Source: an uncultured Candidatus Binatia bacterium (lineage in GTDB: Bacteria; Desulfobacterota; Binatia; Bin18). From it: a stretch of 64,000 nt of DNA. The translations under genes and the position numbers were made by a program. How positions within the stretch are numbered: position 1 is the first letter of the stretch; the number at the start of each line of letters is the position of its first letter. The stretch is from positions 2,691,251-2,755,250 of the forward strand of contig OZ243979.1 in the NCBI GenBank assembly GCA_965214755.1, written 5' to 3'. Below the pieces are notes generated by a model. The model made no database searches, was not told the origin of the DNA, and worked only from the letters and a program-made list of their open reading frames with translations. Positions 1 through 64,000 of this stretch are shown one piece after another.

Positions 1-31
1 ACGTCGTCGTCTCCTCATAGGAATCGGTCTG

Positions 32-457
32 TTGGTCACCAGCCTGCTGGCCGGCATTGGAGGGGAGCCTGTCCGGGCAGATGATCTGACTGATATCCAA
101 CGGGCATTTGAGGCGGATATCCGATTGTTCAATGGACAAGACCCGACGGCGTTCACAGCCACCGCGCACGAGAATATCGTCTTATTCGGTACCCTGTCTC
201 CCTTTGCGGTCGAAGGAAAAGCGGCCATTCAACAACTCGTGCAGGAGTATTTTACGAACCATGATTATGTCAAATGGCAGTCTGCAAATGCGAAATTCCT
301 GGTGATTGAAACGAGCGGGCTGGCGTGGGGGCATTATACCGTGCGAGAGCAGCCACGGGTTGGGCCGCGGCGCATACTGCATGGACGCTACACCTTTACC
401 TATGCCAAGGAGGAGGACAAATGGCTGGCCGTTGCATTGGATTTCTCGCCGCTGTAA
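32..457 (+). CDS. NTF2-like / SnoaL-like (DUF4440-type) small protein; possibly 5'-partial at window edge
   Basis: 141-aa ORF (TTG start in track). Clear paralog of the next gene: shared blocks FEADI/FHAEIEALN, IVL(F/Y)G..SPF..EGK.A..Q.VQEYF, WGHY. The true start may lie upstream of the window. Confidence 0.45.
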   Translation: MVTSLLAGIGGEPVRADDLTDIQRAFEADIRLFNGQDPTAFTATAHENIVLFGTLSPFAVEGKAAIQQLVQEYFTNHDYVKWQSANAKFLVIETSGLAWGHYTVREQPRVGPRRILHGRYTFTYAKEEDKWLAVALDFSPL

Positions 458-516
458 TCAGGACAAACCGGAGCCGACACAAGAACGCGATGAGCATACG
501 GTAAGGGAAACTGAGA

Positions 517-975
517 ATGGCGCCTCTCCGCATCTACTTTGTCTGCGCCTGGAGCCTGGTGCTAGGTGGGCTGTCTCCGGCCCTCGGGCAATCGGAACGC
601 GAGGCCCTCATCACCGCTTTTCATGCCGAGATTGAAGCCCTCAATAGCGGAGACCTGAACGCGGCGGTTGCCACTGTCCACGACAAAATCGTCTTGTATG
701 GGCTGTACTCGCCGTTTCCCATCGAGGGCAAGGAGGCATTCCGACAGGCTGTTCAGGAGTACTTCGATGAACAGGAACACGCCACGCTCGAAATCGTCCA
801 CCCGAGCTATCGCCTGACCGGGGCAACCGGGGTGGCGTGGGGCCATTACCAGCTCACCCGAAAACTCAAGGGCGAGCCAGTCGCTATCACGCCTGGCCAG
901 TATATGCTGACCTATGTGCGGGTCAATGGCGCATGGCTGGTGATGAGCATGCACTTTGCACCCTTACCGCAATAA
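517..975 (+). CDS. NTF2-like / SnoaL-like protein with N-terminal signal peptide (paralog of 32..457)
   Basis: 152 aa. Hydrophobic N-terminus (LRIYFVCAWSLVLGGLSPALG), then the same conserved blocks as the upstream paralog. ATG preceded by AAGGGA. Confidence 0.5.
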   Translation: MAPLRIYFVCAWSLVLGGLSPALGQSEREALITAFHAEIEALNSGDLNAAVATVHDKIVLYGLYSPFPIEGKEAFRQAVQEYFDEQEHATLEIVHPSYRLTGATGVAWGHYQLTRKLKGEPVAITPGQYMLTYVRVNGAWLVMSMHFAPLPQ

Positions 976-1028
976 ACCACGCCGAACCAAGAACCGCACC
1001 CAGATTGACACACGTCTGCCCGCAGCAG

Positions 1029-2138
1029 CTAACTCAGCCCATAAAACTGCTTCGCGCTCTCCGCTAAGACCTTGTGCTTGTTCTCATCCGAGAGCTTTTC
1101 GGCAATCATTTGAGGAGCCCCAGGAAAGAAGCCGTCCGGGTGCGGATAATCGGTGGCCCACAGAATCTTTTCCGCGCCAACATAGTCTACCAGATGGGCC
1201 AGGCTGCCCTCAACCGGTTCGTACGAGATCCAGCACTGGCGCTTGAAATACTCGCTCGGGAGCAGGGCGAGGGGCGAATCTGTGAACACCCCATGATCGT
1301 CACAGTGGCGGTCCATGCGATCCAGCCAGGGGGCAATCCAGCCACCACCCGACTCCAGAAATGCAATGCGCAACTTCGGGAAACGCTCGCACACGCCGTC
1401 CCAGATAATGCTCAAACTCGCCAGCATCATTTCCACGGTATGAGAGACAATATGGCGCGGGGCCAGCTCCTCGAAGCGGTCGGCCCCCGCCGCCGGCATC
1501 CCGCCCGTGCCTTCGTGAATGCCGATGGCAAAGTCGAGGTCTTGGGCTTCGGCCCAGAAGACATCGTAATCCTTATGACCAAGCATGCGGTCGTTATACG
1601 GGTTCGGGCGTAGAAAACCGCTCCGCATCCCCAGCTCATGCCGAGCGTAGCGCATTTCTTCGATAGCCAGTTCGATGGATTGCATGGGCAGCATGGCCAC
1701 ACCGAACAGCCGGTCAGGATAGGGCTTGCAGTAATCGGCCAGCCAGCGGTTATACGCCCGGCAGGTGGCGGCGGCGAGTTGAGGGTCTTCTATCGCGCCG
1801 GAAAAAAGGCCCAGGGTGGGATACAGAAAAACGGCGTCTATGCCGTCCAGTTCCATGTCCGGCATCCGCGCATGCGGATCGAAACCGCCTTTCCGCCCTT
1901 CGGTGTATTTAATATCGGTCGAAGCCCGGCCATCCCGCGCGCCAATAGCACCGGCAAAGCCCAATCCTTTTTGCCCTCCCAGCACGCGGCCTTCAATCCG
2001 CAGGCGTTCTTTGCCGTCCGTATCGACAATCAGTTCGGGCACGCGGTCCCGGTAGACCGGGTCAATATAGTTAGCCCAAAAATCGGGGGGCTCCAAGACG
2101 TGGCCGTCCGAATCAATAATATTATAAGCACGATTCAT
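1029..2138 (-). CDS. amidohydrolase family protein (amidohydrolase-2 / ACMSD-like TIM-barrel metal-dependent hydrolase)
   Basis: N-terminal MNRAYNIIDSDGHVLEP, typical of PF04909; ends ...ESAKQFYGL. Start moved to the internal ATG at 2138, which has GGAGGG 7 nt upstream. Paralog at 26093..27250. Confidence 0.7.
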   Translation of the reverse strand: MNRAYNIIDSDGHVLEPPDFWANYIDPVYRDRVPELIVDTDGKERLRIEGRVLGGQKGLGFAGAIGARDGRASTDIKYTEGRKGGFDPHARMPDMELDGIDAVFLYPTLGLFSGAIEDPQLAAATCRAYNRWLADYCKPYPDRLFGVAMLPMQSIELAIEEMRYARHELGMRSGFLRPNPYNDRMLGHKDYDVFWAEAQDLDFAIGIHEGTGGMPAAGADRFEELAPRHIVSHTVEMMLASLSIIWDGVCERFPKLRIAFLESGGGWIAPWLDRMDRHCDDHGVFTDSPLALLPSEYFKRQCWISYEPVEGSLAHLVDYVGAEKILWATDYPHPDGFFPGAPQMIAEKLSDENKHKVLAESAKQFYGLS

Positions 2139-2363
2139 TTGCGTTCCCTCCCTGCTCAAAAAGAGTAAACGTGTCAACATCTGCATGTCTATTGGAGGAC
2201 ACGTTTACTCTTTTCACAACGCGTTGCCTTGCCTCCTACCACCTTCTCTGGAGGGGTACAAGCTTTGCTCTCCTGTGTCGGTACGCCCATACGACTTGAA
2301 ACCTACCGGGGCAAGACATATGCTCCCGGTAATAATTTTCCTATCCATAAGGAGGAACGACTC

Positions 2364-3104
2364 ATGAGACCGCCAGAAGTTCAATCCAGTATGATGCAGT
2401 ATCCCGGCCAGGGCGATACGCCAGTCAACGCCTACCTGAGCCAGCCCACCACCGATGGGCCGCATCCCGGTGTGATCGTCATTATGGAAGCCTTTGGCTT
2501 AAACGATCATATTAAAGACGTGGCCGACCGGTTCGCCCGCGAAGGCTATATTGCCCTGGCACCGGATATGTATACGCGCGAGGGCAATCCCGACCCCACC
2601 GATATCAACGATGTGATCAAAGTGATGTTCTCCGTCCCCGACTCTCAGGCCATGGCCGACCTGGACGCTGCGGCCCAGTACATCAAGGGCCGGGATGACT
2701 CCAACGGAAAAGTTGGTGCCATCGGCTTTTGTTCCGGTGGGCGCTACACCCTGATGTTTGGCTGTACGAGTCAAAACCTTGACGCCGCGGTGGATTCCGC
2801 CGGCGGTTTTATCATTCAGGACGATTTCCCGCCGACCCGACCGACCTCTCCGATTGATATGGTCAAAGATCTGTCCTGCCCCCTGCTGGGCTTATTCGGT
2901 GAAGAGGATCCCAACCCTTCGCCCGAACACGCCGAGCGCCTCACAGAGGAACTCGACAAGCATGGCAAGACGTATGAGATGCGCATGTATCCCAACGCCG
3001 GCCACGCCTTTTTCGCCGACTATCGAGATAGCTATCGCCCGGTAGCCGCCCAGGATATGTGGCACCGCGTGCTGTTGTTCTACAACAAACATCTCAGCAA
3101 CTAG
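2364..3104 (+). CDS. dienelactone hydrolase family protein
   Basis: Start at ATG 2364 after AAGGAGG. Motifs HPGVIVIMEAFGLNDHIKDVADRFAREGYIALAPDMY and GAIGFCSGG (nucleophile elbow) fit the DLH alpha/beta-hydrolase family. Confidence 0.7.
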   Translation: MRPPEVQSSMMQYPGQGDTPVNAYLSQPTTDGPHPGVIVIMEAFGLNDHIKDVADRFAREGYIALAPDMYTREGNPDPTDINDVIKVMFSVPDSQAMADLDAAAQYIKGRDDSNGKVGAIGFCSGGRYTLMFGCTSQNLDAAVDSAGGFIIQDDFPPTRPTSPIDMVKDLSCPLLGLFGEEDPNPSPEHAERLTEELDKHGKTYEMRMYPNAGHAFFADYRDSYRPVAAQDMWHRVLLFYNKHLSN

Positions 3105-3191
3105 CCTAATTTCCCTCTGGGAGAGGGCCGGGGTGAGGGGGCCTGTGTACACCCGCCTCACCCACCAATACTCACAAAAGGAGACACACCC

Positions 3192-3686
3192 ATGGCAGTA
3201 GAAAAATTCCCCGTCGAAGCGAGTCATATCCTCATGTTTGCTCGTTCCGTGGGCGACTATAATGAGATTTATGCTGACGAAAAGTACGCCAAGACCACCG
3301 AGCCTGGGTCCATTATTGCCCCACCGACCTTTGTCCAGGCGAGTGCCCAATTTGATCCCGACTATTTTCTGCGGCCCAAACCGGGCACGCCGTGGTTCGG
3401 CTCGGGCAAAGAGCCCACGAGCATAAAAAAAGAAGGGAGCGGCGGGGGTGGAGGCGGCGGGGGCGGCCTCCACGCCGAACAGCACTATGTCTACCACCGG
3501 CATCCCAAACCGGGCGATATCCTGACCGCCACGGTAAAACCGGGCAAGAAGTGGGAGAAGCAGGGCAAGCGTTCGGGCAAGCTGCTCTTTTCCGAGACTA
3601 TTACCGAGTATCGCGACCAGAACGGCGAACTCGTTGTCACCGCCCGGAGCGTGGGAGTCCAAACCGAGCGTCCTGTGGATCAGTAG
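3192..3686 (+). CDS. MaoC-like dehydratase N-terminal (hotdog) domain protein with poly-Gly (G9) insertion
   Basis: FARSVGDYNEIYADEKYAKTTEPGSIIAPPTF is a typical N-terminal MaoC (FAS1-like/HadA-like) half. An internal GSGGGGGGGGGL run is encoded by a GGN repeat at 3431..3466. Pairs with the downstream MaoC gene like a heterodimeric hydratase. Confidence 0.6.
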   Translation: MAVEKFPVEASHILMFARSVGDYNEIYADEKYAKTTEPGSIIAPPTFVQASAQFDPDYFLRPKPGTPWFGSGKEPTSIKKEGSGGGGGGGGGLHAEQHYVYHRHPKPGDILTATVKPGKKWEKQGKRSGKLLFSETITEYRDQNGELVVTARSVGVQTERPVDQ

Positions 3687-3696
3687 GAGGGAAAAC

Positions 3697-4119
3697 ATGG
3701 CATTATCAGCGAGCACACTCAAAGTCGGGGATACCTACGAAGAACAAGTGGTCGAAGACCTCAAACGCACCCAACTCGTCCAGTACGCCGGGGCATCGGG
3801 CGACTACAATCCGGTCCATACGGACGAAATCTTCGTCACCAAAGTGGCGGGCTATCCGTCCGTCTTTGCCCACGGCATGCTGTCGATGGGCATGACCGGC
3901 AAGATGTTGACCAACTACGTCGGCGACGGCCGCCTCACCCAATACGGTGTGCGCTTTACCCGCCAGGTCTGGCCCGGCGACTCCCTGACCGCCAAAGCCA
4001 CGGTGAAAGCCATCCGTGAAGAAGAAGGCGGTCCCATCGTCGATCTGGATGTCTCGACCGTCAATCAAGACGGGGTCGAGGTCGTCAGCGGCTACGCCTC
4101 GGCGCGGGTTGATCCGTAG
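3697..4119 (+). CDS. MaoC family dehydratase / (R)-specific enoyl-CoA hydratase (hotdog fold)
   Basis: ATG at 3697 after GGAGGGAAAAC. GASGDYNPVHTDEIF...AHGMLSMGMTGKMLTNYVG is a canonical MaoC active-site region. Overlaps or abuts the upstream N-terminal-domain gene. Confidence 0.7.
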   Translation: MALSASTLKVGDTYEEQVVEDLKRTQLVQYAGASGDYNPVHTDEIFVTKVAGYPSVFAHGMLSMGMTGKMLTNYVGDGRLTQYGVRFTRQVWPGDSLTAKATVKAIREEEGGPIVDLDVSTVNQDGVEVVSGYASARVDP

Positions 4120-4204
4120 GTTTCTTCACCAAGACTTTCCATTCTGTCCTCTCCCTCTAAGCCTGTTGGGAGAGGGCGTACACAACTATCTGTGGAGATA
4201 CGTA

Positions 4205-4780
4205 ATGGAAGAGCTAACAGAAATCATTAAGGAAGCGACCGCTAGAGTTAATGAGAAATATTTTCTCCTCGACATAGATAGTGGTGATCCCATATATCGC
4301 GAACTAGTCTATTGTTACGAGCTCTATCATCAAATGCGCTGCTGGTGGCCAACAAACACGCCGTTTTACCTCAATGGTGAGGTCGATAAACGTGCTCATC
4401 CGATTCTGAAAGAATTAGAAGCGGACAATGTGAGGCCTGACTTGCTAGTTCATCGGCCCGGCTGCATGGAGTACAATCACGCAATCATTGAAGTGAAACC
4501 TTCCAAGGTCAATAAAAACAGGAGCATAGGGGAAAAAATAAAGTGTCATATACGTAAGGACTTAAAGACCTTATCAAGATTCACGAGCAAGGCTGGCTAT
4601 CAACGTGCCATCTATCTAGTCTACGGATACGAGGCTGATTCCTTTGCAGAGTACGTGGAAGAGATTGCAGCTAGGTTTGAAGAGTTGAAGCCAATCGAGT
4701 TATGGCTACACAAAAATCCTGGAAAACCAGCCGAGTGTCACATCACGCTACCGCGGCCTAACACAATCGACGGCTGCTAA
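4205..4780 (+). CDS. hypothetical protein with PD-(D/E)xK nuclease-like motif (low-GC islet)
   Basis: Marked local drop in GC. ATG at 4205. The sequence ...ELEADNVRPDLLVHRPGCMEYNHAIIEVKPSKV contains an E...PD...(E)VK arrangement typical of restriction-endonuclease-fold nucleases. No other recognisable family. Confidence 0.3.
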   Translation: MEELTEIIKEATARVNEKYFLLDIDSGDPIYRELVYCYELYHQMRCWWPTNTPFYLNGEVDKRAHPILKELEADNVRPDLLVHRPGCMEYNHAIIEVKPSKVNKNRSIGEKIKCHIRKDLKTLSRFTSKAGYQRAIYLVYGYEADSFAEYVEEIAARFEELKPIELWLHKNPGKPAECHITLPRPNTIDGC

Positions 4781-4915
4781 GCTTCGGCATTCGACGCTAA
4801 AATGCCGAGCCCTGGATATGGTCGTCACTCTTTGCCGTGCTCTTGGCCGCTACATTCCTGGCCTCGAAGCTGTGGATGTAATGTTATAGATATTCAACCA
4901 TCCATCACTGGTGGC

Positions 4916-5470
4916 TCAATTCCTTGTTGATTCATCTATACGGTTGCCGGTAAAGGAATACCCATCGGGGTTGCCAAGAAATTCAAGTTCACACCCCGAT
5001 TGGGTTCCACGCTGTATGAAGAAATTACCTAGCAACCTATCTTGCGCGATGGCATCAAAATAATAGGTGAGACAGTAGAGTAACCCATCCTGTGTATTGA
5101 TTTCCGCCCTATCGAAGAGGGCATATTCCCATTGAAGAGATGAACCCGGTAGGAAGTCTTGGACAGCAACAAGCCTTACCCCCTTCTGGTCTTCGTCATC
5201 ATATCCAGACAACATGATGTATCCCCGATTTGTCATGTTCGTTTCCATCCCGACAAGGTAATAAATCTTGTCGAGAGAGATATCTGTACCGTCTGCCGTA
5301 AATCGCCACGACCCGCTCAAGTTTCCAAGTCTCTGAATGTTTGGGATGTGTGTCGAATCCAGAATGGTAAAGCCCTGAATTGCTTCATCCCAGCCAACAA
5401 GGACAGACTCACCATTGGAAAGGGAGACCCTCCCGATGCCGTTCACGCCACGCAGAAAAGACTCTCCCAA
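4916..5470 (-). CDS. hypothetical protein (ORFan, low GC); 5' end uncertain
   Basis: Open frame continues upstream to 5557 with no ATG/GTG; only a TTG at 5470. No recognisable motifs. AT-rich relative to flanks. Confidence 0.25.
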   Translation of the reverse strand: MGESFLRGVNGIGRVSLSNGESVLVGWDEAIQGFTILDSTHIPNIQRLGNLSGSWRFTADGTDISLDKIYYLVGMETNMTNRGYIMLSGYDDEDQKGVRLVAVQDFLPGSSLQWEYALFDRAEINTQDGLLYCLTYYFDAIAQDRLLGNFFIQRGTQSGCELEFLGNPDGYSFTGNRIDESTRN

Positions 5471-5677
5471 TGTGAGGACAAAGAATGTTCGTGTCGTCTC
5501 TACCCGACCATCAACGTACCAGGTGACCGTATGCTCCCCATCGCCTAAGTTATTGTATTACAAATGAGGGTCATTTGGCCGACGCTGAACGACAGGAGTA
5601 TGAGGAGTGGGCCAAAAATTCTTCACTAAGAAGACACCACTAATCGCGGTCTTCTTGCAATTTCTGGAAAGGCCCTT

Positions 5678-5725
5678 AGTAACGGCTTGTCAAAGTAACG
5701 GCTTGTCAAAGTAACGGCTTGTCAA
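5678..5725. repeat. perfect tandem repeat, 3 x 16 bp (AGTAACGGCTTGTCAA), overlapping the vapC stop codon
   Basis: Read directly: agtaacggcttgtcaa x3 at 5678-5693, 5694-5709, 5710-5725, followed by a degenerate partial unit. Encodes the C-terminal FDKPLL* of VapC on the minus strand. Confidence 0.9.
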
Positions 5726-6071
5726 AGGTCGCTAACGGACAGCCTTCCCGCTCGGCGAGTTCAACAAAAAGCGTATCGTAGGCTGCTATATTCGCCGAAT
5801 AGGCACGGATGAGAGCGCCGTGCCATAAACTTTGTACTGGCACGGTTCGGATACCAAGCGTTACTGCCAAATCGAGTTTATGGAGCGCTTCTGGAGGGGA
5901 GAGAACTTTCGTGCGAACAGCCATCCACACAACATTCGTGAGTTCCGCTTCCCATGACGCGGGGGCTACAGGTTCTTCAATCGCACGCCAAAACGTAGCG
6001 CACTCTTGACGGAAAGGCTGAGTGCCGAGGAGAAAGTAGGCAATGACGTTCGTGTCTACAACGACTCTCAC
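5706..6071 (-). CDS. vapC: type II toxin-antitoxin system VapC family toxin (PIN domain)
   Basis: MRVVVDTNVIAYFLLG... is a PIN-domain N-terminus with conserved acidic residues. 4-bp overlap with the upstream antitoxin gene. Confidence 0.75.
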   Translation of the reverse strand: MRVVVDTNVIAYFLLGTQPFRQECATFWRAIEEPVAPASWEAELTNVVWMAVRTKVLSPPEALHKLDLAVTLGIRTVPVQSLWHGALIRAYSANIAAYDTLFVELAEREGCPLATFDKPLL

Positions 6072-6295
6072 CGCCGTCCTTCTTGAATCCAGGAATCAAT
6101 TTTCTGGGCCGAGGGTGAGCGACTCTGGGAATCCCACGAACGCTTAATCTGCTCAATTGCCGCAAGCCTGTCTCCAGCGTAGCGCTCAATCATCTCGCGG
6201 CCTTCTTGCTCCATAGAACGATGATTGCGTTGTGCGAGAAGTTTTATAGATTGGATGACTTCCGGCGAAAGGTTGCGAATCGTTAAAGCTGCCAT
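6068..6295 (-). CDS. vapB: antitoxin VapB, ribbon-helix-helix (FitA/Arc-like)
   Basis: 75 aa. MAALTIRNLSPEVIQSIKLLAQRNHRSMEQEGREMIER is a FitA-like RHH antitoxin. ATGA overlap with vapC. Confidence 0.6.
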   Translation of the reverse strand: MAALTIRNLSPEVIQSIKLLAQRNHRSMEQEGREMIERYAGDRLAAIEQIKRSWDSQSRSPSAQKIDSWIQEGRR

Positions 6296-6347
6296 GACTG
6301 CAATACGCTAGCATCCGAGTCTGTGGCAGGCAATATGGAGGAACACT

Positions 6348-7085
6348 ATGGATATGGATACCGAAGCCATCCGACAAGCCCGCATTGATCTCACGGCCAT
6401 ACTGCGCTGGGCAGACCGACTCGGGCTGAGTGAGGGCATCTGTAATCACTTCAGCCTTGTCGTCCCAGGCACGACGGAGCGGTTTCTGATTAATCCTCAG
6501 GGGCTGCATTGGTCTGAGCTGCGGACGAGCGACCTGCTCGTCGTCGACCCGGACGGGAACGTGGTCGAAGGCAAATGGCAGGTCGAGCCCACGGCGTTCT
6601 TTATCCACTCCCAGATTCACCGCGGTAACCCGTCTGCCCGGTGCGTGCTCCATACCCATATGCCGTATGCGACCGCCCTGTGCGCAATCGACGGCGGTCG
6701 TCTCGAATGGATCAGTCAGAATGCGCTGCGTTTCTATGAGCGGGTTGCGTACGAAGAGGCGTATAACGGTCTCGCCCTGGACGAGGCCGAGGGACAGCGT
6801 CTCAGGGACAAGCTGGCCGAGGGGAAGGTGGTCTTTCTCGCCAACCACGGCGTGATCGTGGCCGGGCCGGACGTGGCAACCGCGTTCGACGATTTATACT
6901 ACCTGGAGCGGGCGTGCATGGTTCAGATACTGGCCCACTCAACCGGCTTGCCACTCAAACGTATCCCTGACCAGGTGTGCCGCCACACGCGCGATCAGCT
7001 TGAAGCGGAGCGCCAACAAGCCGCCCTCCATCTGGAGGCGATCAGGCGGATGCTGAAGCGTGAAGCTCCCGCATTCCTGGAGTAA
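6348..7085 (+). CDS. class II aldolase/adducin family protein
   Basis: ICNHFSLVVPGT..., VLHTHMPYATAL (His metal ligands) and VVFLANHGVIVAGPDVATAFDDLYYLERAC are characteristic of the class II aldolase/adducin N-terminal domain. Confidence 0.7.
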   Translation: MDMDTEAIRQARIDLTAILRWADRLGLSEGICNHFSLVVPGTTERFLINPQGLHWSELRTSDLLVVDPDGNVVEGKWQVEPTAFFIHSQIHRGNPSARCVLHTHMPYATALCAIDGGRLEWISQNALRFYERVAYEEAYNGLALDEAEGQRLRDKLAEGKVVFLANHGVIVAGPDVATAFDDLYYLERACMVQILAHSTGLPLKRIPDQVCRHTRDQLEAERQQAALHLEAIRRMLKREAPAFLE

Positions 7086-7244
7086 GTTCAATACGGAGAG
7101 GTCTGAGGCGAGTCAGACAACGACACGGCCTGAATGAGTAAACATTTTAACAGCATCCCTCCCTACCCCCCTTATCAAGAGGGGTGATGGGGGTCGGTCA
7201 AGGATGACAGGCTTATCCTGATAATCCCTTAATCCTGGTGGTCT

Positions 7245-8132
7245 TTAGACGTCCAGGCGATAGCCGGCACCGTCTCGAACCAGCTTGCCGGCGGTCGGTC
7301 CGGCAAAATGGGTGCCGATGATCAGCGTCGGTGTATCCGCAAACTGCTCAAAGGTCCGCCAGCGGGTTGCCAGCGCCATATTGTTATCGATATCGAACGG
7401 CGTACAGATATTTGGGTCGTGGAACTGAATCGGGTGGTGAATGAAGTCACCGGTAATCATGGCCGCCTCGCCATTGGACTCAACCACGACTGAGCAGTGG
7501 CCAGGCGTATGACCCGGCGTCGGGATCAGTCGCACCCCTTCGCAAATCGTCGTCGGCGCGACGATCGACTTGGCCAGACCGGCGTCAAAAACCGGTTGCA
7601 TGGAATCCTCAAACACGCGGCGTTGAATAGTGAAGAAGTCCACCGCATCGGCCGGCAGACCGGCGATCATAGCGTCGTCAATCTTGCCAAACAGCTCCAA
7701 CTCTTTCTGATCCATCAGATAGGACGCCTTCGGAAACGTCGGGACCCATTTGCCGTCAACCATCTGCGTGTTCCAGCCGACATGGTCAAGATGCAGGTGG
7801 GTGCACATGACGTAGTCGATGCCGTCCGGGTCGTAACCGGCCGCCTTCATGTCGTCCAGAAACGAGGTCGAAAGATTGCTCATGATGTCCATGGGGGCGC
7901 GGTTGCGGTCGTTGCCGATGCAGGTGTCCACCACCACAGTCGCACCGGGCGTGTCCACGATCAGCGAGTGAATGCTCAGGGAGAGCGCCCCTTCAGGCGT
8001 GACGAAGTGGGGAGAGAGCCACTTGACCTGTTTCACGACCTCGGGTGTTGCGGTCGGCAGTACATCCGAAAATTCCGGATACACGATTTCCTCAACCTTC
8101 GTGATTTTGGTATCACCTATCTGCCAATGCAT
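7245..8132 (-). CDS. MBL-fold metallo-hydrolase
   Basis: Start set at ATG 8132 (GGAGGATATT upstream); the ORF-track start at 8291 gives an implausible 53-aa extension. Motif YVMCTHLHLDHVGW is the HxHxDH zinc-binding signature. Confidence 0.7.
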   Translation of the reverse strand: MHWQIGDTKITKVEEIVYPEFSDVLPTATPEVVKQVKWLSPHFVTPEGALSLSIHSLIVDTPGATVVVDTCIGNDRNRAPMDIMSNLSTSFLDDMKAAGYDPDGIDYVMCTHLHLDHVGWNTQMVDGKWVPTFPKASYLMDQKELELFGKIDDAMIAGLPADAVDFFTIQRRVFEDSMQPVFDAGLAKSIVAPTTICEGVRLIPTPGHTPGHCSVVVESNGEAAMITGDFIHHPIQFHDPNICTPFDIDNNMALATRWRTFEQFADTPTLIIGTHFAGPTAGKLVRDGAGYRLDV

Positions 8133-8232
8133 AATATCCTCCTGTTTTCTGCATTGTTCTGGCGTTTCTCTTGCCTGGTGTTGGGCCTTTTTCCCGCTCC
8201 CACTAGGAGAGCGGGCTTGCTTTGCAACTTGT

Positions 8233-8757
8233 CTATAACGGCCCGGGTCGGACCGGGTCTTTGCCGTCCCAGTTTTTGGCTGCGTTCTCAACTAGCATAA
8301 ACAAATCCCTGAAGACAGCGTTATTGTCCCACAGTTCGGTATAATGACCGATGGTGTTGACCGTGTCAAAATATACCAGTTCCGCATTGCCGACCGTGCA
8401 CTCAAACGCGGCCTCATGGCCCAGCTCTTTATACTGGGCATAGGTGGCTTTGTAGTCTTCGGGCATCAGGCCGAAATGATGGACGCCAACCCGGCCGGCG
8501 TCCAGGAACTCTTTGTAGACGGATGGCTCGTCGTTATGCTGCACAATCAGTTCGATCTGGAGGGCACCGCTATTGCCCAGGGCTAAGGTCACATCCACAT
8601 TCGAGGGATTGCCTCGGTAGCGCTGATTTCTGAGCGGACAGTGTTCAAACAGATAGAATGGTCCCACCTTCAGCACATCTACCCAGTATTTAAGCGCGGC
8701 GTCCATGTCTCTGACCACATAGGCTAACTGACGAACAGTATGCAGCGGTTGTGTCAT
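8233..8757 (-). CDS. VOC family protein (glyoxalase / bleomycin resistance / extradiol dioxygenase fold)
   Basis: Start at ATG 8757 preceded by AAGGGGGGA. VRQLAYVVRDMDAALKYWVDVLKVGPFYLFEH...GVHHFGLMPED is a VOC paired beta-alpha-beta-beta-beta module. Confidence 0.6.
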   Translation of the reverse strand: MTQPLHTVRQLAYVVRDMDAALKYWVDVLKVGPFYLFEHCPLRNQRYRGNPSNVDVTLALGNSGALQIELIVQHNDEPSVYKEFLDAGRVGVHHFGLMPEDYKATYAQYKELGHEAAFECTVGNAELVYFDTVNTIGHYTELWDNNAVFRDLFMLVENAAKNWDGKDPVRPGPL

Positions 8758-8942
8758 CTGAGTCCCCCCTTGTGTAAACATTCGATCACGGTCAGGATCA
8801 GGCGGCTGAGCCAACCGGACTGTTAGCGTCTTAGCTTACATCGGAGTGATCGACAAGGATGAGGACCCATCGGTGTGGTCAGGCGGGTGAAGAGCCCGGC
8901 TGACATGCCGAAAGCGGGTGTCAGCGTTAAGAGGAGGATTCC

Positions 8943-9191
8943 TTGGACTCGCCAAAAATTGAGTATCCCTGCACCTGGTCGTTCAAGATCATTGGTTCCG
9001 ATGCCGCGCAAATAACGGATGCCATAGTCGCTCTGCTTGAGGCGTTCGAATATCAACTCGGCGAATCGCGCCACAGTCGAACCGGGAAATACACGTCGTT
9101 TAATCTCTCCGTTCACGTCAAGAGCGAAGAAGAGCGGCTGGCCATATTCAACGGCCTCAAGCATATTCCGAGTGTCAAAGTAATCCTGTAA
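8943..9191 (+). CDS. DUF493 (YbeD-like, UPF0250) small protein
   Basis: 82 aa. YPCTWSFKIIGSDAAQITDAIVALLE...HIPSVKVIL matches the YbeD pattern (FP.xFxxKviG ... VkmVL). Confidence 0.6.
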   Translation: MDSPKIEYPCTWSFKIIGSDAAQITDAIVALLEAFEYQLGESRHSRTGKYTSFNLSVHVKSEEERLAIFNGLKHIPSVKVIL

Positions 9192-9225
9192 GTAAGAAGA
9201 CATCCGTCAAATAAGGAGACTCCGT

Positions 9226-10455
9226 ATGAAGTTTATGTATTTCTGTCTGCCGTCCATTCCCGCCACTCCCCAAGAACGAAAAGACCTCCGACCCATTGCT
9301 CACCACACCGAGCGCTGGCAGAAAATGTTCGACGAAGTTGCCGAGATTGCGCGCATGGTGGAAGACCTGGGCTTCACCGGCGTCGCCTTTCCTGAACACC
9401 ACCTGCATACCGAAGGCATGGAGATCGGGAGTCTGCCGGTGCTGACCCAATATGTGATTCACCAGACCTCAACGCTCAAGGTCGGTCCTATCGGCTACGT
9501 CCTGCCGGGCTGGAACCCGCTGCGGCTCGCCCTTGAGATTGCCTGGCTCGACCAACTCACCAAAGGGAGAACGCACGTCGGGTTTGCCCGCGGCTATCAA
9601 TCCCGCTGGCTCAATCCCATGGCGCAGAAGATTCACATCGGGGCGACGGTCAGCGATCAGAGCGACATTGATGTCCGCAATCGCGAGGCGTTTGAGGAGG
9701 TCTTTCAGATTTTGAAACTGGCCTGGAAGGATGAGCCTTTTCGGTTCAAGGGCAAACACTACGAGTATCCGTATCCGTATGAGGAAGGCACACCCTGGCC
9801 GGCCCATGAATGGACACGTGAACATGGCTCTCCGGGCGAGACCGATGACAACGGGCGGGTCCAGATGATCGACATCGTGCCCAAGCCCTATCAGAAGCCC
9901 CACCCTACCCTCTTTCAAGCCTTCTCCATGAGCGAGGCCACCGTCCGCTGGTGCGCCAGGGAGAACATCGTGCCGACCCTGTTCATTTCCGACCATGACC
10001 AGGTGCGCTTTTTTGCCGAGACCCATGTCGAAGAAGCCAAGACTGCCGGCCGTGCCCTCAAGTTCGGCGAGTCGCTCGGTGTCCTGCGAGCGATCTACCC
10101 CGGCGATACGCAGGAGGCTGCCAAGAAGATGCTGGCGGCCGGTTTTTGTGGCTATGGCTTTCAGAATTTCTTCTATCATTTCGGCTTTCTCGAAGCCTTC
10201 CGCACCGAAGCCGACAACAAAAAATACGGCGAGGGTCCGATGCCGGCCTCCGAAGCCATCCCCGAACGGATGATCGACTCGAACTTTGCCCTGGCCGGAA
10301 CAACGAGTGATATCCGCCGCGCCATGGATCAGTTGATCGAGGCGGGGAATCCGGAGTGGTTTATCTGGCAGGGGGACCAGGGACTGCTGCCGATTGAAGA
10401 AGTGAAACGCGCTATCCGGAAAGTCGGCGAGGAAGTCCTGCCGCACTATATATAG
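9226..10455 (+). CDS. LLM class flavin-dependent oxidoreductase (luciferase-like monooxygenase, possibly F420-dependent)
   Basis: GFTGVAFPEHHLHTEGMEIGSLPVLTQYV... and LKVGPIGYVLPGWNPLRLALEIAWLDQLTKGR are a typical LLM N-terminal TIM-barrel. RBS AAGGAGAC upstream. Confidence 0.7.
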   Translation: MKFMYFCLPSIPATPQERKDLRPIAHHTERWQKMFDEVAEIARMVEDLGFTGVAFPEHHLHTEGMEIGSLPVLTQYVIHQTSTLKVGPIGYVLPGWNPLRLALEIAWLDQLTKGRTHVGFARGYQSRWLNPMAQKIHIGATVSDQSDIDVRNREAFEEVFQILKLAWKDEPFRFKGKHYEYPYPYEEGTPWPAHEWTREHGSPGETDDNGRVQMIDIVPKPYQKPHPTLFQAFSMSEATVRWCARENIVPTLFISDHDQVRFFAETHVEEAKTAGRALKFGESLGVLRAIYPGDTQEAAKKMLAAGFCGYGFQNFFYHFGFLEAFRTEADNKKYGEGPMPASEAIPERMIDSNFALAGTTSDIRRAMDQLIEAGNPEWFIWQGDQGLLPIEEVKRAIRKVGEEVLPHYI

Positions 10456-10735
10456 CGTCCGCAATGAGGATGCAGTTCCGTAGGCTGGCGCGTTTCACGC
10501 GAGGCTGTCGCCCTGCCGTTCCGCGCCCATCATACCGGACGTGATCCGGCATCCAGCGGCCAAGGGCGGGGAGCCAGGATGCCCGCTTGCGTCGGAATGC
10601 CAGCAGGGATCGGCTGGCTATACGGAATCGTCATTTGCTCTAGGTCGTTCAGACCTCCCAGTCTGAATGCGGCCAGTCACTTGACTTTGAAGAAGTGTGT
10701 GTCGGAGCATCTGGCCTGAGCGATTACCCGCAATT

Positions 10736-10770
10736 GTTGACAGGGACAAGCGGGATGCTATGGGGCAGAA
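10736..10770 (+). promoter_or_regulatory. sigma70-like promoter candidate in 600-bp intergenic gap (TTGACA ... TGCTAT)
   Basis: ttgacagggacaagcgggatgctatgggg: -35 TTGACA, about 18-nt spacer, then a TATGGG/TGCTAT-like -10. No ORF with RBS downstream until hpaB at 11060. Confidence 0.2.
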
Positions 10771-11059
10771 GTATGGGTTGATGCAGAGCCGCACTCGGGC
10801 AAAGGTGTTGCTCAGATCGATTCAGGTTGGGCGAGCGAGTATTGCCCCTGCTCGGCTGTCGGAAAAATTGGGGTGGGGAAACTATGGGAGACCTGCGGAC
10901 ACTCCGGGCTGATTCCTGAACCACCACTCGCTCATCGTATCGATTCAAGAGGAGAAAACCGTGCAACAATCGACACATAAGGCCCCGCTCTTGACACCCT
11001 AGGACAATCCCGGCGGCAACGGTCAGGATTTACCCCAGCCTGACAATGCCCCGCCCCGA

Positions 11060-12040
11060 GTGGTACGCGAGCCACCAACCGGCGAGGAATTCCTCGAAGG
11101 ACTCCGTGACGGACGGATCATCTATTTCGATGGTGAATTAGTCAAGGATGTCACCACCCATCCAGCCTTTGTCACCAGTGCCCGCTCGTATGCCCGCATG
11201 TATGACACGCTCCACGACCCGGAGAAGCATGACCTCTTGACCTACGTGACGGAGCGGGGGGCCCGTTCACACAAATTCTACAAACTCCCACGGACTCATC
11301 AAGACCTGTTCGAAGCCCGGGATGCCATCGCGGAGTGGGCACGCTTGAGCTGGGGCACCCTGTCGCGTGGACCTGACTATAAGGCGGCGTTGCTCGGAAC
11401 TTTGGCCGGCGATGTGGATTTTTATGGGGAGTACGGTCCAAACGTGCCGCGTTGGTATGAGAAGATCGCTGACGAAGTCATGTTCGTCAATCTGAGCCTG
11501 GTCAATCCGGCCGGCGACCGTTCAAAACCGCCGGCCGAGCAGCGCGATGTCTATATGCACATCGTTAAAGAGCGTGACGCTGGCATTGTCGTGCGTGGGG
11601 CACGTATGGTCTCCACCGGGGCCGCCTTCAGCCATGTCACCTATATGAGTCAGTATATCCAGCCGGCTGGGCTGGTTGAGGGCGAAGAGGACTTTGCGAT
11701 CGGATTCTTCGTGCCCTTCACTGCTCCCGGCCTCACCTTCATGGGGCGGTATTCCTACGAACATCTGGCCAAAAAGATTGGCTCTCCCTTTGACTATCCG
11801 CTCTCCAGCCGGTTTGACGAGTCCGATCTGAGCATCGTACTCGACGATGTGTTTATCCCCTGGGAAGACGTGACCGTGTACGGTAATCCTGCGGTTGTGA
11901 ACGGCCTCTTCCCCCGTGGTTTTGCTCAGCGGTTTGCCTTCCACGCCGCGGCCCGGACGGCAGTCAAGCTCGACTTTATCTGCGGCTTACTGCTCCAGGC
12001 GACAGAAATGCAGCAGAAGACCGGCAAGCGCGAGGGATGA
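11060..12040 (+). CDS. 4-hydroxyphenylacetate 3-monooxygenase oxygenase-component family (HpaB-like), N-terminal 326-codon fragment
   Basis: GTG start. [32 protein letters not shown] closely parallels the HpaB N-terminus ([31 protein letters not shown]). Ends prematurely at QQKTGKREG*. Confidence 0.7.
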   Translation: [326 protein letters not shown]

Positions 12041-12576
12041 TCGGTGAGTTGCTCGGTATGCGGCACAACATCTGGGCACTGTCCACAGCAATGGCGGCGG
12101 ATGCCGAGCCTGGACCAGGAGGCTATCTGCTGCCAAAGACCGAGTATGCACTCCAATGGCGTAACATTTACGGGGATACTTTTAGTAAGGCGCGAGTCCT
12201 ATTCCAGAACCTGCTCTCCGGCAACTTGATCCAGATCCCCTCCTCAGCCCGGGATTTTAAGAACCCGGCCACTCGGCCGTTACTTGATCGTTACTGGAAA
12301 GGGGCCACCGCAACAGCGGAGGAACGGGTGAAACTCCTGCGCGTCATCTGGGATTTATTTCTGACCGAGTTCGCTGGCCGCACAGAGGCTCACGAGCGTA
12401 ACTTCGCTGGCGGTTATGAAGCCAATCGGGTCGAGACCTATCAGGCAGCCGAGCATTCGGGTCTGAATGCCTCGATGAAAGCGATGGTCGACGAGTGTAT
12501 GAGCCCCTATGATCTCGACGGTTGGACCCATCCCACTTGGGCAGATGTGCCCTGGTCACTCCCGGATGCAGAATAG
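12037..12576 (+). CDS. HpaB-like C-terminal 179-codon fragment (continuation of 11060..12040 in another frame)
   Basis: GELLGMRHNIWAL...LIQIPSSARDFKNPA...MVDECMSPYDLDGWT aligns with HpaB EKIGEMVAWRNLFWAL...LIYLPSSARDLNNPQ...MVDRCLSEYDQDGWT. Different frame from the N-fragment. Confidence 0.7.
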   Translation: MIGELLGMRHNIWALSTAMAADAEPGPGGYLLPKTEYALQWRNIYGDTFSKARVLFQNLLSGNLIQIPSSARDFKNPATRPLLDRYWKGATATAEERVKLLRVIWDLFLTEFAGRTEAHERNFAGGYEANRVETYQAAEHSGLNASMKAMVDECMSPYDLDGWTHPTWADVPWSLPDAE

Positions 12577-12631
12577 GAAGTTTCGTAGGGTGGGTGGAAG
12601 CTCACGCCTATTCTTCTTTGCGCGCCCGTTC

Positions 12632-13726
12632 TCACCAACTGCCTTTGCGCTGAGAGCCGCCCGGTCCGCTATAGGATGCGGTATAGCCCGGCTCCTGCCG
12701 GAACAAATCTTTCGGAATCGAATGCACCGCCCGCGTCCAGGCGGCGACTAGACGATCCTCAGCCGCATAGTCAAACGGATCTTGCAGCATCGTTTCCTCC
12801 CGCCCCCCATATGCTAATGGATGGTCACGTAGCCAGACCGCCGCCTGTTTGATGCCCTCAACTGGCGAGACAATATCCCGATAGCCGAGCTCTGATTTGA
12901 TTTTGGTCAGATCAAACATTCGGTGGGTCGTCCAGGGTTGTGAGATTAACGGTCTGGCGCTGACGGCCAGCTCATATGGCATCGAAATAATCTCCCACTC
13001 GTAACCGAGCGCTTCGGCACATAGTTGCACGACTTGCTTTAGGGTTAAGACATGATCATCACCACAGTTATACACCTGCCCGGTGGCAACCTCGGGTTGA
13101 TCCACGGCCAACAGCAGAGCGTGAGCGGCGTTGGCAGCAGCGCCGGAGTGGTTCAGCGATAAACCGTCGTCCGGGAGGATGATAAAAGGCCGCCGGTCCA
13201 AGATGCGACGGACAATGGGCCATTCGCGTGGAACAACTTGATAGGCGCCATAGATTTGGGGATACCGAAAATGCGTAGCGTTCGGGTGGTGTTTGAAAAC
13301 CACTTCTTCCGAGCGATACACCCGGTAGCCTTTGCCATCCTCTGCTTCGCTCGTAGTCTTGACCGCGTCCTCCCCAACGGGTACAGGCAGTCCCGGCGGA
13401 TGGACCATATCCGCGTTCATAAAGCCCCGGTAGGCAGGGCCTCCCCCGACCGAAATAAACCGCTCCGTCCGACCGACCATAATCTCAGCCACCCGCCGTA
13501 AGCGGCCGTACATGGCCAGGGTTATATCAAAATGGGAATCACCCAGGACACTCATGAGCGCCTGCTCATCGAACGGGTTGGTATGAATGTGGACCACGGA
13601 TGCGGGAATCTCCTCCACTTCGTGGTTACCCGTGTGCAAGATAGACACCTCGAATCCGCGCGCAATCAATCCATTCACGACAAAGTGACCGGTTGGTCCG
13701 GTCCCGCCGATAACCAAGGCTCGCAT
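12632..13726 (-). CDS. NAD-dependent epimerase/dehydratase family protein (extended/atypical SDR)
   Basis: MRALVIGGTGPTGHFVVNGLIARGFEVSILHTGNHE is a Rossmann GxxGxxG N-terminus. 364 aa, typical of NAD(P)-binding epimerase-like proteins. Confidence 0.65.
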   Translation of the reverse strand: MRALVIGGTGPTGHFVVNGLIARGFEVSILHTGNHEVEEIPASVVHIHTNPFDEQALMSVLGDSHFDITLAMYGRLRRVAEIMVGRTERFISVGGGPAYRGFMNADMVHPPGLPVPVGEDAVKTTSEAEDGKGYRVYRSEEVVFKHHPNATHFRYPQIYGAYQVVPREWPIVRRILDRRPFIILPDDGLSLNHSGAAANAAHALLLAVDQPEVATGQVYNCGDDHVLTLKQVVQLCAEALGYEWEIISMPYELAVSARPLISQPWTTHRMFDLTKIKSELGYRDIVSPVEGIKQAAVWLRDHPLAYGGREETMLQDPFDYAAEDRLVAAWTRAVHSIPKDLFRQEPGYTASYSGPGGSQRKGSW

Positions 13727-13780
13727 GGTCTGTGCACTCCAGTCGGCTTTTCGCTCATTCGTTTCGCTCTATCCAGTTTT

Positions 13781-15574
13781 CTATCGGGGAATCACCGGCA
13801 GCAGGACAAAGGACGCCCGGTCCTCCTGATGGAACACCGTCTGCTGGGCGGACACCACCTGCGTTCCCTCGCCAAACGGCTCGCCCGTATTCAGGTTGCG
13901 GTCGAACTCCGGGAAATGGCTGGAACTGATTTCCAGACGGAGGCGGTGACCCGGCAGGAAGACGTTGCTCGTCGCCCATAGATCAATCGTAAACTGATAC
14001 GGCTTACCCGCTTCCATCAGCGTGGGCGTAGTCGCCGAGTCCCGATAGCGGGCGCGGATGATCCCATTGAGCAGATTCTGCGCATATCCGTCCGGATGGA
14101 CGTCAACGAGCTTGGCCGTAAAGTCCGTATCAACGGCTGAAGACGACGCCCACAACGTCACCGACACCGGTCCGGTGATTTCCAGCGGTTGGATGAATGG
14201 TTCGGAGGTATAGACCAGGACATCGCGGCGCTCTTCGACCGGGCGCTGGTCCTGCACACCCATATCTACGGCCAGATTATTGCCGCCCAGGGACGGCACA
14301 GGATCGTCGGGATCATAGACATACGTGTCTACTTGTTCCTGGCCAGGCGGCACGGTTGATAGTGTCCCGTTCCCGTTCAGCGTATTCGCCCCGCCGTCGC
14401 TGTGCAGGAAGTACCGCACCTGACGCATATTCGGTGGGGGCCAATCGGACAGGTGCTGCCAGCGATTTTCACCCAGACTGAAGATCGTGACTGGCGGCTC
14501 GTCCATAATCCCGTTGTCTACGTCTTTGAGCCAATAATCGAACCAGCGCAGCAAGGTTTCACTCAGGTCGATCAAGGCATTCGGACCAAAATCGATATCA
14601 CCTGCACCGTGCGAAGTCGGCGTCGTATAGGGTAAGAGATGGCCCCACGGGCCAATGATCAGCCGTTGGCCGGTTCGGGCTATCTCAAACTGACTTTTAC
14701 GAGTGATGCTCTGATACGCGGCTGGCCCACCCTCGGCAAACGTGTCGTACCACGAGGTAACATGAAGCATTGGCGTGCTGATCGTCTCAGCAAAACGGTT
14801 CACATTGGCCCGATACCAGTACTCGCCATCGTCGGCATGGGCGATGTGCTCGGCCATATACGGAGCGGTTTCTTTGAGCAATTCACCCCAGTCTCTGATC
14901 GGCAGGTGACGATACCATTCGTCTGTCAGCGGCGTGAACGCGTTCAGGCCCCAGCGGGTCGTCCGCACGCCGGCTAACTCGCCGCCTTCGATATACTCCT
15001 TCATCTTTTCCATCAGGTCTCTGCGGCCCTGGCGTTTGAGCGTATTGAGGCCCTTGAAGATGGCATACGGCACCATCCAGCCCCACTTTGACACCCCACC
15101 GGTCTGATAGATCCAACTGGCATGATAGTCGGCCGAAGCGGAAACCGGCGCCATGCACTGGAGGGACGGCGGCATGGGATCGTTACAGGCAATCAGATAC
15201 TGCGTCAGCCCCAAATAGGACTGGCCGGTCGTCCCCACCCGGCCGTTCGACCACGGCAAGCGGGCGGCCCATTCGACGGCATCATAGCCGTCGGCAGCCT
15301 CCTGAAAGATGGTGTCGTACTCGCCTTCGGACTCGAAACGGCCGCGACAGTCCTGGGTAATCAAGACATAGCCATACTGCGCGTACGAAGCGTTGAGACC
15401 GTTGGGATCGGCGGAACCCTTTTTGCCATACGGAGTACGGCTCAGCAGGACGGGAAAACGCTCGTCCGAGTCCGGTCGGATCACATCGGCGTACAGCGCG
15501 ATCCCATCCCGGGTTTTCATCGGTACATTCTCTTCGGTGGTGACTTTGTATTGTTTACGCGCTGGGACGATCAT
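13781..15574 (-). CDS. CocE/NonD family hydrolase (S15 X-Pro dipeptidyl-peptidase-like alpha/beta hydrolase)
   Basis: Start at ATG 15574 (AAGGAGGGAGCC upstream). RTPYGK, GYVLITQDCRGRFESEG and GTTGQSYLG (GxSxG) are family hallmarks. Paralog at 61953..63689. Confidence 0.7.
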   Translation of the reverse strand: MIVPARKQYKVTTEENVPMKTRDGIALYADVIRPDSDERFPVLLSRTPYGKKGSADPNGLNASYAQYGYVLITQDCRGRFESEGEYDTIFQEAADGYDAVEWAARLPWSNGRVGTTGQSYLGLTQYLIACNDPMPPSLQCMAPVSASADYHASWIYQTGGVSKWGWMVPYAIFKGLNTLKRQGRRDLMEKMKEYIEGGELAGVRTTRWGLNAFTPLTDEWYRHLPIRDWGELLKETAPYMAEHIAHADDGEYWYRANVNRFAETISTPMLHVTSWYDTFAEGGPAAYQSITRKSQFEIARTGQRLIIGPWGHLLPYTTPTSHGAGDIDFGPNALIDLSETLLRWFDYWLKDVDNGIMDEPPVTIFSLGENRWQHLSDWPPPNMRQVRYFLHSDGGANTLNGNGTLSTVPPGQEQVDTYVYDPDDPVPSLGGNNLAVDMGVQDQRPVEERRDVLVYTSEPFIQPLEITGPVSVTLWASSSAVDTDFTAKLVDVHPDGYAQNLLNGIIRARYRDSATTPTLMEAGKPYQFTIDLWATSNVFLPGHRLRLEISSSHFPEFDRNLNTGEPFGEGTQVVSAQQTVFHQEDRASFVLLPVIPR

Positions 15575-15765
15575 GGCTCCCTCCTTGGTATGCGTCATAC
15601 CATTTCAGTTGTGTACACGATACAACTGAGAAGGGCTGGAGCCTGCTCTTTTTATGACCCAGCCAGGATTGACCCCAGAGCAACGGAGCCTTTATGAGGG
15701 AGGAGCTTGCGCAAACCGTTCTTACGCATTGATGACAAAATCGAGATGACCCTGGAGGAACGCCA

Positions 15766-16512
15766 ATGACAGAGACTGATACCCTGTGTGGATGGGGAGA
15801 CCAGGACAAAGTTGACTATTTTGTACAGCGGAGCGCGCTCCTGATTCCGAAGCGCTTTGAGCAACTCCATACCTTGCTTGACCTTTTTCCCTGGTCAGCC
15901 GATGAACCGATCCGCGTGCTCGATTTAGGCGCGGGCTATGGGGCGGTGACAGAGACGATCCTCTCCTATTATCCACACGCAACAGTCACCTGGGTTGACG
16001 GCTCAACCGCCATGCGTGAGCATGCCGAGTCCCGCCTCAGTAAGTATGGTTCGCAAGTCGAACTTTTTCTGCGCGATCTGGCTGACCCCACCTGGTACGC
16101 CGGTCTGTCCGGCCCGTTTCATGCCGCAGTCTCGGCTATTGCGCTGCATCACCTGACCGATGAGCGCAAGCGAACGCTTTGTGCCGAAGTGTTCACCCTG
16201 CTCCGGCCCGGCGGCATGTTCCTCAATAATGACGTGGTTGCCGGAGACCCCGCGTTACGCGACCAGTTTACGCCCTTGGCTGATCGGGTTATCCAGCAGC
16301 AAGTCTGGGAGCAGACAGGCGAGCTGCACTCGCTCGCAGAAATTCATCAGGTACGGATCGCCATGCAGCGCCCCAAGGGGCAGAGCAGCCACATCGCTCC
16401 GCTGGAGCCTCAGCTAAATTGGTGGCGCGAGGCCGGCTTTACGATTGTGGACTGCTATTGGAAGTTTCTGAATTTTGCGATTTTTGGCGGCTTCAAGTCC
16501 TTGGCCGATTAG
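15766..16512 (+). CDS. class I SAM-dependent methyltransferase
   Basis: VLDLGAGYGAVTE (motif I GxGxG), LRPGGMFLNNDVV (post-II). RBS GGAGGAACGCCA before the ATG. Confidence 0.7.
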   Translation: MTETDTLCGWGDQDKVDYFVQRSALLIPKRFEQLHTLLDLFPWSADEPIRVLDLGAGYGAVTETILSYYPHATVTWVDGSTAMREHAESRLSKYGSQVELFLRDLADPTWYAGLSGPFHAAVSAIALHHLTDERKRTLCAEVFTLLRPGGMFLNNDVVAGDPALRDQFTPLADRVIQQQVWEQTGELHSLAEIHQVRIAMQRPKGQSSHIAPLEPQLNWWREAGFTIVDCYWKFLNFAIFGGFKSLAD

Positions 16513-16520
16513 AGCGCGCC

Positions 16521-17918
16521 TCAGTTCGGTGCGATACTCGTTTTGACGAATTCCTGCTCTTCTCCAAAGACAATCTGCCCGGCGGCATCCTGGGCGCGAA
16601 TACGCGCTTCGATTGCAGAGGACAACTGCAAGTTCCGCTCTTGCGGAAATTTGTCCTTGTATAAGTGCGGGCGCAAAAAGAATTCTTCTGGAGTCCGGAT
16701 CACCGCCTGAGTCTTTAAGGGTGCAGGGAACCAGCCGCGCCGCATAAAGTCGGGTGAGAAGAACACGTCCACATCTTTCTGCGACCAGTCTTTGACCTGC
16801 ATGGCATCATGCAGCGTGTAGCCATAATAGTCGGCCTGGGCGTCCCACCAGACCGCAATCAGGTTGTGATAACCACGCTCCCCAAGGTTCGGATTCATCA
16901 TTTGGGTCATCCGCTCCTCAACAAAGATGAGCTCATCCTGCTGTCCGTAGACCTCCATCCGCAGCGGATAAAAGTAGTGTTGCTCCAGCCAATATACCAC
17001 CTTACTGGCGTAATAATCCGGCAGCCAGTCCGACTTTGGGCGGGCTTCCAGGACGTAGGTCCGCACGCCACCATCCGGCTGATAGTGTGGATATTCGTCT
17101 CCCATTATTTTCAGGTCCTGGACGGGAACATCGGTAAAGGTTCCCTCTGAAGTCGCCAGAGTAATGATCGGGCGCGTTTTCGGAAAGCGGACCGTCTCGG
17201 TCAAGACATCGGTTCCCAATATCCGCCACGAAAACTCCCAGGCGTCACGACCGAGCGAGTCATCAAACGTCATCGGCCAAGTGGCCATTTTGTCTTCGCG
17301 CTGAGGTTGCGGGAAGCGGCGGACCCGGCGGATGGCCGGCGAATAGCCAAACAGGTCAGCCTTGGTGCGCTTCTCCTGATCGGTCCGGTAGGTAATGAAG
17401 AGCATTTGATTGCCGTAATTTTCAGGTGGAGAGAGATCCTGCGTCAACCAGTGAGTCAACAGTTCCCCCGGTTGTGCGGTCAGATGACCTATCAGGCCCT
17501 CGGGTTTCCGATAATGCACCAGGACGAGAATTTGTGAACTGGACAGAGAGCCGCTGGGAGTCAGGAGCCCCATGTCTTCGACCTGGACGCAGTTCCAGCG
17601 CGGCATATGCGGGAATTCCATAGCGCGAAAGCCCATCTCCTCCGCCGTATAGGGAGCGCGAAACGGATAGGCTTCGGCCGGCAGATACGGGATGTTCGCA
17701 TCGCGCGGCGTGTCCTGCGCCATATCGATAGCCATCCGCTCTTCTTCAGAAAGCTCAGCCAGCGTCTTCCAGGTTCTCCCCGGTCGCCCGTTCTGGTCTT
17801 CCGCGGCCCACAGGGGCTGCACATAAAAAACGAGGCTGAAACCAAGAAGACCGGCAAGTCCTACGCTGAGGCCGAGAAGATATTCCAGATGGTCAAGATG
17901 CCTGGGCTCACTCCGCAT
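16521..17918 (-). CDS. exported/membrane-anchored hypothetical protein (DUF1329-like?)
   Basis: 465 aa with an N-terminal hydrophobic segment LEYLLGLSVGLAGLLGFSLVFYV. No catalytic motif recognised. The family assignment is tentative. Confidence 0.3.
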   Translation of the reverse strand: MRSEPRHLDHLEYLLGLSVGLAGLLGFSLVFYVQPLWAAEDQNGRPGRTWKTLAELSEEERMAIDMAQDTPRDANIPYLPAEAYPFRAPYTAEEMGFRAMEFPHMPRWNCVQVEDMGLLTPSGSLSSSQILVLVHYRKPEGLIGHLTAQPGELLTHWLTQDLSPPENYGNQMLFITYRTDQEKRTKADLFGYSPAIRRVRRFPQPQREDKMATWPMTFDDSLGRDAWEFSWRILGTDVLTETVRFPKTRPIITLATSEGTFTDVPVQDLKIMGDEYPHYQPDGGVRTYVLEARPKSDWLPDYYASKVVYWLEQHYFYPLRMEVYGQQDELIFVEERMTQMMNPNLGERGYHNLIAVWWDAQADYYGYTLHDAMQVKDWSQKDVDVFFSPDFMRRGWFPAPLKTQAVIRTPEEFFLRPHLYKDKFPQERNLQLSSAIEARIRAQDAAGQIVFGEEQEFVKTSIAPN

Positions 17919-17953
17919 CCAGTCTCTCCTTTCGCTTTCGCAACACTCATGAC

Positions 17954-18727
17954 CTATTGGGCTGCGTATCCCCCGTCAACCGTGAACACCGAACCAGTGA
18001 CCCATGACGACTCATCCGAGGCCAGGAATAATCCCATGGAGGCAACATCTTCTGGCGTGCCCACACGGCCAAGTGGGTGGCTCTTGGCCACACGTTCCAG
18101 GCGTTTGGGATTGGCACTATGGAGAACGTGGGCCATCATCGGCGTATCCACAGCGCCGGGACAGATAGCGTTGCAGCGGATGTTCTTGGCGGCATAGGCC
18201 GTTGCAATCGCTTTGGTCAGCGAAACCACACCACCTTTGGCCGCAGTATAGGCGTGGACATTACCGACGCCTAAGATCCCGGCCAACGAAGAAACGTTGA
18301 TAATCGATCCACCCCCGACCTTCATCATTTCGGGAATCGTATATTTACAGCCCAAGTAGACGCTCTTGAGATTCACATTCAGAACGAGATCCCACATCTC
18401 CTCTTCAAGGTTGGTGACGGTCGTGTCGTGCTTATGCAGGACAGCCGCGTTGTTATACATGATGTGTAAACCACCGTACGCCTCGACCGCACGGTCGACA
18501 GCCGTTTTGATATCGGCTGCATGTGAGACGTCGGTCTCTTGAAACACCGCGTCTCCCCCGGCCGCTTTGACCAACTCTACAGTCTCATTGCCGCCCTCGA
18601 CTTTAATGTCTGTAATAACGACTTTTGCGCCCTCTTGGGCGAACATCACCGCAGCGGCCCGTCCCTGTCCACCGCCGGAGCCTGTAATTAATGCGACCTT
18701 ATCCGCTAATCGTCCTGGCATACGCAT
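17954..18727 (-). CDS. SDR family oxidoreductase (classical short-chain dehydrogenase/reductase)
   Basis: KVALITGSGGGQGRAAA (TGxxxGxG), NNAAV (NNAG-like), and Y...K in YTAAKGGVVSLTK. Confidence 0.75.
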   Translation of the reverse strand: MRMPGRLADKVALITGSGGGQGRAAAVMFAQEGAKVVITDIKVEGGNETVELVKAAGGDAVFQETDVSHAADIKTAVDRAVEAYGGLHIMYNNAAVLHKHDTTVTNLEEEMWDLVLNVNLKSVYLGCKYTIPEMMKVGGGSIINVSSLAGILGVGNVHAYTAAKGGVVSLTKAIATAYAAKNIRCNAICPGAVDTPMMAHVLHSANPKRLERVAKSHPLGRVGTPEDVASMGLFLASDESSWVTGSVFTVDGGYAAQ

Positions 18728-18874
18728 CTCTCCTCATTCGACTGACTCTCTACGCAAATGCGACTGTAATGTGCTCTAACAGAACACGGCGAGAAGCACC
18801 ACACGCGGCCATGCCTTGGCCTTCATCCTCTGACCGATTACGATGAGTTCGCTCTCCGTCTCTGGACGAAAAAG

Positions 18875-20107
18875 ATGAAGAAGTCGCTTGGCTGGGCATA
18901 CCTCTTCTTTGCCATGAGTCTTTTTGGCCTTGTTGGCCTGCATACGATCTACTTGGGAAAGCCGCTGAGGGGGACCTTTTTTCTGCTTACGACCTGGCTC
19001 GGACTCTGGGCCCTCACACAAGTGCTCATTCTTCCTTCGCCGAGTATCCCGCTTGTCATTGGTCTGGCGCTCCCGAAGCTCTATCAGAATTTTGTACTCA
19101 CCATCCCCTCCCCAAGCCTGCCCCTGGTGAGCGGGCTGCTGGCGTTACCTGTTCTTGGGGTATGGTGGTGTGTTGATCTCTTTACCCTGCCCCGGCAGAT
19201 CCGGAAAGCAAACGAGAAGAGTGAAAGAACACTTCGAGAGCTGGCTTGGGAATCATCGACATCGCTCCAAACTTCCAGTACAGTACGCTCCAAGACTCGG
19301 GCAAAAGAGGTGTGTATGGACGCCGCAATCATTAAAACCGATATCAGAGATTATATTGCCACGGTCACGATTGATCGCCCTCCCGTTAATGCCATGAACC
19401 GGCAGATGTTTGACGAGATTCAGGCCTCCTTTGACGCCCTGAACAATCGGACCGATGTCCGGGTGGCCATCTTTACTGGGGCGGGGAAATGTTTTTGCGC
19501 AGGCGCGGATATGAAGGCACGTTCGCGCTCACTGGATGACGGCGCACAACAACCGCGTCACGGGGCCATGTGGGCCCACTCGCGGGCGGCCCGCGAAGCT
19601 TTTCATTCTATTCTGGAATGTTCCGTCCCCGTCATCGGTGCGATCAATGGCCCAGCTCTCGGGGGAGGACTCGCCCTGGTGGCATCGTGCGATATGCTGA
19701 TTGCGTCAGAACGGGCTCTGCTCGGTCTGCCTGAAATTGATGTCGGTCTGCTGGGGGGCGGTCGCCATACCCAGCGCTTATTTGGTGTCTATAAAGCCCG
19801 CAAGATGATGTACACGGGAGAACGGATCGGCGCAGAGGAGTTATACCGTCGGGGCATTGTAGAAAAAGTTGTTCCGGCGGAGCGACTCATGAACGAAGCC
19901 CGGGCTCAGGCCCAGGTGATTGCCGCCAAAAGTCCGCTGGCCATCCGGCTTGCCAAACATGCCATGAATGCGATTGAGTTTATGGATCTGCGCGATGGTT
20001 ATCGCTTTGAGCAAAATATGACGCACGAGCTGACGGGGAGTGAGGATGCCAAGGAGGCCGCCCGGGCGTTTGTGGAAAAACGGGAGCCTGTATTTACAGG
20101 ACGATGA
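18875..20107 (+). CDS. enoyl-CoA hydratase/isomerase (crotonase) preceded in-frame by a TM2-domain-like membrane segment; crotonase may start independently at ATG 19316
   Basis: Residues 1-130 resemble a TM2 domain (GLHTIYLGKPLRGTFFLLTTWLG...GVWWCVDLFTLPRQIRKANE). From 19316 (RBS AAAGAGG) the sequence MDAAIIK...VAIFTGAGKCFCAGADMK...GGGLALVASCDMLIA is canonical crotonase. No stop codon separates the two parts. Confidence 0.6.
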   Translation: MKKSLGWAYLFFAMSLFGLVGLHTIYLGKPLRGTFFLLTTWLGLWALTQVLILPSPSIPLVIGLALPKLYQNFVLTIPSPSLPLVSGLLALPVLGVWWCVDLFTLPRQIRKANEKSERTLRELAWESSTSLQTSSTVRSKTRAKEVCMDAAIIKTDIRDYIATVTIDRPPVNAMNRQMFDEIQASFDALNNRTDVRVAIFTGAGKCFCAGADMKARSRSLDDGAQQPRHGAMWAHSRAAREAFHSILECSVPVIGAINGPALGGGLALVASCDMLIASERALLGLPEIDVGLLGGGRHTQRLFGVYKARKMMYTGERIGAEELYRRGIVEKVVPAERLMNEARAQAQVIAAKSPLAIRLAKHAMNAIEFMDLRDGYRFEQNMTHELTGSEDAKEAARAFVEKREPVFTGR

Positions 20108-20131
20108 ACACAACTGGAAGGAGAGACGGGT

Positions 20132-21475
20132 ATGCTGTTTGGCTATTTTACTGAGCGGCCGTATCGCTGGGTCAACGAAGACGAAGTGCTTGAGCACAGG
20201 GGATTCTTTGCCTTGCCCAACTCGCGCTTTGACCGCGACAAGGCCGCCGATGACTATAATTTTTTTCTGGACGAATACTGCTATGCCGAAGAAGTCGGCT
20301 TCGATGCGCTCATGCTGAACGAGCACCACGGGAACCCCTTCTGCATGGGCAGCGTCATGAATGTCGAAGCTTCCATCCTGGCGCGTATTACCAATAAAGC
20401 CAAGATCGTCCTGATCGGCAATCCGTTGCCAGTGCTGAAGCACCCACTGCGCATGGCCGAAGAGTTGGCGGAAATCGATCTGATCTCGCGCGGGCGCCTC
20501 GTGACCGGCTGGGTGCGTGGGGCCGGCAGCGAGCAGTTCTTTAATAATGCCAACCCGGCCTATAACCGGGAGATGTTCAACGAGGCCCACGACTTTATCG
20601 TGCAGGCCTGGACCAAGCCGGGGCCGTGGCGTTACGAGGGCAAGCATTTTCACTATCGGCATGTGAATCCGTGGGCCTTACCCTACCAGAAGCCGCATCC
20701 GCAAATGTGGATTCCCGGTGTACTGAGTCCGGAGACGGTGCACTGGGCGGCCCAGCATAACTACCCCTATCTGGCCCTGGTGACCGCCCTGAGTCCAACC
20801 TGCGACCTGCTGGACTATTACGCCGATACCGCGGCGGAAAACGGCTATCAGGCCGGCACGGAAAATTTTGCCTATTTGATTGGGGTATTCTGCGCGGACA
20901 CGGATGAAAAAGCGCAAGAGCTGGGCAAAGGATTTGTATGGGGTGGCGGAGCAAGTGCCTTCTCCAGACCGGAACACACCCTCCCGCCAGGCTATAATTC
21001 CAAAAACGCCATCCGCCTGCTTGCCCAGCGTCCGAGCGGCGGCTGGGTCGGAGTTGATTCGGACCGGCTCAAGGAGGCCCAGCAGGGCCGGAGAAAAAAG
21101 AAGAGTGCGAACCTGGATGAGGTCCGCCAAAAGCTGGAGAAATCGTATAAGCGCGCCCAGGACGACTACCTGATGATCGTCGGCTCGCCCAAGACGGTCA
21201 TTGAGAAGATCAAGACCATGATCCGCGTGCTGCGGCCAGGAACATTCGCCTGCTTCCAGGTTCAAGGACCAATCGGCAACGAGGACCGGATGAACAGCAT
21301 CCGTCTGATGGGCCAGGAGGTCATTCCCGCGGTCAAAGAATACGCCAAGGAAATCGACCTGGTCGATCAGTTCACCCGCGTCCCGGGCTCGGTCAAACTC
21401 ACGCCGGGCACACGCCGCCTGCCGGTCGTGGACCGCACGCCATTAAAGGACCTTGGCATGCAGCCGAGTTCGTAG
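20132..21475 (+). CDS. LLM class flavin-dependent oxidoreductase
   Basis: GFDALMLNEHHGNPFCMGSVMNVEASILARITNKAKIVLIGNPLPVLKHPLRMAEELAEIDLISRGRL is an LLM TIM-barrel. Paralogous to 9226..10455. Confidence 0.7.
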   Translation: MLFGYFTERPYRWVNEDEVLEHRGFFALPNSRFDRDKAADDYNFFLDEYCYAEEVGFDALMLNEHHGNPFCMGSVMNVEASILARITNKAKIVLIGNPLPVLKHPLRMAEELAEIDLISRGRLVTGWVRGAGSEQFFNNANPAYNREMFNEAHDFIVQAWTKPGPWRYEGKHFHYRHVNPWALPYQKPHPQMWIPGVLSPETVHWAAQHNYPYLALVTALSPTCDLLDYYADTAAENGYQAGTENFAYLIGVFCADTDEKAQELGKGFVWGGGASAFSRPEHTLPPGYNSKNAIRLLAQRPSGGWVGVDSDRLKEAQQGRRKKKSANLDEVRQKLEKSYKRAQDDYLMIVGSPKTVIEKIKTMIRVLRPGTFACFQVQGPIGNEDRMNSIRLMGQEVIPAVKEYAKEIDLVDQFTRVPGSVKLTPGTRRLPVVDRTPLKDLGMQPSS

Positions 21476-21627
21476 GACGGATTTCCCCTCACCGGTGGAG
21501 GGCCGGACAACCACAGTGGGTTGCCCCTACCTTTTATCCCCTCTCCCGCTGGGAGGGAGCCAGGGTGAGAGTTCCTCTTGTGGACACGGTTTGACCAGGG
21601 TGCTTCTGGTCGCTACTTTGCTTATGT

Positions 21628-21921
21628 ATGAGAGCGGTCGGAATAAAAGTACTGAACAGTCGGTTGAGCGAATACGTGCGGCTGGCTGCATCGGGCGAGA
21701 CCGTTCTGGTCACGGACCGCGACCATGTTGTCGCGGAAATTGGTCCCCCGAGAGAAACCAGAAGCCCAATTCTCGCCGATGCACTGCTGGCCGCGGCCGT
21801 GCGCAGGGGATGGCTGACGCCGCCGGCGCTGCCCGCCACGGGGGAGCCTCCGACGCCGCAACGAGTTGCGCCGTTACGCACTCTTCTCGGCGAATTGGAC
21901 GCCGATAGAAGCCAACGGTGA
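21628..21921 (+). CDS. type II antitoxin, Phd/YefM family
   Basis: MRAVGIKVLNSRLSEYVRLAASGETVLVTDRDHVVAEIGPP is a Phd/YefM-like N-terminus. 4-bp overlap with the downstream PIN gene. Confidence 0.6.
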   Translation: MRAVGIKVLNSRLSEYVRLAASGETVLVTDRDHVVAEIGPPRETRSPILADALLAAAVRRGWLTPPALPATGEPPTPQRVAPLRTLLGELDADRSQR

Positions 21922-22304
21922 TCTACCTCGATACCTCTGTTGCGCTCGCCCAACTTCTGGCGGAGGACCGACGCCCACCAGCCTCGCTTTGGGACGATAC
22001 CCTGACGGCCAGCCGATTGATGGAATACGAGGTCTGGACCCGGATTCATGCTCGCGGGCTTGCGGATTCATACGGCGAGGCCGCGCGCGGGCTCATCGGA
22101 CGGGTCGCGCTGCGGGAGCTATCCCCACCAGTGCTCGCGCGCGCCCTGGACGCCTTTCCCGTACCCGTCCGCACGCATGACGCCTTGCATCTGGCGTCAT
22201 GCGACTACCTGCGCAACCAAGGTCAATCGGTCTCGCTTGCCAGTTACGACCGCCGTATGACCGCCGCGGCCCATGCCCTGGCCCTCCCTGTCTACGACCT
22301 GTAA
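21918..22304 (+). CDS. vapC: type II toxin VapC (PIN domain)
   Basis: GTG start. IYLDTSVALAQLL..., HDALHLASCDYL, and the C-terminus ...AAAHALALPVYDL fit the PIN fold. Confidence 0.7.
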   Translation: MIYLDTSVALAQLLAEDRRPPASLWDDTLTASRLMEYEVWTRIHARGLADSYGEAARGLIGRVALRELSPPVLARALDAFPVPVRTHDALHLASCDYLRNQGQSVSLASYDRRMTAAAHALALPVYDL

Positions 22305-22585
22305 CCTTCCTGAACCGCACGACAGCTTACAGCCGGAACATGGTTCGCCTTTATACCACTCTACAGTGGCCCACAGCAGCTTCACGCAAGCGTGAGCGCT
22401 CTCCGACCCACTAGCGAGCCAGAGCGCTCATTTGTCATACCCTCTCCCTTGCCGCGTATGCAGCATCAAGGCATCTTAACGGAGGACATGATACAAATCG
22501 GGAGTCAGAGTCATTCGGACATTGCAGTTTTATCGTGGAAAGCCGCTGTCGCTTTGGTGGCGTCCTGTACCATGTCGGCAACGCC

Positions 22586-23913
22586 ATGATGCCAAGCCAG
22601 TTTATTACCAAGTGGCGCGTCTCAGAGTTGAAAGAACGCTCCGCGTCGCAAGAGCATTTCGTCGACCTGTGCCACCTGCTGGGTGAACCCACACCCGCCG
22701 AAGCCGCCTCCACCGGCGACCACTACTGCTTCGAGCGCGGTGCGCGTAAAGACACCGGCGGCAAGGGCTGGGCCGACGTGTGGAAGCGCCACCATTTTGC
22801 TGGGAGTACAAGAGCAAACGCAAGAATCTGGACGCAGCTTTCAATCAGTTGCGGCAATACGCCTTGGCGCTGGAAAACCCGCCGTTCTTGATCGTGTCGG
22901 ACATGGCGCGGTTCCGCATCCGTACCAATTGGACCAACACGGTCAGCCAGACCTATGAGTTCGAGTTGGACGGTCTCACTGACGCGGCTAATCGTGACAA
23001 GCTTAAATGGGCGCTATCCGACCCTGAGCGTCTACGGCCGGGCGAGAGCTGCCGGGCCCTTACCGAACGCGCAGCAATGACCTTTGCCTCGTTGGCGCAA
23101 TCGTTGTGCGAGCGCGGCCACGAGAGCCATGTTGTTGCGCATTTCGTCAATCGCCTAGTGGTCTGCATGTTCGCCGAGGATGTCGGCCTGCCACCGAACG
23201 ACATGTTCACTCGGATGCTGGAACAGGCCCACAAACAGCCCGAAGCGTTCGCCACTCTGGCCCGTGTTCTATTTGGGGCGATGGCCACGGGCGGCCTAGT
23301 CGACTTTGAGGCCGTGGCGTAGTTCAACAGCGGGCTGTTCGACGACAACACCGCCCTGCCGTTGGAGAAAGCCGACATTGACACCGTGCGCTCGGTGGCA
23401 GCGCTCGACTGGTCAGAGATTGACCCCTCAATTCTGGGTACGCTGTTCGAGCGCGGGCTTGACCCGGACAAGCGCTCTCAATTGGGCGCACACTACACCG
23501 ACCGGGATAAGATCATGCGGATTATCGAGCCGGTAGTGATCCGGCCTTGGCTGGCCGAGTAGGAAACTGCGAAAGCCGAGATCGTGTCCAGTCTGGAAAA
23601 GGAAACTGCCGCCAAGTCAGCCTCCGCACAGACCCGGCGGCGTAGACAGGCCAGACGCTTTCTGAGGGAATTCGTCGATCGGCTGCGGTCCTTCCCTATA
23701 CTCGACCCGGCCTGTGGTTCGGGCAATTTTTTGTATCTCGCCCTCCAGGCACTCAAGAATATTGAGCACCGGGTGCAGTTGGAGGTTGAGGCGTTCGACT
23801 TAGAGCGGGAGTTTCCCAAGGTCGGCCCGGCTAATGTCAAGGGAATTGAGATCAACCCATACACGGCGTGGCCTGTGGTGCGGCTCTTGAACCATTCGGG
23901 GCGTTCTCGATAA
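22586..23913 (+). pseudogene. MmeI-family (type IIL R-M / BREX PglX-like) N6-adenine DNA methyltransferase, N-terminal ~440 codons, disrupted and 3'-truncated
   Basis: FITKW..ELKERSASQEHFVDLCHLLGEPTP...GGKGWADVWKRHHFA | WEYKSKRKNLDAAFNQLRQYALALENPPFLIVSDMARFRI is the MmeI/PglX N-terminal module. A -1 frameshift near 22797 (expected ...HFAWEYK). An in-frame TAG at 23320 replaces the Y of the conserved (P)YFNGGLF motif (here VA*FNSGLF). A second in-frame TAG sits at 23560. SAM motif I FPILDPACGSGNFLYLAL is present. The ORF ends before motif IV (NPPF), so it is truncated. Confidence 0.65.
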
Positions 23914-23963
23914 ACGGCAGGCATGCTTCGGTTTGCGTTGACGACAAATCAGGGTAGGCTGGC

Positions 23964-24491
23964 TTGAAATTAAGCAAGCTACGGCGGGTAAAAGGCATGG
24001 TTAGCGATCAGACTCGAAACACCATTTGGCAAGGACTGTTGGATATGGCAAGGCTTGTCCGTTACTACGAAAGCCTGTCCGACCGGCATCGACGCAAGCA
24101 TTTTTGGATTCGCATCGTGCTACTTGCCGCGGCGGCTAGTGGTATTGCTGCCTTGCTTGATCTGTTTCCAGAGGTCATTCAGATTGTTGCCGGCGGTCTG
24201 GTCGCCCTATGTGTCGTATGGGATTTCGTGTCAGACTACGCAAAAAAAGCGGCCATCCTGCACGCAATCAGCATTGAATGCAGTGCTCTAGAGGTCGAAT
24301 GACAAGACTTGTGGGGCGATCTTGAGAACCTCGACGACACGGAGGCTCGACAACGCAACACCCGCCTGTCACGGAGACTCACCGAGGTCACCGGATGGGC
24401 GGGGCATACCGATATTCAAGAAGACCCAAAGCTGAATGAAAAATGCGAAGCCGCAGCCTACCGGGTGATGCAGGATCAGTATGGCGTCTGA
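23964..24491 (+). pseudogene. predicted 2-TM membrane protein (SLATT-like effector, tentative) interrupted by in-frame TGA at 24300
   Basis: LVRYYESLSDRHRRKHFWIRIVLLAAAASGIAALLDLFPEVIQIVAGGLVALCVVWDF has two predicted TM helices after an amphipathic N-terminus. The downstream ORF 24309..24491 is in the same frame, separated only by TGA. Confidence 0.3.
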
Positions 24492-24911
24492 CATGAGAAG
24501 ACGTACAGCCTCAGGGAAGCCCGCAAGGCCGGGTAAGACGCCACCACCTCCCCAGACCCAAGCCGGAGCAGGGCAAACCGAAACCCAACCAAGGCAAAAA
24601 GTAGCCCCTAGAGTTATTGCCGAAACCGACGGCTAGCACAGTTTTCACAGAGGTGTAGCGGGTAGGCGGCAAGCGTGTGAAGCGGGCAGCACCACTAGGC
24701 CGGAGGGCCTAGGCGAGCGGATTCGCTGGCCCTGCGGGAGCGGGTGGGAGCAGATCGGGAGGCGGGACTCCCGACCGCCGAGGGGCCCACAAGTAGCGGG
24801 TGCGTCCGGCGTGGGTCCGCCGCCTGCTACAGCGCTCCCGAGCGAGCGGCCACGTGGCCCCGCAGCGCCGGCCGCCGTTAAGCTAGTCCTCCCTACCACA
24901 GGAGGTGAGCC

Positions 24912-26046
24912 ATGCCTATTGATCTCGATACGTTCCTTGTCGCACTCTATACCATTGTGGACGATCTGTACCAGCAGCAGGCGGCCCCGGCCAAGCCGGT
25001 GCGCCGCGGTCCTCGGCCGACGGTGTCGGACAGTGAGGTGTTGCCCCTGGCGCTGTGTGCACAGTGGTGGGGGCGTTCGGAGCGGGCGTTCGTGCGCTAT
25101 GCGCGGGCGCAGTGGCGCACGTATTTTCCGCGCTTCCTCAGTCAGAGTGCATATAACCGGCGGTGCCGGGACTTGGCCGGGGTACTGGTGGCGCTGGTGC
25201 CAGCGGTGGCGCGGGAGCTGTGCGCGGCGAGGGCGGCGTATCAAGTGCTGGATACGGTGGCGGTCCCCTTGCTGCGCCGTTGTCGGGGGTGTCGGCGGCG
25301 ACTGTTTGGGGACGAAGCGGCCCTAGGGTGGGGTGGGAGTGATAAGGACTGGTACTATGGCTGTAAGTTGCTCTTGGCGGTACTGCCGAGGGGCGGGGTG
25401 ACGGGCTTCGTGCTCGCGCCAGCCAGTACCGAGGACCGCTGGCTGGCGGACGCCTTGCTGGGCTGGCGCGTCGCCCCCATGCCCGGCCCCGCCAGCGGCA
25501 GGACTTGCTCCGGCCACCGCGGGCCAACGGGACCCCGTATGTGGAGCCCACCGGGCCGCGGTGGCCGCAGTTGGGAGCCGGGGTCCCCAGCACGGGTCCC
25601 TATCTGGCCGATAAGGGCTTCTCGGGGGCGGGGTGGCAAACGCATTGGAAGCAGGACTATGGAGCACCCGTGCTCACGCCCCCGCAGGCGCGGGGTACAA
25701 CGTGGGCAAGACATTGCGGGCATCTTCAGGACTGACACGCCCCCGCAGGCGCGGGGTGCAACGCGCCACCGCTCCTTCTCCACCTCTTCGACCGGCCACG
25801 CCCCCGCAGGCGCGGGGTGCAACGAGTGCTCACGCCAAACGCCAACATAGCCGCTGGCGCCAGATCGTCGAGACCATCAATGGGCACCTCACCCGCACCT
25901 TTGGCTTGCACTTTCCAGGCGCCCGCACCCCCCACGGCTTACTGACGCGCATCGCGGCCAAGCTCGCCGCCGTCAATCTCGGCCTCTGGTTCAACCGTCT
26001 CTTCGGCCGCCCCCCATTGGCCCTCGCCACCCTCTTCCCTGCCTAA
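24912..26046 (+). pseudogene. IS982-family DDE transposase, disrupted (three frames)
   Basis: MPIDLDTFLVALYTIVDDLY...RRGPRPTVSDSEVL...WYYGCKLLLAV... | ...YLADKGFSGAGW...YGAPVLTPP | ...RWRQIVETINGHLTRTFGL...TRIAAKLAAVNLGLWFNRLFG match the IS982 pattern (M..L.ELF..i.c..DDF; DKGY; LiTP.rkN; IEt.F..LK). An extra GC-rich segment with a 14-bp inverted repeat (25512-25525 / 25553-25566) and a 122-bp repeat-spacer insertion break the frame. Confidence 0.75.
25675..25824. CRISPR. ectopic mini CRISPR-like array: 3 x 28-nt repeat (CACGCCCCCGCAGGCGCGGGGTGCAACG) + 2 unique 33-nt spacers, embedded in IS982 transposase ORF
   Basis: Repeats at 25675-25702 (one A/G variant), 25736-25763 and 25797-25824. Spacers are tgggcaagacattgcgggcatcttcaggactga and cgccaccgctccttctccacctcttcgaccggc. 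Period 61 bp. The repeat has the CCCCGC-loop-GCGGGG stem and a 3' ...CAACG tail like type I-E repeats. One repeat copy is native coding sequence (TPPQARGAT). Confidence 0.45.
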
Positions 26047-26092
26047 CAATGTGCATCACACGTACTGGGAGGGAGGCAGGATGAGAATTCCC

Positions 26093-27250
26093 CTACACCG
26101 GAGCCTCATGCATGCGCCAGGACTTCTTTCCCGCCGGGAGATTGAACAGCTTGGCGGCATTCTCCCGCATGATGTCCTGGCGTTGCTCCTCTGTGATATG
26201 GGCCGCGTGGTCGGCCAGTAGTTGCTGGGAGCGCGGCCAGGTGGAATCCGTATGCGGGAAATCACTGGCCCACAGCAATTGTTGGTGCGGCATGATATCG
26301 ACCGCATGAAACGCGGTCGGGTCGTCTTGGAAGGTCATCCATACATTGCTCTTGATATATTCGCTGGGAAGTTTTGACAGGCCGTCAATAATCCCGCCCT
26401 CGGCGTTAATCCTGGCGGCGTGGTCCATGCGATACATATAATGCGGCATCCAGCCGGCGTCGCCCTCGGCACACACCAGTTTCAATTGCGGATGACGCTC
26501 AAAGACGCAACCCAAAACCATGAGACCGACAACATCCTGGACGGCCCGGATGATGCCCAGAAAATTGTTCATCTCATGGCCTCGATGCGGCATGTTCAGG
26601 CTGCCGTCCCGCGAGGTCAGAATATGAAAACAAATGGGCAGTCCCAGGTCGGTTGCGCACTCCCACAGGGCGTCGTAGTCGGCGTGGTCATAGTCTTCGT
26701 AGATGGGCCGACCCGGCATCATCATGCCGACCATGCCCATGTCCTTGGCGCGCCGGAAATCCTCAATCGCGCTGTCTACGTTCAGGACCGCGGTCTGTGC
26801 CAGACCCAGGATGCGGTTCGGCGCTTCGCTGCACGTAGCCTGTAGCCAGCGGTTATAGGCCAACATGCAGGCGTTCTTATAGTCCGGGTCCCGGTGCATG
26901 CACAGACCCATCCCAATGGAGGCGTAGATGGCTTCAGCCGCAATCCCGTCCTGGTCCATATACGGAATTCGCGCCTGACCGCCATAGGCCCCCTCACGAA
27001 TATCAGAGAACCTGACTTTTTTTGCGCGGTTGTTGCGCTCCGTGACCGTGAAGCCGGCACCATCAATGAATCCCAGGGGAATCGGACGCTTCATGCCGTG
27101 TACGACAAAGGCGTCCGTACCATCGGGTTGTTCCACGATACGCGGGGCGACGGCGCGGTATTTTGGCTCAATATAGTCGATGTAACAATTGGCTGGCTCA
27201 CACACATGGCCGTCGGCTGAAATGATCCCTGCCGGTATCTCTTGCATCAT
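26093..27250 (-). CDS. amidohydrolase family protein (amidohydrolase-2; paralog of 1029..2138)
   Basis: MMQEIPAGIISADGHVCEP, ...WASDFPHTDSTWP. RBS GGAGAG before ATGATG. Same architecture as the first amidohydrolase. Confidence 0.7.
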   Translation of the reverse strand: MMQEIPAGIISADGHVCEPANCYIDYIEPKYRAVAPRIVEQPDGTDAFVVHGMKRPIPLGFIDGAGFTVTERNNRAKKVRFSDIREGAYGGQARIPYMDQDGIAAEAIYASIGMGLCMHRDPDYKNACMLAYNRWLQATCSEAPNRILGLAQTAVLNVDSAIEDFRRAKDMGMVGMMMPGRPIYEDYDHADYDALWECATDLGLPICFHILTSRDGSLNMPHRGHEMNNFLGIIRAVQDVVGLMVLGCVFERHPQLKLVCAEGDAGWMPHYMYRMDHAARINAEGGIIDGLSKLPSEYIKSNVWMTFQDDPTAFHAVDIMPHQQLLWASDFPHTDSTWPRSQQLLADHAAHITEEQRQDIMRENAAKLFNLPAGKKSWRMHEAPV

Positions 27251-27412
27251 TCTGTTGCTCTCCGTTCCAGATCGGATTGAGGATTACATACAAACGCTTG
27301 CGGCCCAGAGTACGGAAACAGCGGCTTCTTTTCAAGGAAGACAGGAGAAACCGTGATTTCTATAGGGACTTGTGGTAGGGGGGACAGCCACACAACGCAC
27401 TGGAGGAGGGCC

Positions 27413-28690
27413 ATGCCAACAAACAGTACTCTCACACAGGGACTCCGAGTCGGCATCATCGGCGGGTCTATTGCCGGCTGTACTGCGGCGATCGAACTGC
27501 TGCGGGCAGGCTGCGAGGTCACGCTTTTAGAGCGCACGGGCGACACCTTGAAGGATAGAGGGGCGGGCATCGGCGTTCCGCCCTCGGTCATGGATACCTT
27601 CATTGAACGCGACCTCGTTGATGCTGATACCCCCTTCTTCGCCGGTCATGCGTTCACGCGGATATGGCGAACAGAAACAGAGCGCCGGTACGGCTATCTT
27701 GCCTGGGACCAGCCCGCAAATCTGGCCTTGCTCAACTGGGGTGGGTTGTATAGAAACCTGCGCAAACGCGTTCCGGATATGGTATATCGCTCAGGGCAGC
27801 GAGCTGTGGCCTTACACCAGCGACCCGATGGAACGATCCGGGTGGAGTTGGCCGATGGGTCCACGGCTGCATTTGACCTGGTGGTCTGTGCCGATGGCTA
27901 CACCTCGCTTGGCCGGCGTACCCTCTTTCCCGATAGTGCCCTGAGATATGCCGGCTATGTCTTGTGGCGGGGCTTCCTGTTTGAAGAGGAACTGCAAGAA
28001 TCACAGCCGCTCGAAAGCGGTGTCCGCTGTTTGGGCTATCCGGGCGGACACGGTATTTTTTATTTCGTGCCGGGCTTGGGCGGAGCGACTGCGCCGGGTC
28101 AGCGTCTGGTGAATTGGGGTCTGTATGTCCCGGTTGCCGCCTCCGCGCTGACCGATTTTCTGACTGACAAAGACGGCAACGCGCACTCGGGATCGCTCCC
28201 CCCCGGTGGTATGCCCTTGGCCACGGAAGTCGAGCTGAAACGGCGCGCCCACGAACGGCTGCCCGACTATTACGCCGAGATCGTCGATGCCTGCCGGGAC
28301 ACATTTGCCTACGCCATTTATGATTGTGAGGTCCCGGCCTACCGCAAAGGCCGGGTCTGTTTGGTGGGCGACGCCGGGGCCTTCGCCCGCCCCCACACGG
28401 CAGCAGGCGCGCTCAAGGGGATTAACGATGCCATCGCCCTGGGCGAAGCACTCACGACTCATAGCTCATTGGAAGCGGCTCTCAGCCAGTGGGACACAAC
28501 CCGGACCGACACGAACAACGACTTGGTGAGATTTGGCCACCAGCTCGGGCGGGCGCTCGTCCTGGAAATTCCCGACTGGTCGCAGATGGACGCTCGGAGC
28601 ATGGAGCAGTGGTTCACGTCGATCGTGACGATCAAAACCGAAGTCCTCAATCCCAACCGGCATGGCGGAGATGCCGCGCGACGCCCGTAA
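27413..28690 (+). CDS. FAD-dependent monooxygenase (aromatic-ring hydroxylase-like)
   Basis: Start at ATG 27413. LRVGIIGGSIAGCTAAIELLRAGCEVTLLER is a GxGxxG dinucleotide fold. CLVGDAGAFARPHTAAGALKGINDA is the FAD-binding DG motif region. Confidence 0.7.
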   Translation: MPTNSTLTQGLRVGIIGGSIAGCTAAIELLRAGCEVTLLERTGDTLKDRGAGIGVPPSVMDTFIERDLVDADTPFFAGHAFTRIWRTETERRYGYLAWDQPANLALLNWGGLYRNLRKRVPDMVYRSGQRAVALHQRPDGTIRVELADGSTAAFDLVVCADGYTSLGRRTLFPDSALRYAGYVLWRGFLFEEELQESQPLESGVRCLGYPGGHGIFYFVPGLGGATAPGQRLVNWGLYVPVAASALTDFLTDKDGNAHSGSLPPGGMPLATEVELKRRAHERLPDYYAEIVDACRDTFAYAIYDCEVPAYRKGRVCLVGDAGAFARPHTAAGALKGINDAIALGEALTTHSSLEAALSQWDTTRTDTNNDLVRFGHQLGRALVLEIPDWSQMDARSMEQWFTSIVTIKTEVLNPNRHGGDAARRP

Positions 28691-28767
28691 AACTCGCTCG
28701 AAGGCGTTGATTTCCAGTATTGAGAAGGGGTAGAGAGGAAAGAAGAGACTGAGTGAAGGAGGGTTTC

Positions 28768-28893
28768 ATGACTACCATCCTTGCGATAACCGCGTTCTTT
28801 CTCATCTTTCTGGTTCTGATCGGCCTGCTCGCCCAACGGGCAGACCGGATACGAGACGAGGCCGCTCAGGGGGAAGAGTCAAACCAGCAGTAA
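28768..28893 (+). CDS. small hydrophobic peptide (41 aa), not in ORF track
   Basis: ATG at 28768 preceded by GAAGGAGGG. Encodes MTTILAITAFFLIFLVLIGLLAQRADRIRDEAAQGEESNQQ, one predicted TM helix plus a charged tail. Stop TAA at 28891. Confidence 0.35.
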   Translation: MTTILAITAFFLIFLVLIGLLAQRADRIRDEAAQGEESNQQ

Positions 28894-28927
28894 GGAGTGT
28901 AAGCCAGAGAAAAGGGGGGAACAATCC

Positions 28928-30088
28928 ATGCCAGCGACGGCGGAACGGAAACCAGAGGCAAACAGCATTTTTCAACAGGCCGTTGCAACCACGCTCCGGG
29001 AGAACGGCGAGCTTGGGATGCAAGTCGCCGTGTATCTCGATGGCGAGCAAGTCGTGGATGTCTGGGGGGGTATTGCCGACGAGACCACTGGACGGGCAGT
29101 CGATGGAGATACGCTCTTCCCTTCCTTCTCTGTCATCAAGGCGACCACGGCAACCGCGCTCCATCTCCAGGCCGAACGGGGCTTGATTGAGTATGATACG
29201 CCTATTGCGCACTACTGGCCCGAGTTCGCGGCCCACGGCAAAGACACCGCAACCGTCCGGGATGCGCTGAGCCACCGCTTGGGAATTCCGTATATGCCCG
29301 AGGGCGTCACGCCTGAACTCATGAGTAATTATGACTGGATGGTCGAGCAACTGGCAAATATGAAGCCGCTCTTTGCGGCCGGCACGCGGAATGCCTATAT
29401 GTGTTACACTTTCGGCTGGGTCATTGCCGAGTGTGTGCGCCGGACCGATCCCAAACATCGGCCATACGGCACGTTTGTGCAGGAGGAGATATGTGCGCCC
29501 CTTGGCATTACGGATCTCTGGATCGGGATTCCTGAAGAAGTCGAACCGCGCGTGGCCCGGCTGAAGAACGCGCCTCCACTGCCATTACCGGCAGATGCGC
29601 CGATCCTGCGTGCCATGCCGCCTCAGGTCGGAGCGACTGAGGAGGTCTTCGGCCGTTCCGATATGCGACGCGGCTGCATTCCGGGTGCGCACGGTATTAT
29701 GAACGCCCGCAGCTCAGCCCGGCTGTTTGCCATGCTGGCCAATGGTGGAGAACTGGACGGCGTTCGCTTACTGTCCGAAGATCGGGTGAATTCGTTTAGC
29801 ACTCCACGTCCCGATACCGATCAGCCGGACACGGTGCTGGGCATGGCGATCCGCATGGGGACCGCCGGGCTGTGGGTCGGCGGGGTGAAAGATCCTCACT
29901 ATCCGTTCCGTCTCGCGGGTTTGAATCCACGTACGGTGCTCCATCCGGGCGCTGGCGGAGCAATTGCCTGGGCCGACCCGGACGCGCGCTTGGCGGTGGC
30001 GATCTGTCACAACCGGATGATCCATAATCCCACGCTAGCCTTCAAGCCCGTTCAGGCTGCGGTCGAGCAGGTCTTTAGGGTTGTATAA
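28928..30088 (+). CDS. serine hydrolase, class C beta-lactamase / PBP4*-related (EstB-like esterase family)
   Basis: LFPSFSVIKATTATALH contains the SxxK motif (SVIK). 386 aa is typical of beta-lactamase-related esterases. RBS-like AAGGGGGGAACAATCC before the ATG. Confidence 0.7.
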   Translation: MPATAERKPEANSIFQQAVATTLRENGELGMQVAVYLDGEQVVDVWGGIADETTGRAVDGDTLFPSFSVIKATTATALHLQAERGLIEYDTPIAHYWPEFAAHGKDTATVRDALSHRLGIPYMPEGVTPELMSNYDWMVEQLANMKPLFAAGTRNAYMCYTFGWVIAECVRRTDPKHRPYGTFVQEEICAPLGITDLWIGIPEEVEPRVARLKNAPPLPLPADAPILRAMPPQVGATEEVFGRSDMRRGCIPGAHGIMNARSSARLFAMLANGGELDGVRLLSEDRVNSFSTPRPDTDQPDTVLGMAIRMGTAGLWVGGVKDPHYPFRLAGLNPRTVLHPGAGGAIAWADPDARLAVAICHNRMIHNPTLAFKPVQAAVEQVFRVV

Positions 30089-30098
30089 GGAGAGCGGG

Positions 30099-30593
30099 AT
30101 GACGCTGCCTGATTCTGCAATCGTACTTCAGCGGGGAGAGGGCGACTCGGTAGCCATTGGGACTGGCACCCGGTGTACGTTTAAGGTGAGGGGAAAAGAC
30201 ACCGAGGGTCATTTCGGCCTGTTCGAGTATATAATGGAACCAGGGACTGAAGGACCGCGCCGCCATATTCACCGGCAGATGGCGGAAATATTCTACGTGG
30301 TCGAGGGCGCAATCGAACTCCTCGTCGGGGACGAGAAGATGACGGCCCGAGCCGGAACGACCGCCCTCGTCCCCAAGGAAGCGATACACGCCTTTTCCAA
30401 CCCAGGCGCGCAGCGCTCAGTATTATTGATTATGTTTTGTCCGGCCGACTCACGCGAGAAATACTTCGAGGGGCTGGCCGAACTCACCAAAGACGGACGA
30501 CCGCCGGACCAAAACGCTCTGCTTGAGTTGATGCGCAAGTATGACACGGAGCCAGTAGCGGAACCGCTCTATGGGGAGACGGAGACGCGGTAA
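30099..30593 (+). CDS. cupin domain protein
   Basis: ATG at 30099 after TAAGGAGAG. GPRRHIHRQMAEIFYVVEGAIELLVGDE...ALVPKEAIHAFSNPG shows cupin motifs G(X)5HxH...E and G(X)5PxG(X)2H. Confidence 0.6.
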   Translation: MTLPDSAIVLQRGEGDSVAIGTGTRCTFKVRGKDTEGHFGLFEYIMEPGTEGPRRHIHRQMAEIFYVVEGAIELLVGDEKMTARAGTTALVPKEAIHAFSNPGAQRSVLLIMFCPADSREKYFEGLAELTKDGRPPDQNALLELMRKYDTEPVAEPLYGETETR

Positions 30594-30857
30594 ACGATCT
30601 GAGATTTTTCGGACCGGTAAGTACCTCAGCGGAGACAAACGCCAGAATGGCCCCCTATTTATCTGTCAGCTTACTTAAAGCTGTCTCCTTCCTGGGCTGG
30701 CGCTTTCCGGGGCGACGAGTGTGCTCGTGTTGACGACGAGACCCATGGATTGGTTGGAGATGGATCAACCCGATTGATCTGCTCAAGGCCGTGCGCGAAG
30801 CGGTCATCTCAGGCGCTGAGCGCTTCGTGCATCAGTGATAATCACTCTCCCCTCGGC

Positions 30858-33800
30858 TCACTCGAACGAGGCTAGCAACCCTTCAAGCCGTTTACGGGTT
30901 GCGGATTGGACCCGAGAGATTCCAATAGCTTTCGCTATATCCCGCATAGGCTCCGCTGCTCCTGTCTCCTTCACATTCTGAATGAGTGCTCTTAATTCTT
31001 CTTGACAGATTTCCTCAGCCGACCGATAGGCGTCTTTGTCCTCAGGGGCTCTAAAGATTGTCCATTTGTCCGGCTGCGCTCCCGCAGGCCAGTAAAATTT
31101 TCTCTGGTCTTCTGTGCTAGTCTGAAACTTCTTCTTCTGTGCAATAGTGCGGACTCGGTCCTGTATTAATCTTCCCGCACGCTGAAAGCCGTGCGCACGC
31201 GCTACGCGTTTGATGAGGAGATCCTCGTGTATCGGTCCTTCGACCTCAATAATACGTGTGATGAGCGCAGAGAGTATTTGGGTATAGCTCTTTTCCTTGA
31301 ACGCTTCTGGACTGATCTGATCTTCAAACTCACTGAGATCGGTCGCTCGATAAACGGTTTTCAAAAACTGTCTATCTCCTGGAGCTGATCCAGCTCGTGA
31401 GGCCGTCAGTTCATACTGTTCACTCGGCTGCTTTTTTAACATTGTGTCGGCCTGCTCTTCGGCTTGAGCACGCGCGGTATTCAGTAGTTCCTCCAAGGCA
31501 TGCTGGAGCTTCTCCGTCGCACCAACTGGGTCAATCCACCAATCGGTTGACCATATCCTGAGGATGTTCCAGCCGAGTCTACGGAGTACCTGTTCCCTTA
31601 CCTTGTCACGATCTCTTGCCGTTGCAGATCGATGATAGGTTGCGCCATCGCACTCTATCCCGGCAAGGTATGCTCCTGGATTGTCAGGGTGTACCACGCC
31701 GAGATCGATCCGAAAGGCCGATACACCGATCTGACTCTCAACCCTCCAGCCCTTAGCCCGTAGACGATTGGCAACCGCTTTCTCAAAGGGGGAGTCATAC
31801 CCACCAACTGAACCATGGACGGCTTCTGCTAATGCATGCGGCCCACGCTCCGCATATTCCATGAAGTGCTTTAGGTCCCGTACTCCAACAGCTTGGGTGC
31901 GTGACAAATCAATCTGCTCAGGTCGGAAGCTGGAAAAAACGACGAGCTCGCTTCGGGCACGAGTAATAGCAACGTTCAGACGACGCTCCCCACCCTCTTT
32001 ATTCATTGGCCCAAAGTTCATCGTCATATGCCCCGTGCGATCAGGCCCATAGGTGAGCGAGAAAAACATGATATCGCGCTCGTCCCCTTGGACGCTTTCG
32101 AGGTTCTTTACAAAGACAGGCTCTGTAAGATCATCCGAGAAGAACGGCTCAATCTGCGGGGACTTGCGCCGTTCATTGTCCAGTAAATCCTCTATCAAGC
32201 GCTGTTGCTCCGAGTTAAATGTCACAATGCCAATAGATTTCTGTGGGTTGAGGGGAAGCTGATTCTTCAACCGTTCAACCACCTCAGCTACCACCGCTTG
32301 TGCCTCTATTGCATTGGACCGTGCCCTAGCCCGTTCATATACGGCATCTTCAACAAAACGAAATTTCACCGCGGTATCCTCGGTTCTCGCCGAGGGAAAT
32401 GTGATCAAACCGCCACTATAGTAATGGTGATTAGAGAATGCGATGAGACTTTCGTGCTCACTACGATAGTGCCAGTTGATCTTATGCTCCGGTAGACTGG
32501 CTCCGAGACACTCATCCAGGATGCTTTCCAGGTCGCCTTCCAGATCAACCTCTTCGTCTGCCTCTTCATCGGAGCGATTAAAGAAGCTTGTTGGGGGAAG
32601 CTGTTTGGGATCCCCAACAATCACCGCGTGCTTAGCCCGTGCGATAGCACCAATGGCATCCCAGATCGTGATTTGAGAGGCTTCATCAAAGATCACTATA
32701 TCGAACTGCGCCTGACCTGCGGGGAGGTATTGCGCTATCGAGAGTGGACTCATGAGCAGGCATGGGGTTAGCTGAGGAAGAGCGGTCGGCATCTCTGTGA
32801 CAAGTTGCCTGAGTGGCTTATGACGCTGTCTTTTCTCCAACTCGCGTTTCAGTATGCCGAACTCTGATCCACGCGCGACGTCATTTTTGGATGGTAAATC
32901 GCCACTCAAACGAGCTCTGATATATTGCCGAGTGATTACGGAGAATTTGTCATCGAGTGCGCGGAATTCCTTAACCGTTGCTTCATGCTCGGCAGAAACA
33001 AAGGTTCTGAGCACCTCGTCGTTATCCACAACTGCATTGATCCACCAGCGTGCATAGTTGGTCTCAAAAGCTTGCTCCACACCGCCCAGGTCAATTCCCC
33101 CATTCTCCAGTGCAAGGATGAGATTTTCGAGGCCCAACTCGCTTGCTTCATTTCGCACTCTCCGCCAAGCACACCATGTGTTCAATTTGGCCTTATTATG
33201 GATGATTACGGACAATGATACGTTTGTATTTGAGAGCCAATCCTCCAGTTCTCCTTGGCCAAGCCGGTCAAACGCCTCATTACCGGCGAGAGAGGCGAAT
33301 TTTCTGAGTTGATTTTGAAAGTTACTCCACTCTTTTGAAAGCCTCTGGCTAGTGCGCCCAATCTGGCTGGTATCTTCTAATAGATCATTGCCGTCCTCAA
33401 GCAATCTTTTGAGCTTGGCGCGGATCTCAACCAAACTGTCTGTATCCTGTCCTAGTGCTGCAATGGCACGACGAATTTTGCATGCAATTTCCAGTTCTTC
33501 TTGGACCTGGGACACTTCCGTGTTGAAGCCTTCCCACACAGCGACTGCAGATAACCTTTCCTCTAAGCTCGCCAGCGTCTGTCCAAAAGTTCTTAAAGAA
33601 TCAAAAAGAGCTAAATCTTCTGCAACGTCTGGTGTATGTCGTGCGCCACCAGCAGATCGCAGATCTTTTCTTATGAAAAGTTTTTGAAAGAATGACAGTG
33701 GCCACCAGGTGCGAATGGCGGCTTTCCAACGCGTTGCGAGATCGTCAATAGGGATATTTTGCCACGCCTGTTCGGCATAACTCCCCGAGAGTTGCTGCTC

Positions 33801-36683
33801 AGTCTTCCGGTATTCCTGAAGAGCCGTACATGCCTGCTCAAGCGCAGAAATAGTCTGTCCAGCACCGGACTCAGCCGCGTAGCCCATGTGTCTTCTGAAA
33901 CATAGTGGGAGGACTTCAGCCAACTCAGCGAGAGCCATTAATTGATCGTAGTTGTGGCCCGTGGATGAAAGTCCCAAGTCCAATGCAAGAGTGGCGACAG
34001 GCTCTACAAGTGCTTTCGCTGTCCGCGAGAGGGTTGCACAATGGACGAGCAGTTGTTCCTGCCAACCGGGTGACCAATCGCTTGTATGGACACTACTAAG
34101 CGGACTACCGGAAATCTCGCCAAGTTCTGCCACATTGATATCAATCCGGTGGACTACCTCCCTCAGTTGGTCTAAGTCTTCGGAACTGTGCGTATCTGGA
34201 TGTGACCACTGGAGAGAAACAAATGGCATACTCTCGTCGTGGACAATGCGGCCCATAGCGAGATAGGGTGTCAGGCCGTTCGCATATTGATGATGAAGCC
34301 GCTGGACAAATCTATTCAGCTTGTCACGATGTTTCTTCAAACGCCCTGCTTCTGTTTTCCACTCGTGAATGGTGTGGGCGCCTGACCGATCCCATGCCTG
34401 TCTTAATTGCTCCAACACGGCAGTCTTCCGTGCTTTGTTTGAATGCAGTTCCAGGCAGAATTCGCCAAGACCAACCTCCCTGAGGCGTCTATACACCACA
34501 TCAAGTGCAGCAATTTTTTCAGAGACAAAAAGGACTTTGCGTCCCTCTGCAAGATTATGCGCAATCATATTCGCAATAGTCTGAGACTTGCCTGTCCCTG
34601 GCGGGCCAAGAAGAACGAAATCCTTTCCCTTTGCGCAAGCAAGCACCGCTGAGAGCTGTGAAGAGTCCGCAGGCAACGGGGTTAAAATATCTGCCGGACT
34701 GTACCTCTCGTCTAAGGTCTCTGGATTAGGAAATTCTATTTCACCGGCGTACGGATCGCGAGGCGTTTCTATTAAATGCCGAACAATATCATTTTCCTTA
34801 AGATGAGCGGTACGATCGACTAAATCTTTCCACATCAAATATTTTGCGAACGAAAACAGGCCCAGGACAATCTCCTCAACGACCTCGAAGCCTTGAACCT
34901 CTTTCACTTCCTGTCGAACTTTGTTCCAAACGAGAGTTACGTCTATACCATGGCTATCTTCGGGAAGTGCTCCATCGAAGCCTTTGATGTCTAAATTAAA
35001 ATCCTGCCTCAACATTTCTAACAGCGTAGTATTGAATCTGGGCTCGTCATCGTGGAGAGAGAGGCGGACGCCTGATCGGACACTTTTTCGCTCCAAGGTC
35101 ACGGGAATGAGAATCAGTGGTGCCCGGAATTTACGATCCGAACTATCGTCTTTTTTCCAAACAAGAAAACCGAGAGCGAGGAACAGAGTGTTCGACCCGC
35201 CTTCTTGTAAATCACTACGTGCGGTTCGGAATAGTTCCACCAGCCGACTCTCCAACTCCTTTTTATCAAGTTCGACGAGCAATTCGTCCCGTAATAAAGC
35301 TGCTTTTGCGTACTCTTCTGTCAGATGCTCGCCGGTTCGCTGATGATGTAAGGTGCTGGAGCGGCCGTCTTCAACCTCCATATTAGGCGCTGACACGATT
35401 TTCATCTTCTTACCGTCAGCTAAGCGGTCTTCCAGCGTGCTAAGGTCTGGACAAAAAATCTTTACTGACTTTTTCGTCGCGCGGAAATTCAACAAGCGAT
35501 TACGTAAAGAAAGATCAAGCAGCTTTCTCTGCCATCGATCCAACCGGGTCTGTGGCGAAGTTTCCTCAGGTTGTATTTCTCCAATTGGGGTATCAAAATC
35601 CGGCAGACCCTCTGGTGCAGCTTCGAGTGGGTCGTCTCGATGCGCTACCGCTGACTCAGTACTGCCCTCTGCTTGTGGTGCCTGACTGGCAAGCGGCCTC
35701 ACCCTTTGCATCCGAGCACGACGAATATCCGTCGCCAAGATAAAGTCCTGCTCACGCTCTTCTGCAATCTGCCGCTTGGCTTCGTCAATCGCTGCAGAAA
35801 AAGGTGCGGGAGGGTGGTTTGTTGCTAATGTTGTCTCAAAAACTAACAATTCCTTTAGATCGATCCGTTTTCGAAGAGTACTGGCCTCATCCACAACGAG
35901 CTTGGAAAATTGCTCTGGCTGGAGCCACGCACCGGCAAAAGCGTGTCCTGCGATGAAGACAAGGATAGGGTTGAAGCCTGCTTGTTCTAGAGTGGCTGCC
36001 AAGAATAGCGCCAAGTCAAGACAAGTGGCTCTACCAGAATCAATAATTTGAGACGGTAAACGAATTTTCTGCCCAGTTGTCTCAAAGCTCGCTGGTGGAA
36101 GTGCGTAATCGAGCCGAAGGCTCGTGAGCGCTGACCAGATGGCTGAGATGATTTCCCAAACCCGCTGTCGAGAACCAGAGGTGTAGCCGTCAATGTGAGG
36201 TGGCCTTCCAGCCTGTCGCAGAATTTCACTCGTACTTTTGAGAAGCTTATCCACAGCCGGATCGTTGCTGGCGCAAAAGGCTGCCAGCAACTCTGGCATA
36301 AAATGAACGCCTCCCCACTCGTTATGCGCCAGCAGTTCAACAGGCTGCGTGGCCGAAGCGAGCCCGGTTGAATCGTTATCCTTAGTATGGAGGGTAAAGC
36401 GAGCGTTTCCAGAAACTGCTTCATTGAGGCCTAACAGATATTCCCCGCTCAGCATAATATCCAAGTCATCTAGGTGCAGGATATCATCGGTTCGCAAGCA
36501 GTCGATTGTCCAGTTTCTTGGTGTGAAAAAAATTGGGTCGGATGAGAACTCCAGAGTCAGATTCTCATAGTCAGACTCTGAGACGTTATGAAGAGACAAC
36601 TCTCTAATAAGCGGTACCGAGTTTTGATGCGACGCAAAAGTGATCTTCTTGGCAACGGTTGCGCAAATTTGAATACCGCTCAT
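30858..36683 (-). CDS. giant DUF4011 - SF1 (Upf1-like) helicase - DUF559/Vsr-like PD-(D/E)xK endonuclease - DUF3320 protein; Hhe-like single-gene antiphage candidate
   Basis: 1941 aa, uninterrupted. DUF4011-like RKLLDLSLRNRLLNF. Walker A LLGPPGTGKSQTIANMI. Helicase motifs VIVGDPKQLPPT, SVQGDERDIMFFS and NVAITRARSELVVFSS. C-terminal nuclease ...IDLGVVHP...GIECDGATYH...LRRLGWNILRIWSTDWWIDP. Terminal DUF3320-like region. Gene GC is clearly lower than the flanks. Confidence 0.7.
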   Translation of the reverse strand: MSGIQICATVAKKITFASHQNSVPLIRELSLHNVSESDYENLTLEFSSDPIFFTPRNWTIDCLRTDDILHLDDLDIMLSGEYLLGLNEAVSGNARFTLHTKDNDSTGLASATQPVELLAHNEWGGVHFMPELLAAFCASNDPAVDKLLKSTSEILRQAGRPPHIDGYTSGSRQRVWEIISAIWSALTSLRLDYALPPASFETTGQKIRLPSQIIDSGRATCLDLALFLAATLEQAGFNPILVFIAGHAFAGAWLQPEQFSKLVVDEASTLRKRIDLKELLVFETTLATNHPPAPFSAAIDEAKRQIAEEREQDFILATDIRRARMQRVRPLASQAPQAEGSTESAVAHRDDPLEAAPEGLPDFDTPIGEIQPEETSPQTRLDRWQRKLLDLSLRNRLLNFRATKKSVKIFCPDLSTLEDRLADGKKMKIVSAPNMEVEDGRSSTLHHQRTGEHLTEEYAKAALLRDELLVELDKKELESRLVELFRTARSDLQEGGSNTLFLALGFLVWKKDDSSDRKFRAPLILIPVTLERKSVRSGVRLSLHDDEPRFNTTLLEMLRQDFNLDIKGFDGALPEDSHGIDVTLVWNKVRQEVKEVQGFEVVEEIVLGLFSFAKYLMWKDLVDRTAHLKENDIVRHLIETPRDPYAGEIEFPNPETLDERYSPADILTPLPADSSQLSAVLACAKGKDFVLLGPPGTGKSQTIANMIAHNLAEGRKVLFVSEKIAALDVVYRRLREVGLGEFCLELHSNKARKTAVLEQLRQAWDRSGAHTIHEWKTEAGRLKKHRDKLNRFVQRLHHQYANGLTPYLAMGRIVHDESMPFVSLQWSHPDTHSSEDLDQLREVVHRIDINVAELGEISGSPLSSVHTSDWSPGWQEQLLVHCATLSRTAKALVEPVATLALDLGLSSTGHNYDQLMALAELAEVLPLCFRRHMGYAAESGAGQTISALEQACTALQEYRKTEQQLSGSYAEQAWQNIPIDDLATRWKAAIRTWWPLSFFQKLFIRKDLRSAGGARHTPDVAEDLALFDSLRTFGQTLASLEERLSAVAVWEGFNTEVSQVQEELEIACKIRRAIAALGQDTDSLVEIRAKLKRLLEDGNDLLEDTSQIGRTSQRLSKEWSNFQNQLRKFASLAGNEAFDRLGQGELEDWLSNTNVSLSVIIHNKAKLNTWCAWRRVRNEASELGLENLILALENGGIDLGGVEQAFETNYARWWINAVVDNDEVLRTFVSAEHEATVKEFRALDDKFSVITRQYIRARLSGDLPSKNDVARGSEFGILKRELEKRQRHKPLRQLVTEMPTALPQLTPCLLMSPLSIAQYLPAGQAQFDIVIFDEASQITIWDAIGAIARAKHAVIVGDPKQLPPTSFFNRSDEEADEEVDLEGDLESILDECLGASLPEHKINWHYRSEHESLIAFSNHHYYSGGLITFPSARTEDTAVKFRFVEDAVYERARARSNAIEAQAVVAEVVERLKNQLPLNPQKSIGIVTFNSEQQRLIEDLLDNERRKSPQIEPFFSDDLTEPVFVKNLESVQGDERDIMFFSLTYGPDRTGHMTMNFGPMNKEGGERRLNVAITRARSELVVFSSFRPEQIDLSRTQAVGVRDLKHFMEYAERGPHALAEAVHGSVGGYDSPFEKAVANRLRAKGWRVESQIGVSAFRIDLGVVHPDNPGAYLAGIECDGATYHRSATARDRDKVREQVLRRLGWNILRIWSTDWWIDPVGATEKLQHALEELLNTARAQAEEQADTMLKKQPSEQYELTASRAGSAPGDRQFLKTVYRATDLSEFEDQISPEAFKEKSYTQILSALITRIIEVEGPIHEDLLIKRVARAHGFQRAGRLIQDRVRTIAQKKKFQTSTEDQRKFYWPAGAQPDKWTIFRAPEDKDAYRSAEEICQEELRALIQNVKETGAAEPMRDIAKAIGISRVQSATRKRLEGLLASFE

Positions 36684-36901
36684 ACAGACCTCTGGGTTCT
36701 TTTGGATAAACTCCCTACCTCAATCGGGCTAAACAGCACTTAACACCTGGGAGTATCCTACAATAGTACTACCAGATTTCCTTAGAGAGTCTTGTTGAGA
36801 GGAGACACCGTTGGTCCAACATTGGGGGAACTGTCTTTGTGCGCTCTCGCCCTATTGAGATCTAACTTGACCAAGTCACTGGACCTAGTTAAAGTTTCTC
36901 C

Positions 36902-37135
36902 ATGAAAACAATGCTCGTGTCTGAATTCAAGGCAAAGTGCATCGCTGTACTCAAGGAAGTCAATCGTTCCCGCGAGCCCATGATTGTGCCTCTGCGTGGG
37001 CAACCCCTGGTGACTATCCAGCCATTCGCAGCACTCCCTTCGGGCAAACAACTCGGTGAGCTGAAGGGCAAGATGACTATTCACGGTGACCTCGTCCACA
37101 CTGACTCGACCGATGATTGGGACATGCTGGCGTGA
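36902..37135 (+). CDS. type II antitoxin, Phd/YefM family
   Basis: MKTMLVSEFKAKCIAVLKEVNRSREPMIVPLRGQPLVTIQP. GTGA overlap with the downstream PIN gene. Confidence 0.55.
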   Translation: MKTMLVSEFKAKCIAVLKEVNRSREPMIVPLRGQPLVTIQPFAALPSGKQLGELKGKMTIHGDLVHTDSTDDWDMLA

Positions 37136-37531
37136 CGCTGTTGCTCGACACCCATGTCTGGATCTGGTCGCAGGAGCAGCCTGAGAAGTTAGGACGACAA
37201 ACAGCGCGAGCACTGCTGGACCCAGAGTACACCGACACTATCTGTACAATATCCACGCTGGAAGTTGCACGTCTGTTAGCCGTTGGTACAATCTCACTGG
37301 CCATCCCACTCAGCGCCTGGATTGCCCATTCCCTGAGCAGTCTGGACGCAACAACATTACCCGTGACCCATGCGATTGCCGCCGAAGCGTACGCCCTTCC
37401 CGCCACCTTCCATAAGGACCCGGCAGATCGTATCCTCGTGGCAGCAGCCGTCTGCATGAACTGACCCTGTTGACGGCTGATGAACGGATTCTGCACTACC
37501 CCCATGTTCGGACACTGGATGCCCACAGTTA
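37132..37531 (+). CDS. vapC: type II toxin VapC (PIN domain) with apparent -1 frameshift near the C-terminus (~37452)
   Basis: MTLLLDTHVWIWSQE... is a PIN N-terminus. The annotated frame stops at 37464 (..AAAVCMN*), but the canonical C-terminus LHELTLLTADERILHYPHVRTLDA continues in the 0 frame to TAG 37531. Confidence 0.6.
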
Positions 37532-37617
37532 GAGGAGCGCTGTTCATCCCCCGGTACGGGTCGTCTGACAAGAGAACACGCCTTGAGCGTCACACCACGC
37601 TGGGCTAACGTGTCGGC

Positions 37618-39237
37618 ATGAACGCCCAACAGGAATACCAGCCGCAAGAGACGCTCGCCTTCGACAATCGCTTTACGCGGGAGCTGCCCGCCGACCCTCA
37701 AACCGGAAACGCTCGCCGTCAGGTCACGCGGGCATGTTATTCCCGTGTCCAGCCGACAAAAGTCGCTCAACCCCAGTTGGTTGCCTACGCCTGGGAAGTG
37801 GCCGAGGAATTGGGCCTTTCCCGCGCATTCTGCGAGTCGGACGATTTTCTCCGCATCTTCTCGGGGAACCGGGTGCTGGAGAGCATGGACCCCTACGCAA
37901 TGTGTTACGGCGGTCATCAGTTCGGCAACTGGGCCGGGCAGCTCGGGGACGGCCGGGCCATTAACCTGGGCGAGATTATCGGCCCGACCGGAAGGCGCTG
38001 GATGGTCCAACTCAAGGGGGCTGGCCTGACGCCCTATTCGCGCAGTGCGGACGGACTAGCCGTCCTACGCTCGTCCATCCGCGAGTTCTTGTGCAGCGAA
38101 GCCATGTATCATCTCGGTGTCCCGACCACCCGCGCGCTCAGCCTGGTCTCGACCGGTGAACACGTCATCCGCGACATGTTTTATGATGGCAATCCCAAAC
38201 CCGAGCCGGGAGCCGTGGTATGTCGGGTCGCGCCGTCTTTTGTGCGCTTTGGCAATTTTCAGATATTTGCCGCCCGCGGAGAAATCGACGTCTTACAGCA
38301 GTTAGTAGACTACACCATCCGTACCGACTTTCCTCACCTAGGCGAGCCGTCCCGTGCGACCTATCTGACCTGGTTTGAGGAGGTCTGCCGGACAACCGCC
38401 CAGATGATTGTGCACTGGCTGCGGGTCGGCTTTGTCCACGGGGTGATGAACACGGATAATATGTCGATCCTGGGGTTGACGATTGACTACGGCCCGTACG
38501 GCTGGCTGGAAGACTATGACTCCAACTGGACGCCCAATACCACCGATGCCGCGAGTCATCGCTACGCCTTTGGCAAGCAGCCCCAGATTGCCCATTGGAA
38601 CCTGGTCCAGCTTGCCAACGCGCTCTACCCCCTGATTGAACAGACGGAACCCCTAGAAAAAGCGCTGAGCAGTTATGTCCAGGAATTTGAGTCGTGTTGG
38701 CAGACCATGATGGCCCACAAACTGGGACTCCAGTCCTTCAAGCCCGACCTGGACGATACCCTGGTCGCTGGCCTGCTGGAAATTCTGCAACTGGCCGAGA
38801 CCGATATGACCATCTTCTATCGGCGGCTGGCGAGCATTGATCTCGACGCCAAGCCTGTAGACCAGATCGACGACGCCACTTTCATACAACCGCTATTGGA
38901 CGCCTACTACGTCCCGGAGCAGTTGACCCCGGAGACAACGGCCCGCATCGCCGCATGGCTGCGTCGCTATCACGACCGGGTGAGAGAAGACGGGACGGAT
39001 GACGAGACGCGCCGGAAACGGATGAACGCGGTCAACCCGAAATATGTGCTGCGCAACTATCTCGCCCAGCTCGCTATCGACAAGGCCGAGCAGGGCGACC
39101 CCTCCATGGTGCACGCCTTGCTGGAACTCCTCCGCCATCCCTATGATGAACAACCCGACAAAGAAACCTACGCCCAAAAGCGGCCCGACTGGGCCCGCCA
39201 GCGTCCCGGCTGTTCCATGTTGTCGTGCAGTTCGTGA
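37618..39237 (+). CDS. selO: protein adenylyltransferase SelO (YdiU/UPF0061 family)
   Basis: 539 aa. GDGRAINLGE, QLKGAGLTPYSR, FVHGVMNTDNMSILGLTIDYGPYGWLE and the C-terminus ...CSMLSCSS* are family-typical (the kinase-fold AMPylator). Confidence 0.85.
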   Translation: MNAQQEYQPQETLAFDNRFTRELPADPQTGNARRQVTRACYSRVQPTKVAQPQLVAYAWEVAEELGLSRAFCESDDFLRIFSGNRVLESMDPYAMCYGGHQFGNWAGQLGDGRAINLGEIIGPTGRRWMVQLKGAGLTPYSRSADGLAVLRSSIREFLCSEAMYHLGVPTTRALSLVSTGEHVIRDMFYDGNPKPEPGAVVCRVAPSFVRFGNFQIFAARGEIDVLQQLVDYTIRTDFPHLGEPSRATYLTWFEEVCRTTAQMIVHWLRVGFVHGVMNTDNMSILGLTIDYGPYGWLEDYDSNWTPNTTDAASHRYAFGKQPQIAHWNLVQLANALYPLIEQTEPLEKALSSYVQEFESCWQTMMAHKLGLQSFKPDLDDTLVAGLLEILQLAETDMTIFYRRLASIDLDAKPVDQIDDATFIQPLLDAYYVPEQLTPETTARIAAWLRRYHDRVREDGTDDETRRKRMNAVNPKYVLRNYLAQLAIDKAEQGDPSMVHALLELLRHPYDEQPDKETYAQKRPDWARQRPGCSMLSCSS

Positions 39238-39241
39238 GCTT
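39206..39241. repeat. copy 1 of ~36-bp direct repeat = native 3' end of selO (att-like)
   Basis: cggctgttccatgttgtcgtgcagttcgtgagcttc. Re-occurs at 40459..40494 with 2 mismatches, and a degenerate third match sits at about 42337..42354. Confidence 0.8.
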
Positions 39242-39426
39242 CAGATAAATCCGAACAGCGGTGATGAAAAAAGAGAAAACCATGCCTGTCGTCGAAAAAC
39301 TGAAGGAGCACCGGAAGAAAGAGTATCGGAAGGCGTGCCACTGGTACAACTTGTGCTGTATTTAGGAAGCTCTCGCACGGTAGATATCGGAAAGAGAATC
39401 AACACTCTGGCTCCGACAGGGAGCGG

Positions 39427-40069
39427 TTGCCCAAAGACGGAAGAAATCTTATCCATACCAACCCGCGCGCCTTCCTTGTCGGAGCAGTTTTCAACAGGGG
39501 GGTGGATTGGGAGAAGGCGTGGGAAATCCCCTGCCGCATTAACCAGAAGGGGAAGTTGGACGCATCCAAGCTCGCTAAAATGAAAAAGTCCGAGCTAGTA
39601 CGCCTCCTGAAGCGCCTCCGTGTCAGGCCTCGATACGTCGATCAGGGAGCAGAGACACTAGAGGACGTCGCCACGCTTGTGGAGAGAGACTTTGCTGGTG
39701 ACGCAGCCGCAATCTGGCGGGACGCTTCACCAGCATCCGTTGAAAAGAGGCTCCAACGCATCAGGTACGTCGGCCCCGGTATCGCATCTATGGTCATCCG
39801 TATACTGCACGACGACTGTGGGATGTTCAGGGGACAGGAGATAGATATCAAACCCGCTGTGCGTGCGTGTTAGGCGCGTGTTTGAACGCACAGGGCTAAC
39901 TCATTCCAACTCAGAGAATGAGGCTAGAAATGCCGCGCGGAGGCTGAACCCCGATTTTCCCGGAGAACTGGACTGGCCAGCGTTTGACATTGGCGGGGAG
40001 TGGTGTTCTGCATCTAATCCCAGGTGTCCAAGCTGTCCACTGACAACGGTATGCCCCAAGCGTCTCTAA
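39427..40069 (+). pseudogene. HhH-GPD superfamily (endonuclease III-like, [4Fe-4S]) DNA glycosylase, frameshifted
   Basis: Two overlapping frames: ...RYVGPGIASMVIRILHDDCGMFRGQEIDIKPAVRAC* and (V)RVRRVFERTGL...LDWPAFDIGGEWCSASNPRCPSCPLTTVCPK. The Cys-x7-Cys-x2-Cys-x5-Cys cluster matches the EndoIII FCL motif. The shift falls inside gctgtgcgtgcgtgt, a (GTGC)n slippage-prone tract near 39862. Confidence 0.55.
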
Positions 40070-40187
40070 CCCCCGACATTGAATGCTACCGCACACCTAC
40101 GCGTCGGAATGCGGTAGAATTCTTAACCATCCAGCGAAGAACTGTACGACCAAGTCTACGACCTGCTGTGCGACGGCGAGGTGGACA

Positions 40188-40433
40188 ATGACAATCCCGA
40201 CAAAATTGTTAGACGTAGTGGCCCCAATGGTTGACTTGCCTGACTATAAGCTCTGGCGTGGGCAGGTTGGGACGGTCGTAGAAATTCTGGCAGATGGTGA
40301 AGCGTTTGAAGTCGAATTTTGTGACCGAGAGGGCCGGACATACGAGTCGGTGGGCCTTCGCCCGGATCAGATCATGGTGTTGCACTATGGGCCTTGGGCG
40401 TCTCAACCGCTATCCACGCCGGAGACCGCCTAG
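40188..40433 (+). CDS. DUF4926-like small protein
   Basis: Start at internal ATG (MTIPTKLLDVV...). LPDYKLWRGQVGTVVEILADGEAFEVEFCDREGRTYESVGLRPDQIMVL resembles the DUF4926 pattern (GtVV...ayeVEF.d.eG). Confidence 0.35.
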   Translation: MTIPTKLLDVVAPMVDLPDYKLWRGQVGTVVEILADGEAFEVEFCDREGRTYESVGLRPDQIMVLHYGPWASQPLSTPETA

Positions 40434-40458
40434 AAGGTTGAGGATACCCCCAGACGGC

Positions 40459-40494
40459 CTCGGCTGTTCCATGCTGTCGCGCAGTTCGTGAGCT
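40459..40494. repeat. copy 2 of selO 3'-end direct repeat (att-like)
   Basis: cggctgttccatgctgtcgcgcagttcgtgagctgc. The spurious ORF 40294..40491 ends in GCSMLSRSS*, copying the SelO tail. Confidence 0.8.
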
Positions 40495-40577
40495 GCACTC
40501 GCGGACAAAAGAATAGGCCGCCGTCTCAAGACTCACCTGTTGGCGGCAGCATCGCTCTTGGTGTAGGATTCAGACTA

Positions 40578-41300
40578 ATGGAAGTCCGACTACAAAGACC
40601 CCAGCGAGAAGACCTTTCGATACGCTTTACGTTGGCCCCATTCATCACCGAATGGGTCTCGACGCAAGCGAATTTCATCACCGCAATCGCCCAGAAATTC
40701 GGTGACTGGCTCTCGGTTCGTCCACAGGATTTTTCCTCAAATCCTTCAGGTAATCTTGGAGAAGCGTGGTGCATGTACAGGATATTCGGAGGCACAAGCA
40801 CCATCGTCCTCCGTCCTGATACCCTAGAGTTGAATTTTGTGAACCTAAACGAAAACGACCGTCAATCTGTCATCGCAATAATCCGACGGTCAGGCTCTGT
40901 GTTACAGCAAGATATTGGCGGCTATACACGGTGTTACGTTTCGTTGACCTCCAACCGGCATGCCGAAATAGCTGGTGACGGGAATGCCGATCGTTACCTC
41001 AATCAGTTCGCATTGAAACACGCTGCCGATATGGTCAAAACTGATTCTGATATGGAATATAAACCCACAGCAAGAGTCGTACTCTCGCATAAAGGTGGAG
41101 ACTGGTCGGTCCATCGATTGGTCGAAAAGTCCGATTTCCTGCCTGATGGTCTATTCGTCCACACGCTCGTATTCATTCCGTCATTCGACCTTGCGGAACT
41201 TGATGAACAAGGGGAATTAATAGATCGAATCTTTGAGCAGGCCGATAAAGCGGTCGAACTGAGCTACGTCGGAGACAGCGATGCAGACGCCAACTCTTAG
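40578..41300 (+). CDS. hypothetical protein (ORFan, low-GC islet)
   Basis: Internal ATG chosen (MEVRLQRPQ...); the open frame extends upstream to 40488. No recognisable motifs. Overlaps the next gene by 20 bp. Confidence 0.3.
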   Translation: MEVRLQRPQREDLSIRFTLAPFITEWVSTQANFITAIAQKFGDWLSVRPQDFSSNPSGNLGEAWCMYRIFGGTSTIVLRPDTLELNFVNLNENDRQSVIAIIRRSGSVLQQDIGGYTRCYVSLTSNRHAEIAGDGNADRYLNQFALKHAADMVKTDSDMEYKPTARVVLSHKGGDWSVHRLVEKSDFLPDGLFVHTLVFIPSFDLAELDEQGELIDRIFEQADKAVELSYVGDSDADANS

Positions 41301-41889
41301 CCCTTCTGCCCCTGATGGGGGCTTCGCTCATGATTGGGAAGTACGGAAAAACAGCGAGCAATCGGAGATAATCAATCACGCGCAGTCGCTCGAACATTCT
41401 CCCTCGAATTTTCGGCGTCCGGGACTATTCGCTAATACTCTCCCGGGCTTATACGAACAGGTCATCACGAGAGAGCTGGATAACCAACAGGAAGCCCTTC
41501 GCCGCATACGGGTAGACAGCTTAGACGCACGGTGGCTTGCGGACGCGATAGAGGAGTTGGAAGAGATAGATGATGAGGTGGCCGAGGAAGCACTGCCGGA
41601 GCTTGCTGCTGACACCAAGAAACACGCCCGCAGGATCGTTTTCGCACTTACAAAGCAGCCTATCGCCCCGACCATCTACCCCACTACGGACGGCGAGGTC
41701 GCTCTGTATTTCAAGTCACCGGTTACGGCATCTTCTGTTTTGATTCTGGTAGGAAATGATGGACAGGCTACGTGTTTTTCGTATATCAACGGGAAAAATC
41801 GGCGTGCCCGGTACGACGACGCGGCGGACCTCCCGGACGAATTTGTAAAGGCACAGATACAGGCGCTCAAGGAACCAGCGTTTCCGTAA
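41281..41889 (+). CDS. hypothetical protein (ORFan), acidic central region
   Basis: 202 aa. The central LADAIEELEEIDDEVAEEALPELAAD is highly acidic and helical. No family recognised. Translationally coupled to the upstream ORF. Confidence 0.3.
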   Translation: MQTPTLSPSAPDGGFAHDWEVRKNSEQSEIINHAQSLEHSPSNFRRPGLFANTLPGLYEQVITRELDNQQEALRRIRVDSLDARWLADAIEELEEIDDEVAEEALPELAADTKKHARRIVFALTKQPIAPTIYPTTDGEVALYFKSPVTASSVLILVGNDGQATCFSYINGKNRRARYDDAADLPDEFVKAQIQALKEPAFP

Positions 41890-41902
41890 AATACGCAAAC
41901 AT

Positions 41903-42308
41903 GCAACTTCCGGACTTGAAGGATTCCGAGGATATTGGGAGAAGCGTTTTCTCAAGTCGAGACGCGAGGCGAGCGAGAAACGGAAGAGTCGTCCCTGGTG
42001 TCTTTCTCGAACGTCTGGAAGCGGTCTCGATCTCCGTAGATCGGATGAATCACGCGCCGTTGCCCGTTCTCGCCAACCTCTCGAAAGAGAGAGGACGTAG
42101 CCGGGGAAAAGACTTCTATGGTTGGGCAACCTTGACAGTCAGAGACGCGGCATCCAACGGAAGAACCGTGGAGGCGACTCCTACCGATGTCAACATATAC
42201 CACGCCGATATCATTCTTCAGCTGCCCGATGATAATGAACGGCGCGATCAACAGAAGCAGCACGCCAACGAGTTGGCCGCACTCACGCAGTGGAGGGATG
42301 CACCCTAG
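41903..42308 (+). CDS. hypothetical protein (ORFan)
   Basis: ATG 41903 (MQLPDLKDSED...); the track's longer ORF begins at 41772. No motifs recognised. Confidence 0.3.
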
Positions 42309-42395
42309 CCATCTTGGTTTGTCGTGTGAGACTTTACAAGAGCCGCACAGTTCGTGACCTCGACGGGATCAGGAGAAATTCAGAAGGAGAAAGCA

Positions 42396-43292
42396 ATGGC
42401 ACACCTAACAACCCTCCCGGCAACGACGGACACCGCGGATATCCTTCCGATCATTGGAAAGGACGGGGCGGTTATCCTGAAGGATATGCTCACCCCCGCC
42501 GGGGTCGATCAGGTGCTGGATGAAACCGGGCCGTATATTGAAGCCACGCGCAACGGCCAGGACCCGTTCGTCGGCCTTTGGACCACACGCACCGGTGCGC
42601 TGGTGGCCCGCTCGTCGGCGTGCCGAGACCTGGTGACCAATCAGGCGGTGCTGAAAGCCGCCCAGACCTTTCTGGCACCCTACTGCTCCCGCATTCAACT
42701 CCATCTCGGCCAGATTATTCGCATCCGGCCCGGCCAGCCCAAGCAGGCGATCCACCGTGACCGCTGGGCCTGGGGAACGTATCTGAAAGGCGTCGAGCCC
42801 CAGTTCAACACCATGTGGGCGCTGACCGATTTTACCCGTGAAAACGGAGCAACGCGGGTTATTCCGGGCAGTATGGACTGGCCGGACGGGCGCCGGGCGG
42901 ACAAGGACGAAATTGTCCAGGCCGAGATGACGCGCGGCTCGGTGCTGCTGTATACCGGCTCGGTCTTGCACGCCGCGGGCGCAAACGACTCGGACGACGA
43001 CCGGATCGGCCTGAACATCACCTACTCGCTGGCCTGGCTGCGCCAGGAGGAAAACCAGTACCTGTCCTGTCCGCCCGAGGTTGCCAAAACCTTATCAACC
43101 GAATTGCAGGACCTGCTCGGCTATACGCTGGGGAGTTACGCCCTGGGCTATTACACGCCTCCGCTGCCACCGGGAGAAGGCCCCGAGTCCATCGGTCCGC
43201 AATACGCCCTGGGACGCGAGCAGGACGGAGAAGGCCTGGGCAGCGCGGAGTTGCGCCGGGAAATCCGAAACGCGACAGGGAGTAAGGTCTGA
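42396..43292 (+). CDS. phytanoyl-CoA dioxygenase (PhyH) family protein (Fe(II)/2OG oxygenase)
   Basis: ATG 42396 after GAAGGAGAAAGCA. QAIHRDRWAW (HxD), ...LLYTGSVLHAAGANDSDDDRIGLNITYS (distal His, Arg) is the PhyH signature. Confidence 0.7.
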   Translation: MAHLTTLPATTDTADILPIIGKDGAVILKDMLTPAGVDQVLDETGPYIEATRNGQDPFVGLWTTRTGALVARSSACRDLVTNQAVLKAAQTFLAPYCSRIQLHLGQIIRIRPGQPKQAIHRDRWAWGTYLKGVEPQFNTMWALTDFTRENGATRVIPGSMDWPDGRRADKDEIVQAEMTRGSVLLYTGSVLHAAGANDSDDDRIGLNITYSLAWLRQEENQYLSCPPEVAKTLSTELQDLLGYTLGSYALGYYTPPLPPGEGPESIGPQYALGREQDGEGLGSAELRREIRNATGSKV

Positions 43293-43355
43293 TTGATTGC
43301 CGGTTATCGCAAACGAATTCTTTTATACTGACGCAGCAACCTTGAGGAGCGACGC

Positions 43356-44309
43356 ATGATCGATCGCAATTTTGAGATGATTCAAACAAACGGGGTCAGG
43401 CTACGCACCGTCGTGGAAGGCGACGGACCGCTGGTAATTTTACTCCACGGCTGGCCGCAGTGTTGGTATCTGTGGCGACACCAGATTGACCCGCTCGTGG
43501 CCGCGGGCTATCGCGTTGCCGTGCCCGACCAACGCGGTTATGGCGGCAGTGAGTGTCCGCCCGACATCTCGGATTACAATATTCGCACACTGGCCGCTGA
43601 TGTTGCCGGCATTGCTCCGGCTCTGGGCTCTGATGAATTCACTCTCATCGGCCATGATTGGGGCTGTGTTGTGGCCTGGAATACCGCCCTGCTCCACGAG
43701 GAGAGCTGTACCGCGGTGATGGGCCTGTCCGTTCCCTTTTGGCGGATGACGGATGCCGCGCTGAATCCGCCGGGCATGGACGACCAATTCTGGTATATCC
43801 GCTATTTTCAGGAAGAGGGCCGGGTTGAAGCCGAGCTTGAAAAAGACCTGGAACGCAGCCTGCGCAGCCTGTATTACGGGCTGTGTGCCGACGCGCCGGC
43901 GCACAGCTGGATGAAGCAACTGGAGCACCCCAGGTCGAGCGGCCTGCTGGATGCGCTGCCCGAGCCAAAACAGTTGCCAAGCTGGCTCACGCCGGAAGAC
44001 CTCGCTTATTACGTCGAGCAGTACCGGACGAGCGGTTTCAGGGGGCCGGTGAACTGGTACCGCAATATCCCGACGAATAACGGCATTACGCCCGAGCTCG
44101 AAGGCAAGAGATTCTCCCAGCCCGCGGCCTTTGTTGCCGGGGCGGCAGACGATGTCCTGCTCTACGATCCCGACTGGCGCACCACGTTTCCAGATGCGTT
44201 TGAAGACCTGCGCTTTCTCGAAATCATTGACGGCGCCGGTCATTGGGTGCAGGCGGAAAAGCCGCAGGAAACAACCGCGTGCATCCTGCGCTTTTTGCGT
44301 GGCCTGTAA
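43356..44309 (+). CDS. alpha/beta hydrolase (epoxide hydrolase-like)
   Basis: VILLHGWPQCWYLWRHQ (HGWP oxyanion motif), LIGHDWGCVVAW (nucleophile Asp, GxDWG), C-terminal GHWVQAEKP (His). Confidence 0.7.
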   Translation: MIDRNFEMIQTNGVRLRTVVEGDGPLVILLHGWPQCWYLWRHQIDPLVAAGYRVAVPDQRGYGGSECPPDISDYNIRTLAADVAGIAPALGSDEFTLIGHDWGCVVAWNTALLHEESCTAVMGLSVPFWRMTDAALNPPGMDDQFWYIRYFQEEGRVEAELEKDLERSLRSLYYGLCADAPAHSWMKQLEHPRSSGLLDALPEPKQLPSWLTPEDLAYYVEQYRTSGFRGPVNWYRNIPTNNGITPELEGKRFSQPAAFVAGAADDVLLYDPDWRTTFPDAFEDLRFLEIIDGAGHWVQAEKPQETTACILRFLRGL

Positions 44310-44341
44310 AACGGAGCGCCCGCGGCACGGTCTCCGTCAGG

Positions 44342-44956
44342 CTACTTCCCAACCGCCTTGGCCCGTTCAAGCGAGGGCCGGGCATAGCAGGCCCCTGCCC
44401 AGCGCTTCACATTGGCATAGGCCGAGTAGTCGAATTTTACCATCGAGAGAAGCAGCATCACCCCGGATACGTTGAGATCGGCGATGCTAAAGGCATCACC
44501 AACCAGCCAGTCTCTTTTGGCTAGGGTGTCATCAAGCACCTTCAGGGGTCGGGCCAGCGTTTTCTCGGCAGCGGCGAGAACCGCCGCGTTCCGCTTTTCC
44601 TCCGGCGTAAAAAACTTTTGGACAACGATGTCCATCTGCGGTGGCTCAATCTCGGTCATGACCCACACACTCCATTGCCAGACCAGGGCTTCACTGGCAG
44701 GGTTATTGGGATAGAGATCGCCACCGTAGGTTTTGGCCAGGTAGAGATTAATCGCCAGGGACTCAAACAGGGTCACATCGCCATCCTGTAAGGCGGGAAT
44801 GCGACCGTTCGGATTCACTGCCAGATACTCCGGCGTTTTCGACTCGTCCATGAAATTGACCGAGACGTGCTCATACTCAACGCCCACTTCCTCAATCGCC
44901 CAGAGTGAACGTATCGCCCGCGAGCCAGAAATCCCGTACAGCTTAGGTTTTGCCAT
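44342..44956 (-). CDS. glutathione S-transferase family protein
   Basis: KLYGISGSRAIRSLWAIEEVGVEYEHV..NGRIPALQDGDVTLFESLAINLYLA is a GST N-terminal thioredoxin-like domain with the ES(R/L)AI motif. Confidence 0.7.
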   Translation of the reverse strand: MAKPKLYGISGSRAIRSLWAIEEVGVEYEHVSVNFMDESKTPEYLAVNPNGRIPALQDGDVTLFESLAINLYLAKTYGGDLYPNNPASEALVWQWSVWVMTEIEPPQMDIVVQKFFTPEEKRNAAVLAAAEKTLARPLKVLDDTLAKRDWLVGDAFSIADLNVSGVMLLLSMVKFDYSAYANVKRWAGACYARPSLERAKAVGK

Positions 44957-45097
44957 GTTTGCGTTCCTTTCCGTTGCTTTTTACTGAGGCGTATCATTTT
45001 ATACGGTCAACGTCTGCCCGGTGGGACCCCTATACGCGGACCTACGACAGCAACACGATAGTCTGGTATATTGATGTGTCAGCAAAGGAGACGCTTC

Positions 45098-45679
45098 ATG
45101 AGTCAGAGCCGAGAGGAAGTCCTCACAGCCAACGCCGCCTACGCCAAGGATTTTGGCAAGAAGGCCAACCTACCAGCCCCGCCGAGTAGACGTTTTACCA
45201 TTCTGACCTGTATGGACGCGCGGCTTGACCCTGCAAAATACGCCGGCCTGGCGGAGGGCGACGCGCATGTGATTCGCAACGCGGGCGGACGCGCGAGTGA
45301 TGACGCCATCCGTTCCTTCGTGATTTCGTACAAACTCCTGGGAACGCGGGAGTGGTTTGTGATTCATCACACCCAGTGCGGTATGGCGACTTTCACCGAT
45401 GAGGTGATGCGCAGCCTCCTCGCCAGCAGCCTCCAGCCCGCAACGCTGGGCGCTTCGGGCTGGCAGGACTCCGGGGAGGGGCCCGGCTCAACGGAGGGGA
45501 GCTATATCGATTGGCTGACGATCGCCGATAGCACACAAAGTCTGGTCGAAGATGTGACGCGCATCCGCAATCATCCCTTGGTTCCCGGCAATATTTCCAT
45601 TTACGGCTATATCTACGACGTCAAAACGGGCAGGCTTGAAGAAGTGCCCGAAGCAACGGAAGCAGGGAAACTTCGGTAA
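45098..45679 (+). CDS. beta-class carbonic anhydrase
   Basis: Start at ATG 45098 (MSQSREE). [10 protein letters not shown] and [10 protein letters not shown] are the beta-CA zinc ligands (CxDxR...HxxCG). Confidence 0.6.
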
Positions 45680-45680
45680 T

Positions 45681-45700
45681 CCGAGAGAAACCTCTCTCGG
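45681..45700 (+). terminator. hairpin immediately after the carbonic anhydrase stop (8-bp perfect stem, 4-nt loop)
   Basis: ccgagaga-aacc-tctctcgg, 2 nt after TAA. No U-tract, so a rho-independent function is uncertain. Confidence 0.35.
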
Positions 45701-45863
45701 CCAAGTACTGGTATCAAGTCAAAATCGGAACGGAGCTGAAGGACGGAATTGTCACGGGAACATTCACCCCATAGCCAAGTCGTTCACCTAGCCGGGACGT
45801 ATTTGAGCGATTCGAGCCACACCTGGGGGCTCCTGAGTCATTGTCCCAAATAAGGAGGGGCTA

Positions 45864-47936
45864 ATGAGCACATCGGCACAACAGCGTGGATCAAACAGTC
45901 CCGAGCTGTCACGTGTGTGGGAGCCGCTGAAGCTCGGCAATCTCACGCTGCGGAATCGGATTCTGCAACCCGCCCATAGCTCGCAGCACGGGGATCCACG
46001 CGATCATGTTTTCTCTGACCGACAGATCGCGTACTTTCGCGAGCGCGCCAAAGGGGGTGTTGCGCTGTGCATTACCGAAACCGTTGCGGCGGCCCGGAGC
46101 GCGCTGGGTTCGTTTTTCCATATCGTTGATGTCTGGAGCGAGAGTTGTATTCCGTCCATGAACAAGCTAGCCGACGCCGTGCATCAGCATGGCGCCAGCA
46201 TCTTTGTCCAGCTCGCCTCAATGGGCGTCCACGATCGCGGCCGGATGTTCATCGACCGCAACAAACCCATCTGGGGCGCATCGCGGATCCCCTCGGTCGT
46301 ACACAATGAAATTCCCCTCGTGATGGGGCCTGACGAGATCGCGGAATTAACGCGCGACTTTGGACAGTCGGCGGCAAACGTCAAGCGCGCCGGGCTTGAT
46401 GGGGTCGAGTTGCACGGGGCGCATAGCTACGGCCTGGGCCAGTTCATGAGTCCGACCTACAATAAGCGCGACGACGCGTACGGCGGGACACCGGCCAAGC
46501 GCTGTCAACTGCTCATCGAATGCGCCGAGCATGTGCGTAAGCGGGTTGGGGCTGACTTTGTGGTGGGAGTCCGGCTGTCGTGGGATGAATTCCTCGGTCC
46601 CGAGGGTGGGATTACCCCGGAGCAGGCAGAAGAACAGGTCGAGGTGTTGGCGGCGACCGGCTTGTTTGACTTCTTCAACATCTCGGCCGGCGGCTATCAC
46701 ACGCTTCATCTGGCGCTGCCCAGCATGGAAGGGGACGAGCCGGATGGCTGGCTCGCGCCGTTCAGCAAACGTGCCAAAGAAATCGTTGGCGACCGGGGCA
46801 GGGTCTTTGTTGTGGGAAAAGTCCGTGATCTCCGGACGGCTGAAGCCATCTTGGAAAGCAATGCGGCCGACATGGTCGCGCTGGCCAGACAGCTCCTGAC
46901 CGATCCCTTTACGGTGAAAAAGACGCGCGAAGGCCGCGAACACGAAATCATCTGCTGCAACCGGTGTAATGAATGCGGGGCGCGTCTGTTTGAACACCGT
47001 GAACTCATCTGCACCCTAAATCCAGTCAGCGGCAGAGAAGCCTACTGGGGGGAGGGTTCACTGAAGAATGTCCCGGAGGCAGACCAAAAGCATATTGTGG
47101 TCATCGGTGGCGGGCCCGCCGGGATGAAGGCCGCCGCGGTTGCGGCCAAGCGCGGTCACGCGGTCACCTTGCTTGAACGCACTGACCGGTTAGGCGGCCA
47201 TTTGCGCGTGCTGGAACAACTACCAGGCCTGACCGACTGGTCGATTGCGATCGACAACCTGGAGCGAGAGGTCACAAATGCGGGGGTCGAGGTCCAGTGC
47301 GGCATTAATGTCACATCACAATCACTGCGGCATATCGAGGCATCCCACGTTGTTGTTGCCACCGGCGCCGTTTACGAACGCACCGGCCAGAGTCTCTATC
47401 GTCCTGAGCGCGAAGCCATTCCTGGAACTGCTCTCCCCCACGTGATTGATGTTGGCACGGCAACCAAGCGGATCCTCGAAGACACCCAGGCGCTCGGCTC
47501 GCGCGTGCTCATCCTGGATGAAACGGGCAGCCACTTGCCTTTTGCCCTGGCCCAGGTGCTGGCCAAAGCAGGGGTCGAGGTCGAGGTCCTCAGCCCGCGC
47601 ATGTTTGCCGGCGAACGCCTCTTTCGCAACCTGGATATCATGTATATCTTCCCCAGGCTGAAGAAGCTGGGCGTACGGATTACCCAGCAATATTTTGTCG
47701 AGGCGATCCGTCCGAGCGAAGTCGATGTGTATGATATCTGGGTCGGGCCGGAAGTGCTGGAAACCCGAGAGCGGATCGATAGCGTGGTGATGTCGATTCT
47801 TCGTGTGCCCAACGATGCGCTCTATGGTGCGGCCAAGGACTCCTTTCCGGAGGTCGTCAGAATCGGCGATGTGGCGGCCCCGCGAGATGTGACGGCGGCC
47901 ATTTTTGACGGCGAGCAATGCGGTCGCGAACTGTAG
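45864..47936 (+). CDS. NADH:flavin oxidoreductase / 2,4-dienoyl-CoA reductase-like (OYE TIM-barrel + 4Fe-4S + FAD/NAD(P) domain)
   Basis: LGNLTLRNRILQPAHS is an OYE-like N-terminus. ICCNRCNECGARLF is a Cys cluster. VVIGGGPAGMKAAAVAAKRGHAVTLLE is a Rossmann fold. 690 aa is typical of the FadH-like family. Confidence 0.7.
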   Translation: MSTSAQQRGSNSPELSRVWEPLKLGNLTLRNRILQPAHSSQHGDPRDHVFSDRQIAYFRERAKGGVALCITETVAAARSALGSFFHIVDVWSESCIPSMNKLADAVHQHGASIFVQLASMGVHDRGRMFIDRNKPIWGASRIPSVVHNEIPLVMGPDEIAELTRDFGQSAANVKRAGLDGVELHGAHSYGLGQFMSPTYNKRDDAYGGTPAKRCQLLIECAEHVRKRVGADFVVGVRLSWDEFLGPEGGITPEQAEEQVEVLAATGLFDFFNISAGGYHTLHLALPSMEGDEPDGWLAPFSKRAKEIVGDRGRVFVVGKVRDLRTAEAILESNAADMVALARQLLTDPFTVKKTREGREHEIICCNRCNECGARLFEHRELICTLNPVSGREAYWGEGSLKNVPEADQKHIVVIGGGPAGMKAAAVAAKRGHAVTLLERTDRLGGHLRVLEQLPGLTDWSIAIDNLEREVTNAGVEVQCGINVTSQSLRHIEASHVVVATGAVYERTGQSLYRPEREAIPGTALPHVIDVGTATKRILEDTQALGSRVLILDETGSHLPFALAQVLAKAGVEVEVLSPRMFAGERLFRNLDIMYIFPRLKKLGVRITQQYFVEAIRPSEVDVYDIWVGPEVLETRERIDSVVMSILRVPNDALYGAAKDSFPEVVRIGDVAAPRDVTAAIFDGEQCGREL

Positions 47937-48061
47937 GTTACCGGAACGGAAGAGCTCGACATCAGGCCCGGCGCGAAGCGAACGTGTTCAACGAGGAAAC
48001 CCCCGGCCCCTAGCCCTCAGCCCAGAGGAAGAGAAAACCAAGAGTGAAGGAAGATTGCACT

Positions 48062-50152
<2,091 letters not shown>

Positions 50153-50488
50153 AAGAGGGCGACGCATACGTTGCCCCTATCGTGCCAAGGAATCCTTCTT
50201 CTTCGACGCGGGCCAGAGCATCACGATCCAATAGCACACAACGCCGAGCCCCACCGTTGCTCCGAGCGGCAGGCCCAACTCCGCCGGTCCGAAGCCCCTA
50301 TGGGCATGGGCCCAAGACGGTATCAGATACGGAAGGACAAGCGCCCACGCAATCAATGCCAGTGTTATGCCGTACATATCAGCCTCTCCGCGCCCAGTTC
50401 TCTCGTCATAGCCGTGGCTCGAATTGGACGCTTCGTGGTATTGGAGAATCAGACCTATCTACATACCTGGCAAGGAGCGTAGGGGGCA

Positions 50489-51778
50489 ATGGATCAACAC
50501 CAGTTCAACCAAGCACTCATCGAATTCTTAGCATCATCGCCAACCCCGTTCCACGCGGTCGCCCAGATAGCCGCACGGCTGTCGGACGCGGGCTTTGAGC
50601 GCCTGGAGGAGTCCGAGGTGTGGCAGCTCGTCCCGGGGGGTCGCTATTGGCTCAGCCGCAATGACTCAGCCATTATTGCCTGGCGGATGCCGACGCGCTG
50701 CGCCTTGGCCGAAAGTGGCTTTCGCATGGTCGGCGCCCACACGGATTCCCCAGGTCTGAAGGTCAAGCCCCAGCCCGAATTACATCGCCACGGCTATCTG
50801 CAATTCGGGGTCGAGGTCTATGGCGGTGCATTGCTCAACCCCTGGTTTGATCGTGATTTATCGCTTGCCGGACGGGTCAGCTATCTGAGTCAGCGGAACG
50901 AGGTAGCTCACGCGTTGCTCGACTTTGCTCAAGCGGTAGCCGTCATTCCCAGCCTGGCCATTCATCTCGACCGGGAGGCAAACCAGAACCGCTCGATCAA
51001 CGCCCAGACCTATCTGCCGCCCATTCTCGGCCAAGCTGACAAAAAACCGGATTTCAAAGCGATCCTGCACAAACGGCTCGAAGCGGACGGCGTCACCGCT
51101 GTGCGTCAGGTGCTGGACTACGAACTGTTTTTCTATGACACTCAGCCACCGCAGCTTGTCGGCCTGGCAAACGAGTTCATCACCTCGGCCCGACTGGACA
51201 ACTTACTGAGCTGTTTTGTCGGCCTCCGGGCCCTGACGACAAGCGCGACCGAACACGGCGCGCTGCTGGTGTGCAACGATCACGAAGAGGTCGGCAGTAC
51301 GTCGGCGTCCGGCGCGTGTGGACCCATGCTGAAACACATGCTGGAGCGCGTCATGCCGGATGCGGAAGAGCGCGGACGCACCCTCGCGCGCTCCATGCTG
51401 ATCTCGACCGACAATGCCCACGGCGTACATCCGAACTTTTCCGACCGGCACGACGACAACCACGGCCCCCGCCTCAACCACGGCGTGGTCATTAAACTCA
51501 ACGCCAACCAGCGCTATGCGAGCAACAGCGAGACCAGCGCCATCCTGCACAAACTGGCCGCGGACACGGATGTGCCAGTGCAGGCCTTTGTCGTACGGAG
51601 CGACATGGCCTGCGGCAGTACCATCGGACCCCTGACCGCAGCCGAGATTGGAGTCCGAACCATAGATGTCGGCGTTCCACAGTGGGCGATGCATTCCATT
51701 CGGGAAGTCGCGGGGACTGCCGACGCGTTTCATCTGCACCGGATATTGCGGCGCTTCTTCGATACGGAGCGGGTCTGA
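50489..51778 (+). CDS. M18 family aminopeptidase (aspartyl aminopeptidase-like)
   Basis: FLASSPTPFHAV, GAHTDSPGLKVKP, NDHEEVGS and ISTDNAHGVHPNF are conserved M18 metal-binding blocks. Confidence 0.75.
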   Translation: MDQHQFNQALIEFLASSPTPFHAVAQIAARLSDAGFERLEESEVWQLVPGGRYWLSRNDSAIIAWRMPTRCALAESGFRMVGAHTDSPGLKVKPQPELHRHGYLQFGVEVYGGALLNPWFDRDLSLAGRVSYLSQRNEVAHALLDFAQAVAVIPSLAIHLDREANQNRSINAQTYLPPILGQADKKPDFKAILHKRLEADGVTAVRQVLDYELFFYDTQPPQLVGLANEFITSARLDNLLSCFVGLRALTTSATEHGALLVCNDHEEVGSTSASGACGPMLKHMLERVMPDAEERGRTLARSMLISTDNAHGVHPNFSDRHDDNHGPRLNHGVVIKLNANQRYASNSETSAILHKLAADTDVPVQAFVVRSDMACGSTIGPLTAAEIGVRTIDVGVPQWAMHSIREVAGTADAFHLHRILRRFFDTERV

Positions 51779-51781
51779 CCC

Positions 51782-53278
51782 CTATTCCCCCGCCAACTCG
51801 GGAACGTGAACGGATGGTTTACGATGCCGGGTGAGCTGTTCATACGCGTAGGCGAACGAAAGGATGTCCGCCTCACGATACGGCAGACCGACGATCTCCA
51901 GACCCACGGGCAGACCGTCGGGGGTAAAGCCCGCGGGCACGCTCACGGCTGGCATCCAGGTCTGGGCCGCAATAAGCGTATTGGTCGGGAAATCCAGCAG
52001 GGGCCATTTGCCAGCGTCAAGCTCAGCCCTTGAGGGCGAGGGCACTTGCGTGGTGGGAAAAACGAGCGCGGTTGTCCCGGCCTTGGCCATTGCATTGATG
52101 ACCGTCCGCTGGAACTGTTCACGCGCGGTATAGCGCTGATAGTACTCAGGGTCGGCGTAGGGGTCCTCGGGACCCTCGACCAGCGCGGCCAGGAAATCCA
52201 GCTTGGGATGATATTTTTTCGCCGCGATGATTTCCCTGAGAGTCTGCATCGGCAGGCCAGGCCGCGCGGCCAGGAAACGATCGATATCGTGACGCGAACG
52301 GGTGATATAGAGCGAAGACCGTTCAATAGAGTGCTGGAGATCGGGCAGGGTGATATCAACCAGGGTCGCGCCTGCCGCGGTGAATATCGCCAGGGCGTCT
52401 TCGATCAGGGCGTTGACCGCGGCGGCCTGAGGATCGGCGTTGTCGCCAAAGACTTCCCGCACCACGCCGACCCGCGCCCCCGAGAGGGCGGCCCGGTCAA
52501 GCAGTGCCGCATACTTGATCTCACCTGCAATGGCGGCCGTCGCGGTATAGGGGTCGGCCGGATCGAACCCGACCAGCACTTCAAGCAGTTTGGCGGCATC
52601 CGTGACCGTGCGACACATGGGTCCGGCAGAGTCCTGAAAGACCACCAGCGGTGACATGCCCGCCCGACTGATGAGGCCGGGCGTGACCTTGAGACCGACC
52701 AGATTATCGAACGCAGACGGCAGGCGGATCGAGCCGCCCGTATCCTCGCCCAGGCCAATAGCGCTCAGGTTGGCCGCGACTGCCGCGCCGGTTCCACCGC
52801 TGGAGCCGCCCGGATCGTGCGCCAGATCATACGGGTTCTTGGTCGTACCGGACTTGGACGAGTAGCTGAACCAGGAGGTGGCAAAGTCCGGCATGGCGGT
52901 CTTGGCCAGAATAATCGCGCCCGCCGCTCGGAGCTTGGTAATGGCCGTAGCATCTGTGGCAGGCATATAACCGTCCAAGGCGCTCGAGCCGAAGGTGGTC
53001 ATAATCCCGGCCGTTTCAACCTGATCCTTCACCACAATGGGAATGCCGTGTAACGGCCCCGACAACCGGCCGGAGGCGGCGAACTCCGCATCGAGCCGGG
53101 CAGCCTCGTCCCGAGCGTGCGGATTGACGGTCACGATCGCGTTGATCGTCGGGCCGCTCCGATCGTAGGCTTCAATTCGGGCCAGATAGCCCTCTACGAG
53201 GTCTGTGCAGATAACTTCGCCGGCGCGCAGGGCGCTCTGAATCTTTGCGATAGTCGTTTCTTCCAGCTTGAATGACAT
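51782..53278 (-). CDS. amidase (amidase-signature family)
   Basis: GPLHGIPIVVKD (catalytic Lys region) and GGSSGGTGAAVAANLSAIGLGEDTGGSIRLPSAF are the AS signature (GGSS[GS]G...GTD.GGS.R.P). Confidence 0.75.
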   Translation of the reverse strand: MSFKLEETTIAKIQSALRAGEVICTDLVEGYLARIEAYDRSGPTINAIVTVNPHARDEAARLDAEFAASGRLSGPLHGIPIVVKDQVETAGIMTTFGSSALDGYMPATDATAITKLRAAGAIILAKTAMPDFATSWFSYSSKSGTTKNPYDLAHDPGGSSGGTGAAVAANLSAIGLGEDTGGSIRLPSAFDNLVGLKVTPGLISRAGMSPLVVFQDSAGPMCRTVTDAAKLLEVLVGFDPADPYTATAAIAGEIKYAALLDRAALSGARVGVVREVFGDNADPQAAAVNALIEDALAIFTAAGATLVDITLPDLQHSIERSSLYITRSRHDIDRFLAARPGLPMQTLREIIAAKKYHPKLDFLAALVEGPEDPYADPEYYQRYTAREQFQRTVINAMAKAGTTALVFPTTQVPSPSRAELDAGKWPLLDFPTNTLIAAQTWMPAVSVPAGFTPDGLPVGLEIVGLPYREADILSFAYAYEQLTRHRKPSVHVPELAGE

Positions 53279-53382
53279 AGCCTGCCTCCGGTCTTTGTGT
53301 ACGGTAGCGCCTGGCCCACCGGCGCACTCGCTCCAAGTGTCCTAGCACGATTCTCCATACGAGAGCGAATGTCTAGCGGTGG

Positions 53383-54518
53383 TCACCCCAGCTTGGGCTT
53401 CGTGACCTTCACCGCTGCCCACAACGCCACCAGGAAAAAGCTCGTCAGGAAAATGAAATCCTGAGCAACGGCGGCAAAGTCAGCTCCTTTCAGAATAATG
53501 GATCGCAGCGCATGGGCGAAATAGCGGGCAGGCAGGCAGTGGGACAGGAAGCTGACGAAGGGAGGATAATTCTCGGTCGGGACAAGGATGCCGGTGATAA
53601 TCACCGAAGGAAACATCACAAAGAAGCTTAGAAAAACCGCCTGCTGCTGATTCTCCGCCACGCCGAGCAAAAAATGCCAAAAGCGAGCGTCGCCAGCATA
53701 AACACCAACGCAACGGCAAACAGCAGGATCAGACTGCCCTGCACGCTAATACCGAAGCTGAGATAGCTGCCGGTCAGCATAATGCACAAGCCGAGATAGC
53801 CCACGCCCACATATGGCAACATCTTGCCGACCATAATCTCGGCGAGCGACAGCGGCGTAGACAAAAGCTGTTCAAAGGTGCCGCGTTCGCGTTCGCGGAC
53901 AAGCGAAATCGCCGCGATCATAAAGAGAATCTGAGTCAGCATATTGGCCGGCATGGCGGACAAGAATCCGTAGCGATCTTGAATACCGGGGTTATACCAA
54001 TAGCGTTTTTCTATAGAGATGGCAGCGTTTGTCACGCGCTGTTCAGTCCGGTCGCGGCTGGGAAGCTGGCTGAGAGAAAACGCGCTGGCCGCCTGGTTGA
54101 TATAATTGGTCAGTCGCAGGGCGCTGGTTGGCTTAGCGCCATTAATCAAGACCTGGATGGGAGCGGGCTCGCCCCGCTGGAGTTTGTCGTCAAAGTTCCA
54201 GGGAACCACAACGCCGACCATACCGTCCTGACGACGCAGGAAGTCTACGACCGCGTCCTCGCTTGAGGCGAACGCCGGCGGCTGGAGGTCGGTCAGGGAA
54301 GACAGGTCACGAATGAGCCGCCGCGAGATGACTGACTGCGACTGGTCGTACACGATCCAGGGCGCATAATTGACGTCGTTGGTGATCGCCAAACCAAACA
54401 GGATGAGATACAGCACCGGCTGGGCCAGAATGGCGGCCAGTAAGGCATGATCGTGCAACATGGTCCGTCCCTCTTTGCGGACCATGGCCAAGACATTGCG
54501 GAAACGCATGCGCCTCAA
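53383..54518 (-). CDS. ABC-2 type transporter permease, reading frame broken by -1 in a T-run (~53690)
   Basis: Fragments 53628..54518 (…LAFGIFCSAW…) and 53383..53670 (…GVAENQQQAVFLSFFVMFPS…) are consecutive parts of one ABC-2 permease. Seven T instead of six in cattttttgctcgg would restore …FGIFLLGVAENQQQ…. Confidence 0.6.
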
Positions 54519-54521
54519 TCC

Positions 54522-55666
54522 TTATGCCACCTGCTTCTGAATCCCCTTGGCCGCGCGGACGAGCAGCAACACCAGAAAGCCGACCAAAAAAGCGATTTCG
54601 GTCCAGAGTTCATCCAGCCCCTGGCCCTTGAGATAAATCCCCCGTGCAATCCGTATGTAGTGTGTCAGGGGGATGAGTTCACCAATGATTTGGAAGGGCG
54701 TTGCCATGAGCGAAAGTGGAAAAATGGCATCGGAGAGCATCAATTGCGGCACCATCGTTAAGACCGAGCGTTCGACTGCTTCCCCGGATGAGGTGGCCGA
54801 ATTTGAGATGAGCAAGCCGATGGAGAGACCGATCAGCAAAAAGATGGGCGTCACCGCGAGGAGCAGGATCAGGCTCCCCTTGGGAATAACGCCAAAGAAC
54901 AGCCAGCCAACCACCACGATGAGTACCGCCGCCACCATGGCGACCCCACCAAAGGGCAGAATCTTCCCGAACACCACCTCGGTTGACGTCACCGGTGTCA
55001 CCAGGAGTTGTTCGAGCGTGCCGGCATCTCGCTCACGGACCATGGCCAAGGTGGTATTGAGCACAGTCACAAAAAGGGTAATCAGACCCAGCAAGCCTGG
55101 GATCATATAGGCCGTTCCTGACAGGCTCGGGTTGAACAGCACCCGCCTGTCGTTGTCACCTGCCCGACCGGTCGGAGATTGCGTTCCGTGAGCGGAGTGC
55201 GCTCCAGACGGCTCTGGGTGTAATAGGTCGTTGCAATAGCCGTCAGAAATCCTTCGGTACTGGTACTTAAGGTCGTGTCTGAGCCGTCCAGCAAAAGTCC
55301 CAGTCGGACCTCTTTCCCGTTGACGATGGTCTCGCTGAAGTTCGACGGGATGACCAGAGCGGCCCGGCTCTGTTCCCGGCCGAACATATGATGGATTTCG
55401 TCTAGATCACGCAGCGGCAAAACAGTGAAATATCCGGTGGATTCTATGGCTTCCAGCAAATCTCGACTATGACGGGTACGGGACTGGTCAAGGACACCCA
55501 AGGGCAGATGATCAAAGTCGGTGGTAATGATGTAGGAGAACAACACGAGTTGCAGGACTGGCATCAGAAACAAGACGCTCAGCGTGAAACGGTCACGGCG
55601 CAGCTCCAGTGACTCGCGCCACAGCAGGGTCAGGAGGCGTGCCAACTTGGCCCGCAATCGACTCAT
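54522..55666 (-). CDS. ABC-2 type transporter permease, reading frame broken in a G-run (~55133)
   Basis: Fragments 55103..55666 (…ERNLRPVGQVTTTGG…) and 54522..55142 (VLFNPSLSGTAYMIPGLLG…). Adding one G in ggcgggtg gives …TTGGVLFNPSLS…, a typical ABC-2 core. Confidence 0.6.
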
Positions 55667-56529
55667 GAATGCGCCTCCTGGCGTTGGCGAATCATGCCGG
55701 TAAATACCTCTTCAATGGAGGGCAGGGCCGAGGCGAACCCCAGCGCGGGATCAATCGTTGTCAACGCCTGGAGAAACTGTTGGATCGTCTGCGTCCCGTC
55801 ATCCGGCAGGAGGAGAAAAGCGGATTGCTCTCCCGCTTCAGATTGCGCCGCAGGCCGCCGGAGCTGATAGGTTTCGGACAAGCGTTGCGCTGCATTGTGC
55901 GCAACGGTTCGATCCGTATGGACCAGGCGGACTCGATAACCACCGGCGAAGTGGATTTTGAGGCCGGTTGGGGTATCCAGACCTATCAACTGACCGCGGT
56001 CAATAAAGCCCATCCGATCGGTGTACTCCATCTCGTCCAGGTAATGGGTTGTGACAAAGAGCGTCTTGCCTTCCTGGGCCAGCTCGCGGATCAATCGCCA
56101 GAAGATCTGCCGATTGACAACATCCACCCCAGCCGTCGGCTCGTCCAGAAAGATGATGTCCGGGTCATGCAGCAGAGAGCAGACCAGAGCGACCCGATGT
56201 TTGATGCCGCTCGGCAGTGAGTGCACAAAAGACTGGTCGAGCCCATCGAGGCCTAAACGAGGATAGAAGTGCTGCTTCTGTTGTTCAACTTTTTGAGCCG
56301 GGACACCGTATAGGCTGGAAAAAAAGCGGATATTTTCCGCCACGGTGAGATTGGCATAGAGGGAAACCTTCTGGGACATATAGCCAATGCGCGCACGCAC
56401 CTCTTCGGCATCAGTTTGAATATCTATGCCGGCAACACGGGCGGTCCCCTCGGTTGGGGCTAATAAGCCACAGAACATCCGAATCGTGGTGGACTTGCCG
56501 CCACCATTGGAGCCCAGGAACCCAAACAC
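55663..56529 (-). CDS. ABC transporter ATP-binding protein (N-terminus/start codon unresolved; homology extends to ~56660)
   Basis: The annotated GTG start sits 2 residues before Walker A (FGFLGSNGGGKST). The same frame continues upstream for about 45 codons (…AVLVAEDLTRRFGDFTAVDRVSFQVRWGE…) with no ATG/GTG/TTG. ACG lies where ATG is expected (…TTKAANG). Confidence 0.6.
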   Translation of the reverse strand: MFGFLGSNGGGKSTTIRMFCGLLAPTEGTARVAGIDIQTDAEEVRARIGYMSQKVSLYANLTVAENIRFFSSLYGVPAQKVEQQKQHFYPRLGLDGLDQSFVHSLPSGIKHRVALVCSLLHDPDIIFLDEPTAGVDVVNRQIFWRLIRELAQEGKTLFVTTHYLDEMEYTDRMGFIDRGQLIGLDTPTGLKIHFAGGYRVRLVHTDRTVAHNAAQRLSETYQLRRPAAQSEAGEQSAFLLLPDDGTQTIQQFLQALTTIDPALGFASALPSIEEVFTGMIRQRQEAHS

Positions 56530-56617
56530 CTCACCCCACCGTACCTGAAAGCTGACGCGATCGACCGCCGTAAAATCTCCAAATCGCCGCGTCAGGTCTT
56601 CAGCGACAAGAACTGCT

Positions 56618-57565
56618 TCAGCGCCGTTGGCCGCCTTCGTCGTGGGCCTGAGCCTCGGAGGTCAGATGCGTAAAGACTAACTCCAGGGTCGGCGGCAGTG
56701 GCTCTGCCCACACCTCCGTCATGCCTAGCTCGTGCAAGGTTGTACGGACCTGGGCAATCTCTGCCGTTGACTCCAGCACAACACTGCCGGCAAGCGTTTG
56801 TGTTCGGACGAACCACGCCGCAGGCCGGAGTGCGGCGAGTGCCTCTTCTATGTTCCTGCCGACCAGACGAGAGGCATGATACGGGTAGTTTGATCGAATG
56901 GCATCCGGAGTGCCGCGGGTCCGGATACGGCCCTCATACAGATAGATCAGCTCATCACACCGCTCGGCCTCGTCAAGATAGCCGGTTGACATGATAATAG
57001 TCACCTCCTGCAAGTGGCGTAGGATCTCCCACACCTCACCCCGGGCAATGACACCCACCCCAGTATTCGGCTCGTCGAGAACCGGGAGTTGAGGGCGATG
57101 GATCAGCGCGCAGATCACGGCGAGCTTTTGTTTCATCCCGCCCGACAAGTTACCGGCTGCGCGGGTTTGAAAATCCTGGAGCGCGGCAATAGTCAGCAAC
57201 TCGTCCGAGCGCTGCTGAAACGTAGCAGCGGCAATGCCGTGAATATCGGCAAAGAACTTGAGGTTATGCAGCACGCTTAATTCAGGGTAGAGCCCAAACG
57301 CCTGCGGCACATAGCCGAGACGTTCTCGGATGCGGTATGGTTCGCGCGCAACATCATAGCCCAGGACGTGCGCCTGGGCAGCCTCAAACTCCAGCAGCCC
57401 AACGAGAGACCGCAAAAGGGTGGTCTTGCCCGCGCCATCCGGGCCAACCACACCAAAGATGCACGGACGCTCAATGACGAGATCAATCCTGTCCAACGCA
57501 ACCGTGGCATCGAACCGCTTATGGAGCTGCGTCAGGCTGACAACCGGCGTCTGCGGTGTGGTCAT
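56618..57565 (-). CDS. ABC transporter ATP-binding protein
   Basis: GVVGPDGAGKTTLLRSL (Walker A), LSGGMKQKLAVICAL (signature), LPVLDEP (Walker B). ATGA overlap with the HlyD gene. Confidence 0.75.
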   Translation of the reverse strand: MTTPQTPVVSLTQLHKRFDATVALDRIDLVIERPCIFGVVGPDGAGKTTLLRSLVGLLEFEAAQAHVLGYDVAREPYRIRERLGYVPQAFGLYPELSVLHNLKFFADIHGIAAATFQQRSDELLTIAALQDFQTRAAGNLSGGMKQKLAVICALIHRPQLPVLDEPNTGVGVIARGEVWEILRHLQEVTIIMSTGYLDEAERCDELIYLYEGRIRTRGTPDAIRSNYPYHASRLVGRNIEEALAALRPAAWFVRTQTLAGSVVLESTAEIAQVRTTLHELGMTEVWAEPLPPTLELVFTHLTSEAQAHDEGGQRR

Positions 57566-58632
57566 GGCGCGGCCTGCGCCTCTTGGAGACGCTCCGCCGG
57601 CTCGGCTCGCTGCTCGGTCTGACGCGCGCCGTTCAAGTAGGCGGTGCCTTCCATGCCCGGTTTCAGGCGTTCAAGCTGGTCTAAAATACGCACTTTAGTC
57701 GCAAACACCTGAGTCATCCGGTCGCTCTTGATTTCAATATTTTTGGGCGTGAACTGGGCGATATCTTCTATGAAACTGATCTCACCAGGAATTAACACAC
57801 CAGGCAGGGCGTCGGGTTCAACACTGACCGGGTCGCCAATATGGACTTTACCCAGGTCGGGTACGGGGACGTAGATGCGAACATATTTATCAAGCGGGTC
57901 AAGCAGGGTTGCAATGCCCGTGCCTGGGTTGACGTACTCGCCGGCTCGGATCAAACGGGTCTGCACCGTGCAGGTGCACGGTGCGCGAATCGTATATTTG
58001 TCCAGGATGATACGCATCTGCTCAAGCTTTTCGGTATCCACAGCCAATTCGCGTTTTTGGACTTCGAGCGTCGTTTCAGCCAGTTCTATTTGACGCAGAT
58101 TTGCTTCCGCATGCGCCAAGGCCGCGCGCTCCCGTGTCAGCACGGCTTGGGCTGTCTCCAGTTGATTTTCGGCTCGGTCGTAGGACTGTTGGCTCAGATA
58201 TTTCGTATCGAGCAAATCCTTCCGCCGCGTCAGTTCTTTTTCGGCAAAGGTGACGTCTGAACTTGCCTTTGCAATATTTGCTCTCGCCGTTCGAATCTGG
58301 ATCGGATACGTATCCCGGGCAAGCGCGAGTTGGGTCTCCAACTGGCGGATTTTCGCTTGACGGAGTTTCAGACTGAGTTCCTGTTGCATCACCTGCGAGC
58401 GATATTCCCGAGCGTCTATCTCGGCCAGCAGGTCACCCTGTTGAACCCGACTGCCATCGGTAAACGCAACCGTCTCGACCCGGCCGCTAATCTCACTCTT
58501 GATGACCTTCTCTTCGCCTTCGATGAAACCGGTGAACGAGAGCTGCTCGTTCTTCTCGGCTCTCGTGTACAGGAACAGACCGGCCCCAATAGCGATCAGG
58601 CCGAGCAGAATAAACGGGAGGCGTTTCTTCAT
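57562..58632 (-). CDS. HlyD family secretion protein (membrane fusion / periplasmic adaptor)
   Basis: ATG 58632 (MKKRLPFILLGLIAIGAGLF is a TM anchor), long coiled-coil (…LETQLALAR…ELAETTLEVQKRELAV…), and a beta-barrel C-domain. Confidence 0.7.
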   Translation of the reverse strand: MKKRLPFILLGLIAIGAGLFLYTRAEKNEQLSFTGFIEGEEKVIKSEISGRVETVAFTDGSRVQQGDLLAEIDAREYRSQVMQQELSLKLRQAKIRQLETQLALARDTYPIQIRTARANIAKASSDVTFAEKELTRRKDLLDTKYLSQQSYDRAENQLETAQAVLTRERAALAHAEANLRQIELAETTLEVQKRELAVDTEKLEQMRIILDKYTIRAPCTCTVQTRLIRAGEYVNPGTGIATLLDPLDKYVRIYVPVPDLGKVHIGDPVSVEPDALPGVLIPGEISFIEDIAQFTPKNIEIKSDRMTQVFATKVRILDQLERLKPGMEGTAYLNGARQTEQRAEPAERLQEAQAAP

Positions 58633-58808
58633 CTGAGGTGTCAGGCGAAGCAACGAAGACGTGTAGAAGAGTTTGCATTTCTGCCATAGCGTACTATCTC
58701 CCATGGACTATATTGGTCATCCTCAATATAGGAGCGCCCTGCAATAGTCGATAAGAGTTTGATTAGAAAACAGTAGGCTCAATTAGAGAGATTTAGGCGG
58801 AGGCGACA

Positions 58809-59091
58809 ATGAAGAACACGACCTTAGTCGAAAAAAAATATTGAATTGGGTTTCGAGTTCACCCGCTACCTCTTAGACCATCCGGAGCTCGAAGATCGTA
58901 TCCCGAAGGGAGCGCAAGTCGTGCTGTTGCCTGAGTATGATGAAAAGCTCAAGCACTTCAATATGCAAACGGCCAAAAAACAACGGGAAGAAGGGCAACC
59001 CGTTGTCTATGTGAGCATCAAACGACTTGCCCTTGATAGGGCCTCTCGACTGGTCGGAACAAAGATCGAACGCATTGAGCACGTGGCATAG
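58809..59091 (+). CDS. small conserved hypothetical protein; 5' part requires -1 correction in an A8 run
   Basis: ATG 58809 with GGAGG 7 nt upstream reads MKNTTLVEKKY* through aaaaaaaa (58833-58840). With A7 the frame joins the long ORF 58846..59091 (…IELGFEFTRYLLDHPELEDRIPKG…). Confidence 0.4.
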
Positions 59092-59116
59092 GATCAATGG
59101 AGAGTGACGCACTGCG

Positions 59117-59674
59117 TTAGACCGGCTCCGGTTGCTCTCTCGCGCCATCGATCAGCACAAAGGCAATCTGACACGGCCGGTCCGAACGGTTGCTCCAGGC
59201 GTGATTGGTGCCGCGCTGGATAATGACATCGCCGGCCGTGACCAGCACCTCCGAGTCGTCCAGGACCATATAGCATTCGCCCGAAAGCACGAGCGCGTAA
59301 TCAATCGTTTCGGTCCTGTGCATCAGCGGGTGCCGGGGCTGCTCAGCGTCGTCCAGGGCCTGCTCCGCGCCGAATGAGGCGAAGCTCTCCCGCGCGGCCT
59401 CCCGGTCTAGCTGATCGATCCAGTCCTTTTCCGGCGAAAACTCGACAATCCGAAAGACCGTACCGTTGGCGGGAGGAATCAGGACGACCGGACCCTGTGT
59501 CCGGTCGGTTACGTCGGTCAGGCTCGCGGGGGTCTCGGTTGTGACCCACAGATTAATCACCTCAACACCCGGCCTGTTCTTTGGGTTGAATACGGACGCT
59601 GAGGTGTCGGAGAGGACTGTCGCCCGCCCGTTTATGTCGTGTCCGGTCACGATGCGTCGCGTGCCGTTCGGCAT
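59117..59674 (-). CDS. cupin domain protein
   Basis: 185 aa. …YALVLSGECYMVLDDSEVLVTAGDVIIQRGTNHAWSN… is a cupin beta-barrel motif region. Confidence 0.6.
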   Translation of the reverse strand: MPNGTRRIVTGHDINGRATVLSDTSASVFNPKNRPGVEVINLWVTTETPASLTDVTDRTQGPVVLIPPANGTVFRIVEFSPEKDWIDQLDREAARESFASFGAEQALDDAEQPRHPLMHRTETIDYALVLSGECYMVLDDSEVLVTAGDVIIQRGTNHAWSNRSDRPCQIAFVLIDGAREQPEPV

Positions 59675-59826
59675 AGTGGCTGCCTCCTATAATTCGAGCG
59701 CGTCCGATTCTCCGCCCACATCTAGCAGCGAGAAACTGCTCCGCACTCTTTTCTTTGAAATGAAAGTTGGTGTAGCCTGTATCTACCTCGATGGCGTACC
59801 CCCTCAATATGAGCGGAGGAAGAGCA

Positions 59827-60870
59827 ATGCAAGGCAAAGTGATGACCGTTCTTGGCCCGATCGAGCCCGACGCGCTGGGGATTACCCTGACGCATGAACA
59901 CCTGCTCATTGATCTCCGCGTGTGGTGTGAAGAGCCTGAGGACGAGGAGCAAAAGGCGTTCGTGCATGCGCCGGTAGAAATGGCGACGCTCGGCGCAATT
60001 CGGCGCGAACCATTCGGTAATCTGGATAACTGCGTCCTCGATGACACGACCCTGGCTATTACGGAATTACGCCGGTTCAAGACCGCCGGCGGAGGCAGTG
60101 TGGTGGACTGTACGAATAATGGCCTGGGACGCACGCCGTTGGCCTTAGCAGAAATTGCCCAAGCGACCGAGATTAATATCGTTATGGGCTCTGGCTATTA
60201 TATCGGCCGTTCTCACCCGTATGATATGGTTGATCGGTCCGTTGAAATGATCGCCGAGGAGATTGAATCCGATCTCATGCAGGGCGTTGCCGATACCGGG
60301 GTGCGCTCCGGCCTCATCGGTGAGATCGGCACCAGCTTCAAGGTGCGCGAGAACGAACAGAAGGTCTTGCGCGCTGCCGCCCGCGCCCAGCGGCGCACCG
60401 GAGCGCCGGTCAGTGTCCATCTGCTGCCGTGGCAGAAAAACGGGACCGAAGTCCTCGATATTCTTGAAGGCGCAGGCGCAGATCCGCATCAGGTCATACT
60501 GTGCCATCTCAGCCCAACGAGCGACGACCTGGAATATCATACGACTCTGGCCAAACGTGGCGCTTACGTTGAGTACGATTTCTTTGGCATGGAATACTAC
60601 GTGGACAGCGTCGGCCGCTACACGGGCTCGGATGCCGGGAGTGTCGTCGCGCTGAAACGCCTGATCGACGTGGGCTGTTTAGATCGCCTGCTCCTGTCCC
60701 ACGATATTGCGATGAAGGTCCAACTCACTCACTACGGCGGCTGGGGCTACGCCCACCTGGTCAAGAACGTGGTGCCCATGCTGAGTCGAAGCGGACTGAG
60801 TGCCGAGCAGATCGACACCTTGATCGTGGAGAATCCGCGGCGCGTGCTGACCTGGGGAGCGCCGGTGTAA
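59827..60870 (+). CDS. phosphotriesterase-related protein (PTE/aryldialkylphosphatase family, amidohydrolase superfamily)
   Basis: ATG 59827 after GGAGGAAGAGCA. GITLTHEHL (HxH), …GEIGTS…, VSVHLLPWQ, and LLSHDIAMK are characteristic of the PHP/PTE family. Confidence 0.7.
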   Translation: MQGKVMTVLGPIEPDALGITLTHEHLLIDLRVWCEEPEDEEQKAFVHAPVEMATLGAIRREPFGNLDNCVLDDTTLAITELRRFKTAGGGSVVDCTNNGLGRTPLALAEIAQATEINIVMGSGYYIGRSHPYDMVDRSVEMIAEEIESDLMQGVADTGVRSGLIGEIGTSFKVRENEQKVLRAAARAQRRTGAPVSVHLLPWQKNGTEVLDILEGAGADPHQVILCHLSPTSDDLEYHTTLAKRGAYVEYDFFGMEYYVDSVGRYTGSDAGSVVALKRLIDVGCLDRLLLSHDIAMKVQLTHYGGWGYAHLVKNVVPMLSRSGLSAEQIDTLIVENPRRVLTWGAPV

Positions 60871-60930
60871 AGGCGAGCATGGCTCGAAAACAAGCCTGAG
60901 CATACCTGCATCCAACAGAGGAGGCAAAAG

Positions 60931-61701
60931 ATGGCCGGTAGACTGACGGATAAAATCGCCCTTGTGACCGGTGGCGCTTCAGGGATTGGGCGCGCTACGG
61001 TCCTCCGCTTTGCCGAAGAGGGGGCTGCGGTCGTGGCCGCCGACCGCAACCCGGGCGGTCTGGAGCAGACCAAAAGCCTGGCGCAAAAGATCAGCCCGGA
61101 TATCGAGACCGTTACCGTAGACGTATCCAAGCCGGACCAGGTCGAGCATATGGTTGACACTGCGGTTGAACGTTTCGGCCGCCTGGACGTCCTAGTCAAC
61201 GCGGCCGGGGTCCTGATTCTGACGCCACCGCTGGCCGAAGTAGACGAACGGCACTGGGACCTGATGATGTCAACCAACCTCAAAGGACTCTTCTTTTGCT
61301 GCAAAGCCGCCATCCCGACCATGCTGCAAAACGGCGGTGGCTCAATCGTCAACATTGCCTCCATGGCCGGTGTCCAGGCCTACAGCCAGTCTCTGCCCTA
61401 TGCGGTCAGTAAGGCCGGCATCATCCATCTCAACTCGGTGGCCGCCAGCCAATACACCTCTCAGGGCATTCGGATAAACTGTATTGCCCCTGGTTTTGTG
61501 GACACCCCACAGGCACGCGGCAGCACCCAGAGTACGGAAGCCATAGAGAAAGCGGCCCGCTATCATCCCCTGGGACGCATTGGTCGGCCCGAGGAGATTG
61601 CGAACACGATTCTCTTCCTGGCCTCGGACGAATCCTCCTATATCAGTGGTTCGACCTTTATTGTGGACGGCGGCTCCTGGTCGGTTGCCAGCCGGCTCTA
61701 A
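60931..61701 (+). CDS. SDR family oxidoreductase
   Basis: KIALVTGGASGIGRAT (TGxxxGIG), NAAGV, SKAGIIHLNSVAASQY (YxxxK variant S-K… Y). Confidence 0.75.
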   Translation: MAGRLTDKIALVTGGASGIGRATVLRFAEEGAAVVAADRNPGGLEQTKSLAQKISPDIETVTVDVSKPDQVEHMVDTAVERFGRLDVLVNAAGVLILTPPLAEVDERHWDLMMSTNLKGLFFCCKAAIPTMLQNGGGSIVNIASMAGVQAYSQSLPYAVSKAGIIHLNSVAASQYTSQGIRINCIAPGFVDTPQARGSTQSTEAIEKAARYHPLGRIGRPEEIANTILFLASDESSYISGSTFIVDGGSWSVASRL

Positions 61702-61710
61702 GGGGGGAGT

Positions 61711-61947
61711 ATGGACAAGCTCATCGAGATTACCAATAAGGCCGTGGCGGATTACGGCTTTCGGCAGATCGTGCAGTGGAGCCCCGAGGACATCGTTGCC
61801 CAGTGGCAGCTCTCAACCCGCGAAGCGGAACTCCTCACCGGCGTCATCAAGGACGAGCTGGACCGCTTGCCCATCCCGGTTGAACCCCCGGACGTGCCCC
61901 ACGAGCAGGAGCGTGTGGCCGGTATCATCCGGCAGGCGTTGGGTTAG
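61711..61947 (+). CDS. small hypothetical protein (78 aa)
   Basis: ATG 9 nt after the SDR stop, with GGGGGGAG upstream. MDKLIEITNKAVADYGFRQIVQWSPEDIVAQWQLSTREAELLTG… has a weak resemblance to NHLP/Nif11-type leader sequences but lacks a Cys/Ser-rich core. Confidence 0.3.
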   Translation: MDKLIEITNKAVADYGFRQIVQWSPEDIVAQWQLSTREAELLTGVIKDELDRLPIPVEPPDVPHEQERVAGIIRQALG

Positions 61948-61952
61948 CGCCG

Positions 61953-63689
61953 TTATGTCTCGGCTGAACCGCTTCGGACCGGCAATCTGAGGCGGGACGG
62001 ACAGGCCGGCGTATGCCAAATGCTGTTCGTTGCAATCCGAGGCTGCGCCAGGTCGGCGAGCCGACCAAACCGGTTCAGACTGCGCGCAAACCAGGGAAAA
62101 TCACTGCTGGTTATACTCACCCGAATACGGTGGCCGGGTAAAAAGACATAATGGGTGGGCCAGAGTTCCACCTCAAACAGTATCACCGCTCCGGGGACGA
62201 GGGGCGTGGGCCGTTGCAGCGACTCCCGGTACGAGGCGCGCAAACAGCCCTGGCTGACCTTCATTGAACGTCCGTCGGGATACACATCGGTCAGCTTGAC
62301 GTGCCATTCCGTGTCGTCACAATCGCTCGCGGCGAACAGGTCTGTATGCGGCCAGCCCGAGACAACCACTTCTTCCGCCAAGACATCGCTGGTGTAGCAG
62401 ATGACATCGGACCGGGCTTCAACCGGGTCCTGATTGAGCGGAATGTCCTCAAGCGGATATTGCTTGACGTCCATCTGGGTTGGAGCCGGGTCGTTCGGGT
62501 CATAGCGATAGGTCTGCGCCGGTTCCTCGACTGAGGGAGACGTGGCAGACAGAGAGCCATGTGTTCCATCGAAGTGCAAATAGAACGCCTGCTCCGCATC
62601 GCTCAGCGGCCAGCGGTCCGTCTCACACCAGACGTTCCGCCCGGTTTCAAAAAGACGGACAGGCGGGTCGTTCGGAACGCCGTTGTCCCGATCTTTGAGC
62701 CAATGATCAAACCAGCGTAAATGGACCTGATGCATATCCAGCGCAGCGTCCGGTCCGAAGTGCACCCCGGCATAGCTATCGTGCGGCCAGCGGCAGTTGA
62801 CGTGGCTCCACGGTCCGACAATCAGTTGTTGCCGCCCGCGGGCCGGAGAGGCCTGCATCATATGCTCATAATGATGAAAGGCACCGGTCAGGTCCTCCAT
62901 ATCGAACCAGCCCGTCACGTGGAGACAGGGCACATCGATCTGATCGTAGCGCTCATCAAAACGCAGCGCCTGCCAGTGCGCGTCCAGGGTGTCATGCGTC
63001 AGCATGTCGTTCCAGGTTTCCCCGACCGGGTCGATATGCTCGCCAATGGCGCTCAGCGGCAGACGGCGCAGGATATCGTCCCAGTCGTGGGCTTCGAGCC
63101 CGTGGAATTCGGCAATCCGCCGTCGAACGAGATACACCCACCAGCCAAAATAGAGTTGAAACACGCCCCAGGTATACGGAATCTCCTGTTGCCAGCGCCC
63201 GGCCGCGGAGGTGGAGATCATGCAGTTCAGATGGGGCGGACGTTCCGCGGCCGCGGCCCACTGGGCCCAGCCCATATAGCTTAACCCGGTCGTGCCAACC
63301 TTGCCGCTGCACCAGTCCTGGCGAGCCACCCACTCAATCACGTCATGCGTATCCGGCCCGTCGTGCACAAAGGCCCGCCACTGACCCTCGGATTTCCCCC
63401 GCCCGCGCACGTCGTGCACAATAACGGCATAGCCGTGTTCCTGGTAAAAGCGCGCCTCGTCCAAAAAGAAGATCGCAGTACTTTTGTCGTAGGGCGTGGA
63501 CTGGACGATTGCCGGCGCGGGCAGTTCGTCCTTACTCGGGAGGTAAACATCCGCGGCCAGTTCGACTCCGTCCCGCATCGGGATACCGACTTCAAACACG
63601 GGCCGGTCTGTCGCTGCCGCCGCTCGGATAGGCTCCTCAAAATAGCGCTGGCGGGGCGTTTTTGTGGCGCCGGGCATCACAACGGCCAT
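61953..63689 (-). CDS. CocE/NonD family hydrolase (paralog of 13781..15574)
   Basis: STPYDK, GYAVIVHDVRGRGKSEG, GTTGLSYMG (GxSxG), and a C-terminal jelly-roll domain. Same architecture as the first copy. Confidence 0.7.
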   Translation of the reverse strand: MAVVMPGATKTPRQRYFEEPIRAAAATDRPVFEVGIPMRDGVELAADVYLPSKDELPAPAIVQSTPYDKSTAIFFLDEARFYQEHGYAVIVHDVRGRGKSEGQWRAFVHDGPDTHDVIEWVARQDWCSGKVGTTGLSYMGWAQWAAAAERPPHLNCMISTSAAGRWQQEIPYTWGVFQLYFGWWVYLVRRRIAEFHGLEAHDWDDILRRLPLSAIGEHIDPVGETWNDMLTHDTLDAHWQALRFDERYDQIDVPCLHVTGWFDMEDLTGAFHHYEHMMQASPARGRQQLIVGPWSHVNCRWPHDSYAGVHFGPDAALDMHQVHLRWFDHWLKDRDNGVPNDPPVRLFETGRNVWCETDRWPLSDAEQAFYLHFDGTHGSLSATSPSVEEPAQTYRYDPNDPAPTQMDVKQYPLEDIPLNQDPVEARSDVICYTSDVLAEEVVVSGWPHTDLFAASDCDDTEWHVKLTDVYPDGRSMKVSQGCLRASYRESLQRPTPLVPGAVILFEVELWPTHYVFLPGHRIRVSITSSDFPWFARSLNRFGRLADLAQPRIATNSIWHTPACPSRLRLPVRSGSAET

Positions 63690-63708
63690 CCTGTTGGCGC
63701 AAACGGTC

Positions 63709-64000
63709 TCAGTCCTGCTTCTGCGCCTGGACCGCTTCCTCGGCGGTCATGACCACCACATCGCCCGGTCCGGCGCTGACCTCGCCGCCGTCGACCACAT
63801 AGGTCATGCTGGTCGCGAACGTTCCGGCCGGGCTGGCCAGGAACAAGGCCAGACCGGCGATTTCGTTCGGCTCGCCCACCCGCTTCTGCGGGTTGATCGG
63901 AGAGCCGCTGGTCTCAACCGCCTCGACCAGTTCCTTTGCCAGGTCGGTCCGTATCAGACCCGGCGCGATACAGGTCACCCGAATCTTATCGACCGCCCAT
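63709..64000 (-). CDS. SDR family oxidoreductase, C-terminal part (gene runs off window end)
   Basis: …IRVTCIAPGLIRTDL…GEPNEIAGLALFLASPAGTFATSMTYVVDGG is a typical SDR C-terminus. The reading frame is open to position 64000. Confidence 0.6.
   Translation of the reverse strand, partial: WAVDKIRVTCIAPGLIRTDLAKELVEAVETSGSPINPQKRVGEPNEIAGLALFLASPAGTFATSMTYVVDGGEVSAGPGDVVVMTAEEAVQAQKQD

Follow-up and report, generated by a model that had tools for sequence, protein, structure and literature searches.

Two adjoining genes on the forward strand of the window (the whole 64-kb stretch of DNA analysed here, from a Candidatus Binatia-like bacterium) are present as broken remnants. The first (22586..23857) comprises the N-terminal 45%, approximately 424 codons, of a type IIL restriction-modification (RM) gene of the MmeI family; the nuclease domain and the helical spacer are kept, together with the first part of the gamma-class N6-adenine methyltransferase domain. 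Its reading frame opens with ATG ATG at 22586, and the stitched, frame-corrected product of 442 aa was matched in Pfam by MmeI_N (43.2 bits), MmeI_hel (47.1 bits) and MmeI_Mtase (48.5 bits), in this order and each above the gathering cut-off of 27 bits. The PADLOC model REase_MTase_IIG (PDLC03627) was matched over positions 3–471 of 1136 (E = 1.4e-136), and intact genes for proteins of 945–953 aa in Candidatus Binatia MAGs share 79–81% amino acid identity with the remnant. The MmeI-type N-terminal module that the sequence-only reading had recognised is hence backed by significant profile matches, and every element which that reading described was found in its place.

The nuclease motif D-x(8-9)-E-x-K occurs in the remnant as D64...E74-Y-K76 and aligns with the D...E-M-K of MmeI through the intact protein of L005, a related Candidatus Binatia genome with the accession OY729511.1. 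By the same route, the methyltransferase motif I, DPACGSGNFL (23704-23733, forward strand), aligns with DPACGCGNFL of MmeI (PDB 5HR4); it is the last conserved motif kept, and similarity to homologues stops past ...KGIEINP, at approximately 23857. The catalytic motif IV (NPPF/Y), which reads GNPPFLG in L005, is absent from the window copy. In a tblastn search of the full L005 protein against the 64 kb only residues 1–428 were matched; the target-recognition and C-terminal domains are missing, and the last 517 residues have no counterpart anywhere in the window. Because motif IV is deleted, the window copy represents the remnant of an MmeI family member, not a functional member. The subfamily to which it belongs occurs with 70–81% amino acid identity across MAGs of Binatia, Caldilineaceae, Latescibacterota, Alpha- and Gammaproteobacteria, often with two or three paralogues per genome.

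Several lesions disrupt the RM gene. One base has been lost at 22800..22801 (forward strand; direct reading and reconstruction), between D64 and E74-x-K76, which splits the nuclease motif: after ...KRHHFA the frame resumes in the -1 frame as WEYK (HFA|WEYK), the window having GC|TGG where its relatives have GCC TGG and read ...HHFAWEYKGK... in one frame, as the earlier reading of a -1 shift implied. Two in-frame TAG codons, both of them TGG-to-TAG transitions on the forward strand, stand for a Trp that is invariant in 11 of 11 Binatia homologues, namely at codon 245 (23320-23322; VAWFNGGLF) and at codon 325 (23560-23562; LAEWETAKAE). That these amber codons fall at conserved positions had been proposed from the letters and holds for both, with the correction that the first, then placed in a YFNGGLF motif, does not replace Tyr; the residue is Trp in the close relatives and Tyr in MmeI itself. 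Finally, blastn blocks, junction sequences, a three-way alignment and tblastn mark a deletion junction at 23857..23858, where approximately 1.67 kb, corresponding to L005 9272-10943, has been lost. The missing stretch held some 1566 bp of the 3' part of the RM gene (NPPF motif IV, target-recognition domain and C-terminus) and about 105 bp of intergenic DNA, and this one deletion accounts for the earlier remark that nothing follows motif I.

The second remnant (23997-24491, forward strand) encodes a small SLATT-like protein with two transmembrane (TM) helices. The ORFs 23964..24302 and 24309..24491 had been suspected to be one frame split by TGA, and this is the case: intact homologues have TGG there. 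Since these homologues, 96–97% identical, begin at the ATG at 23997, this is the true start and gives 164 codons. The TGA (24300-24302, forward strand) replaces the Trp of codon 102, in a conserved E-W-x-x-L-W motif, as seen from the codons of L001 and L002 and from the family alignment; the copies in L001 and L005 are intact. The truncated product of 101 aa would retain both TM helices and lose two C-terminal helices. In the AlphaFold model (mean pLDDT of 80.8) the protein forms helices at residues 4–53, 59–107, 114–137 and 144–162, with hydrophobic spans at approximately 35–57 and 60–78 and hydropathy peaks centred at 44–52 and 59–72; both model and hydropathy thus place two adjacent TM helices inside a small all-helical domain. 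The idea that L002 (P0150, 112 aa) shares the TGA of the window was rejected, as L002 has TGG at this position and an independent frameshift further downstream. A small Pro-rich ORF on the same strand (24481..24636), which overlaps the stop of the SLATT-like gene, is probably no gene: a comparison of the window with L001 and L005 showed no conservation of its frame, and it is absent after more distant family members, so it was dismissed as a partner gene.

The SLATT domains are reportedly the SMODS and SLOG-associating 2TM effector domains, as described by Burroughs and colleagues in 2015. Judged against the SLATT models (NCBIfam NF033634 and NF033632; Pfam PF18181), the window family is likewise small and all-helical, a helix being followed by two TM helices and these by C-terminal helices, and differs in staying below the curated cut-offs and in being usually solitary, without a SMODS, SLOG, reverse-transcriptase or TIR neighbour at eight loci inspected. 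With NCBIfam, the window protein scored 25.1 bits for SLATT_1 (cut-off 41) and 21.1 bits for SLATT_4 (cut-off 55); sub-threshold matches were obtained for SLATT_1 in 53 of the 54 family members tested (best E = 5e-8) and for SLATT_4 in 33, Pfam SLATT_1 matched 12 of the 54 (best E = 1.3e-4), and a curated SLATT cut-off was reached by none of the 54. In L001, L002, L005 and L082–L087 there was no SMODS/CD-NTase, SLOG, reverse transcriptase, TIR or similar sensor or signalling neighbour, and the gene stood alone or beside unrelated defence genes. A fold search of the model against the PDB returned generic helical bundles with a best E-value of 0.18 and nothing significant, and a profile search of the family against PDB sequences gave no match. 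The earlier assignment to SLATT-type 2-TM proteins therefore stands as regards the two TM spans and the sub-threshold matches; it does not extend to the curated cut-offs or to the classical gene association. On this remote similarity the protein is a probable divergent, usually solitary SLATT relative, which by analogy would perturb the membrane. It belongs to a large, uncurated family of proteins, nearly all of about 165 aa, which comprises 1117 clusters at 50% identity with E <= 1e-3 and whose most conserved residues include L105, W106 and N147, located in the C-terminal helices lost by the truncation.

The two remnants are flanked by further features. Upstream, on the forward strand, lie a Phd/YefM-like antitoxin gene (21628..21921), matched by Pfam PhdYeFM_antitox with E = 6.2e-5 and 23.1 bits, under the cut-off of 29.8 bits, and a gene for a PIN-domain (VapC-type) toxin (21918..22304; Pfam PIN, 24.7 bits against a cut-off of 23.6 bits), the start of which overlaps the antitoxin stop. 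Both genes are intact. The toxin is 88% identical in amino acids to L070 11231-11614, and the toxin-antitoxin block (approximately 21587-22339) is 88% identical in nucleotides to L070 10901-11652, where it stands beside another MmeI pseudogene; tblastn found no copy of the block in L005, L006 or L010. Downstream, a degenerate IS982-family element (24880..26063, forward strand) was recognised by NCBIfam transpos_IS982 in two pieces and by DNA alignment with the intact copies L088 and L089. The element lacks the left inverted repeat, a C-run of its transposase gene has lost 1 nt near 25458, the gene also contains a 122-bp insertion, and intact relatives of the transposase (335–337 aa) are 81–82% identical. 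Between the end of L005 homology and the IS982 element, a GC-rich filler (24642..24880) matches none of the fetched loci.

In L005 the same site is intact and reads LLM oxidoreductase, a 945-aa MmeI-like gene, a 164-aa SLATT-like gene at L005 11084-11578 and amidohydrolase; the LLM oxidoreductase flank is common to the window, L005, L006 and L010. By blastn, window 22418-23856 corresponds to L005 7833-9272 (78% nucleotide identity), 23856-24634 to L005 10943-11729 (94.5%) and 26063-27341 to L005 11835-13100 (91.6%), the IS982 copy standing where L005 has approximately 105 bp. The L005 protein has MmeI_N, MmeI_hel, MmeI_Mtase and MmeI_TRD (30.7 bits for the last) and matches the MmeI crystal-structure sequence 5HR4 with E = 1.3e-46, in an alignment that includes motif I and NPPF as well as the nuclease motif. 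Compared with L005, the window has gained the Phd/VapC cassette and the degenerate IS982. An intact version in a relative, the very comparison suggested along with the sequence-only reading, is thus at hand, with both genes whole between the same flanks; in addition, of the 280 residues which do not vary among 11 relatives the window copy has changed 31 and the intact copies 4–12, which upholds the view that an RM gene and a membrane effector have been genuinely eroded here.

Very probably, the locus is a small defence islet which arrived by horizontal transfer and which ordinary mutational decay is now eliminating, at a conserved hot spot between the genes for an LLM-type oxidoreductase and an amidohydrolase. 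L005 shows the ancestral state: a single-chain MmeI-family type IIL enzyme of approximately 945 aa, in which an N-terminal D-x9-E-x-K nuclease and a helical spacer precede a gamma-class N6-adenine methyltransferase with a target-recognition domain behind it, followed by a 164-aa two-TM SLATT-like protein with a putative role as membrane effector. By family membership, the enzyme would be expected to modify one strand of an asymmetric site and to cut DNA without this mark some 20 bp away. The RM gene has been hit by a 1-nt deletion within the nuclease motif as well as by two Trp(TGG)-to-TAG transitions, and a 1.67-kb deletion by illegitimate (microhomology) recombination has taken away NPPF and the target-recognition domain along with the C-terminus. 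In the SLATT-like gene there is a single recent Trp(TGG)-to-TGA transition. A Phd/VapC cassette has been inserted upstream, and a now-degenerate IS982 copy has taken the place of approximately 105 bp downstream. As neither defence gene yields a full-length product, the islet is presumed to be non-functional.

The pattern of substitution places the decay in time. The dN/dS of the RM remnant against intact copies (0.10–0.11) is no higher than among intact copies (0.07–0.12), so most of the divergence arose before the gene was inactivated, and its decay is not ancient but fairly recent. Lineage-specific nonsynonymous and synonymous changes stand at 38:34 in the window, compared with 31:46, 18:29 and 21:28 in intact copies. 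The SLATT-like gene has a dN/dS of 0.05–0.13, and past the TGA there are zero nonsynonymous changes relative to L005, which indicates that its nonsense mutation is recent. The dS of the RM allele (approximately 1.06), set against approximately 0.3 for the flanking genes, is evidence that alleles have been replaced at a fixed chromosomal slot. GC-to-AT transitions make up 60% of the lineage-specific changes in the window RM copy. Deaminase-like or otherwise unusual mutagenesis, considered since all three stops derive from TGG, was rejected: 25 C>T and 18 G>A among 72 changes reflect an ordinary GC-to-AT bias, and intact copies are similar.

The pair of genes has also decayed independently elsewhere. 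L001 has only the last 62 or so RM codons left, beside an intact SLATT-like gene, the SLATT-like gene of L002 is frameshifted, and the RM gene of L070 has a stop at codon 288; overall, a disrupted RM copy was found at about 9–11 of 71 assessable GTDB loci. The best 120 protein-database matches to the MmeI-like product are all 453–774 aa long, many with out-of-frame tails, which could suggest that the subfamily is pervasively pseudogenised. This proved to be a database artefact and was rejected, because approximately 60 of the 71 assessable GTDB loci have intact genes of 940–970 aa; intact proteins do occur in the protein collection as well, collapsed into large clusters.

Some function could nevertheless have outlasted the lesions, the 101-aa two-TM fragment serving as a membrane protein, or the toxin-antitoxin cassette and the fragments forming a new module. 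Residual activity of the 101-aa product is possible, because it keeps both TM helices; truncated family variants recur in databases (P0150, P0204, P0208, P0211–P0213), and the Phd and VapC genes are undamaged. Against this, the lost helices hold residues that rank among the best conserved of the family, as named above, and the other truncated copies stem from different, independent lesions, which fits random loss and not a selected short form. We therefore consider a reduced but functional form improbable.

It is very improbable that the stops and the frameshift are errors of sequencing or assembly in genes that are really intact. The lesions are read from the assembled sequence, and a base-calling error or a within-population polymorphism at a single site may be involved, chiefly at the lone TGA, which falls in a gene otherwise under clear purifying selection. 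On the other hand, the RM gene lacks 1.67 kb outright, the replacements at residues invariant in relatives include G-to-S in the FNGGLF motif, and three substitutions together with a non-homopolymer 1-nt deletion within 1.5 kb form an atypical error pattern. For these reasons, the earlier judgement that the three nonsense codons are unlikely to be artefacts is well founded.

The methyltransferase had also been labelled MmeI/PglX-like, and its derivation from a BREX system, as opposed to a stand-alone type IIL enzyme, was weighed. BREX PglX shares with the remnant the motif I region of gamma-class N6-adenine methyltransferases, hence weak local matches of PglX models around motif I: 21.6 bits for BREX_2_MTaseX (cut-off 400) and 15.8 bits for BREX_6 (cut-off 900). 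PglX is not known to have an MmeI-type nuclease domain. The remnant has this domain, all of its MmeI-specific Pfam domains exceed their thresholds, and the MmeI nuclease motif is present in the intact gene of L005, which also matches 5HR4. The BREX core genes (PglZ, BrxC/PglY, BrxA/B, BrxL) are not among the neighbours in the window or in L005, which are metabolic genes, the SLATT-like gene, the toxin-antitoxin pair and the IS element. The type IIL/IIG MmeI part of the label is thus retained, the PglX part is unsupported for want of a BREX context, and a BREX origin is highly improbable. Least credible of all is that the genes are expressed because the in-frame stops are decoded, be it by an altered code, by insertion of Pyl or Sec, or by programmed frameshifting or read-through: all three stops do replace Trp, occasional decoding of the TGA by tRNA-Trp would yield the wild-type SLATT-like protein, and in model bacteria termination at UGA is comparatively leaky when C follows, but TAG and TGA end 15 of the 19 Pfam-supported genes of the window (TAG 8, TGA 7, TAA 4) and are thus ordinary terminators here, which excludes recoding, an Rfam scan of 21400-26200 returned no element and no CRISPR-DR family, and even with read-through the RM protein would be without the catalytic motif IV and the target-recognition domain.

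With the decaying islet as the preferred reading, the RM remnant can be compared with the prototype. It shares with MmeI (PDB 5HR4; Morgan et al. 2009, PMC2731913; Callahan et al. 2016, PMC4833311) the order of a D...ExK nuclease, a helical spacer and a gamma-class N6-adenine methyltransferase with motif I DPACGxGNFL, and in L005 (945 aa) the likeness extends to NPPF and the MmeI target-recognition domain. The window copy differs in being a pseudogene with a frameshift, two amber codons and nothing after residue ~424, and the subfamily of the window and L005 is only distantly related to MmeI itself. Enzymes of the MmeI family cut approximately 20 nt from an asymmetric site, and methylation of a single strand protects the host (PMC2731913); such cleavage and hemimethylation cannot apply to the truncated window gene.

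The two genes adjoin in the window and in L005, and so do their remnants in L001. One could imagine that the ~165-aa SLATT-like proteins form a family of stand-alone, single-gene membrane effectors missed by the curated models, and that in the Binatia lineage they are paired with the MmeI-like enzyme as a two-gene functional cassette, to "restrict, then abort"; we regard this as doubtful. The finding is real but ordinary, since a phage-defence gene of a known kind and the small membrane-protein gene beside it, both broken here, are kept intact at the same site by a related genome. It matters little in itself, as one more case of the turnover at defence hot spots, where stand-alone RM genes and toxic membrane effectors are acquired, exchanged and worn down. 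For the same reason, the decay is unusually well documented, and the frameshift, the three Trp-to-stop transitions, the 1.67-kb microhomology deletion and the insertions of a toxin-antitoxin cassette and an IS element give a before-and-after picture of an islet in decay.

A separate observation concerns the IS982 copy. Inside its transposase gene lies a CRISPR-like mini-array (25675..25824, forward strand) of three 28-nt near-identical palindromic repeats (CACGCCCCCGCAGGCGCGGGGTRCAACG) that recur every 61 bp, separated by two 33-nt spacers of unrelated sequence; intact IS copies have the segment once, and taking out the two extra units restores the transposase reading frame, as would be typical of ectopic ("neo-CRISPR") integration of spacers. 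The repeat (CACGCCCCCGCAGGCGCGGGGTGCAACG) consists of 5 nt, CCCCGC, a 4-nt loop, GCGGGG and 7 nt. For the array arrangement, 0 matches are expected in shuffled sequence. The window contains no cas genes and, outside the mini-array, no second copy. The exact repeat had 0 matches in JGI metagenomes, where the degenerate pattern gave only single-copy matches and no array with this repeat was found, and the spacer cores had 0 matches in IMG/VR viral contigs. Neo-CRISPR arrays, as outlined by Nivala, Shipman & Church (2018, Nat Microbiol 3:310), arise from off-target spacer integration. Such integration has been documented so far mainly in engineered E. coli. The likeness to what is outlined there lies in a native repeat-like sequence of approximately 28 nt that is duplicated with each unrelated insert of approximately 33 nt, and in a 61-bp unit as in type I-E arrays; the mini-array differs in lying in an IS982 transposase gene of a natural MAG, with no cas genes in the 64 kb. 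We give roughly even chances to its being a natural neo-CRISPR array, produced when Cas1-Cas2 (type I-E-like) twice integrated a spacer off target, into a coding sequence resembling a repeat, a reading that is better supported than that of a functional SLATT-like/RM cassette. If confirmed, the mini-array would document ectopic acquisition of CRISPR spacers in nature, of which records are rare, and would bear on the origin of new CRISPR arrays.

The decayed islet comprises an MmeI-like restriction-modification (RM) gene at window positions 22586-23857 (+) and a gene for a protein with two transmembrane (TM) spans at 23997-24491 (+), and the frameshift, both TAG codons, motif I and the TGA-split ORF pair described in the sequence-only reading are all present. 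The MmeI-like frame starts with an ATG at 22586 and encodes MMPSQFITKW...VWKRHHFA, after which it goes on one base off as WEYKSKRKNLDAAF..., one base having been lost after 22800 (GC|TGG in the window vs GCC TGG in relatives). This second frame is interrupted by TAG at 23320-23322 (VA*FNSGLF) and 23560-23562 (LAE*ETAKAE), both positions being held by an invariant Trp in 11 Binatia homologues, and carries the methyltransferase motif I, DPACGSGNFL, at 23704-23733. Similarity to homologues stops after ...KGIEINP (approx. 23857), where the ORF enters unrelated sequence, with a stop at 23913. The frame-corrected 442-aa product matched Pfam MmeI_N, MmeI_hel and MmeI_Mtase, in that order and all above gathering thresholds, and the PADLOC type IIG REase-MTase model (E = 1.4e-136, model positions 3-471 of 1136 only). 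The gene had been labelled MmeI/PglX-like; the MmeI part of the label is upheld by the three Pfam domains, but the PglX/BREX part has to be dropped, as the BREX PglX models match motif I locally only (15.8-21.6 bits vs cut-offs of 400-900). The right label is "MmeI-family type IIL RM pseudogene".

An intact version in a related genome was found in L005 (OY729511.1, Binatia), a locus syntenic with the window, in which an LLM oxidoreductase gene is followed by the MmeI-like gene (8001-10838, 945 codons), the two-TM gene (11084-11578, 164 codons) and, on the opposite strand, an amidohydrolase gene. The L005 MmeI-like protein possesses MmeI_N, _hel, _Mtase and _TRD, and its match to the sequence of the MmeI structure 5HR4 (E = 1.3e-46) takes in the D...ExK nuclease motif as well as motif I and NPPF. 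Three homology blocks were observed, window 22418-23856 with L005 7833-9272 (78% nucleotide identity), 23856-24634 with 10943-11729 (94.5%) and 26063-27341 with 11835-13100 (91.6%); L005 9272-10943 is therefore missing from the window, i.e. ~1566 bp at the 3' end of the RM gene and ~105 bp of spacer. The deletion junction lies within AAC|CCATACACGGCG, with a microhomology of a few bases only. A tblastn search of all 64 kb with the full L005 protein revealed no trace of it beyond residues 1-428, in agreement with the proposed loss of everything after motif I.

The ORFs 23964..24302 and 24309..24491 are a single frame split by a TGA at 24300-24302. Intact homologues with 96-97% identity (protein-database entry P0121 with 63 member sequences, L005 and L001, a locus from another genome) place the true start at the ATG at 23997 and have TGG (Trp) at codon 102, where the window has TGA. 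Since the dN/dS of the gene is 0.05-0.13 and the residues past the stop show zero nonsynonymous differences from L005, the nonsense mutation must be very recent; the TGA may also be an error or polymorphism at this one base. The AlphaFold model of the protein (mean pLDDT 80.8) consists of a hairpin of two long helices and two C-terminal helices, and hydropathy places the TM spans at approx. residues 35-57 and 60-78. No Pfam family was matched, and NCBIfam SLATT_1 (25 bits, cut-off 41) and SLATT_4 (21 bits, cut-off 55) were both sub-threshold. These matches recur, SLATT_1 in 53 and SLATT_4 in 33 of 54 family members, and also in more distant ones, so that the resemblance to SLATT-type effectors noted earlier stands as a remote one, with scores under the cut-offs. 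We file the protein under a divergent, uncurated SLATT-like family rather than as a validated SLATT member; by analogy, it may act as a membrane effector. An exhaustive profile search assigned 1117 clusters at 50% identity to this family (E <= 1e-3), with a length of ~165 aa in nearly all matches listed, and the gene was solitary or amid unrelated genes in all eight loci inspected. For a Pro-rich ORF on its 3' side (24481-24636), the frame is not conserved, and this ORF is probably spurious.

The suggested genuine erosion of an RM and membrane-protein islet is borne out by the ambers at invariant Trp positions, the intact syntenic L005 and changes in the RM copy at 31 of the 280 residues that are otherwise invariant (4-12 in intact copies), including G-to-S in FNGGLF and L-to-P in GLLP. 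Lineage-specific nonsynonymous to synonymous changes amounted to 38:34, as compared with 31:46, 18:29 and 21:28 in intact copies and 19:7 in L070, another MmeI-like pseudogene; the mutation spectrum had the usual GC-to-AT bias (43 of 72 changes). Pairwise dN/dS between the remnant and intact copies (0.10-0.11) is not raised, which makes inactivation a recent event compared with the total divergence. Recoding of the in-frame stops as sense is not an explanation, since TAG, TGA and TAA all end Pfam-supported genes in the window (8, 7 and 4, respectively) and no Rfam element was found around the islet. The locus is a well-documented case of a small defence islet in ordinary decay.

A scan of GTDB genomes identified 79 loci with relatives of the RM gene, the nearest (79-81% amino acid identity) in Candidatus Binatia MAGs and others (70-75%) in Caldilineaceae, Latescibacterota, Azotimanducaceae, Alphaproteobacteria, Bryobacterales and further groups; the SB0661 and RHO3 bins among them are presumably sponge-symbiont bins. 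The gene is usually intact (940-970 codons), with approx. 9-11 of 71 assessable loci disrupted. The best 120 protein-database matches to the N-terminal remnant were all 453-774 aa long, many with frameshifted tails, and intact proteins of ~950 aa occur in the same collection; the excess of broken variants is probably a clustering artefact. This one subfamily (L003-L081) is common to MAGs of at least six phyla at 70-81% identity, and several genomes hold two or three copies, e.g. OY761159.2 (L010, L025 and L070). Between the window and L005, dS is 1.06 for the RM alleles vs 0.27-0.31 for flanking genes; these alleles are far older than the host split, which argues for allele replacement at a fixed slot, not vertical descent. 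Together, the identity across phyla, the paralogues and the dS contrast indicate frequent horizontal exchange. The loci L006, L008 and L010 share the window's flanking genes with other cargo downstream of their MmeI-like genes, which marks the site as a variable defence slot. On the 3' side of the intact MmeI-like gene, L006 10923-12761 encodes two ORFs of 79 and 327 aa and a multi-TM protein of 229 aa, and L010 10982-11566 a 194-aa protein.

Of the 79 MmeI loci, L005 alone has the SLATT-like gene alongside, so the link between the two genes is lineage-specific. In L001 the cassette occurs a second time, amid unrelated genomic surroundings, and has decayed on its own: the SLATT-like gene is intact, and ~950 bp upstream of it an MmeI-like gene is reduced to its final ~62 codons. 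In another locus, L002, the SLATT-like gene has an independent frameshift. As neither locus has flanks related to the window's, the pair moved as a unit and decayed independently several times. Directly adjoining the MmeI-like codons of L001 is a NotI-like endonuclease fragment (Pfam NotI), the two occupying 8147-8629 and 8643-8828.

The RM remnant is separated from the LLM gene by a Phd/YefM-PIN(VapC) pair (21628-22304, block 21587-22339), which is absent from L005, L006 and L010 and 88% identical to the pair adjoining the L070 pseudogene. Downstream of the islet, 24642-26063 stands in place of ~105 bp kept in L005 and L001. The first ~240 bp (24642-24880, ~0.66-0.69 GC) had no match in any fetched locus; the remainder (~24880-26063) is an IS982-family element without a left inverted repeat and with a 1-nt deletion in a C-run. 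Its transposase gene contains a mini-array (25675-25824), the sole item here worth follow-up, of three palindromic 28-nt repeats CACGCCCCCGCAGGCGCGGGGTRCAACG (CACGCCCCCGCAGGCGCGGGGT(A/G)CAACG; starts 25675, 25736 and 25797, period 61 bp), parted by two unrelated 33-nt segments. The repeat segment is single-copy in the intact IS copies L088 and L089 (transposases of 335-337 aa), and removal of two 61-bp units restores a continuous frame, ...YGAPVLTPPQARGATSAHAKRQHSRWRQIVETINGHL..., of the length of database entry P0219. The repeat shares the architecture of the type I-E CRISPR repeat (5 nt, CCCCGC, 4-nt loop, GCGGGG, 7 nt), and 61 bp is the type I-E repeat-spacer unit. Cas1-Cas2 integration is the one mechanism known to us by which ~33 bp are inserted and a ~28-bp target is duplicated in the same event. 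Off-target integration yielding "neo-CRISPR" arrays was reported by Nivala et al. 2018, and the mini-array bears what would be the signature of two such ectopic, type I-E-like spacer integrations. Against this reading count the lack of cas genes in the 64-kb window, of arrays with this repeat in JGI metagenomes and of protospacers for the segments in IMG/VR or elsewhere in the window. Approximately 6 kb from the islet lies a helicase-nuclease gene (30858-36683, -) that is large and apparently intact and may be defence-related; its 1941-aa ORF unites DUF4011 with SF1 helicase (AAA_11/AAA_12), MTES_1575 restriction-endonuclease-like and DUF3320 domains.

Follow-up and report, generated by a model that had tools for sequence, protein, structure and literature searches.

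A three-repeat, two-spacer array inside an IS982 transposase pseudogene of an uncultured Candidatus Binatia bacterium: a probable natural case of off-target type I-E integration

How does a transposase gene come to contain what looks like a CRISPR array? The locus considered here lies in the window, the whole 64-kb stretch of DNA that was analysed, from an uncultured Candidatus Binatia bacterium (the host is described as an uncultured soil bacterium). Inside the transposase gene of an IS982-family insertion sequence (IS), a sequence search of the 64-kb window found the 28-mer CACGCCCCCGCAGGCGCGGGGTGCAACG in three copies, starting at 25675, 25736 and 25797. The initial annotation took these copies, together with the two stretches that separate them, for a neo-CRISPR, that is, for the outcome of two ectopic spacer integrations by Cas1-Cas2 at a site that had been a single stretch of coding sequence. 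Here we describe the anatomy of the array, reconstruct the gene that preceded it, compare it with known type I-E repeats and weigh the ways in which it could have arisen.

The transposase pseudogene and its array

The features of the locus, in order along the window, are these:

24879..26078, + strand: relic of an IS982-family insertion sequence, left-truncated and with no left inverted repeat; right tip at ~26078
24912..26046, + strand: transposase pseudogene in three frames (from 24912, ~25479 and 25825)
25474..25478, + strand: C5 run with a 1-nt deletion that gives the first frameshift (DNA alignment with 7 relatives)
25675..25702, + strand: repeat copy 1, CACGCCCCCGCAGGCGCGGGGTACAACG, with 1 mismatch; abuts native upstream coding sequence
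25703..25735, + strand: insert (spacer) S1, TGGGCAAGACATTGCGGGCATCTTCAGGACTGA, 33 nt, 55% GC
25736..25763, + strand: repeat copy 2, the same as copy 3 at 28/28 nt, IS-native flanks included
25764..25796, + strand: insert (spacer) S2, CGCCACCGCTCCTTCTCCACCTCTTCGACCGGC, 33 nt, 70% GC
25797..25824, + strand: repeat copy 3; abuts native downstream coding sequence (..SAHAKRQHSRWRQIVETING)
26048..26067, - strand: right terminal inverted repeat core of the IS, CAGTACGTGTGATGCACATT, matching the left-end motif of relatives

The element belongs to the IS982 family as a relic; it is no longer intact. The best family for its transposase is NCBIfam NF033520 (IS982), at 117 bits, which is below the 130-bit cut-off. 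Similarity of the IS to its relatives begins at ~24879, and the relatives extend ~60 nt further, including ..CAGGACGTGTGATGCA... The terminal motif of the IS has a single copy in the window, at 26048–26067, and of the two inverted repeats only the one on the right remains.

The pseudogene is divided among ORFs at 24912–25850, 25505–25735 (frame 2, the middle part) and 25633–26046 (frame 1, the C-terminal part), while a further lesion, a 1-nt deletion in the C-run at 25474–25478, puts the N-terminal part of the transposase (from 24912) into a third frame. At this run, the seven relatives aligned carry 5–6 C within a 6-nt stretch (six C in five of the seven), and in the DNA alignment with them the deletion is the sole indel internal to the ORF besides the 122 bp gained with the array. 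A homopolymer error of long-read sequencing may account for it. The ORFs thus agree with the earlier claim that the 122 bp break the gene from frame 2 to frame 1. The element has other lesions besides these: the left inverted repeat is gone, and the C-run adds a frameshift of its own.

The array itself is exact. The intervals between copy starts are 61 and 61 bp, with no deviation, as had been proposed, and the bases that border copies 1, 2 and 3 disagree with one another both before the repeat (T, A and C) and after it (T, C and A); therefore duplication extends over exactly 28 nt, and each insert measures exactly 33 nt. The locus thus has the generic form of a CRISPR array, with a constant 28-nt direct repeat present three times and two unique 33-nt inserts, and it is the sole CRISPR-like direct-repeat family within the 64 kb. 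No additional match to the 28-mer was found on either strand of the 64-kb window with up to 3 mismatches; against the three copies observed, 0 were expected by chance (100 shuffles). Each copy reproduces the local target together with its flanks, without any difference between copies 2 and 3 and with a single derived base in copy 1, the G-to-A change noticed earlier in the upstream-most copy, which falls at repeat position 23 where the relatives have G. The IS-native flanks CACGC and TGCAACG are present in all three copies, and the copies are therefore target duplications, not repeats imported from another array.

When S1, S2 and the 33 nt flanking the array on each side were compared pairwise, ungapped identities were only 2–11 of 33. 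The two inserts are thus unrelated to each other, in keeping with the initial annotation, and unrelated to the locus as well, and neither is a duplicate of adjacent IS sequence. No second copy of S1 or S2 occurs in the 64-kb window. Protospacers were sought by blastn against phages and plasmids and by exact 20–28-mers against IMG/VR, and S2 was further searched as a codon-degenerate pattern against IMG/VR and JGI metagenomes. For both inserts these searches were empty or gave matches at the level of chance: no source of S1 was found in the window, the retrieved loci, phages, plasmids or IMG/VR, and no full-length source of S2 in the window, phages, plasmids, IMG/VR or JGI metagenomes, and therefore no PAM could be read for either. 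The 3' 17 nt of S2 are an exact match to the ..NHLFDRP coding region of three IS982 relatives (L013, L014 and L044), for which the empirical chance is ~1%.

Two other candidate structures were considered at this site and rejected. The 11-nt GTGCTCACGCC, found at both array ends, is not a target-site duplication, as deletion between its copies leaves the frame unrestored; in the native reading its two copies encode V-L-T-P and S-A-H-A, and SAHA is shared with the homologue P0003. A dispersed hairpin element of the REP/BIME kind was rejected in turn, as the window has no other copies and one copy is coding sequence.

The ancestral gene and its relatives

Removal of the 122 bp, together with the repair of one C, gives an IS982-family transposase colinear with homologues of 335–337 aa. 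Over its full length this one-copy reconstruction can be aligned with 23 such homologues, which cover 100% of it. In the protein alignment, P0002 reads VLTPPQARGAAR at the native site and P0003 reads ..RGAASAHARRQH, and the native reading of the repeat is ..L-T-P-P-Q-A-R-G-A-T... In the DNA alignment, eight relatives have single-copy coding sequence homologous to the 28-mer. That one copy of the repeat is native, as had been suggested from its reading frame, is therefore well founded in both the 23 colinear homologues and the DNA homology: since hundreds of homologues exist of this coding sequence, the single-copy state of the ancestor can be rebuilt nucleotide by nucleotide. This native state is read through homologues, the closest of which has 85% protein identity to the transposase, and not through the same allele.

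Among 62 loci from species-representative genomes, every relative whose site could be read has one copy and no insertion, and the metagenome copies are likewise single; none of the other IS982 copies aligned thus has the three-copy structure, as the initial annotation had anticipated. Nor was a generic 61-bp satellite, a canonical array or a second IS copy with this repeat seen, the 24-nt repeat core having 0 matches in the genome and metagenome collections (the window's own genome lies outside them). Exact matches to the proteins of window genes, which would have led to the same genome or to variants of the strain, were not on record. Loci of related strains were reached through the neighbouring amidohydrolase, a cluster of 205 members. 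A pre-integration allele was not present in the 11 syntenic loci recovered (~89% nucleotide identity); the IS sits inside a 3.75-kb island, and that island is absent from all 11.

Comparison with type I-E repeats

All three copies contain the palindrome CCCCGC-AGGC-GCGGGG, placed 5 nt from one end of the repeat and 7 nt from the other, and the unit of 28 + 33 = 61 bp (for type I-E also written 29 + 32), found twice, has the type I-E length. Canonical I-E arrays share this period of 61, the 28-bp unit, the 33-bp insert and the CCCCGC-N4-GCGGGG hairpin with 5 and 7 nt to its sides. In the array of E. coli K-12 (CRISPR-I; L065), used as a control, the period is 61 bp, and 5 nt separate the stem from the leader end of the repeat and 7(+1) nt from its spacer end. 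The I-E array on the Streptomyces goshikiensis plasmid NZ_CP115939.1 (L069), whose 15 repeats recur with a period of ~61 and which has a Cas6e gene 8 kb off, carries the same 16-nt stem-loop, CCCCGCAGGCGCGGGG, as the window repeat. The RNA folds are also of one kind, with a hairpin of -16.0 kcal/mol for the window repeat vs -15.1 kcal/mol for that of E. coli. The resemblance to an I-E repeat is thus real, and in its lengths, its 5/7 geometry and its identity to the Streptomyces stem-loop it goes beyond what had been stated.

The known rulers of I-E integration allow a stricter comparison. One 28-bp repeat is reported to be both required and enough, only the inverted repeats being essential, and the repeat-spacer junction falls 8 nt past GCGGG and 16 nt past CCCCGCG (Goren et al., 2016; PMC5039180). 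On the + strand of the window, GCGGG ends at position 20 (+8 = 28) and CCCCGCA at position 12 (+16 = 28), and the 5-nt 5' flank before the stem agrees with the leader junction; the - strand reading of the ruler predicts 30.

On the other hand, the fit is not complete. The forward loops of the E. coli and Streptomyces repeats, GCCA and GCCT, match the - strand of the window, while the geometry fits the + strand, so that the loop is opposite to the geometric orientation. The first inverted repeat on the + strand reads CCCCGCA, not CCCCGCG. The window repeat also lacks the conserved ATAAACCG / ATGAACCG handle of canonical arrays (TGCAACG agrees with ATAAACC at 3/7 positions), and it differs from them further in that it consists of IS protein-coding sequence, has only three copies, and stands without leader or adjacent cas operon. 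Rfam gave no match for the array, but it missed the genuine E. coli K-12 array likewise and is hence uninformative.

The palindrome has no other site in the 64 kb, even with one mismatch, so integration would have taken place at the sole such site in view. Neither the perfect palindrome nor its A/T stem variant is present in the first 64 loci examined, IS982 relatives included.

The surroundings of the array are equally bare. The initial annotation had reported neither leader nor cas gene, and both absences hold within what was scanned: no cas gene was found by PADLOC in the 19 window ORFs that encode 296 aa or more, or by Pfam in 10 ORFs close to the array, and there is no leader- or promoter-like sequence upstream of the array, with 0 sigma-70-like sites in 24400–26200. 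Where a canonical array would have an AT-rich, promoter-bearing leader, this one has GC-rich IS coding sequence on both sides (the GC content of the IS is 68%). In one related Binatia-like genome we observed an array that is not of type I-E, with repeats of 36–37 nt.

Origin of the array and what it may mean

The best explanation of these observations, and one that we regard as probable, is off-target integration by type I-E Cas1-Cas2, twice, inside the IS982 transposase gene. The neo-CRISPR interpretation is supported in that all of the sequence-level predictions that were tested came out as expected. On this explanation, the transposase gene would by chance have held a CCCCGC-N4-GCGGGG palindrome as ordinary coding sequence, the palindrome being the one element that type I-E Cas1-Cas2 requires in a repeat. 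On two occasions Cas1-Cas2 with a 33-bp prespacer would have docked on it, staggered attacks 28 bp apart (5 bp ahead of the stem and 7 bp past it) would have joined the prespacer, and gap repair would have duplicated the 28-bp target. The expected product is repeat-spacer-repeat-spacer-repeat, 122 bp over the ancestor and with a shifted reading frame. Judging by the cut geometry, the + strand would be the forward orientation and the leader-equivalent side would lie upstream; S1 would have been inserted after S2, and the base change in copy 1 would have arisen during or after the insertion of S1.

Could the array have been imported instead of built in place? Recombination or gene conversion across the 16-nt palindrome might have copied into the IS a piece of a canonical array that lies at another place in the genome; real I-E arrays with exactly this stem-loop exist, and a sufficiently homologous donor is conceivable. 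An imported repeat would, however, carry the handles of its donor (CTGCT / ATGAACC, for example, in the Streptomyces array), whereas the internal copy 2 keeps the IS-native CACGC and TGCAACG over 28 nt that are homologous to the relatives' coding sequence, and the 24-nt core is in no array of the genome and metagenome collections, outside which the window's own genome lies. Copying from a donor array is thus disfavoured, and we judge it very improbable. The head-to-tail period of exactly 61 bp might also bring to mind a 61-bp tandem triplication, by slippage or unequal crossing-over, with later divergence of the 33-nt parts. Yet the 28-nt parts are identical at 27–28 of 28 positions, but agreement among the 33-nt parts and the native flanks is limited to 2–11 of 33, a pattern too uneven for divergence; triplication is refuted on these grounds and is scarcely credible, and the region received no score from Tandem Repeats Finder.

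An assembly or sequencing artefact has to be weighed as well, for the relatives are long-read metagenome-assembled genomes with 4–5 Mb contigs, and the nearby 1-nt deletion in the C-run resembles a homopolymer error. An artefact would not yield two distinct, unique 33-mers between exact local 28-nt copies with CRISPR geometry, and we hold this origin to be highly improbable. As to the agent, the integrase might have been other than I-E Cas1-Cas2, whether it belonged to the adaptation module of a different CRISPR subtype or was an uncharacterised enzyme resembling Cas1 or a transposase, in favour of which one may cite the different CRISPR type carried by a relative and the loop orientation at odds with the geometry. 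The 61-bp period, divided as 28 + 33, and the 5/7 placement around CCCCGC..GCGGGG are nonetheless specific to the I-E rulers; type I-F has a period of 60 and a different hairpin, and casposon duplications are of ~14–15 bp. We consider another integrase improbable.

With type I-E Cas1-Cas2 as the probable agent, the locus adds a rare case from nature to a phenomenon already demonstrated in the laboratory and involves no new mechanism. In the neo-CRISPR loci of the E. coli I-E system, as here, a repeat-like, non-CRISPR chromosomal sequence is duplicated around an insert of spacer length, without leader or adjacent cas genes, and the process is repeatable and leads to a small array. In contrast to those loci, the present case is natural, comes from an uncultured Candidatus Binatia, is read as an integration from its sequence, and would record two successive events at one site, in transposase coding sequence with a reconstructable ancestor. 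The 2018 study of Nivala, Shipman and Church on the E. coli I-E system (Nat Microbiol 3:310) reportedly also names Yersinia pestis and Sulfolobus islandicus as putative occurrences in nature. The founding of neo-CRISPR loci by off-target integration is established (Nivala et al., 2018, as set out in 10.1101/148544 and PMC11788318). Cas1-Cas2 of Pyrococcus furiosus likewise carry out full-site integration in vitro at non-CRISPR sites that share the repeat length and a few key bases, although that work concerns another subtype, a 30-bp repeat and plasmid targets (PMC6698737).

One may also go further and read the locus as a natural newborn array, transcribed by way of the dead transposase gene, its hairpins processed by Cas6e into working guides; a variant would have a mobile, plasmid-borne I-E module found the array and then leave. 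We think this extended reading unlikely. Were the plasmid-borne variant true, arrays could be seeded without a resident cas locus, and were the newborn-array reading true, the partial match of S2 would suggest that first memories may target mobile elements of the kind in which the array itself sits (the IS982 family).

The origin of new arrays is still argued chiefly from laboratory over-expression and a few circumstantial natural cases. Against this background the locus is an unusually clean natural intermediate, in which the lengths of duplication and insert, like the positions of the cuts, are open to direct comparison with the biochemical rulers. With probable type I-E integration as its cause, it would document how specific the integrase is in vivo within an uncultured phylum, the target being the lone I-E-like palindrome in 64 kb, and it offers a search template for similar events: 28-bp duplications of coding sequence around 33-bp inserts.

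Structure of the array and of the gene that contains it

The array lies inside an IS982-family transposase relic and comprises five segments:

25675-25702, repeat copy 1, with a single G-to-A change at repeat position 23
25703-25735, insert (spacer) S1
25736-25763, repeat copy 2, the exact 28-mer CACGCCCCCGCAGGCGCGGGGTGCAACG
25764-25796, insert (spacer) S2
25797-25824, repeat copy 3, the same exact 28-mer

Start-to-start distances are 61 and 61 nt and, because the copies are bordered by differing bases, the unit is exactly 28 nt and both intervening segments are exactly 33 nt. Pairwise comparison of S1, S2 and the array's 33-nt flanks gives identity at 2–11 of 33 positions, so that the inserts are not duplicates of adjacent sequence, and neither has a second copy within the window. 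The initial annotation had described three copies at a 61-bp period, two unrelated 33-nt inserts and a G-to-A variant in the upstream-most copy, and all of this agrees with our measurements. No further copy of the 28-mer occurs on either strand of the window at up to three mismatches (shuffling also predicts none), and the 64 kb contain no second direct-repeat family of such kind. Tandem Repeats Finder did not report the array region, as expected given that unique sequence interrupts the repeats. An 11-nt sequence on either side of the array (GTGCTCACGCC, 25670-25680 and 25826-25836) was considered as a target-site duplication and rejected as a native coding coincidence (V-L-T-P, S-A-H-A). Elsewhere, a 16-nt unit, AGTAACGGCTTGTCAA, forms a perfect tandem repeat of 3.1 copies (5678-5727).

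The ORFs surrounding the array belong to a single IS982-family transposase gene (top NCBIfam match NF033520, 117 bits, below the cut-off of 130). Joining its three reading frames while keeping one 28-mer copy yields a 339-aa protein that is covered end to end by hundreds of proteins of 335–337 aa. In an alignment of 24 sequences, the reconstructed ..YGAPVLTPPQARGATSAHAKRQHSRWRQIVETING.. is colinear with ..VLTPPQARGAAR--ARRQHSRWRQIVETING.. and ..VLTPKEYRGAASAHARRQHGRWRQIVETING.. in two homologues (P0002 and P0003, respectively), and at the DNA level the 28-mer matches single-copy coding sequence of eight relatives (e.g. CACGCCGCCCCAGACGCGGGGCGCGCGC in locus L067). These alignments indicate that one copy is native coding sequence, as had been proposed, and that the locus has gained 2 × 61 = 122 bp.

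The claim that these 122 bp break the reading frame is correct: they move it from frame 2 to frame 1. The element has two further defects that the initial annotation had missed. At 25474-25478 the window has five C where five of seven aligned relatives have six, a 1-nt deletion that frameshifts the transposase and is the only internal indel of the gene besides the 122 bp; it could reflect a true mutation or, since the related genomes are long-read assemblies, a homopolymer error. In addition, a left terminal inverted repeat (..CAGGACGTGTGATGCA..) precedes the start codon by ~95 nt in the relatives, and the window has this motif at the right end only (26048-26067). With its left terminal inverted repeat lost and its frame defective, the element is therefore an immobile relic. 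A 30-nt direct repeat, 87% identical (21549-21578 and 26065-26094), combines the IS right tip (CTGGGAGGGAGG) with 17 flanking nt. Its first copy sits in a palindromic stretch directly past a luciferase-like gene, and the repeat may be a leftover IS end or a favoured target.

Relatives and genomic context

With one genome scanned per species, the transposase turned up at 62 loci, in Candidatus Binatia MAGs (71–84% protein identity) and Dehalococcoidia MAGs (57–63%). None of the 62 has a transposase match longer than the usual ~1005–1011 bp, and every readable site has one homologous, insert-free copy; the single pseudo-repeat expected of other IS982 copies is thus what they carry, with no three-copy structure among them. 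In a collection of 5.8 billion proteins the closest homologue, excluding the window's own ORF (P0041), is 85% identical.

The amidohydrolase next to the element (26093-27250) belongs to a 205-member cluster of ~96% identity. Eleven syntenic loci from strains of this cluster (~89% nucleotide identity) keep the flanking genes and a PIN/antitoxin pair (21479-22339), which there directly abuts the amidohydrolase; all 11 lack the intervening 3.75 kb, a strain-specific island:

22340-26092, island with an MmeI-like restriction-modification pseudogene (in-frame stops ~22580-23900), small ORFs and the IS982 relic

Because the island is wholly missing, these 11 loci offer no pre-integration allele of this IS copy, and the ancestral single-copy state is deduced from homologues. 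In relative L080 this hotspot carries a different MmeI-like gene.

Type I-E-like geometry and the probable target

As a type I-E reference we read the repeat from the E. coli K-12 CRISPR-I array (L065): GAGTTCCCCGCGCCAGCGGGGATAAACC(G), period 61, laid out as 5 nt, 6-bp stem, 4-nt loop, 6-bp stem and 7 nt plus a protospacer-derived G. For adaptation, E. coli needs one 28-bp repeat and no more; of that repeat's elements the inverted repeats alone are essential, and two rulers place the repeat–spacer junction 8 nt past GCGGG and 16 nt past CCCCGCG (Goren et al. 2016, PMC5039180). On the + strand the window unit reads 5 + 6 + 4 + 6 + 7 = 28, with GCGGG ending at 20 (20 + 8 = 28) and CCCCGCA at 12 (12 + 16 = 28). 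Both junctions agree with these + strand predictions; the − strand prediction is 30. Searching plasmids with the repeat (blastn) led to genuine arrays, including one of 15 repeats (period ~61) on Streptomyces goshikiensis plasmid NZ_CP115939.1; this array lies 8 kb from an annotated type I-E Cas6e gene, and its repeat contains the identical 16 nt, CCCCGCAGGCGCGGGG. The resemblance to a I-E repeat noted initially is therefore borne out in unit and insert length, ruler positions and shared sequence. The repeat RNA is predicted to fold into an E. coli-like hairpin; Rfam had no match to the array, which is uninformative because it also missed the genuine E. coli array.

Read on the transcribed (forward) strand, the two real arrays have the loop GCCA/GCCT, which corresponds to the − strand of the window and is discordant with the + strand geometry. 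In E. coli the loop is dispensable (PMC5039180), and both cut sites fit the + strand only, so the + strand is likely the forward orientation of the array.

The palindrome CCCCGC-N4-GCGGGG, at up to one mismatch, occurs at three places in 64 kb, all within the array repeats, and neither its perfect form nor its A/T stem variant is present in the first 64 fetched loci, IS982 relatives included. This distribution suggests that the IS lineage gained a perfect I-E anchor through ordinary substitutions and then suffered integration.

Origin and significance

That the array arose by off-target Cas1-Cas2 integration, the neo-CRISPR reading of the initial annotation, is on these sequence-level features probable. 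It might instead be an imported segment of a canonical CRISPR array, but this is disfavoured: all 28 nt of the internal copy 2, flanks included, are IS-native, and the collections searched contain no array with this repeat core, an absence which, with the lack of further 28-mers in the window, also speaks against a generic satellite. Tandem duplication followed by divergence was rejected, the repeats being 27–28/28 identical versus 2–11/33 for inserts and flanks, and a dispersed hairpin (REP) element is contradicted by copy number in the window and by coding homology. An assembly artefact, likewise rejected, could not invent two unique 33-mers with such geometry.

As initially stated, there is no cas gene among the scanned window ORFs (19 of at least 296 aa with PADLOC, 10 near the array with Pfam) and no leader; no promoter-like site lies upstream. 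The same window holds a 1941-aa giant helicase/nuclease-type ORF, by sequence a defence gene (30858-36683, − strand; PADLOC candidate families PDC-S37, 1322 bits, and Hhe, 622 bits), also present in relative L075, and a 315-aa ORF, possibly another defence-related ATPase (56618-57565, − strand; mad3 of the MADS system, 7.7e-20; AriA and mad8 weaker).

Searches of phages, plasmids, IMG/VR and JGI metagenomes found no full-length source of S1 or S2. At its 3' end S2 has 17 nt that exactly match IS982 copies from another Binatia MAG (L013/L014/L044, 3963-3979), in the part encoding ..N-H-L-F-D-R-P; its first 16 nt show chance-level identity there. As 0.6–1.2% of random window 33-mers reach a 17-nt match to this set, the match may be chance or may mark a protospacer once on a rearranged IS982-type element.

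Other loci bear repeats of their own. The Binatia-like relative L002 (ENA ERZ21830247 contig_3, 5.18 Mb) has a different CRISPR array, with 36–37-nt repeats ending ..ATTGAAGC (..ATATCCCAAGCGGAGACGCTTGGGCCTCATTGAAGC):

1-1000 and 2130-2810 of L002, array of period 71–77 that includes degenerate copies, interrupted by two small genes and directly upstream of an IS982 copy

In a Dehalococcoidia MAG (L020, CBDCJA010000002.1) an intergenic 29-nt hairpin, GCCTGCCCCGTACTCGATACGGGGATGGG, occurs at 6238-6266 and 6300-6328 with 33 unique nt between (period 62), and its 19-nt core is found once in another genome (L021, 4080-4098), adjoining an IS end; two readings fit the pair, a REP-like element and a one-spacer event like those in the window.

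That Cas1-Cas2 integrates off-target at repeat-like sequences is established in vitro (PMC6698737) and, for E. coli, in vivo; the E. coli work proposed it as a route to neo-CRISPRs, with circumstantial natural evidence from two other species (Nivala et al. 2018, as summarised in 10.1101/148544 and PMC11788318). The window locus is like these cases at the sequence level and, in contrast to a canonical I-E array, has no leader, adjacent cas genes or conserved handle. It is probably a further natural instance of an already known process and reveals no new mechanism. As a textbook-clean natural example it would be useful as a search template and for reading out, in vivo, how specific the integrase is in an uncultured phylum.

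Follow-up and report, generated by a model that had tools for sequence, protein, structure and literature searches.

The longest open reading frame in the analysed window, a 64,000-nucleotide stretch of DNA from an uncultured Candidatus Binatia bacterium, raises the question of what a giant helicase-nuclease on a low-GC island does and to which family it belongs. A first-pass annotation had described it as an intact 1941-aa gene, the largest in the window, and as an antiphage candidate with the domain order of Hhe. The frame is indeed unbroken, with a GAGG 7 nt 5′ of its ATG, and the next longest ORF has ~713 codons. We propose that it probably encodes a single-protein antiphage (anti-mobile-DNA) defence enzyme of the ProA family, carried on an acquired island of ~7 kb. 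The annotation had thus picked out the right kind of thing, a single-gene helicase and Vsr-like nuclease defence candidate on an acquired low-GC island. The gene and its modules are as follows.

30858..36683 (-): intact gene assigned to the ProA family, 1941 aa, ATG start, no internal stop
36324..36683 (-): N-terminal beta-sandwich domain, residues 1-120, from a structure model
35694..36311 (-): transglutaminase-like (papain-like) core, residues 125-330
34668..35558 (-): DUF4011 (from Pfam) with the stretch that connects it to the helicase, residues 376-672
34404..34667 (-): first part of helicase domain 1A, residues 673-760, from Pfam and PDB sequence matches
32754..34403 (-): poorly conserved insertion of ~550 residues that splits helicase domain 1A, residues 761-1310
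31914..32753 (-): remainder of the SF1B helicase core, residues 1311-1590, from AAA_11, AAA_12 and matches to IGHMBP2, Sen1 and Upf1
31494..31787 (-): Vsr-like PD-(D/E)xK endonuclease (MTES_1575 REase), residues 1633-1730, from PF18741 and invariant columns
31161..31301 (-): DUF3320, residues 1795-1841, from PF11784

Pfam searches of the protein found every element that the annotation had named, namely DUF4011 (residues 387-558, 3e-53), a helicase (AAA_19/AAA_30 at 674-729, AAA_11 at 1324-1366 and AAA_12 at 1397-1584), a PD-(D/E)xK nuclease and a terminal DUF3320 (PF11784, 6e-18). One label needs amending: the nuclease had been called DUF559/Vsr-like, and its Vsr-like character stands (MTES_1575 REase, PF18741, 2.3e-36), whereas the DUF559 match reached only 0.0025, under the Pfam cut-off. 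The nearest PDB sequences are SF1B Upf1-like helicases (IGHMBP2, Sen1, Upf1, DNA2 and nsp13), in agreement with the motor originally proposed. The first part of domain 1A holds Walker A (GPPGTGKS, 693-700) and motif Ia (VLFVSEK, 717-723), and the remainder of the core holds motifs II (DEASQ, 1333-1337), III (GDPKQLPPT, 1357-1365), V (VQGDERD, 1531-1537) and VI (RRLNVAITRA, 1567-1576); a Pfam search of the insertion between them (761-1310) gave no match. The conserved nuclease residues are D1660, E1677-x-D1679, H1683 and the RD pair at 1690-1691. Across 121 family members, the catalytic-motif columns show the same residue in at least 98% of sequences, and all of these motifs are intact here. 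DUF3320 has been described as a winged helix-turn-helix (PMC3710099), and a further HTH-like stretch around residues 1900-1937 is weak (HTH_AsnC-type, E 0.029).

Judged by sequence profiles, the gene is a member of the ProA family (NF058533; PADLOC candidate PDC-S37), a sister family of Hhe. It matches the NCBIfam equivalog NF058533.1, 'anti-phage protein ProA', at 2329.9 bits against a cut-off of 1500, with residues 16-1924 aligned to profile positions 2-1903 of 1903, and the same cut-off is passed by its 95%-identical homologue (P0001), by a Spiribacter protein (P0010) and by a Klebsiella plasmid protein. Ranked by the HMM scores of the PADLOC-DB v2 models, as distinct from PADLOC pipeline calls, the best model is PDC-S37 (1322 bits, residues 378-1938 against 7-1531 of 1550), followed by Hhe at 622 bits; the 1550 positions of the PDC-S37 model do not cover the N-terminal module present in our protein. 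The order of modules is that of ProA throughout (beta-sandwich, transglutaminase-like, DUF4011, split SF1B helicase, Vsr-like nuclease, DUF3320), as is the single-gene organization, and we see no structural difference. Full-length ProA members from Proteobacteria, Chlorobi and plasmids are 44-59% identical to the protein, whereas the copies that reach 95% identity are all metagenomic and the present one belongs to an uncultured lineage; this exact protein had no record in the assembly index searched, and 5,426 complete E. coli genomes held no near match to the Klebsiella ProA gene. Since the family is already catalogued, we regard the gene as an ordinary further member and not as a new kind of system. 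In GenBank, ProA/PDC-S37 proteins are named 'DUF3320 domain-containing protein', and a literature search found no paper on antiphage 'ProA' or PDC-S37; the antiphage label rests on the curated database name, homology to Hhe and genomic context.

A related architecture has been recognized before in giant actinobacterial proteins that combine HEPN, transglutaminase, SF1 helicase, Vsr REase and wHTH domains (MTES_1575; Anantharaman et al. 2013, PMC3710099). These proteins share with our protein a transglutaminase-like peptidase, an SF1 helicase, an MTES_1575-type nuclease and a DUF3320 wHTH in the same order, and likewise have no associated methyltransferase. Anantharaman et al. predicted that the transglutaminase/SF1/Vsr/wHTH arrangement works as a restriction system independent of modification (PMC3710099). 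Our protein is ~200 residues shorter than these giants; we considered HEPN membership and rejected it, as no HEPN family matched residues 1-374 in Pfam at E<=10 and the model shows a beta-sandwich at residues 1-120. Likeness to other helicases stops at the motor core: motifs I-VI are common to the Upf1-like SF1B helicases (IGHMBP2, Sen1, Upf1, DNA2), and PADLOC matches to Mokosh MkoA/MkoC run over the 2A domain, but our protein differs in its accessory domains, insertion and type of nuclease.

The first-pass annotation had overlooked one more pair of conserved domains in residues 1-330, a beta-sandwich followed by a transglutaminase-like core. In this module, a hallmark of ProA, Cys221 and His247 do not vary, and at least 90% of homologues keep Asp265 (alignments of 20-121). 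Comparison with the 95%-identical copy on contig L001 gives a dN/dS of 0.15 for the whole gene, which is under purifying selection. Constraint is strongest in residues 376-672 (0.04). DUF4011, the nuclease and the later part of the helicase core all fall at 0.04-0.06, while the first part of that core has zero non-synonymous changes. The helicase insertion stands at 0.31, and the C-terminal region is the only part less constrained (0.31-0.37 for the two).

From this architecture, we propose that ProA would need neither a partner protein nor DNA modification. Nucleic acid may be engaged by the C-terminal winged-helix DUF3320, by DUF4011 or by both, and the Upf1-like SF1B motor would translocate 5′-3′ on it; the long variable helicase insertion is a candidate specificity element. 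DNA cleavage by the Vsr-like PD-(D/E)xK domain would be the killing activity, for which Hhe offers a precedent in that a point mutation in its nuclease abolishes protection. The N-terminal module, with its Cys-His-Asp triad, would most likely be a second catalytic (peptidase-type) effector or a trigger-sensing or regulatory module. It has to be asked whether the roles are reversed, such that the protein is a defence protein whose decisive effector is the transglutaminase-like cysteine enzyme, or which acts by abortive infection against host components, with the nuclease as an auxiliary. The conserved triad and the standing of the module as a ProA hallmark that Hhe lacks speak for this, and protein cleavage has been suggested as a further line of defence (Anantharaman et al., PMC3710099). 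Nevertheless, the nuclease and helicase (dN/dS 0.06) are at least as constrained as the module (0.16), and Hhe needs its nuclease although it has no such module (10.1101/2022.06.16.496414); we consider this reading unlikely. It is possible, if tentative, that the module, whose Cys221-His247-Asp265 triad is kept across thousands of homologues, is a catalytically active peptidase or deamidase that senses a phage protein or serves as second effector, which would make ProA a one-polypeptide immune protein coupling protein-level with DNA-level attack. A literature search found no experimental account of such a coupling.

Its surroundings bear on whether the gene belongs to defence at all. It lies within a compact island between the stop codon of a cupin gene (30593) and the leader of selO, together with the following features.

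30598..37570 (no strand): genomic island, 6973 bp, with the helicase-nuclease gene and a Phd/VapC module
30735..30806 (-): remnant of an antitoxin-like gene, last ~24 codons (DDRFAHGLEQINRVDPSPTNPW), from blastn and translations
36902..37135 (+): gene for a 77-aa Phd/YefM-like antitoxin, transcribed divergently from the helicase gene (PhdYeFM_antitox, 5.4e-5, under the Pfam cut-off)
37132..37532 (+): VapC (PIN) toxin pseudogene, GTG start, -1 frameshift near 37447-37450

In no other 7 kb of the window is the GC content as low as in the island region (0.510 against 0.580 in the rest). As the annotation had observed, the helicase gene lies below its flanks, with a GC content of 0.503 and a GC3 of 0.495 against 0.575-0.624 and 0.67-0.75 in the flanking genes. 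It is present in the window and in contigs L001-L004 and absent from three contigs that are ~90% identical to the window (L085, L171 and L172). The expectation that cupin and selO would adjoin where the island is missing is borne out most cleanly in L085, in which window positions 28874-30597 and 37568-40436 are contiguous and the cupin stop is joined to the selO leader (...TAAACGA followed directly by GAGAACACG...). L171 and L172 carry no helicase and have instead a scar of ~0.5 kb between the two genes, and in both the antitoxin-like gene is intact (87 aa); L171 11738-11814 aligns to window 30732-30808 at 79% identity (blastn), where the window retains the remnant. The island is therefore polymorphic for presence and absence at a fixed site and atypical in composition. 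At its borders, searches for tRNA and integrase genes, for direct or inverted flanking repeats and for Rfam RNAs found nothing beyond a TCTGA microrepeat; scans for promoters and terminators did no better than chance. We consider it probable that these ~7 kb were acquired horizontally, in a chromosomal toxin-antitoxin/defence hotspot between the cupin gene and selO.

The adjacent Phd-VapC pair, cited earlier as typical company for defence genes, is present but degraded. VapC starts on the last 4 nt of the Phd frame (GTGA) and is a pseudogene here, since the PIN match (1.6e-11, 45 bits, over the cut-off) appears only after repair of the -1 frameshift. Only one of the two genes is thus unbroken, and the Phd assignment itself is weak; the Phd-like gene is kept as an orphan in L001-L004. 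The accompanying statement that many broken genes surround the helicase was too strong, as VapC and an MmeI-like gene are the only ones. All 15 scorable syntenic genes of a relative (window 15.7-45.7 kb) match full-length in one frame, and ORFs of at least 100 aa occupy 87% of the window; we reject the idea of a pseudogene-rich genome.

Beyond this lineage, three distant homologues sit in defence islands. P0003 is flanked by genes for a serine recombinase, an SNF2-REase, an AAA_15/21 ATPase and an MmeI/Eco57I protein; P0010 by Prok-E2/JAB, HNH and BrxR genes; and P0096 by an Eco57I methylase, HepT/MNT, a UvrD-PDDEXK gene and an AAA_13 ATPase. No conserved partner gene, including any for repair or replication, was seen around these three. 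Homologues occur in 490 plasmid records, 214 of them conjugative, and in only 3 of 50,697 phage records, and one lies on an ICE-like plasmid. Such carriage would also suit a housekeeping or mobile-element-maintenance protein, a helicase-nuclease for DNA repair, replication restart or the upkeep of plasmids and ICEs, and Upf1/DNA2-like helicase-nuclease fusions do work in DNA and RNA metabolism. Moreover, every Pseudomonas aeruginosa isolate carries a DUF4011 gene as part of the conserved core genome, so relatives of this family need not all be defence genes. Against a housekeeping role for the gene studied here stand its patchy distribution among ~90%-identical relatives, its foreign composition, the company of its homologues (RM, BrxR, HepT/MNT and ATPase-nuclease genes), the antiphage name in curated databases and the missing repair or replication partner. 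On balance, we judge this role to be quite improbable.

That the protein is a bona fide Hhe, in family and in domain order, was the reading of the first-pass annotation, and the likeness is real. Hhe (Gao et al. 2020; NF042953.1; PADLOC PDLC02194; for example WP_009309938.1 of a Klebsiella plasmid) is also a single-gene system, and it shares with our protein a homologous core of DUF4011, an SF1B helicase with a long insertion and an MTES_1575/Vsr nuclease with the same ExD..H motif. IECDGATYH of our protein, with the conserved nuclease glutamate, aligns with GIECDGAAYH of the reference Hhe. The E values also speak for Hhe (5e-187 for the PADLOC Hhe HMM, 4e-268 for NCBIfam), and two stretches of 612 and 358 aa are 40% and 34% identical, respectively, to the reference Hhe. 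However, only the core is common, ~48% of the length, and plasmid Hhe genes likewise align to only 48% of the 1941-aa query. The NCBIfam Hhe match consists of two separate stretches that total 893.1 bits, under the cut-off of 2000, and the reference Hhe shows the reciprocal pattern (2731 bits for Hhe, 1131 for ProA), each protein thus falling under the curated cut-off of the other family. Hhe possesses neither the ~375 additional N-terminal residues of our protein, of which the ~330-residue module is part, nor its C-terminal DUF3320. Because the reference Hhe starts with DUF4011 at residue 30 and lacks DUF3320, the order of domains described for our gene is unlike that of Hhe and fits ProA. 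The curated family thresholds refute the Hhe assignment, and we hold it to be very improbable. The mis-annotation of ProA as Hhe is easy to make and is corrected here. Hhe itself is active against lambda, T3, T7 and PhiV-1, and its nuclease mutant E1731A is inactive (10.1101/2022.06.16.496414).

Finally, that the gene is a decaying, non-functional relic like the neighbouring VapC and MmeI-like genes is scarcely credible: adjacent defence-type genes are pseudogenes, but its own 5.8-kb frame is uninterrupted, its catalytic motifs are all intact and its dN/dS to the 95%-identical orthologue is low.

Taken as a probable ProA-family defence gene, the locus offers a cleanly delimited natural example of the family, with occupied, scarred and empty alleles of a single chromosomal site in an uncultured lineage. 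Both the cupin-selO site and another one at a distance of 9 kb act as small hotspots for defence and toxin-antitoxin genes, in which cargo is gained, swapped and degraded. For the family as a whole, the conserved transglutaminase-like module is the feature most worth experimental testing.

The longest open reading frame of the window by far encodes a protein of 1941 aa. The first-pass annotation had described it as an uninterrupted Upf1-like SF1 helicase with a DUF559/Vsr-like module and a terminal DUF3320-like region. Pfam searches and an alignment of 121 homologues, in which each motif listed falls in columns where at least 98% of the sequences agree, gave the following features.

Features of the studied gene and its product
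Window 30858-36683, minus strand: studied ORF, ATG start, 1941 aa, uninterrupted
Residues 387-558: DUF4011 (Pfam, 3e-53)
Residues 674-729: AAA_19/AAA_30, containing Walker A (Pfam)
Residues 693-700: helicase motif GPPGTGKS
Residues 1324-1366: AAA_11 (Pfam)
Residues 1333-1337: helicase motif DEASQ
Residues 1357-1365: helicase motif GDPKQLPPT
Residues 1397-1584: AAA_12 (Pfam)
Residues 1531-1537: helicase motif VQGDERD
Residues 1567-1576: helicase motif RRLNVAITRA
Residues 1633-1730: MTES_1575, Vsr-type REase family (Pfam, 2e-36)
D1660, E1677-x-D1679, H1683 and RD 1690-1691: nuclease motifs
Residues 1795-1841: DUF3320 (Pfam, 6e-18)

The helicase reading is borne out by these AAA domains and by the closest solved proteins in sequence, the Upf1-like SF1B helicases IGHMBP2, Sen1, Upf1, DNA2 and nsp13. 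The ORF and DUF3320 were likewise correctly described, and the nuclease is Vsr-type as proposed, but DUF559 scored only below the Pfam threshold.

The gene had been proposed as an Hhe-like defence candidate, and identity with Hhe is ruled out by profile scores. Against the Hhe equivalog NF042953.1 the protein reached 893 bits, split in two stretches, where the cut-off is 2000; against NF058533.1 ("anti-phage protein ProA", an equivalog model curated in 2026 and the source of the name) it reached 2329.9 bits, where the cut-off is 1500, with an alignment running end to end (residues 16-1924 on profile positions 2-1903 of 1903). In PADLOC, PDC-S37 (1322 bits over residues 378-1938) outscored Hhe (622 bits). 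As a control we scored a Klebsiella plasmid gene annotated hhe, WP_009309938.1, which gave the reverse result (Hhe 2731, ProA 1131). Unlike the studied protein, this control has no DUF3320; its DUF4011 begins at residue 30, and the two align over the core only (34% over 358 aa and 40% over 612 aa). A 95% homologue (P0001), a Spiribacter protein (P0010), the homologue P0003 and a Klebsiella plasmid "DUF3320 domain-containing protein" all passed for ProA and failed for Hhe. On these scores and the control, we therefore assign the gene to the ProA family, a sister of Hhe. In the region taken from Klebsiella plasmid NZ_AP022007.1 (positions 1-2130), two DUF262-domain genes immediately precede the reference Hhe gene, and an IS66 element follows it.

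The earlier domain list had also lacked an N-terminal module. Although Pfam returned no significant domain for residues 1-375, the stretch 1-330 shows strong conservation. An AlphaFold model made from 20 homologues (pLDDT 88.3, pTM 0.83) shows a beta-sandwich at 1-120 and, after it, an alpha/beta domain at about 125-330, and its best four PDB matches in Foldseek are transglutaminase 2, with both domains aligned (E 3e-4 to 1e-3); axonemal transglutaminase-like proteins are a further likeness, and Pfam gives a weak match to the transglutaminase-like DUF553 (E 0.053). Invariant Cys221 sits at a helix N-terminus and invariant His247 at a strand start in the model; with Asp265, kept in at least 90% of sequences, they stand at the canonical positions of the triad known from papain and transglutaminase. 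Searching with a profile of the module gave 1841 cluster representatives at E<=1e-30, and among the 150 matches listed it stands at or near the N-terminus of proteins of ~1700-2400 aa or of shorter fragments. The same architecture was described computationally in 2013 in actinobacterial giant proteins (PMC3710099), which differ in having an extra N-terminal HEPN domain, none being detectable here.

No other 7-kb stretch of the window is as low in GC as the one that holds the gene, and the gene's GC (0.503; GC3 0.495) is indeed below that of the flanking genes (0.575-0.624; GC3 0.67-0.75). Four metagenomic contigs (L001-L004) that share about 90-93% identity with the window have the gene at the same place, in a copy 95% identical, and three relatives of similar divergence (L085, L171 and L172) lack it. 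In L085 (MKWU01000066.1) window segments 28874-30597 and 37568-40436 abut, with the cupin stop TAAACGA joined directly to GAGAACACG about 45 nt before the ATG of selO; this is the adjacency expected where the island is absent, and it sets the island's limits.

Window 30598-37570: island, 6973 bp, GC 0.510 versus 0.580 elsewhere

The island is real and had been correctly recognised as a defence island. In L171, a 4.8-Mb contig of GCA_965243855.1, and in L172 a ~500-bp scar separates cupin from selO (L171 11667-12223; L172 5723-6278), comprising an intact minus-strand 87-aa antitoxin-like ORF and ~96 nt from the start of the Phd region. Of this ORF the window retains only the last ~24 codons (30735-30806), immediately after the helicase stop, which suggests that part of an older toxin-antitoxin locus gave way to the helicase cassette. 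In L001-L004 Phd is an orphan and a different convergent pair, an antitoxin (66-76 aa) and a PIN protein (142 aa), takes the place of VapC (L001 8770-9781), so toxin-antitoxin cargo has been swapped within the same island. The spacer between cupin and selO therefore exists in four or more allelic states and amounts to a small hotspot. A tRNA, an integrase, terminal repeats and known RNAs are all missing at the island borders, which would fit cargo exchange by recombination through the flanking genes. L001 has selO in two pieces (6968-8600), ORFs of 339 and 193 aa; the window, L002, L171 and L172 have it whole, at 539 aa.

Many broken genes had been reported nearby. Instead, 15/15 scorable syntenic genes of L171 match full-length in a single frame (window 15.7-45.7 kb), 87% of the window lies within ORFs of 100 aa or more, and the broken genes are two defence-type neighbours, VapC and an MmeI-like gene. 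The Phd-VapC module adjoins the studied gene as described, and the repaired VapC product matches PIN (1.6e-11), but VapC carries a -1 frameshift near 37447-37450. The relatives' contig names resemble those of HiFi metaMDBG assemblies, which makes it probable that the frameshifts are genuine. The MmeI-like gene lies in a second indel (window 21576-26064), absent from the helicase-less L085, L171 and L172.

Window 21652-21921: Phd-like antitoxin
Window 21918-~22304: PIN toxin
Window 22586-23868: MmeI-like type IIG restriction-methylase pseudogene
Window 24912-25850, end of the indel: GC-rich (0.69) IS-like ORF, weak DDE-transposase match

The pseudogene, disrupted by a frameshift and by two stop codons in frame, breaks off about 45% of the way through and adjoins the IS-like ORF, which probably interrupted it. 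Downstream of selO, window 40180-42310 holds ORFs of 270, 202 and ~140-178 aa (GC3 0.51-0.58), all three without a Pfam match, one of them (41281-41889) weakly matching PADLOC PDC-M32A (1.5e-6); this stretch may be a third small hotspot, because its gene content differs among L001, L002, L003 and L171. A low-GC patch at 3392-6071 (GC 0.48-0.49, GC3 0.50-0.53) may be another acquired islet; two of its four short ORFs were tested and lacked Pfam matches, and ORF 4016-4780 weakly matches PADLOC PD-Lambda-3_A (1e-5).

Thousands of distant homologues match over the full length at 48-59% identity, in Proteobacteria, Chlorobi and others. In all three contexts examined the homologue stands alone among defence genes, with neighbours that include a serine recombinase, SNF2-REase, AAA_15/21 ATPase, MmeI/Eco57I, Prok-E2/JAB, HNH, BrxR, HepT/MNT, a UvrD-PDDEXK gene and an AAA_13 ATPase. 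Homologues, Hhe-type matches included, occur on 490 plasmid records, 214 of them conjugative, and 72 of the 490 cover at least 80% of the protein; of two plasmid contexts read, one copy is IS-flanked and the other lies near a ParDE module on an ICE-like plasmid. Only 3 of 50,697 phage records had a match.

Over the whole gene, dN/dS measured against the copy in L001 is 0.15. DUF4011, the nuclease and the second part of the helicase core give 0.04-0.06, the N-terminal module gives 0.16, and the 550-residue insertion and the C-terminal region give 0.31-0.37; in the first part of the helicase core (673-760) there is not one non-synonymous change. These low values, together with the invariant motif columns, indicate that selection maintains the gene. 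Three homologues (P0003, P0007 and P0058) have internal tandem duplications of 100-200 residues in the helical insertion splitting the helicase, which fits the insertion as a fast-evolving, possibly specificity-determining part.

The gene is nothing categorically new, but an ordinary addition to a catalogued family, ProA / PDC-S37. Hhe was reported to protect against lambda, T3, T7 and PhiV-1, and its nuclease point mutant to be inactive (10.1101/2022.06.16.496414). A DUF4011 gene belongs to the core of P. aeruginosa, so a relative of the family may serve another purpose than defence. Most likely, ProA would act as a stand-alone, modification-independent nuclease-helicase: its winged-helix and/or DUF4011 parts would recognise invading or aberrant DNA, the SF1B motor would drive translocation and the Vsr-like domain would cleave, while the transglutaminase-like module would be a second effector or the sensing and regulatory element, and the variable insertion may set specificity.

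Follow-up and report, generated by a model that had tools for sequence, protein, structure and literature searches.

A strain-variable insertion hotspot behind selO in a Candidatus Binatia genome that keeps displaced gene ends

The T6SS effector-immunity arrays of Vibrio cholerae and the displacement of rhs C-termini rely on a conserved anchor gene and involve no recombinase; new modules are placed beside the anchor, and older ones are shifted downstream and retained as orphans. For the T6SS arrays, Kirchberger et al. (2017) proposed sequential displacement by homology-facilitated illegitimate recombination, with later spread between strains by homologous recombination (PMC5361080). The islet between selO and a PhyH-family gene in the window analyzed here (64,000 nucleotides of an uncultured Candidatus Binatia bacterium, contig OZ243979.1 of assembly GCA_965214755.1) appears alike in these respects, and orphan DUF4926 genes lacking a DUF6883 partner in the related loci L097 to L100 parallel the retained orphans. 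The repeated piece is different: at this locus it consists of the very 3' terminus of a gene for a housekeeping-type enzyme, including the stop codon, whereas in the T6SS and rhs systems the junction lies upstream of a variable toxin domain. Here, selO itself is invariant, and the cargo contains no secreted effector system.

CIMEs and the products of ICE or IME accretion, of which ICESt1 and ICESt3 at the 3' end of fda are examples, consist of integrase-less DNA within direct repeats of a gene's 3' end, form tandem arrays with hybrid middle sites, and leave the target gene intact. Compared with these elements, the modules behind selO are far smaller (0.37 to 1.9 kb), the length of the repeat differs between the two modules, and an integrase-bearing relative of this specificity is found neither in the related loci nor in IMG/VR. 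The hotspots cDHS1 and cDHS2 of Pseudomonas aeruginosa share with the selO locus a fixed core-gene pair, a highly variable cargo of the defense or toxin-antitoxin type, and the absence of an integrase, and transfer via flanking homology has been suggested for them (PMC10250203). The selO locus is much smaller and, in contrast to the "scar-free" hotspots of that study, keeps displaced gene ends from which the succession of events can be read. Such scars show how hotspots can grow without a visible integrase.

The islet is a strain-variable stretch of 3.16 kb with a GC content of 53.4%, compared to 59.8% for selO, 63.3% for the PhyH gene, and 57.2% for the whole window; the reduced GC pointed out in an earlier note on this DNA is therefore present, although the drop is modest. 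All features described below lie on the plus strand, except for a palindrome to which no strand is assigned. The intact selO gene (37618 to 39237; Pfam SelO, E = 2.3e-128) encodes a protein adenylyltransferase of 539 residues whose C terminus, GCSMLSCSS*, is conserved across 80 distant and 100 close homologues. It is framed on both sides, with anti-phage ProA and Phd/PIN genes upstream and the islet downstream. The PhyH-family dioxygenase gene (42396 to 43292; Pfam PhyH, E = 1.3e-25) forms the right core flank and is syntenic across all ingroup relatives. It is preceded by the native selO-PhyH spacer (42361 to 42395), which carries the PhyH ribosome-binding site and is collinear with the 34-nt spacer of three related loci (L083, L085, and L086).

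In these three loci the site is empty, the PhyH start following the selO stop codon after 34 nt, which is the arrangement that the earlier note had suggested looking for. Relatives with an empty site or other fillings have flanks ∼90 to 94% identical to the window (selO DNA, ∼91 to 94%); the gap also holds at least six other fillings, and seven configurations occur among relatives. The selO end beside the islet reads TGA+GCTTCA, and empty-site ends read TGA+TAATA or TAG+CGATGG. The empty sites and this unlike selO end confirm that the islet is inserted DNA, and the comparison supports a composition of two accessory-gene blocks inserted in succession directly behind selO. The locus is a real, fairly ordinary strain-variable hotspot.

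The end of selO is present three times. Copy 1 (39207 to 39243), found like copy 2 by repeat search, comprises the working selO end, its stop codon, and 6 nt (CGGCTGTTCCATGTTGTCGTGCAGTTCGTGAGCTTCA); the bases after the stop (GCTTCAGATAAATCC...) occur in all occupied relatives and are missing from empty sites. Copy 2 (40461 to 40497) is a displaced selO end in which a Cys codon has become Arg and the stop is kept. It matches copy 1 at 34 of 37 nt (92%) with a spacing of 1,254, in agreement with the recurrence at ∼1.25 kb first noticed, and it creates the spurious open reading frame described at the same time (40294 to 40491), which ends in GCSMLSRSS*. A 33-mer search allowing up to 3 mismatches returns these two sites only in the 64 kb, with none expected from 100 shuffles. 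The left border of copy 2 is sharp, selO homology being absent upstream; the copy also occurs at the E1/E2 junction of L097 and is deleted in L102 and L103. Copy 3 (GCCGCACAGTTCGTGACC; 42342 to 42359) is an 18-nt remnant of the selO end, with 15 of 17 matches across 42344 to 42360 and P ∼ 0.004 in local alignment. The same remnant occupies this position in L102 (GTCGCGCAGTTCATAACC; P ∼ 0.005), with a weaker match in L097 (GTCGTGCAACTTACAACC; P ∼ 0.06). A third match had been reported near 42337; it is real but short and starts ∼5 nt farther right. A possible further fragment of the selO end at 42309 to 42330 is borderline (P = 0.04 to 0.12).

The reading frame is maintained in the distal copies. 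Of the four core changes that separate them from the proximal copy, three are synonymous (CCG, TCG, and AGT) and the fourth affects the stop codon (TGA to TGG). Native sequence is retained downstream, and what follows each copy matches a known empty-site haplotype. In these features, the distal copies resemble authentic former selO ends.

Module E1 (39244 to 40460), the block nearest selO and presumably the newer one, contains a conserved leader of ∼30 nt, an HhH-GPD pseudogene, a palindrome, a DUF4926 gene, and a 27-nt right arm. It is homologous over its full length to the only insert present in L081 and L084; in these loci, E1 stands alone between two repeat copies 1,255 and 1,258 nt apart and the native spacer follows the distal copy. 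The pseudogene (39282 to 40069) corresponds to a 262-residue HhH-GPD-type, EndoIII-like [4Fe-4S] glycosylase, a class assigned through matches to TIGR03252 (E = 1.6e-12), Pfam HhH-GPD (E = 0.008), and Pfam EndIII_4Fe-2S that all lie below curated cutoffs, and through PDB endonuclease III (E = 0.0045). Aligned with its intact counterparts in L102, L081, and L084, it has indels of +1 at 39361, −6 near 39833, and +4 at 39857 to 39860. The 42-nt imperfect palindrome (40081 to 40122), found by repeat search between the pseudogene and DUF4926 and conserved in L081, is hairpin forming, with a nonsignificant fold of the surrounding 121 nt (z = −1.3). The DUF4926 gene (40188 to 40433; 81 residues; Pfam DUF4926, E = 1e-25) is the constant right-hand gene of E1, and its product is 70 to 89% identical to widespread homologues. 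Of 80 metagenomic loci, 60 have DUF6883 directly upstream of DUF4926, as do L087 to L096, and the configurations B and C of this site also show this order; in the window, DUF6883 is replaced by the now broken HhH-GPD-type gene. The pairing and order of the genes indicate that DUF4926 is probably an antitoxin-like partner of DUF6883. E1 variants have constant ends, ∼30 nt on the left and DUF4926 with the right arm on the other side, and the cargo between them varies. Microhomology at the E1 joint is weak (GTCC).

Module E2 (40498 to 42341), presumably the older block, is an unannotated three-gene operon between copy 2 and the copy 3 remnant. Its open reading frames encode proteins of 240 (40578 to 41300), 202 (41281 to 41889), and 135 (41901 to 42308) residues, none with a significant match in Pfam. 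A TBP-like pseudo-dimer is predicted for the 240-residue protein (pLDDT, 82), and the C-terminal part of the 202-residue protein matches the PADLOC candidate PDC-M32A (E = 1.5e-6). The same three genes occupy the same site in L097 to L104. Both modules open with G-Y-T-K-C-A immediately past the stop codon. With the Pfam identification of selO, DUF4926, and PhyH, the frameshifts in the HhH-GPD gene, and these three unmatched frames, the gene content given in the earlier note stands. Its tandem accretion is supported as a two-step process, the left block occurring alone in L081 and L084 and the right block possessing its own, more decayed distal copy.

No recombinase or transposase was detected by Pfam among ∼50 window open reading frames of at least 150 residues, and neither is recorded in the ±6 to 10 kb fetched around related loci, which agrees with the integrase-free islet first described. 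A recombinase, an attP, or a larger parent element for the site was found neither in ∼25 related loci nor in IMG/VR, which holds no copy of the repeat core, and a second selO terminus occurs in 0 of 80 GTDB genomes from other taxa. Gap fillings differ even within clades whose flanks are 96 to 99% identical, and one right-arm/repeat junction leads into three different downstream contexts. The shared DUF4926 has diverged more than the flanks (88.6% versus 96 to 97.5% identity and 95.1% versus 98.4%). Since module divergence equals or exceeds that of the flanks, nothing in the sequences points to recent mobility.

Illegitimate events have undoubtedly occurred in the same gap. L082 and L087 carry an in-frame fusion of a repeat copy, the spacer, and nucleotides 1 to 26 of PhyH to the final two thirds of the 202-residue gene; another joint connects the first ∼30 nt of the 135-residue gene with the spacer, and taken together the two amount to a mirror-image duplication of the PhyH 5' end. 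Microhomology is uncertain at the two deletion joints of L087. In an unrelated organism (L173 and L184), DUF4926 modules are stacked behind repeated kdsA 5' ends, which fits a site-independent process better than a selO-specific integrase.

We tentatively favor an integrase-free sequential displacement anchored in selO as the route of insertion, and from the displaced ends we infer the order of events. E2 would have entered first, bringing its own selO end and pushing the resident terminus downstream, where it would survive as the 18-nt remnant. E1 would then have entered between selO and E2, again supplying a working selO end and leaving the previous terminus as copy 2. Donor DNA from a related strain may pair with selO as the homologous anchor, and its far end may be joined by illegitimate recombination a few dozen bases ahead of the resident stop codon, which would spare the spacer and the PhyH start. 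The modules would later be passed on by inheritance; homologous recombination within the flanks or short repeats would exchange them across lineages, small deletions would shorten them, and they would occasionally be lost. This route is favored by the empty sites and the seven configurations among relatives with closely similar flanks, by the solitary E1 of L081 and L084 with native spacer after its distal copy, and by the resemblance of the distal copies to old selO ends. The illegitimate events in L082 and L087, the lack of a detected recombinase or transposase and of the core in IMG/VR, and the turnover of fillings without recent spread argue in the same direction. The duplicated lengths, 37 nt with a sharp border for E1 and 18 nt for E2, differ as random illegitimate joints predict and one att core does not. 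A published model of a similar kind exists, although anchored illegitimate recombination is rare in experiments, which counts against this route (PMC5361080).

Further observations oppose sequential displacement. Constant ends enclosing a variable cargo, as in the E1 variants, are also seen in mobile-element families, and the G-Y-T-K-C-A start shared by E1 and E2 could reflect related attP sites. A direct repeat of 33 to 37 nt that spans a conserved gene's stop codon is what tyrosine-integrase elements classically leave. The three contexts at one right-arm/repeat junction require recombination inside the 33-nt repeat, which is easy for an integrase. Nor do the joints establish microhomology.

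A serious, though less likely, alternative is that E1 and E2 are decayed or nonautonomous CIME-like integrative elements whose attP carried the last 33 to 40 nt of selO. They would have been inserted in turn by a tyrosine integrase that is now lost or is encoded at another locus, and this accretion would yield attL, a hybrid middle site, and attR. The direct repeats span the stop codon and rebuild the target gene, relatives have empty sites, and the tandem layout includes a middle copy, all as this explanation expects, along with the conserved element ends and the common leader start. The polymorphisms found in distal copies change partner between repeat positions 10 and 25 (L087 versus L097), as a crossover inside the core would give, and both CIMEs and accretion are documented for ICE and IME families (PMC5704250, PMC6323972). 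Against it, an integrase, an excisionase, or a parent element is absent from ∼25 loci over seven configurations and from the scanned window frames, IMG/VR has no core-bearing sequence, other taxa show no second selO terminus, and the distal copy of E2 spans just 18 of 33 nt. Modules at least as divergent as their flanks leave recent transfer unsupported, and the PhyH 5'-end duplication and the kdsA/DUF4926 arrays stay unexplained. The earlier note had taken the duplication as the hallmark of site-specific integration; given the missing recombinase, attP, and parent element, the unequal duplications, and the illegitimate joints in the same gap, that reading is not established.

An improbable explanation is the single old entry of one block encoding the 262-residue, DUF4926, 240-, 202-, and 135-residue proteins, with the middle copy arising later by local duplication or gene conversion from the selO end and with single-module states and empty sites produced by deletions between short repeats. 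L102 and L103 have all five genes of the block without the middle copy, deletions are common at the site (configurations B, C, and F and the L102 junction), and module age approximates lineage divergence. The middle copy of L102, however, falls within 58 nt that are missing in comparison with L097 and the window, a pattern suggesting secondary deletion. In L081 and L084, the middle copy marks the precise limit of E1, beyond which the spacer is of the empty-site rather than the E2 type. Deletion of E2 from the middle copy to the 18-nt remnant would leave a CCTCG... spacer, which is absent from E1-only genomes and empty sites. Very improbable is a CALIN of integron-like cassettes captured by an integron integrase at attC-like repeats. 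The modules are small, promoterless, and same-stranded, with toxin-antitoxin-like and orphan genes, and in other taxa DUF6883-DUF4926 is followed by a conserved stretch to ...CAGCTAAC with an imperfect hairpin that is faintly attC-like. The repeat at selO, however, is a coding end and not an imperfect inverted repeat; by eye, it lacks a surrounding RYYYAAC...GTTRRRY pair and a significant hairpin at copies 1 and 2. IntI was not found nearby, and the E1 right arm shares one 9-nt match in 20 comparisons with DUF4926 3' regions elsewhere, without consistent homology. An artifact or chance origin (a dispersed REP-like element, a random match, or a misassembly chaining strain variants) is hardly credible even though the relatives are metagenome assemblies: chance predicts no matches, the core is confined in 186 fetched loci to selO ends and to positions after DUF4926 in this lineage, the copies are short (33 to 37 nt) and nonidentical where bubble chaining would yield exact repeats of at least the assembly k-mer, and independent samples repeat the architecture, in part on megabase-scale contigs, of which some are named as circular.

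The selO gene of the window (37618-39237, forward strand; Pfam SelO, E=2.3e-128) is followed by displaced copies of its own 3' terminus. The end at 39207-39243 (copy 1) is repeated 1254 nt downstream at 40461-40497 (copy 2), with 92% identity over 37 nt in a repeat search. Copy 1 completes an intact selO, and direct repeats surround the insert in the same way in the comparison loci L081, L084, L087, and L097. A core-like sequence of the selO terminus reads GGCTGTTCCATGYTGTCGTGCAG, and the 33-mer of the repeat, with up to 3 mismatches allowed, is found at just two sites in the 64-kb window, where chance predicts none. The repeat reported in the earlier note is thereby borne out, as is the spurious ORF ending in GCSMLSRSS*, which comprises 65 codons and is closed by copy 2. 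The degenerate third match listed there is real but short (copy 3, GCCGCACAGTTCGTGACC, 42342-42359; p ~0.004 in local alignment), and a remnant stands at the same position in L102 (p ~0.005) and, more weakly, in L097 (p ~0.06). The copies decay by position: the proximal one is intact, the middle one is changed at 2 of 33 nucleotides, and the distal one is down to 18 nt. The left border of the repeat is sharp, with selO homology stopping at its edge, and a search upstream of the distal copies gave no significant selO homology. The displaced copies keep the reading frame. Of the four core differences that separate them from the proximal copy, three are synonymous (CCG, TCG, and AGT) and the fourth affects the stop codon, a pattern that former working selO ends would be expected to show.

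Among the 186 fetched loci, the core occurs solely at selO ends and after the DUF4926 genes of this lineage. A dispersed REP- or MITE-like element, which the earlier note had named as a refuting case, is rejected on this confinement, with two full copies in 64 kb and no unrelated sites in the 186 loci. A dif/Xer site or an inverted-repeat core was dismissed by eye, the sole candidate being the 5-bp arms of TGCAG N8 CTGCA in copy 2, which are not conserved in L097. An integron cassette array or CALIN was likewise set aside by eye, as the repeat belongs to a coding sequence, lacks inverted-repeat structure, and no attC was seen. No tRNA gene was found in the window and no Rfam family in the islet region; promoter and terminator patterns show nothing notable that accounts for the repeat.

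The public gene index holds no exact protein match to the selO or PhyH product of the window. The matches listed in a GTDB selO scan all come from distant taxa (at most 71% identical), and a second selO terminus is found in 0 of 80 genomes of other taxa among them. In a Desulfopila sp. MAG (L018, ~11560-11587), selO ends in GCSMLS*SS*, with TGA at the penultimate Cys codon, and this SelO is probably a selenocysteine form; in L010, L019, L025, L027, and others, the selO alignment stops just before the C-terminal motif. Close homologues of selO, at 92 to 95% identity, number in the dozens, on contigs of up to 9 Mb, and one relative, GCA_026710665.1, carries the NCBI label "Desulfurellaceae bacterium". 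The comparison drew on about 25 loci that share the flanking genes of the window, collected through contigs bearing selO and contigs bearing islet proteins; all are metagenome assemblies, viewed over ±6 to 10 kb per site.

The gap between selO and PhyH takes at least seven states in these loci. State A (L083, L085, and L086) is empty, with PhyH starting after a 34-nt spacer, which agrees with the earlier reading of the islet as inserted DNA. State B (L087-L096 and L108) holds DUF6883, DUF4926, and a 134-aa gene, and state C (L082) holds EcsC, a 198-aa gene, a broken DUF6883, DUF4926, and the 134-aa gene. State D (L081 and L084) consists of a 262-aa gene and DUF4926. The window itself is state E, with a broken 262-aa gene and DUF4926 (the proximal module, E1), then genes of 240, 202, and 135 aa (the distal module, E2, 40498-42341). 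State F (L097-L100) has DUF4926, then the 240- and 202-aa genes and a decayed 135-aa gene, and state G (L102 and L103) has an intact 262-aa gene, DUF4926, and the 240-, 202-, and 135-aa genes. The outgroup, whose SelO is 82% identical, has neither PhyH nor islet genes directly behind selO. In outgroup locus L106, a fragmented alpha/beta-hydrolase gene (9707-10636) follows selO directly; in the ingroup this gene comes next after PhyH, so PhyH itself may be an earlier insertion between selO and the hydrolase gene.

The junctions of the occupied states bear on the probable order of insertion. In all of them, the selO stop TGA is followed by a conserved leader of ~30 nt (GCYTCAG.T.AATCCRAAC...); at empty sites, selO continues as TGA-TAATAG... 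or TAG-CGATGG.... The right end of E1 is constant, comprising DUF4926, an arm of 27 to 30 nt, and a displaced selO terminus. In state D, this terminus is succeeded at once by the native spacer and PhyH, which identifies E1 as a complete unit between two copies, spaced 1255 nt apart in L081 and 1258 nt in L084. In the window and L097, E2 comes after the displaced terminus and closes with the 18-nt remnant and the native spacer. The middle copy is absent from L102 and L103, within a 58-nt gap read here as a secondary deletion. E1 is seen alone among the related loci, and E2 alone is not. This anatomy supports two insertion events, E2 the older and E1 the newer, and with them the tandem accretion proposed in the earlier note, with E1 complete by itself in state D and E2 distal with its own remnant. 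The repeat spans 33 to 37 nt at E1; at E2 it consists of only the 18-nt distal remnant and a borderline extra fragment, a difference in length that decay could have produced. The E1 and E2 leaders mostly have no significant similarity to the native spacer, those of L081 and L084 scoring z 3 to 4.6, chiefly via the ribosome-binding stretch. Comparison of the E1 right arm with the conserved 3' region of DUF4926 modules elsewhere gave one 9-nt match in 20 comparisons and no consistent homology.

Other joints at the site involve the second flanking gene. Behind the middle repeat copy of states B and C come the native spacer and nt 1-26 of PhyH, which run on in frame into the final two thirds of the 202-aa gene, and a further joint links the first ~30 nt of the 135-aa gene to spacer. 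The foreign DNA in these states is flanked by the duplicated 5' end of PhyH, which brings the duplicated extents at the site to three: 37 nt of selO, 18 nt of selO, and the spacer with PhyH nt 1-26. The resulting chimeric 134-aa gene (L082, 13719-14123; L087, 6325-6729) joins the PhyH start MAQFTTLPA to the C-terminal two thirds of the 202-aa protein, and it would be read from the copied PhyH ribosome-binding site.

A parallel is found in an unrelated organism (JGI Ga0247727), where DUF4926 modules, some of them including DUF6883, are stacked in tandem upstream of kdsA (L173, 1300-5600; L184, 1300-2600). A copy of the first 78 nt, or 28 nt, of kdsA stands before every module, in places giving an in-frame fusion of the KdsA N terminus to DUF4926. 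These arrays mirror the selO case at another target gene, with DUF4926 again the gene family involved. In many metagenomic DUF6883-DUF4926 pairs, a stretch of ~55 conserved nucleotides, with ...CACCAGCTAAC at its end, follows the DUF4926 stop, within the first ~130 nt past it in L112-L114, L116, L121, L123, L126, L131, L141, L145, and L168. A GC-rich imperfect hairpin comes after it in many of these pairs, and stretch and hairpin may be an attC-like cassette recombination site or a regulatory element.

The flanking genes group the loci into clades: L081, L082, and L084 at 98%; L087, L088, and L094 with L102 at 96 to 97.5%; and L085 and L086 near L097 and L100. The fillings vary inside these clades, states D and C sharing one and states B and G another, and within clades DUF4926 diverges more than the flanks (88.6% versus 96 to 97.5%, and 95.1% versus 98.4%). 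Incongruent fillings and DUF4926 divergence fit an exchange of modules between lineages, with recombination as a candidate route. No module is markedly closer than its flanks, and there is thus no sign of recent spread.

The differing lengths of duplicated selO, the PhyH 5' duplication, and the kdsA arrays point to recombination that would be independent of any one site. They agree with an integrase-free model from the literature, sequential displacement through homology-facilitated illegitimate recombination, which was proposed for T6SS effector-immunity arrays and rhs loci (PMC5361080). Here, selO as a homologous anchor would hold the incoming strand, the other end of the incoming DNA would join illegitimately, and just those joints sparing the start of the downstream gene would survive. 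The islet shows the corresponding arrangement: a conserved anchor gene with the newest module proximal and the older one displaced, and joints at differing positions, also inside flanking genes, that duplicate or delete recipient sequence. Sequential displacement without an integrase is tentatively preferred as the insertion route, at slightly short of an even chance.

A duplicated gene end is, in the textbook reading, the product of an integrase. Site-specific elements at the selO 3' end, as an integrative element or CIME, form the principal alternative, a substantial one although rather doubtful. The direct repeats flank the insert like attL and attR, one of them completing selO, and L083, L085, and L086 offer an unoccupied attB-like site. 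Although its cargo varies, E1 has conserved ends, and the leaders of E1 and E2 both begin with GYTKCA. A single arm/repeat junction is found in three different downstream contexts, a pattern that requires crossovers inside the 33-nt repeat. Against this reading, no recombinase or transposase was found in the islet, in the ~50 scanned window ORFs of at least 150 aa, or in the fetched flanks (±6 to 10 kb) of ~25 related loci, which extends the earlier note's observation that no integrase is present; a gene farther away could act in trans. Non-coding stretches within the islet are below 150 nt, leaving no room for an integrase remnant. The core has no match in IMG/VR, either exact or as a codon-degenerate pattern, and the 80 genomes of other taxa among the GTDB matches listed lack the second selO terminus. 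Among the 186 loci, no attP form appears, the core never lying outside selO ends and DUF4926 sites, and the literature search returned no report tying ydiU/selO to an integrase attB. The step in the earlier note from gene-end duplication to site-specific integration has gained no positive evidence, and several details suit the integrase-free route better.

A single old island with later rearrangement is improbable, given a junction anatomy that supports two insertion events. It is likewise improbable that E1 and E2 are live non-autonomous site-specific elements that land on the selO terminus, which is conserved almost universally, and are moved by a recombinase unrecognisable to current profiles; the candidate mover could then be the E2 trio, with its 240-aa member of predicted TBP-like DNA-binding fold. 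In an allied and equally improbable reading, a short displaced gene end would act as a portable homology arm, making such islets transferable cassettes that need no integrase.

The structural account in the earlier note, with insertion, displaced selO ends, two steps, and no integrase, is largely right. Hotspots of defence and toxin-antitoxin genes between fixed core genes are known without mobile-element genes, and their construction is an open question (PMC10250203). The present locus is a small, legible hotspot with its scars, and its main value is that of a well-documented example: the displaced ends of both flanking genes log the insertion order and the joint positions, and about a dozen related configurations, empty sites among them, allow comparison. 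Should the integrase-free reading be true, the locus would document sequential displacement in nature at a place other than toxin-delivery loci; should an integrase be found, the selO 3' end would count as a new attachment site occupied by tandem non-autonomous elements. By whichever route, the islet is a fresh example of an already known type of structure, and either outcome adds detail to known biology and leaves it unchanged.

The gene content is as described in the earlier note, a frameshifted HhH-GPD-type gene, a DUF4926 gene, and three genes without significant Pfam matches, and its reduced GC was also recovered (islet 53.4%, selO 59.8%, PhyH 63.3%, and whole window 57.2%). The first gene of E1 is a pseudogene of the 262-aa gene (39282-40069), with indels relative to intact orthologues (+1 at 39361, a 6-nt deletion near 39833, and +4 at 39857-39860), indicating that E1 is decaying in the window. 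The intact 262-aa protein resembles HhH-GPD/endonuclease III proteins. It scores E=1.6e-12 and 47 bits with TIGR03252, under the curated cut-off of 136.5, has sub-cut-off matches to Pfam HhH-GPD (E=0.008), EndIII_4Fe-2S (E=0.021), and EndoIII in the PDB (E=0.0045), and shows a C-terminal Cys-X6-Cys-X2-Cys-X5-Cys cluster loop. A 42-nt imperfect palindrome with 21-nt arms and no spacer (40081-40122) separates the broken gene from DUF4926. L081 has it in conserved form, and the 121 nt around it show no significant fold; its role could be that of operator, terminator, or recombination scar. The DUF4926 gene (40188-40433; Pfam E=1e-25) is preceded by DUF6883 in 60 of 80 metagenomic loci, a gene order that suggests a toxin-antitoxin-like pair.

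The E2 genes encode proteins of 240 aa (40578-41300), 202 aa (41281-41889), and 135 aa (41901-42308). The 240-aa protein is a member of an uncharacterised family (~160 clusters at 50% identity) that has no relatives in Pfam or the PDB; its model (pLDDT 82, pTM 0.80) is like a TBP pseudo-dimer at a modest TM-score of 0.34 to 0.43. The C-terminal domain of the 202-aa protein, which is the part kept in states B and C, matches the PADLOC candidate PDC-M32A (E=1.5e-6), and a PDB search with this protein gave no match. The single-sequence model of the 135-aa protein is unusable (pLDDT 41).

Another gap that varies between strains adjoins selO on its upstream side (30594-37570). It contains an anti-phage ProA gene of 1941 aa on the reverse strand (30858-36683; NCBIfam equivalog NF058533, 2330 bits against a cut-off of 1500) and a Phd (36902-37135) and PIN (37117-37464) pair. 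In L083 this gap is empty at ~50 bp, and L085 and L087 have different PIN or Phd genes in it; no flanking direct repeat was seen there. With ProA and Phd/PIN upstream and the islet downstream, selO is framed by defence or toxin-antitoxin cargo on both sides, a layout like that of the core defence hotspots of Pseudomonas (PMC10250203). The stretch at 21500-26100 is probably a third variable or defence spot: ~4.6 kb separate a luciferase-like gene from an amidohydrolase gene, compared to ~1.2 kb in L081, and a fragment of an MmeI-type restriction-modification gene lies within it (22780-23322). In L085, a few kb upstream of selO, there is a long gene of MmeI type, of which 968 aa lie before the end of the locus cuts it off.
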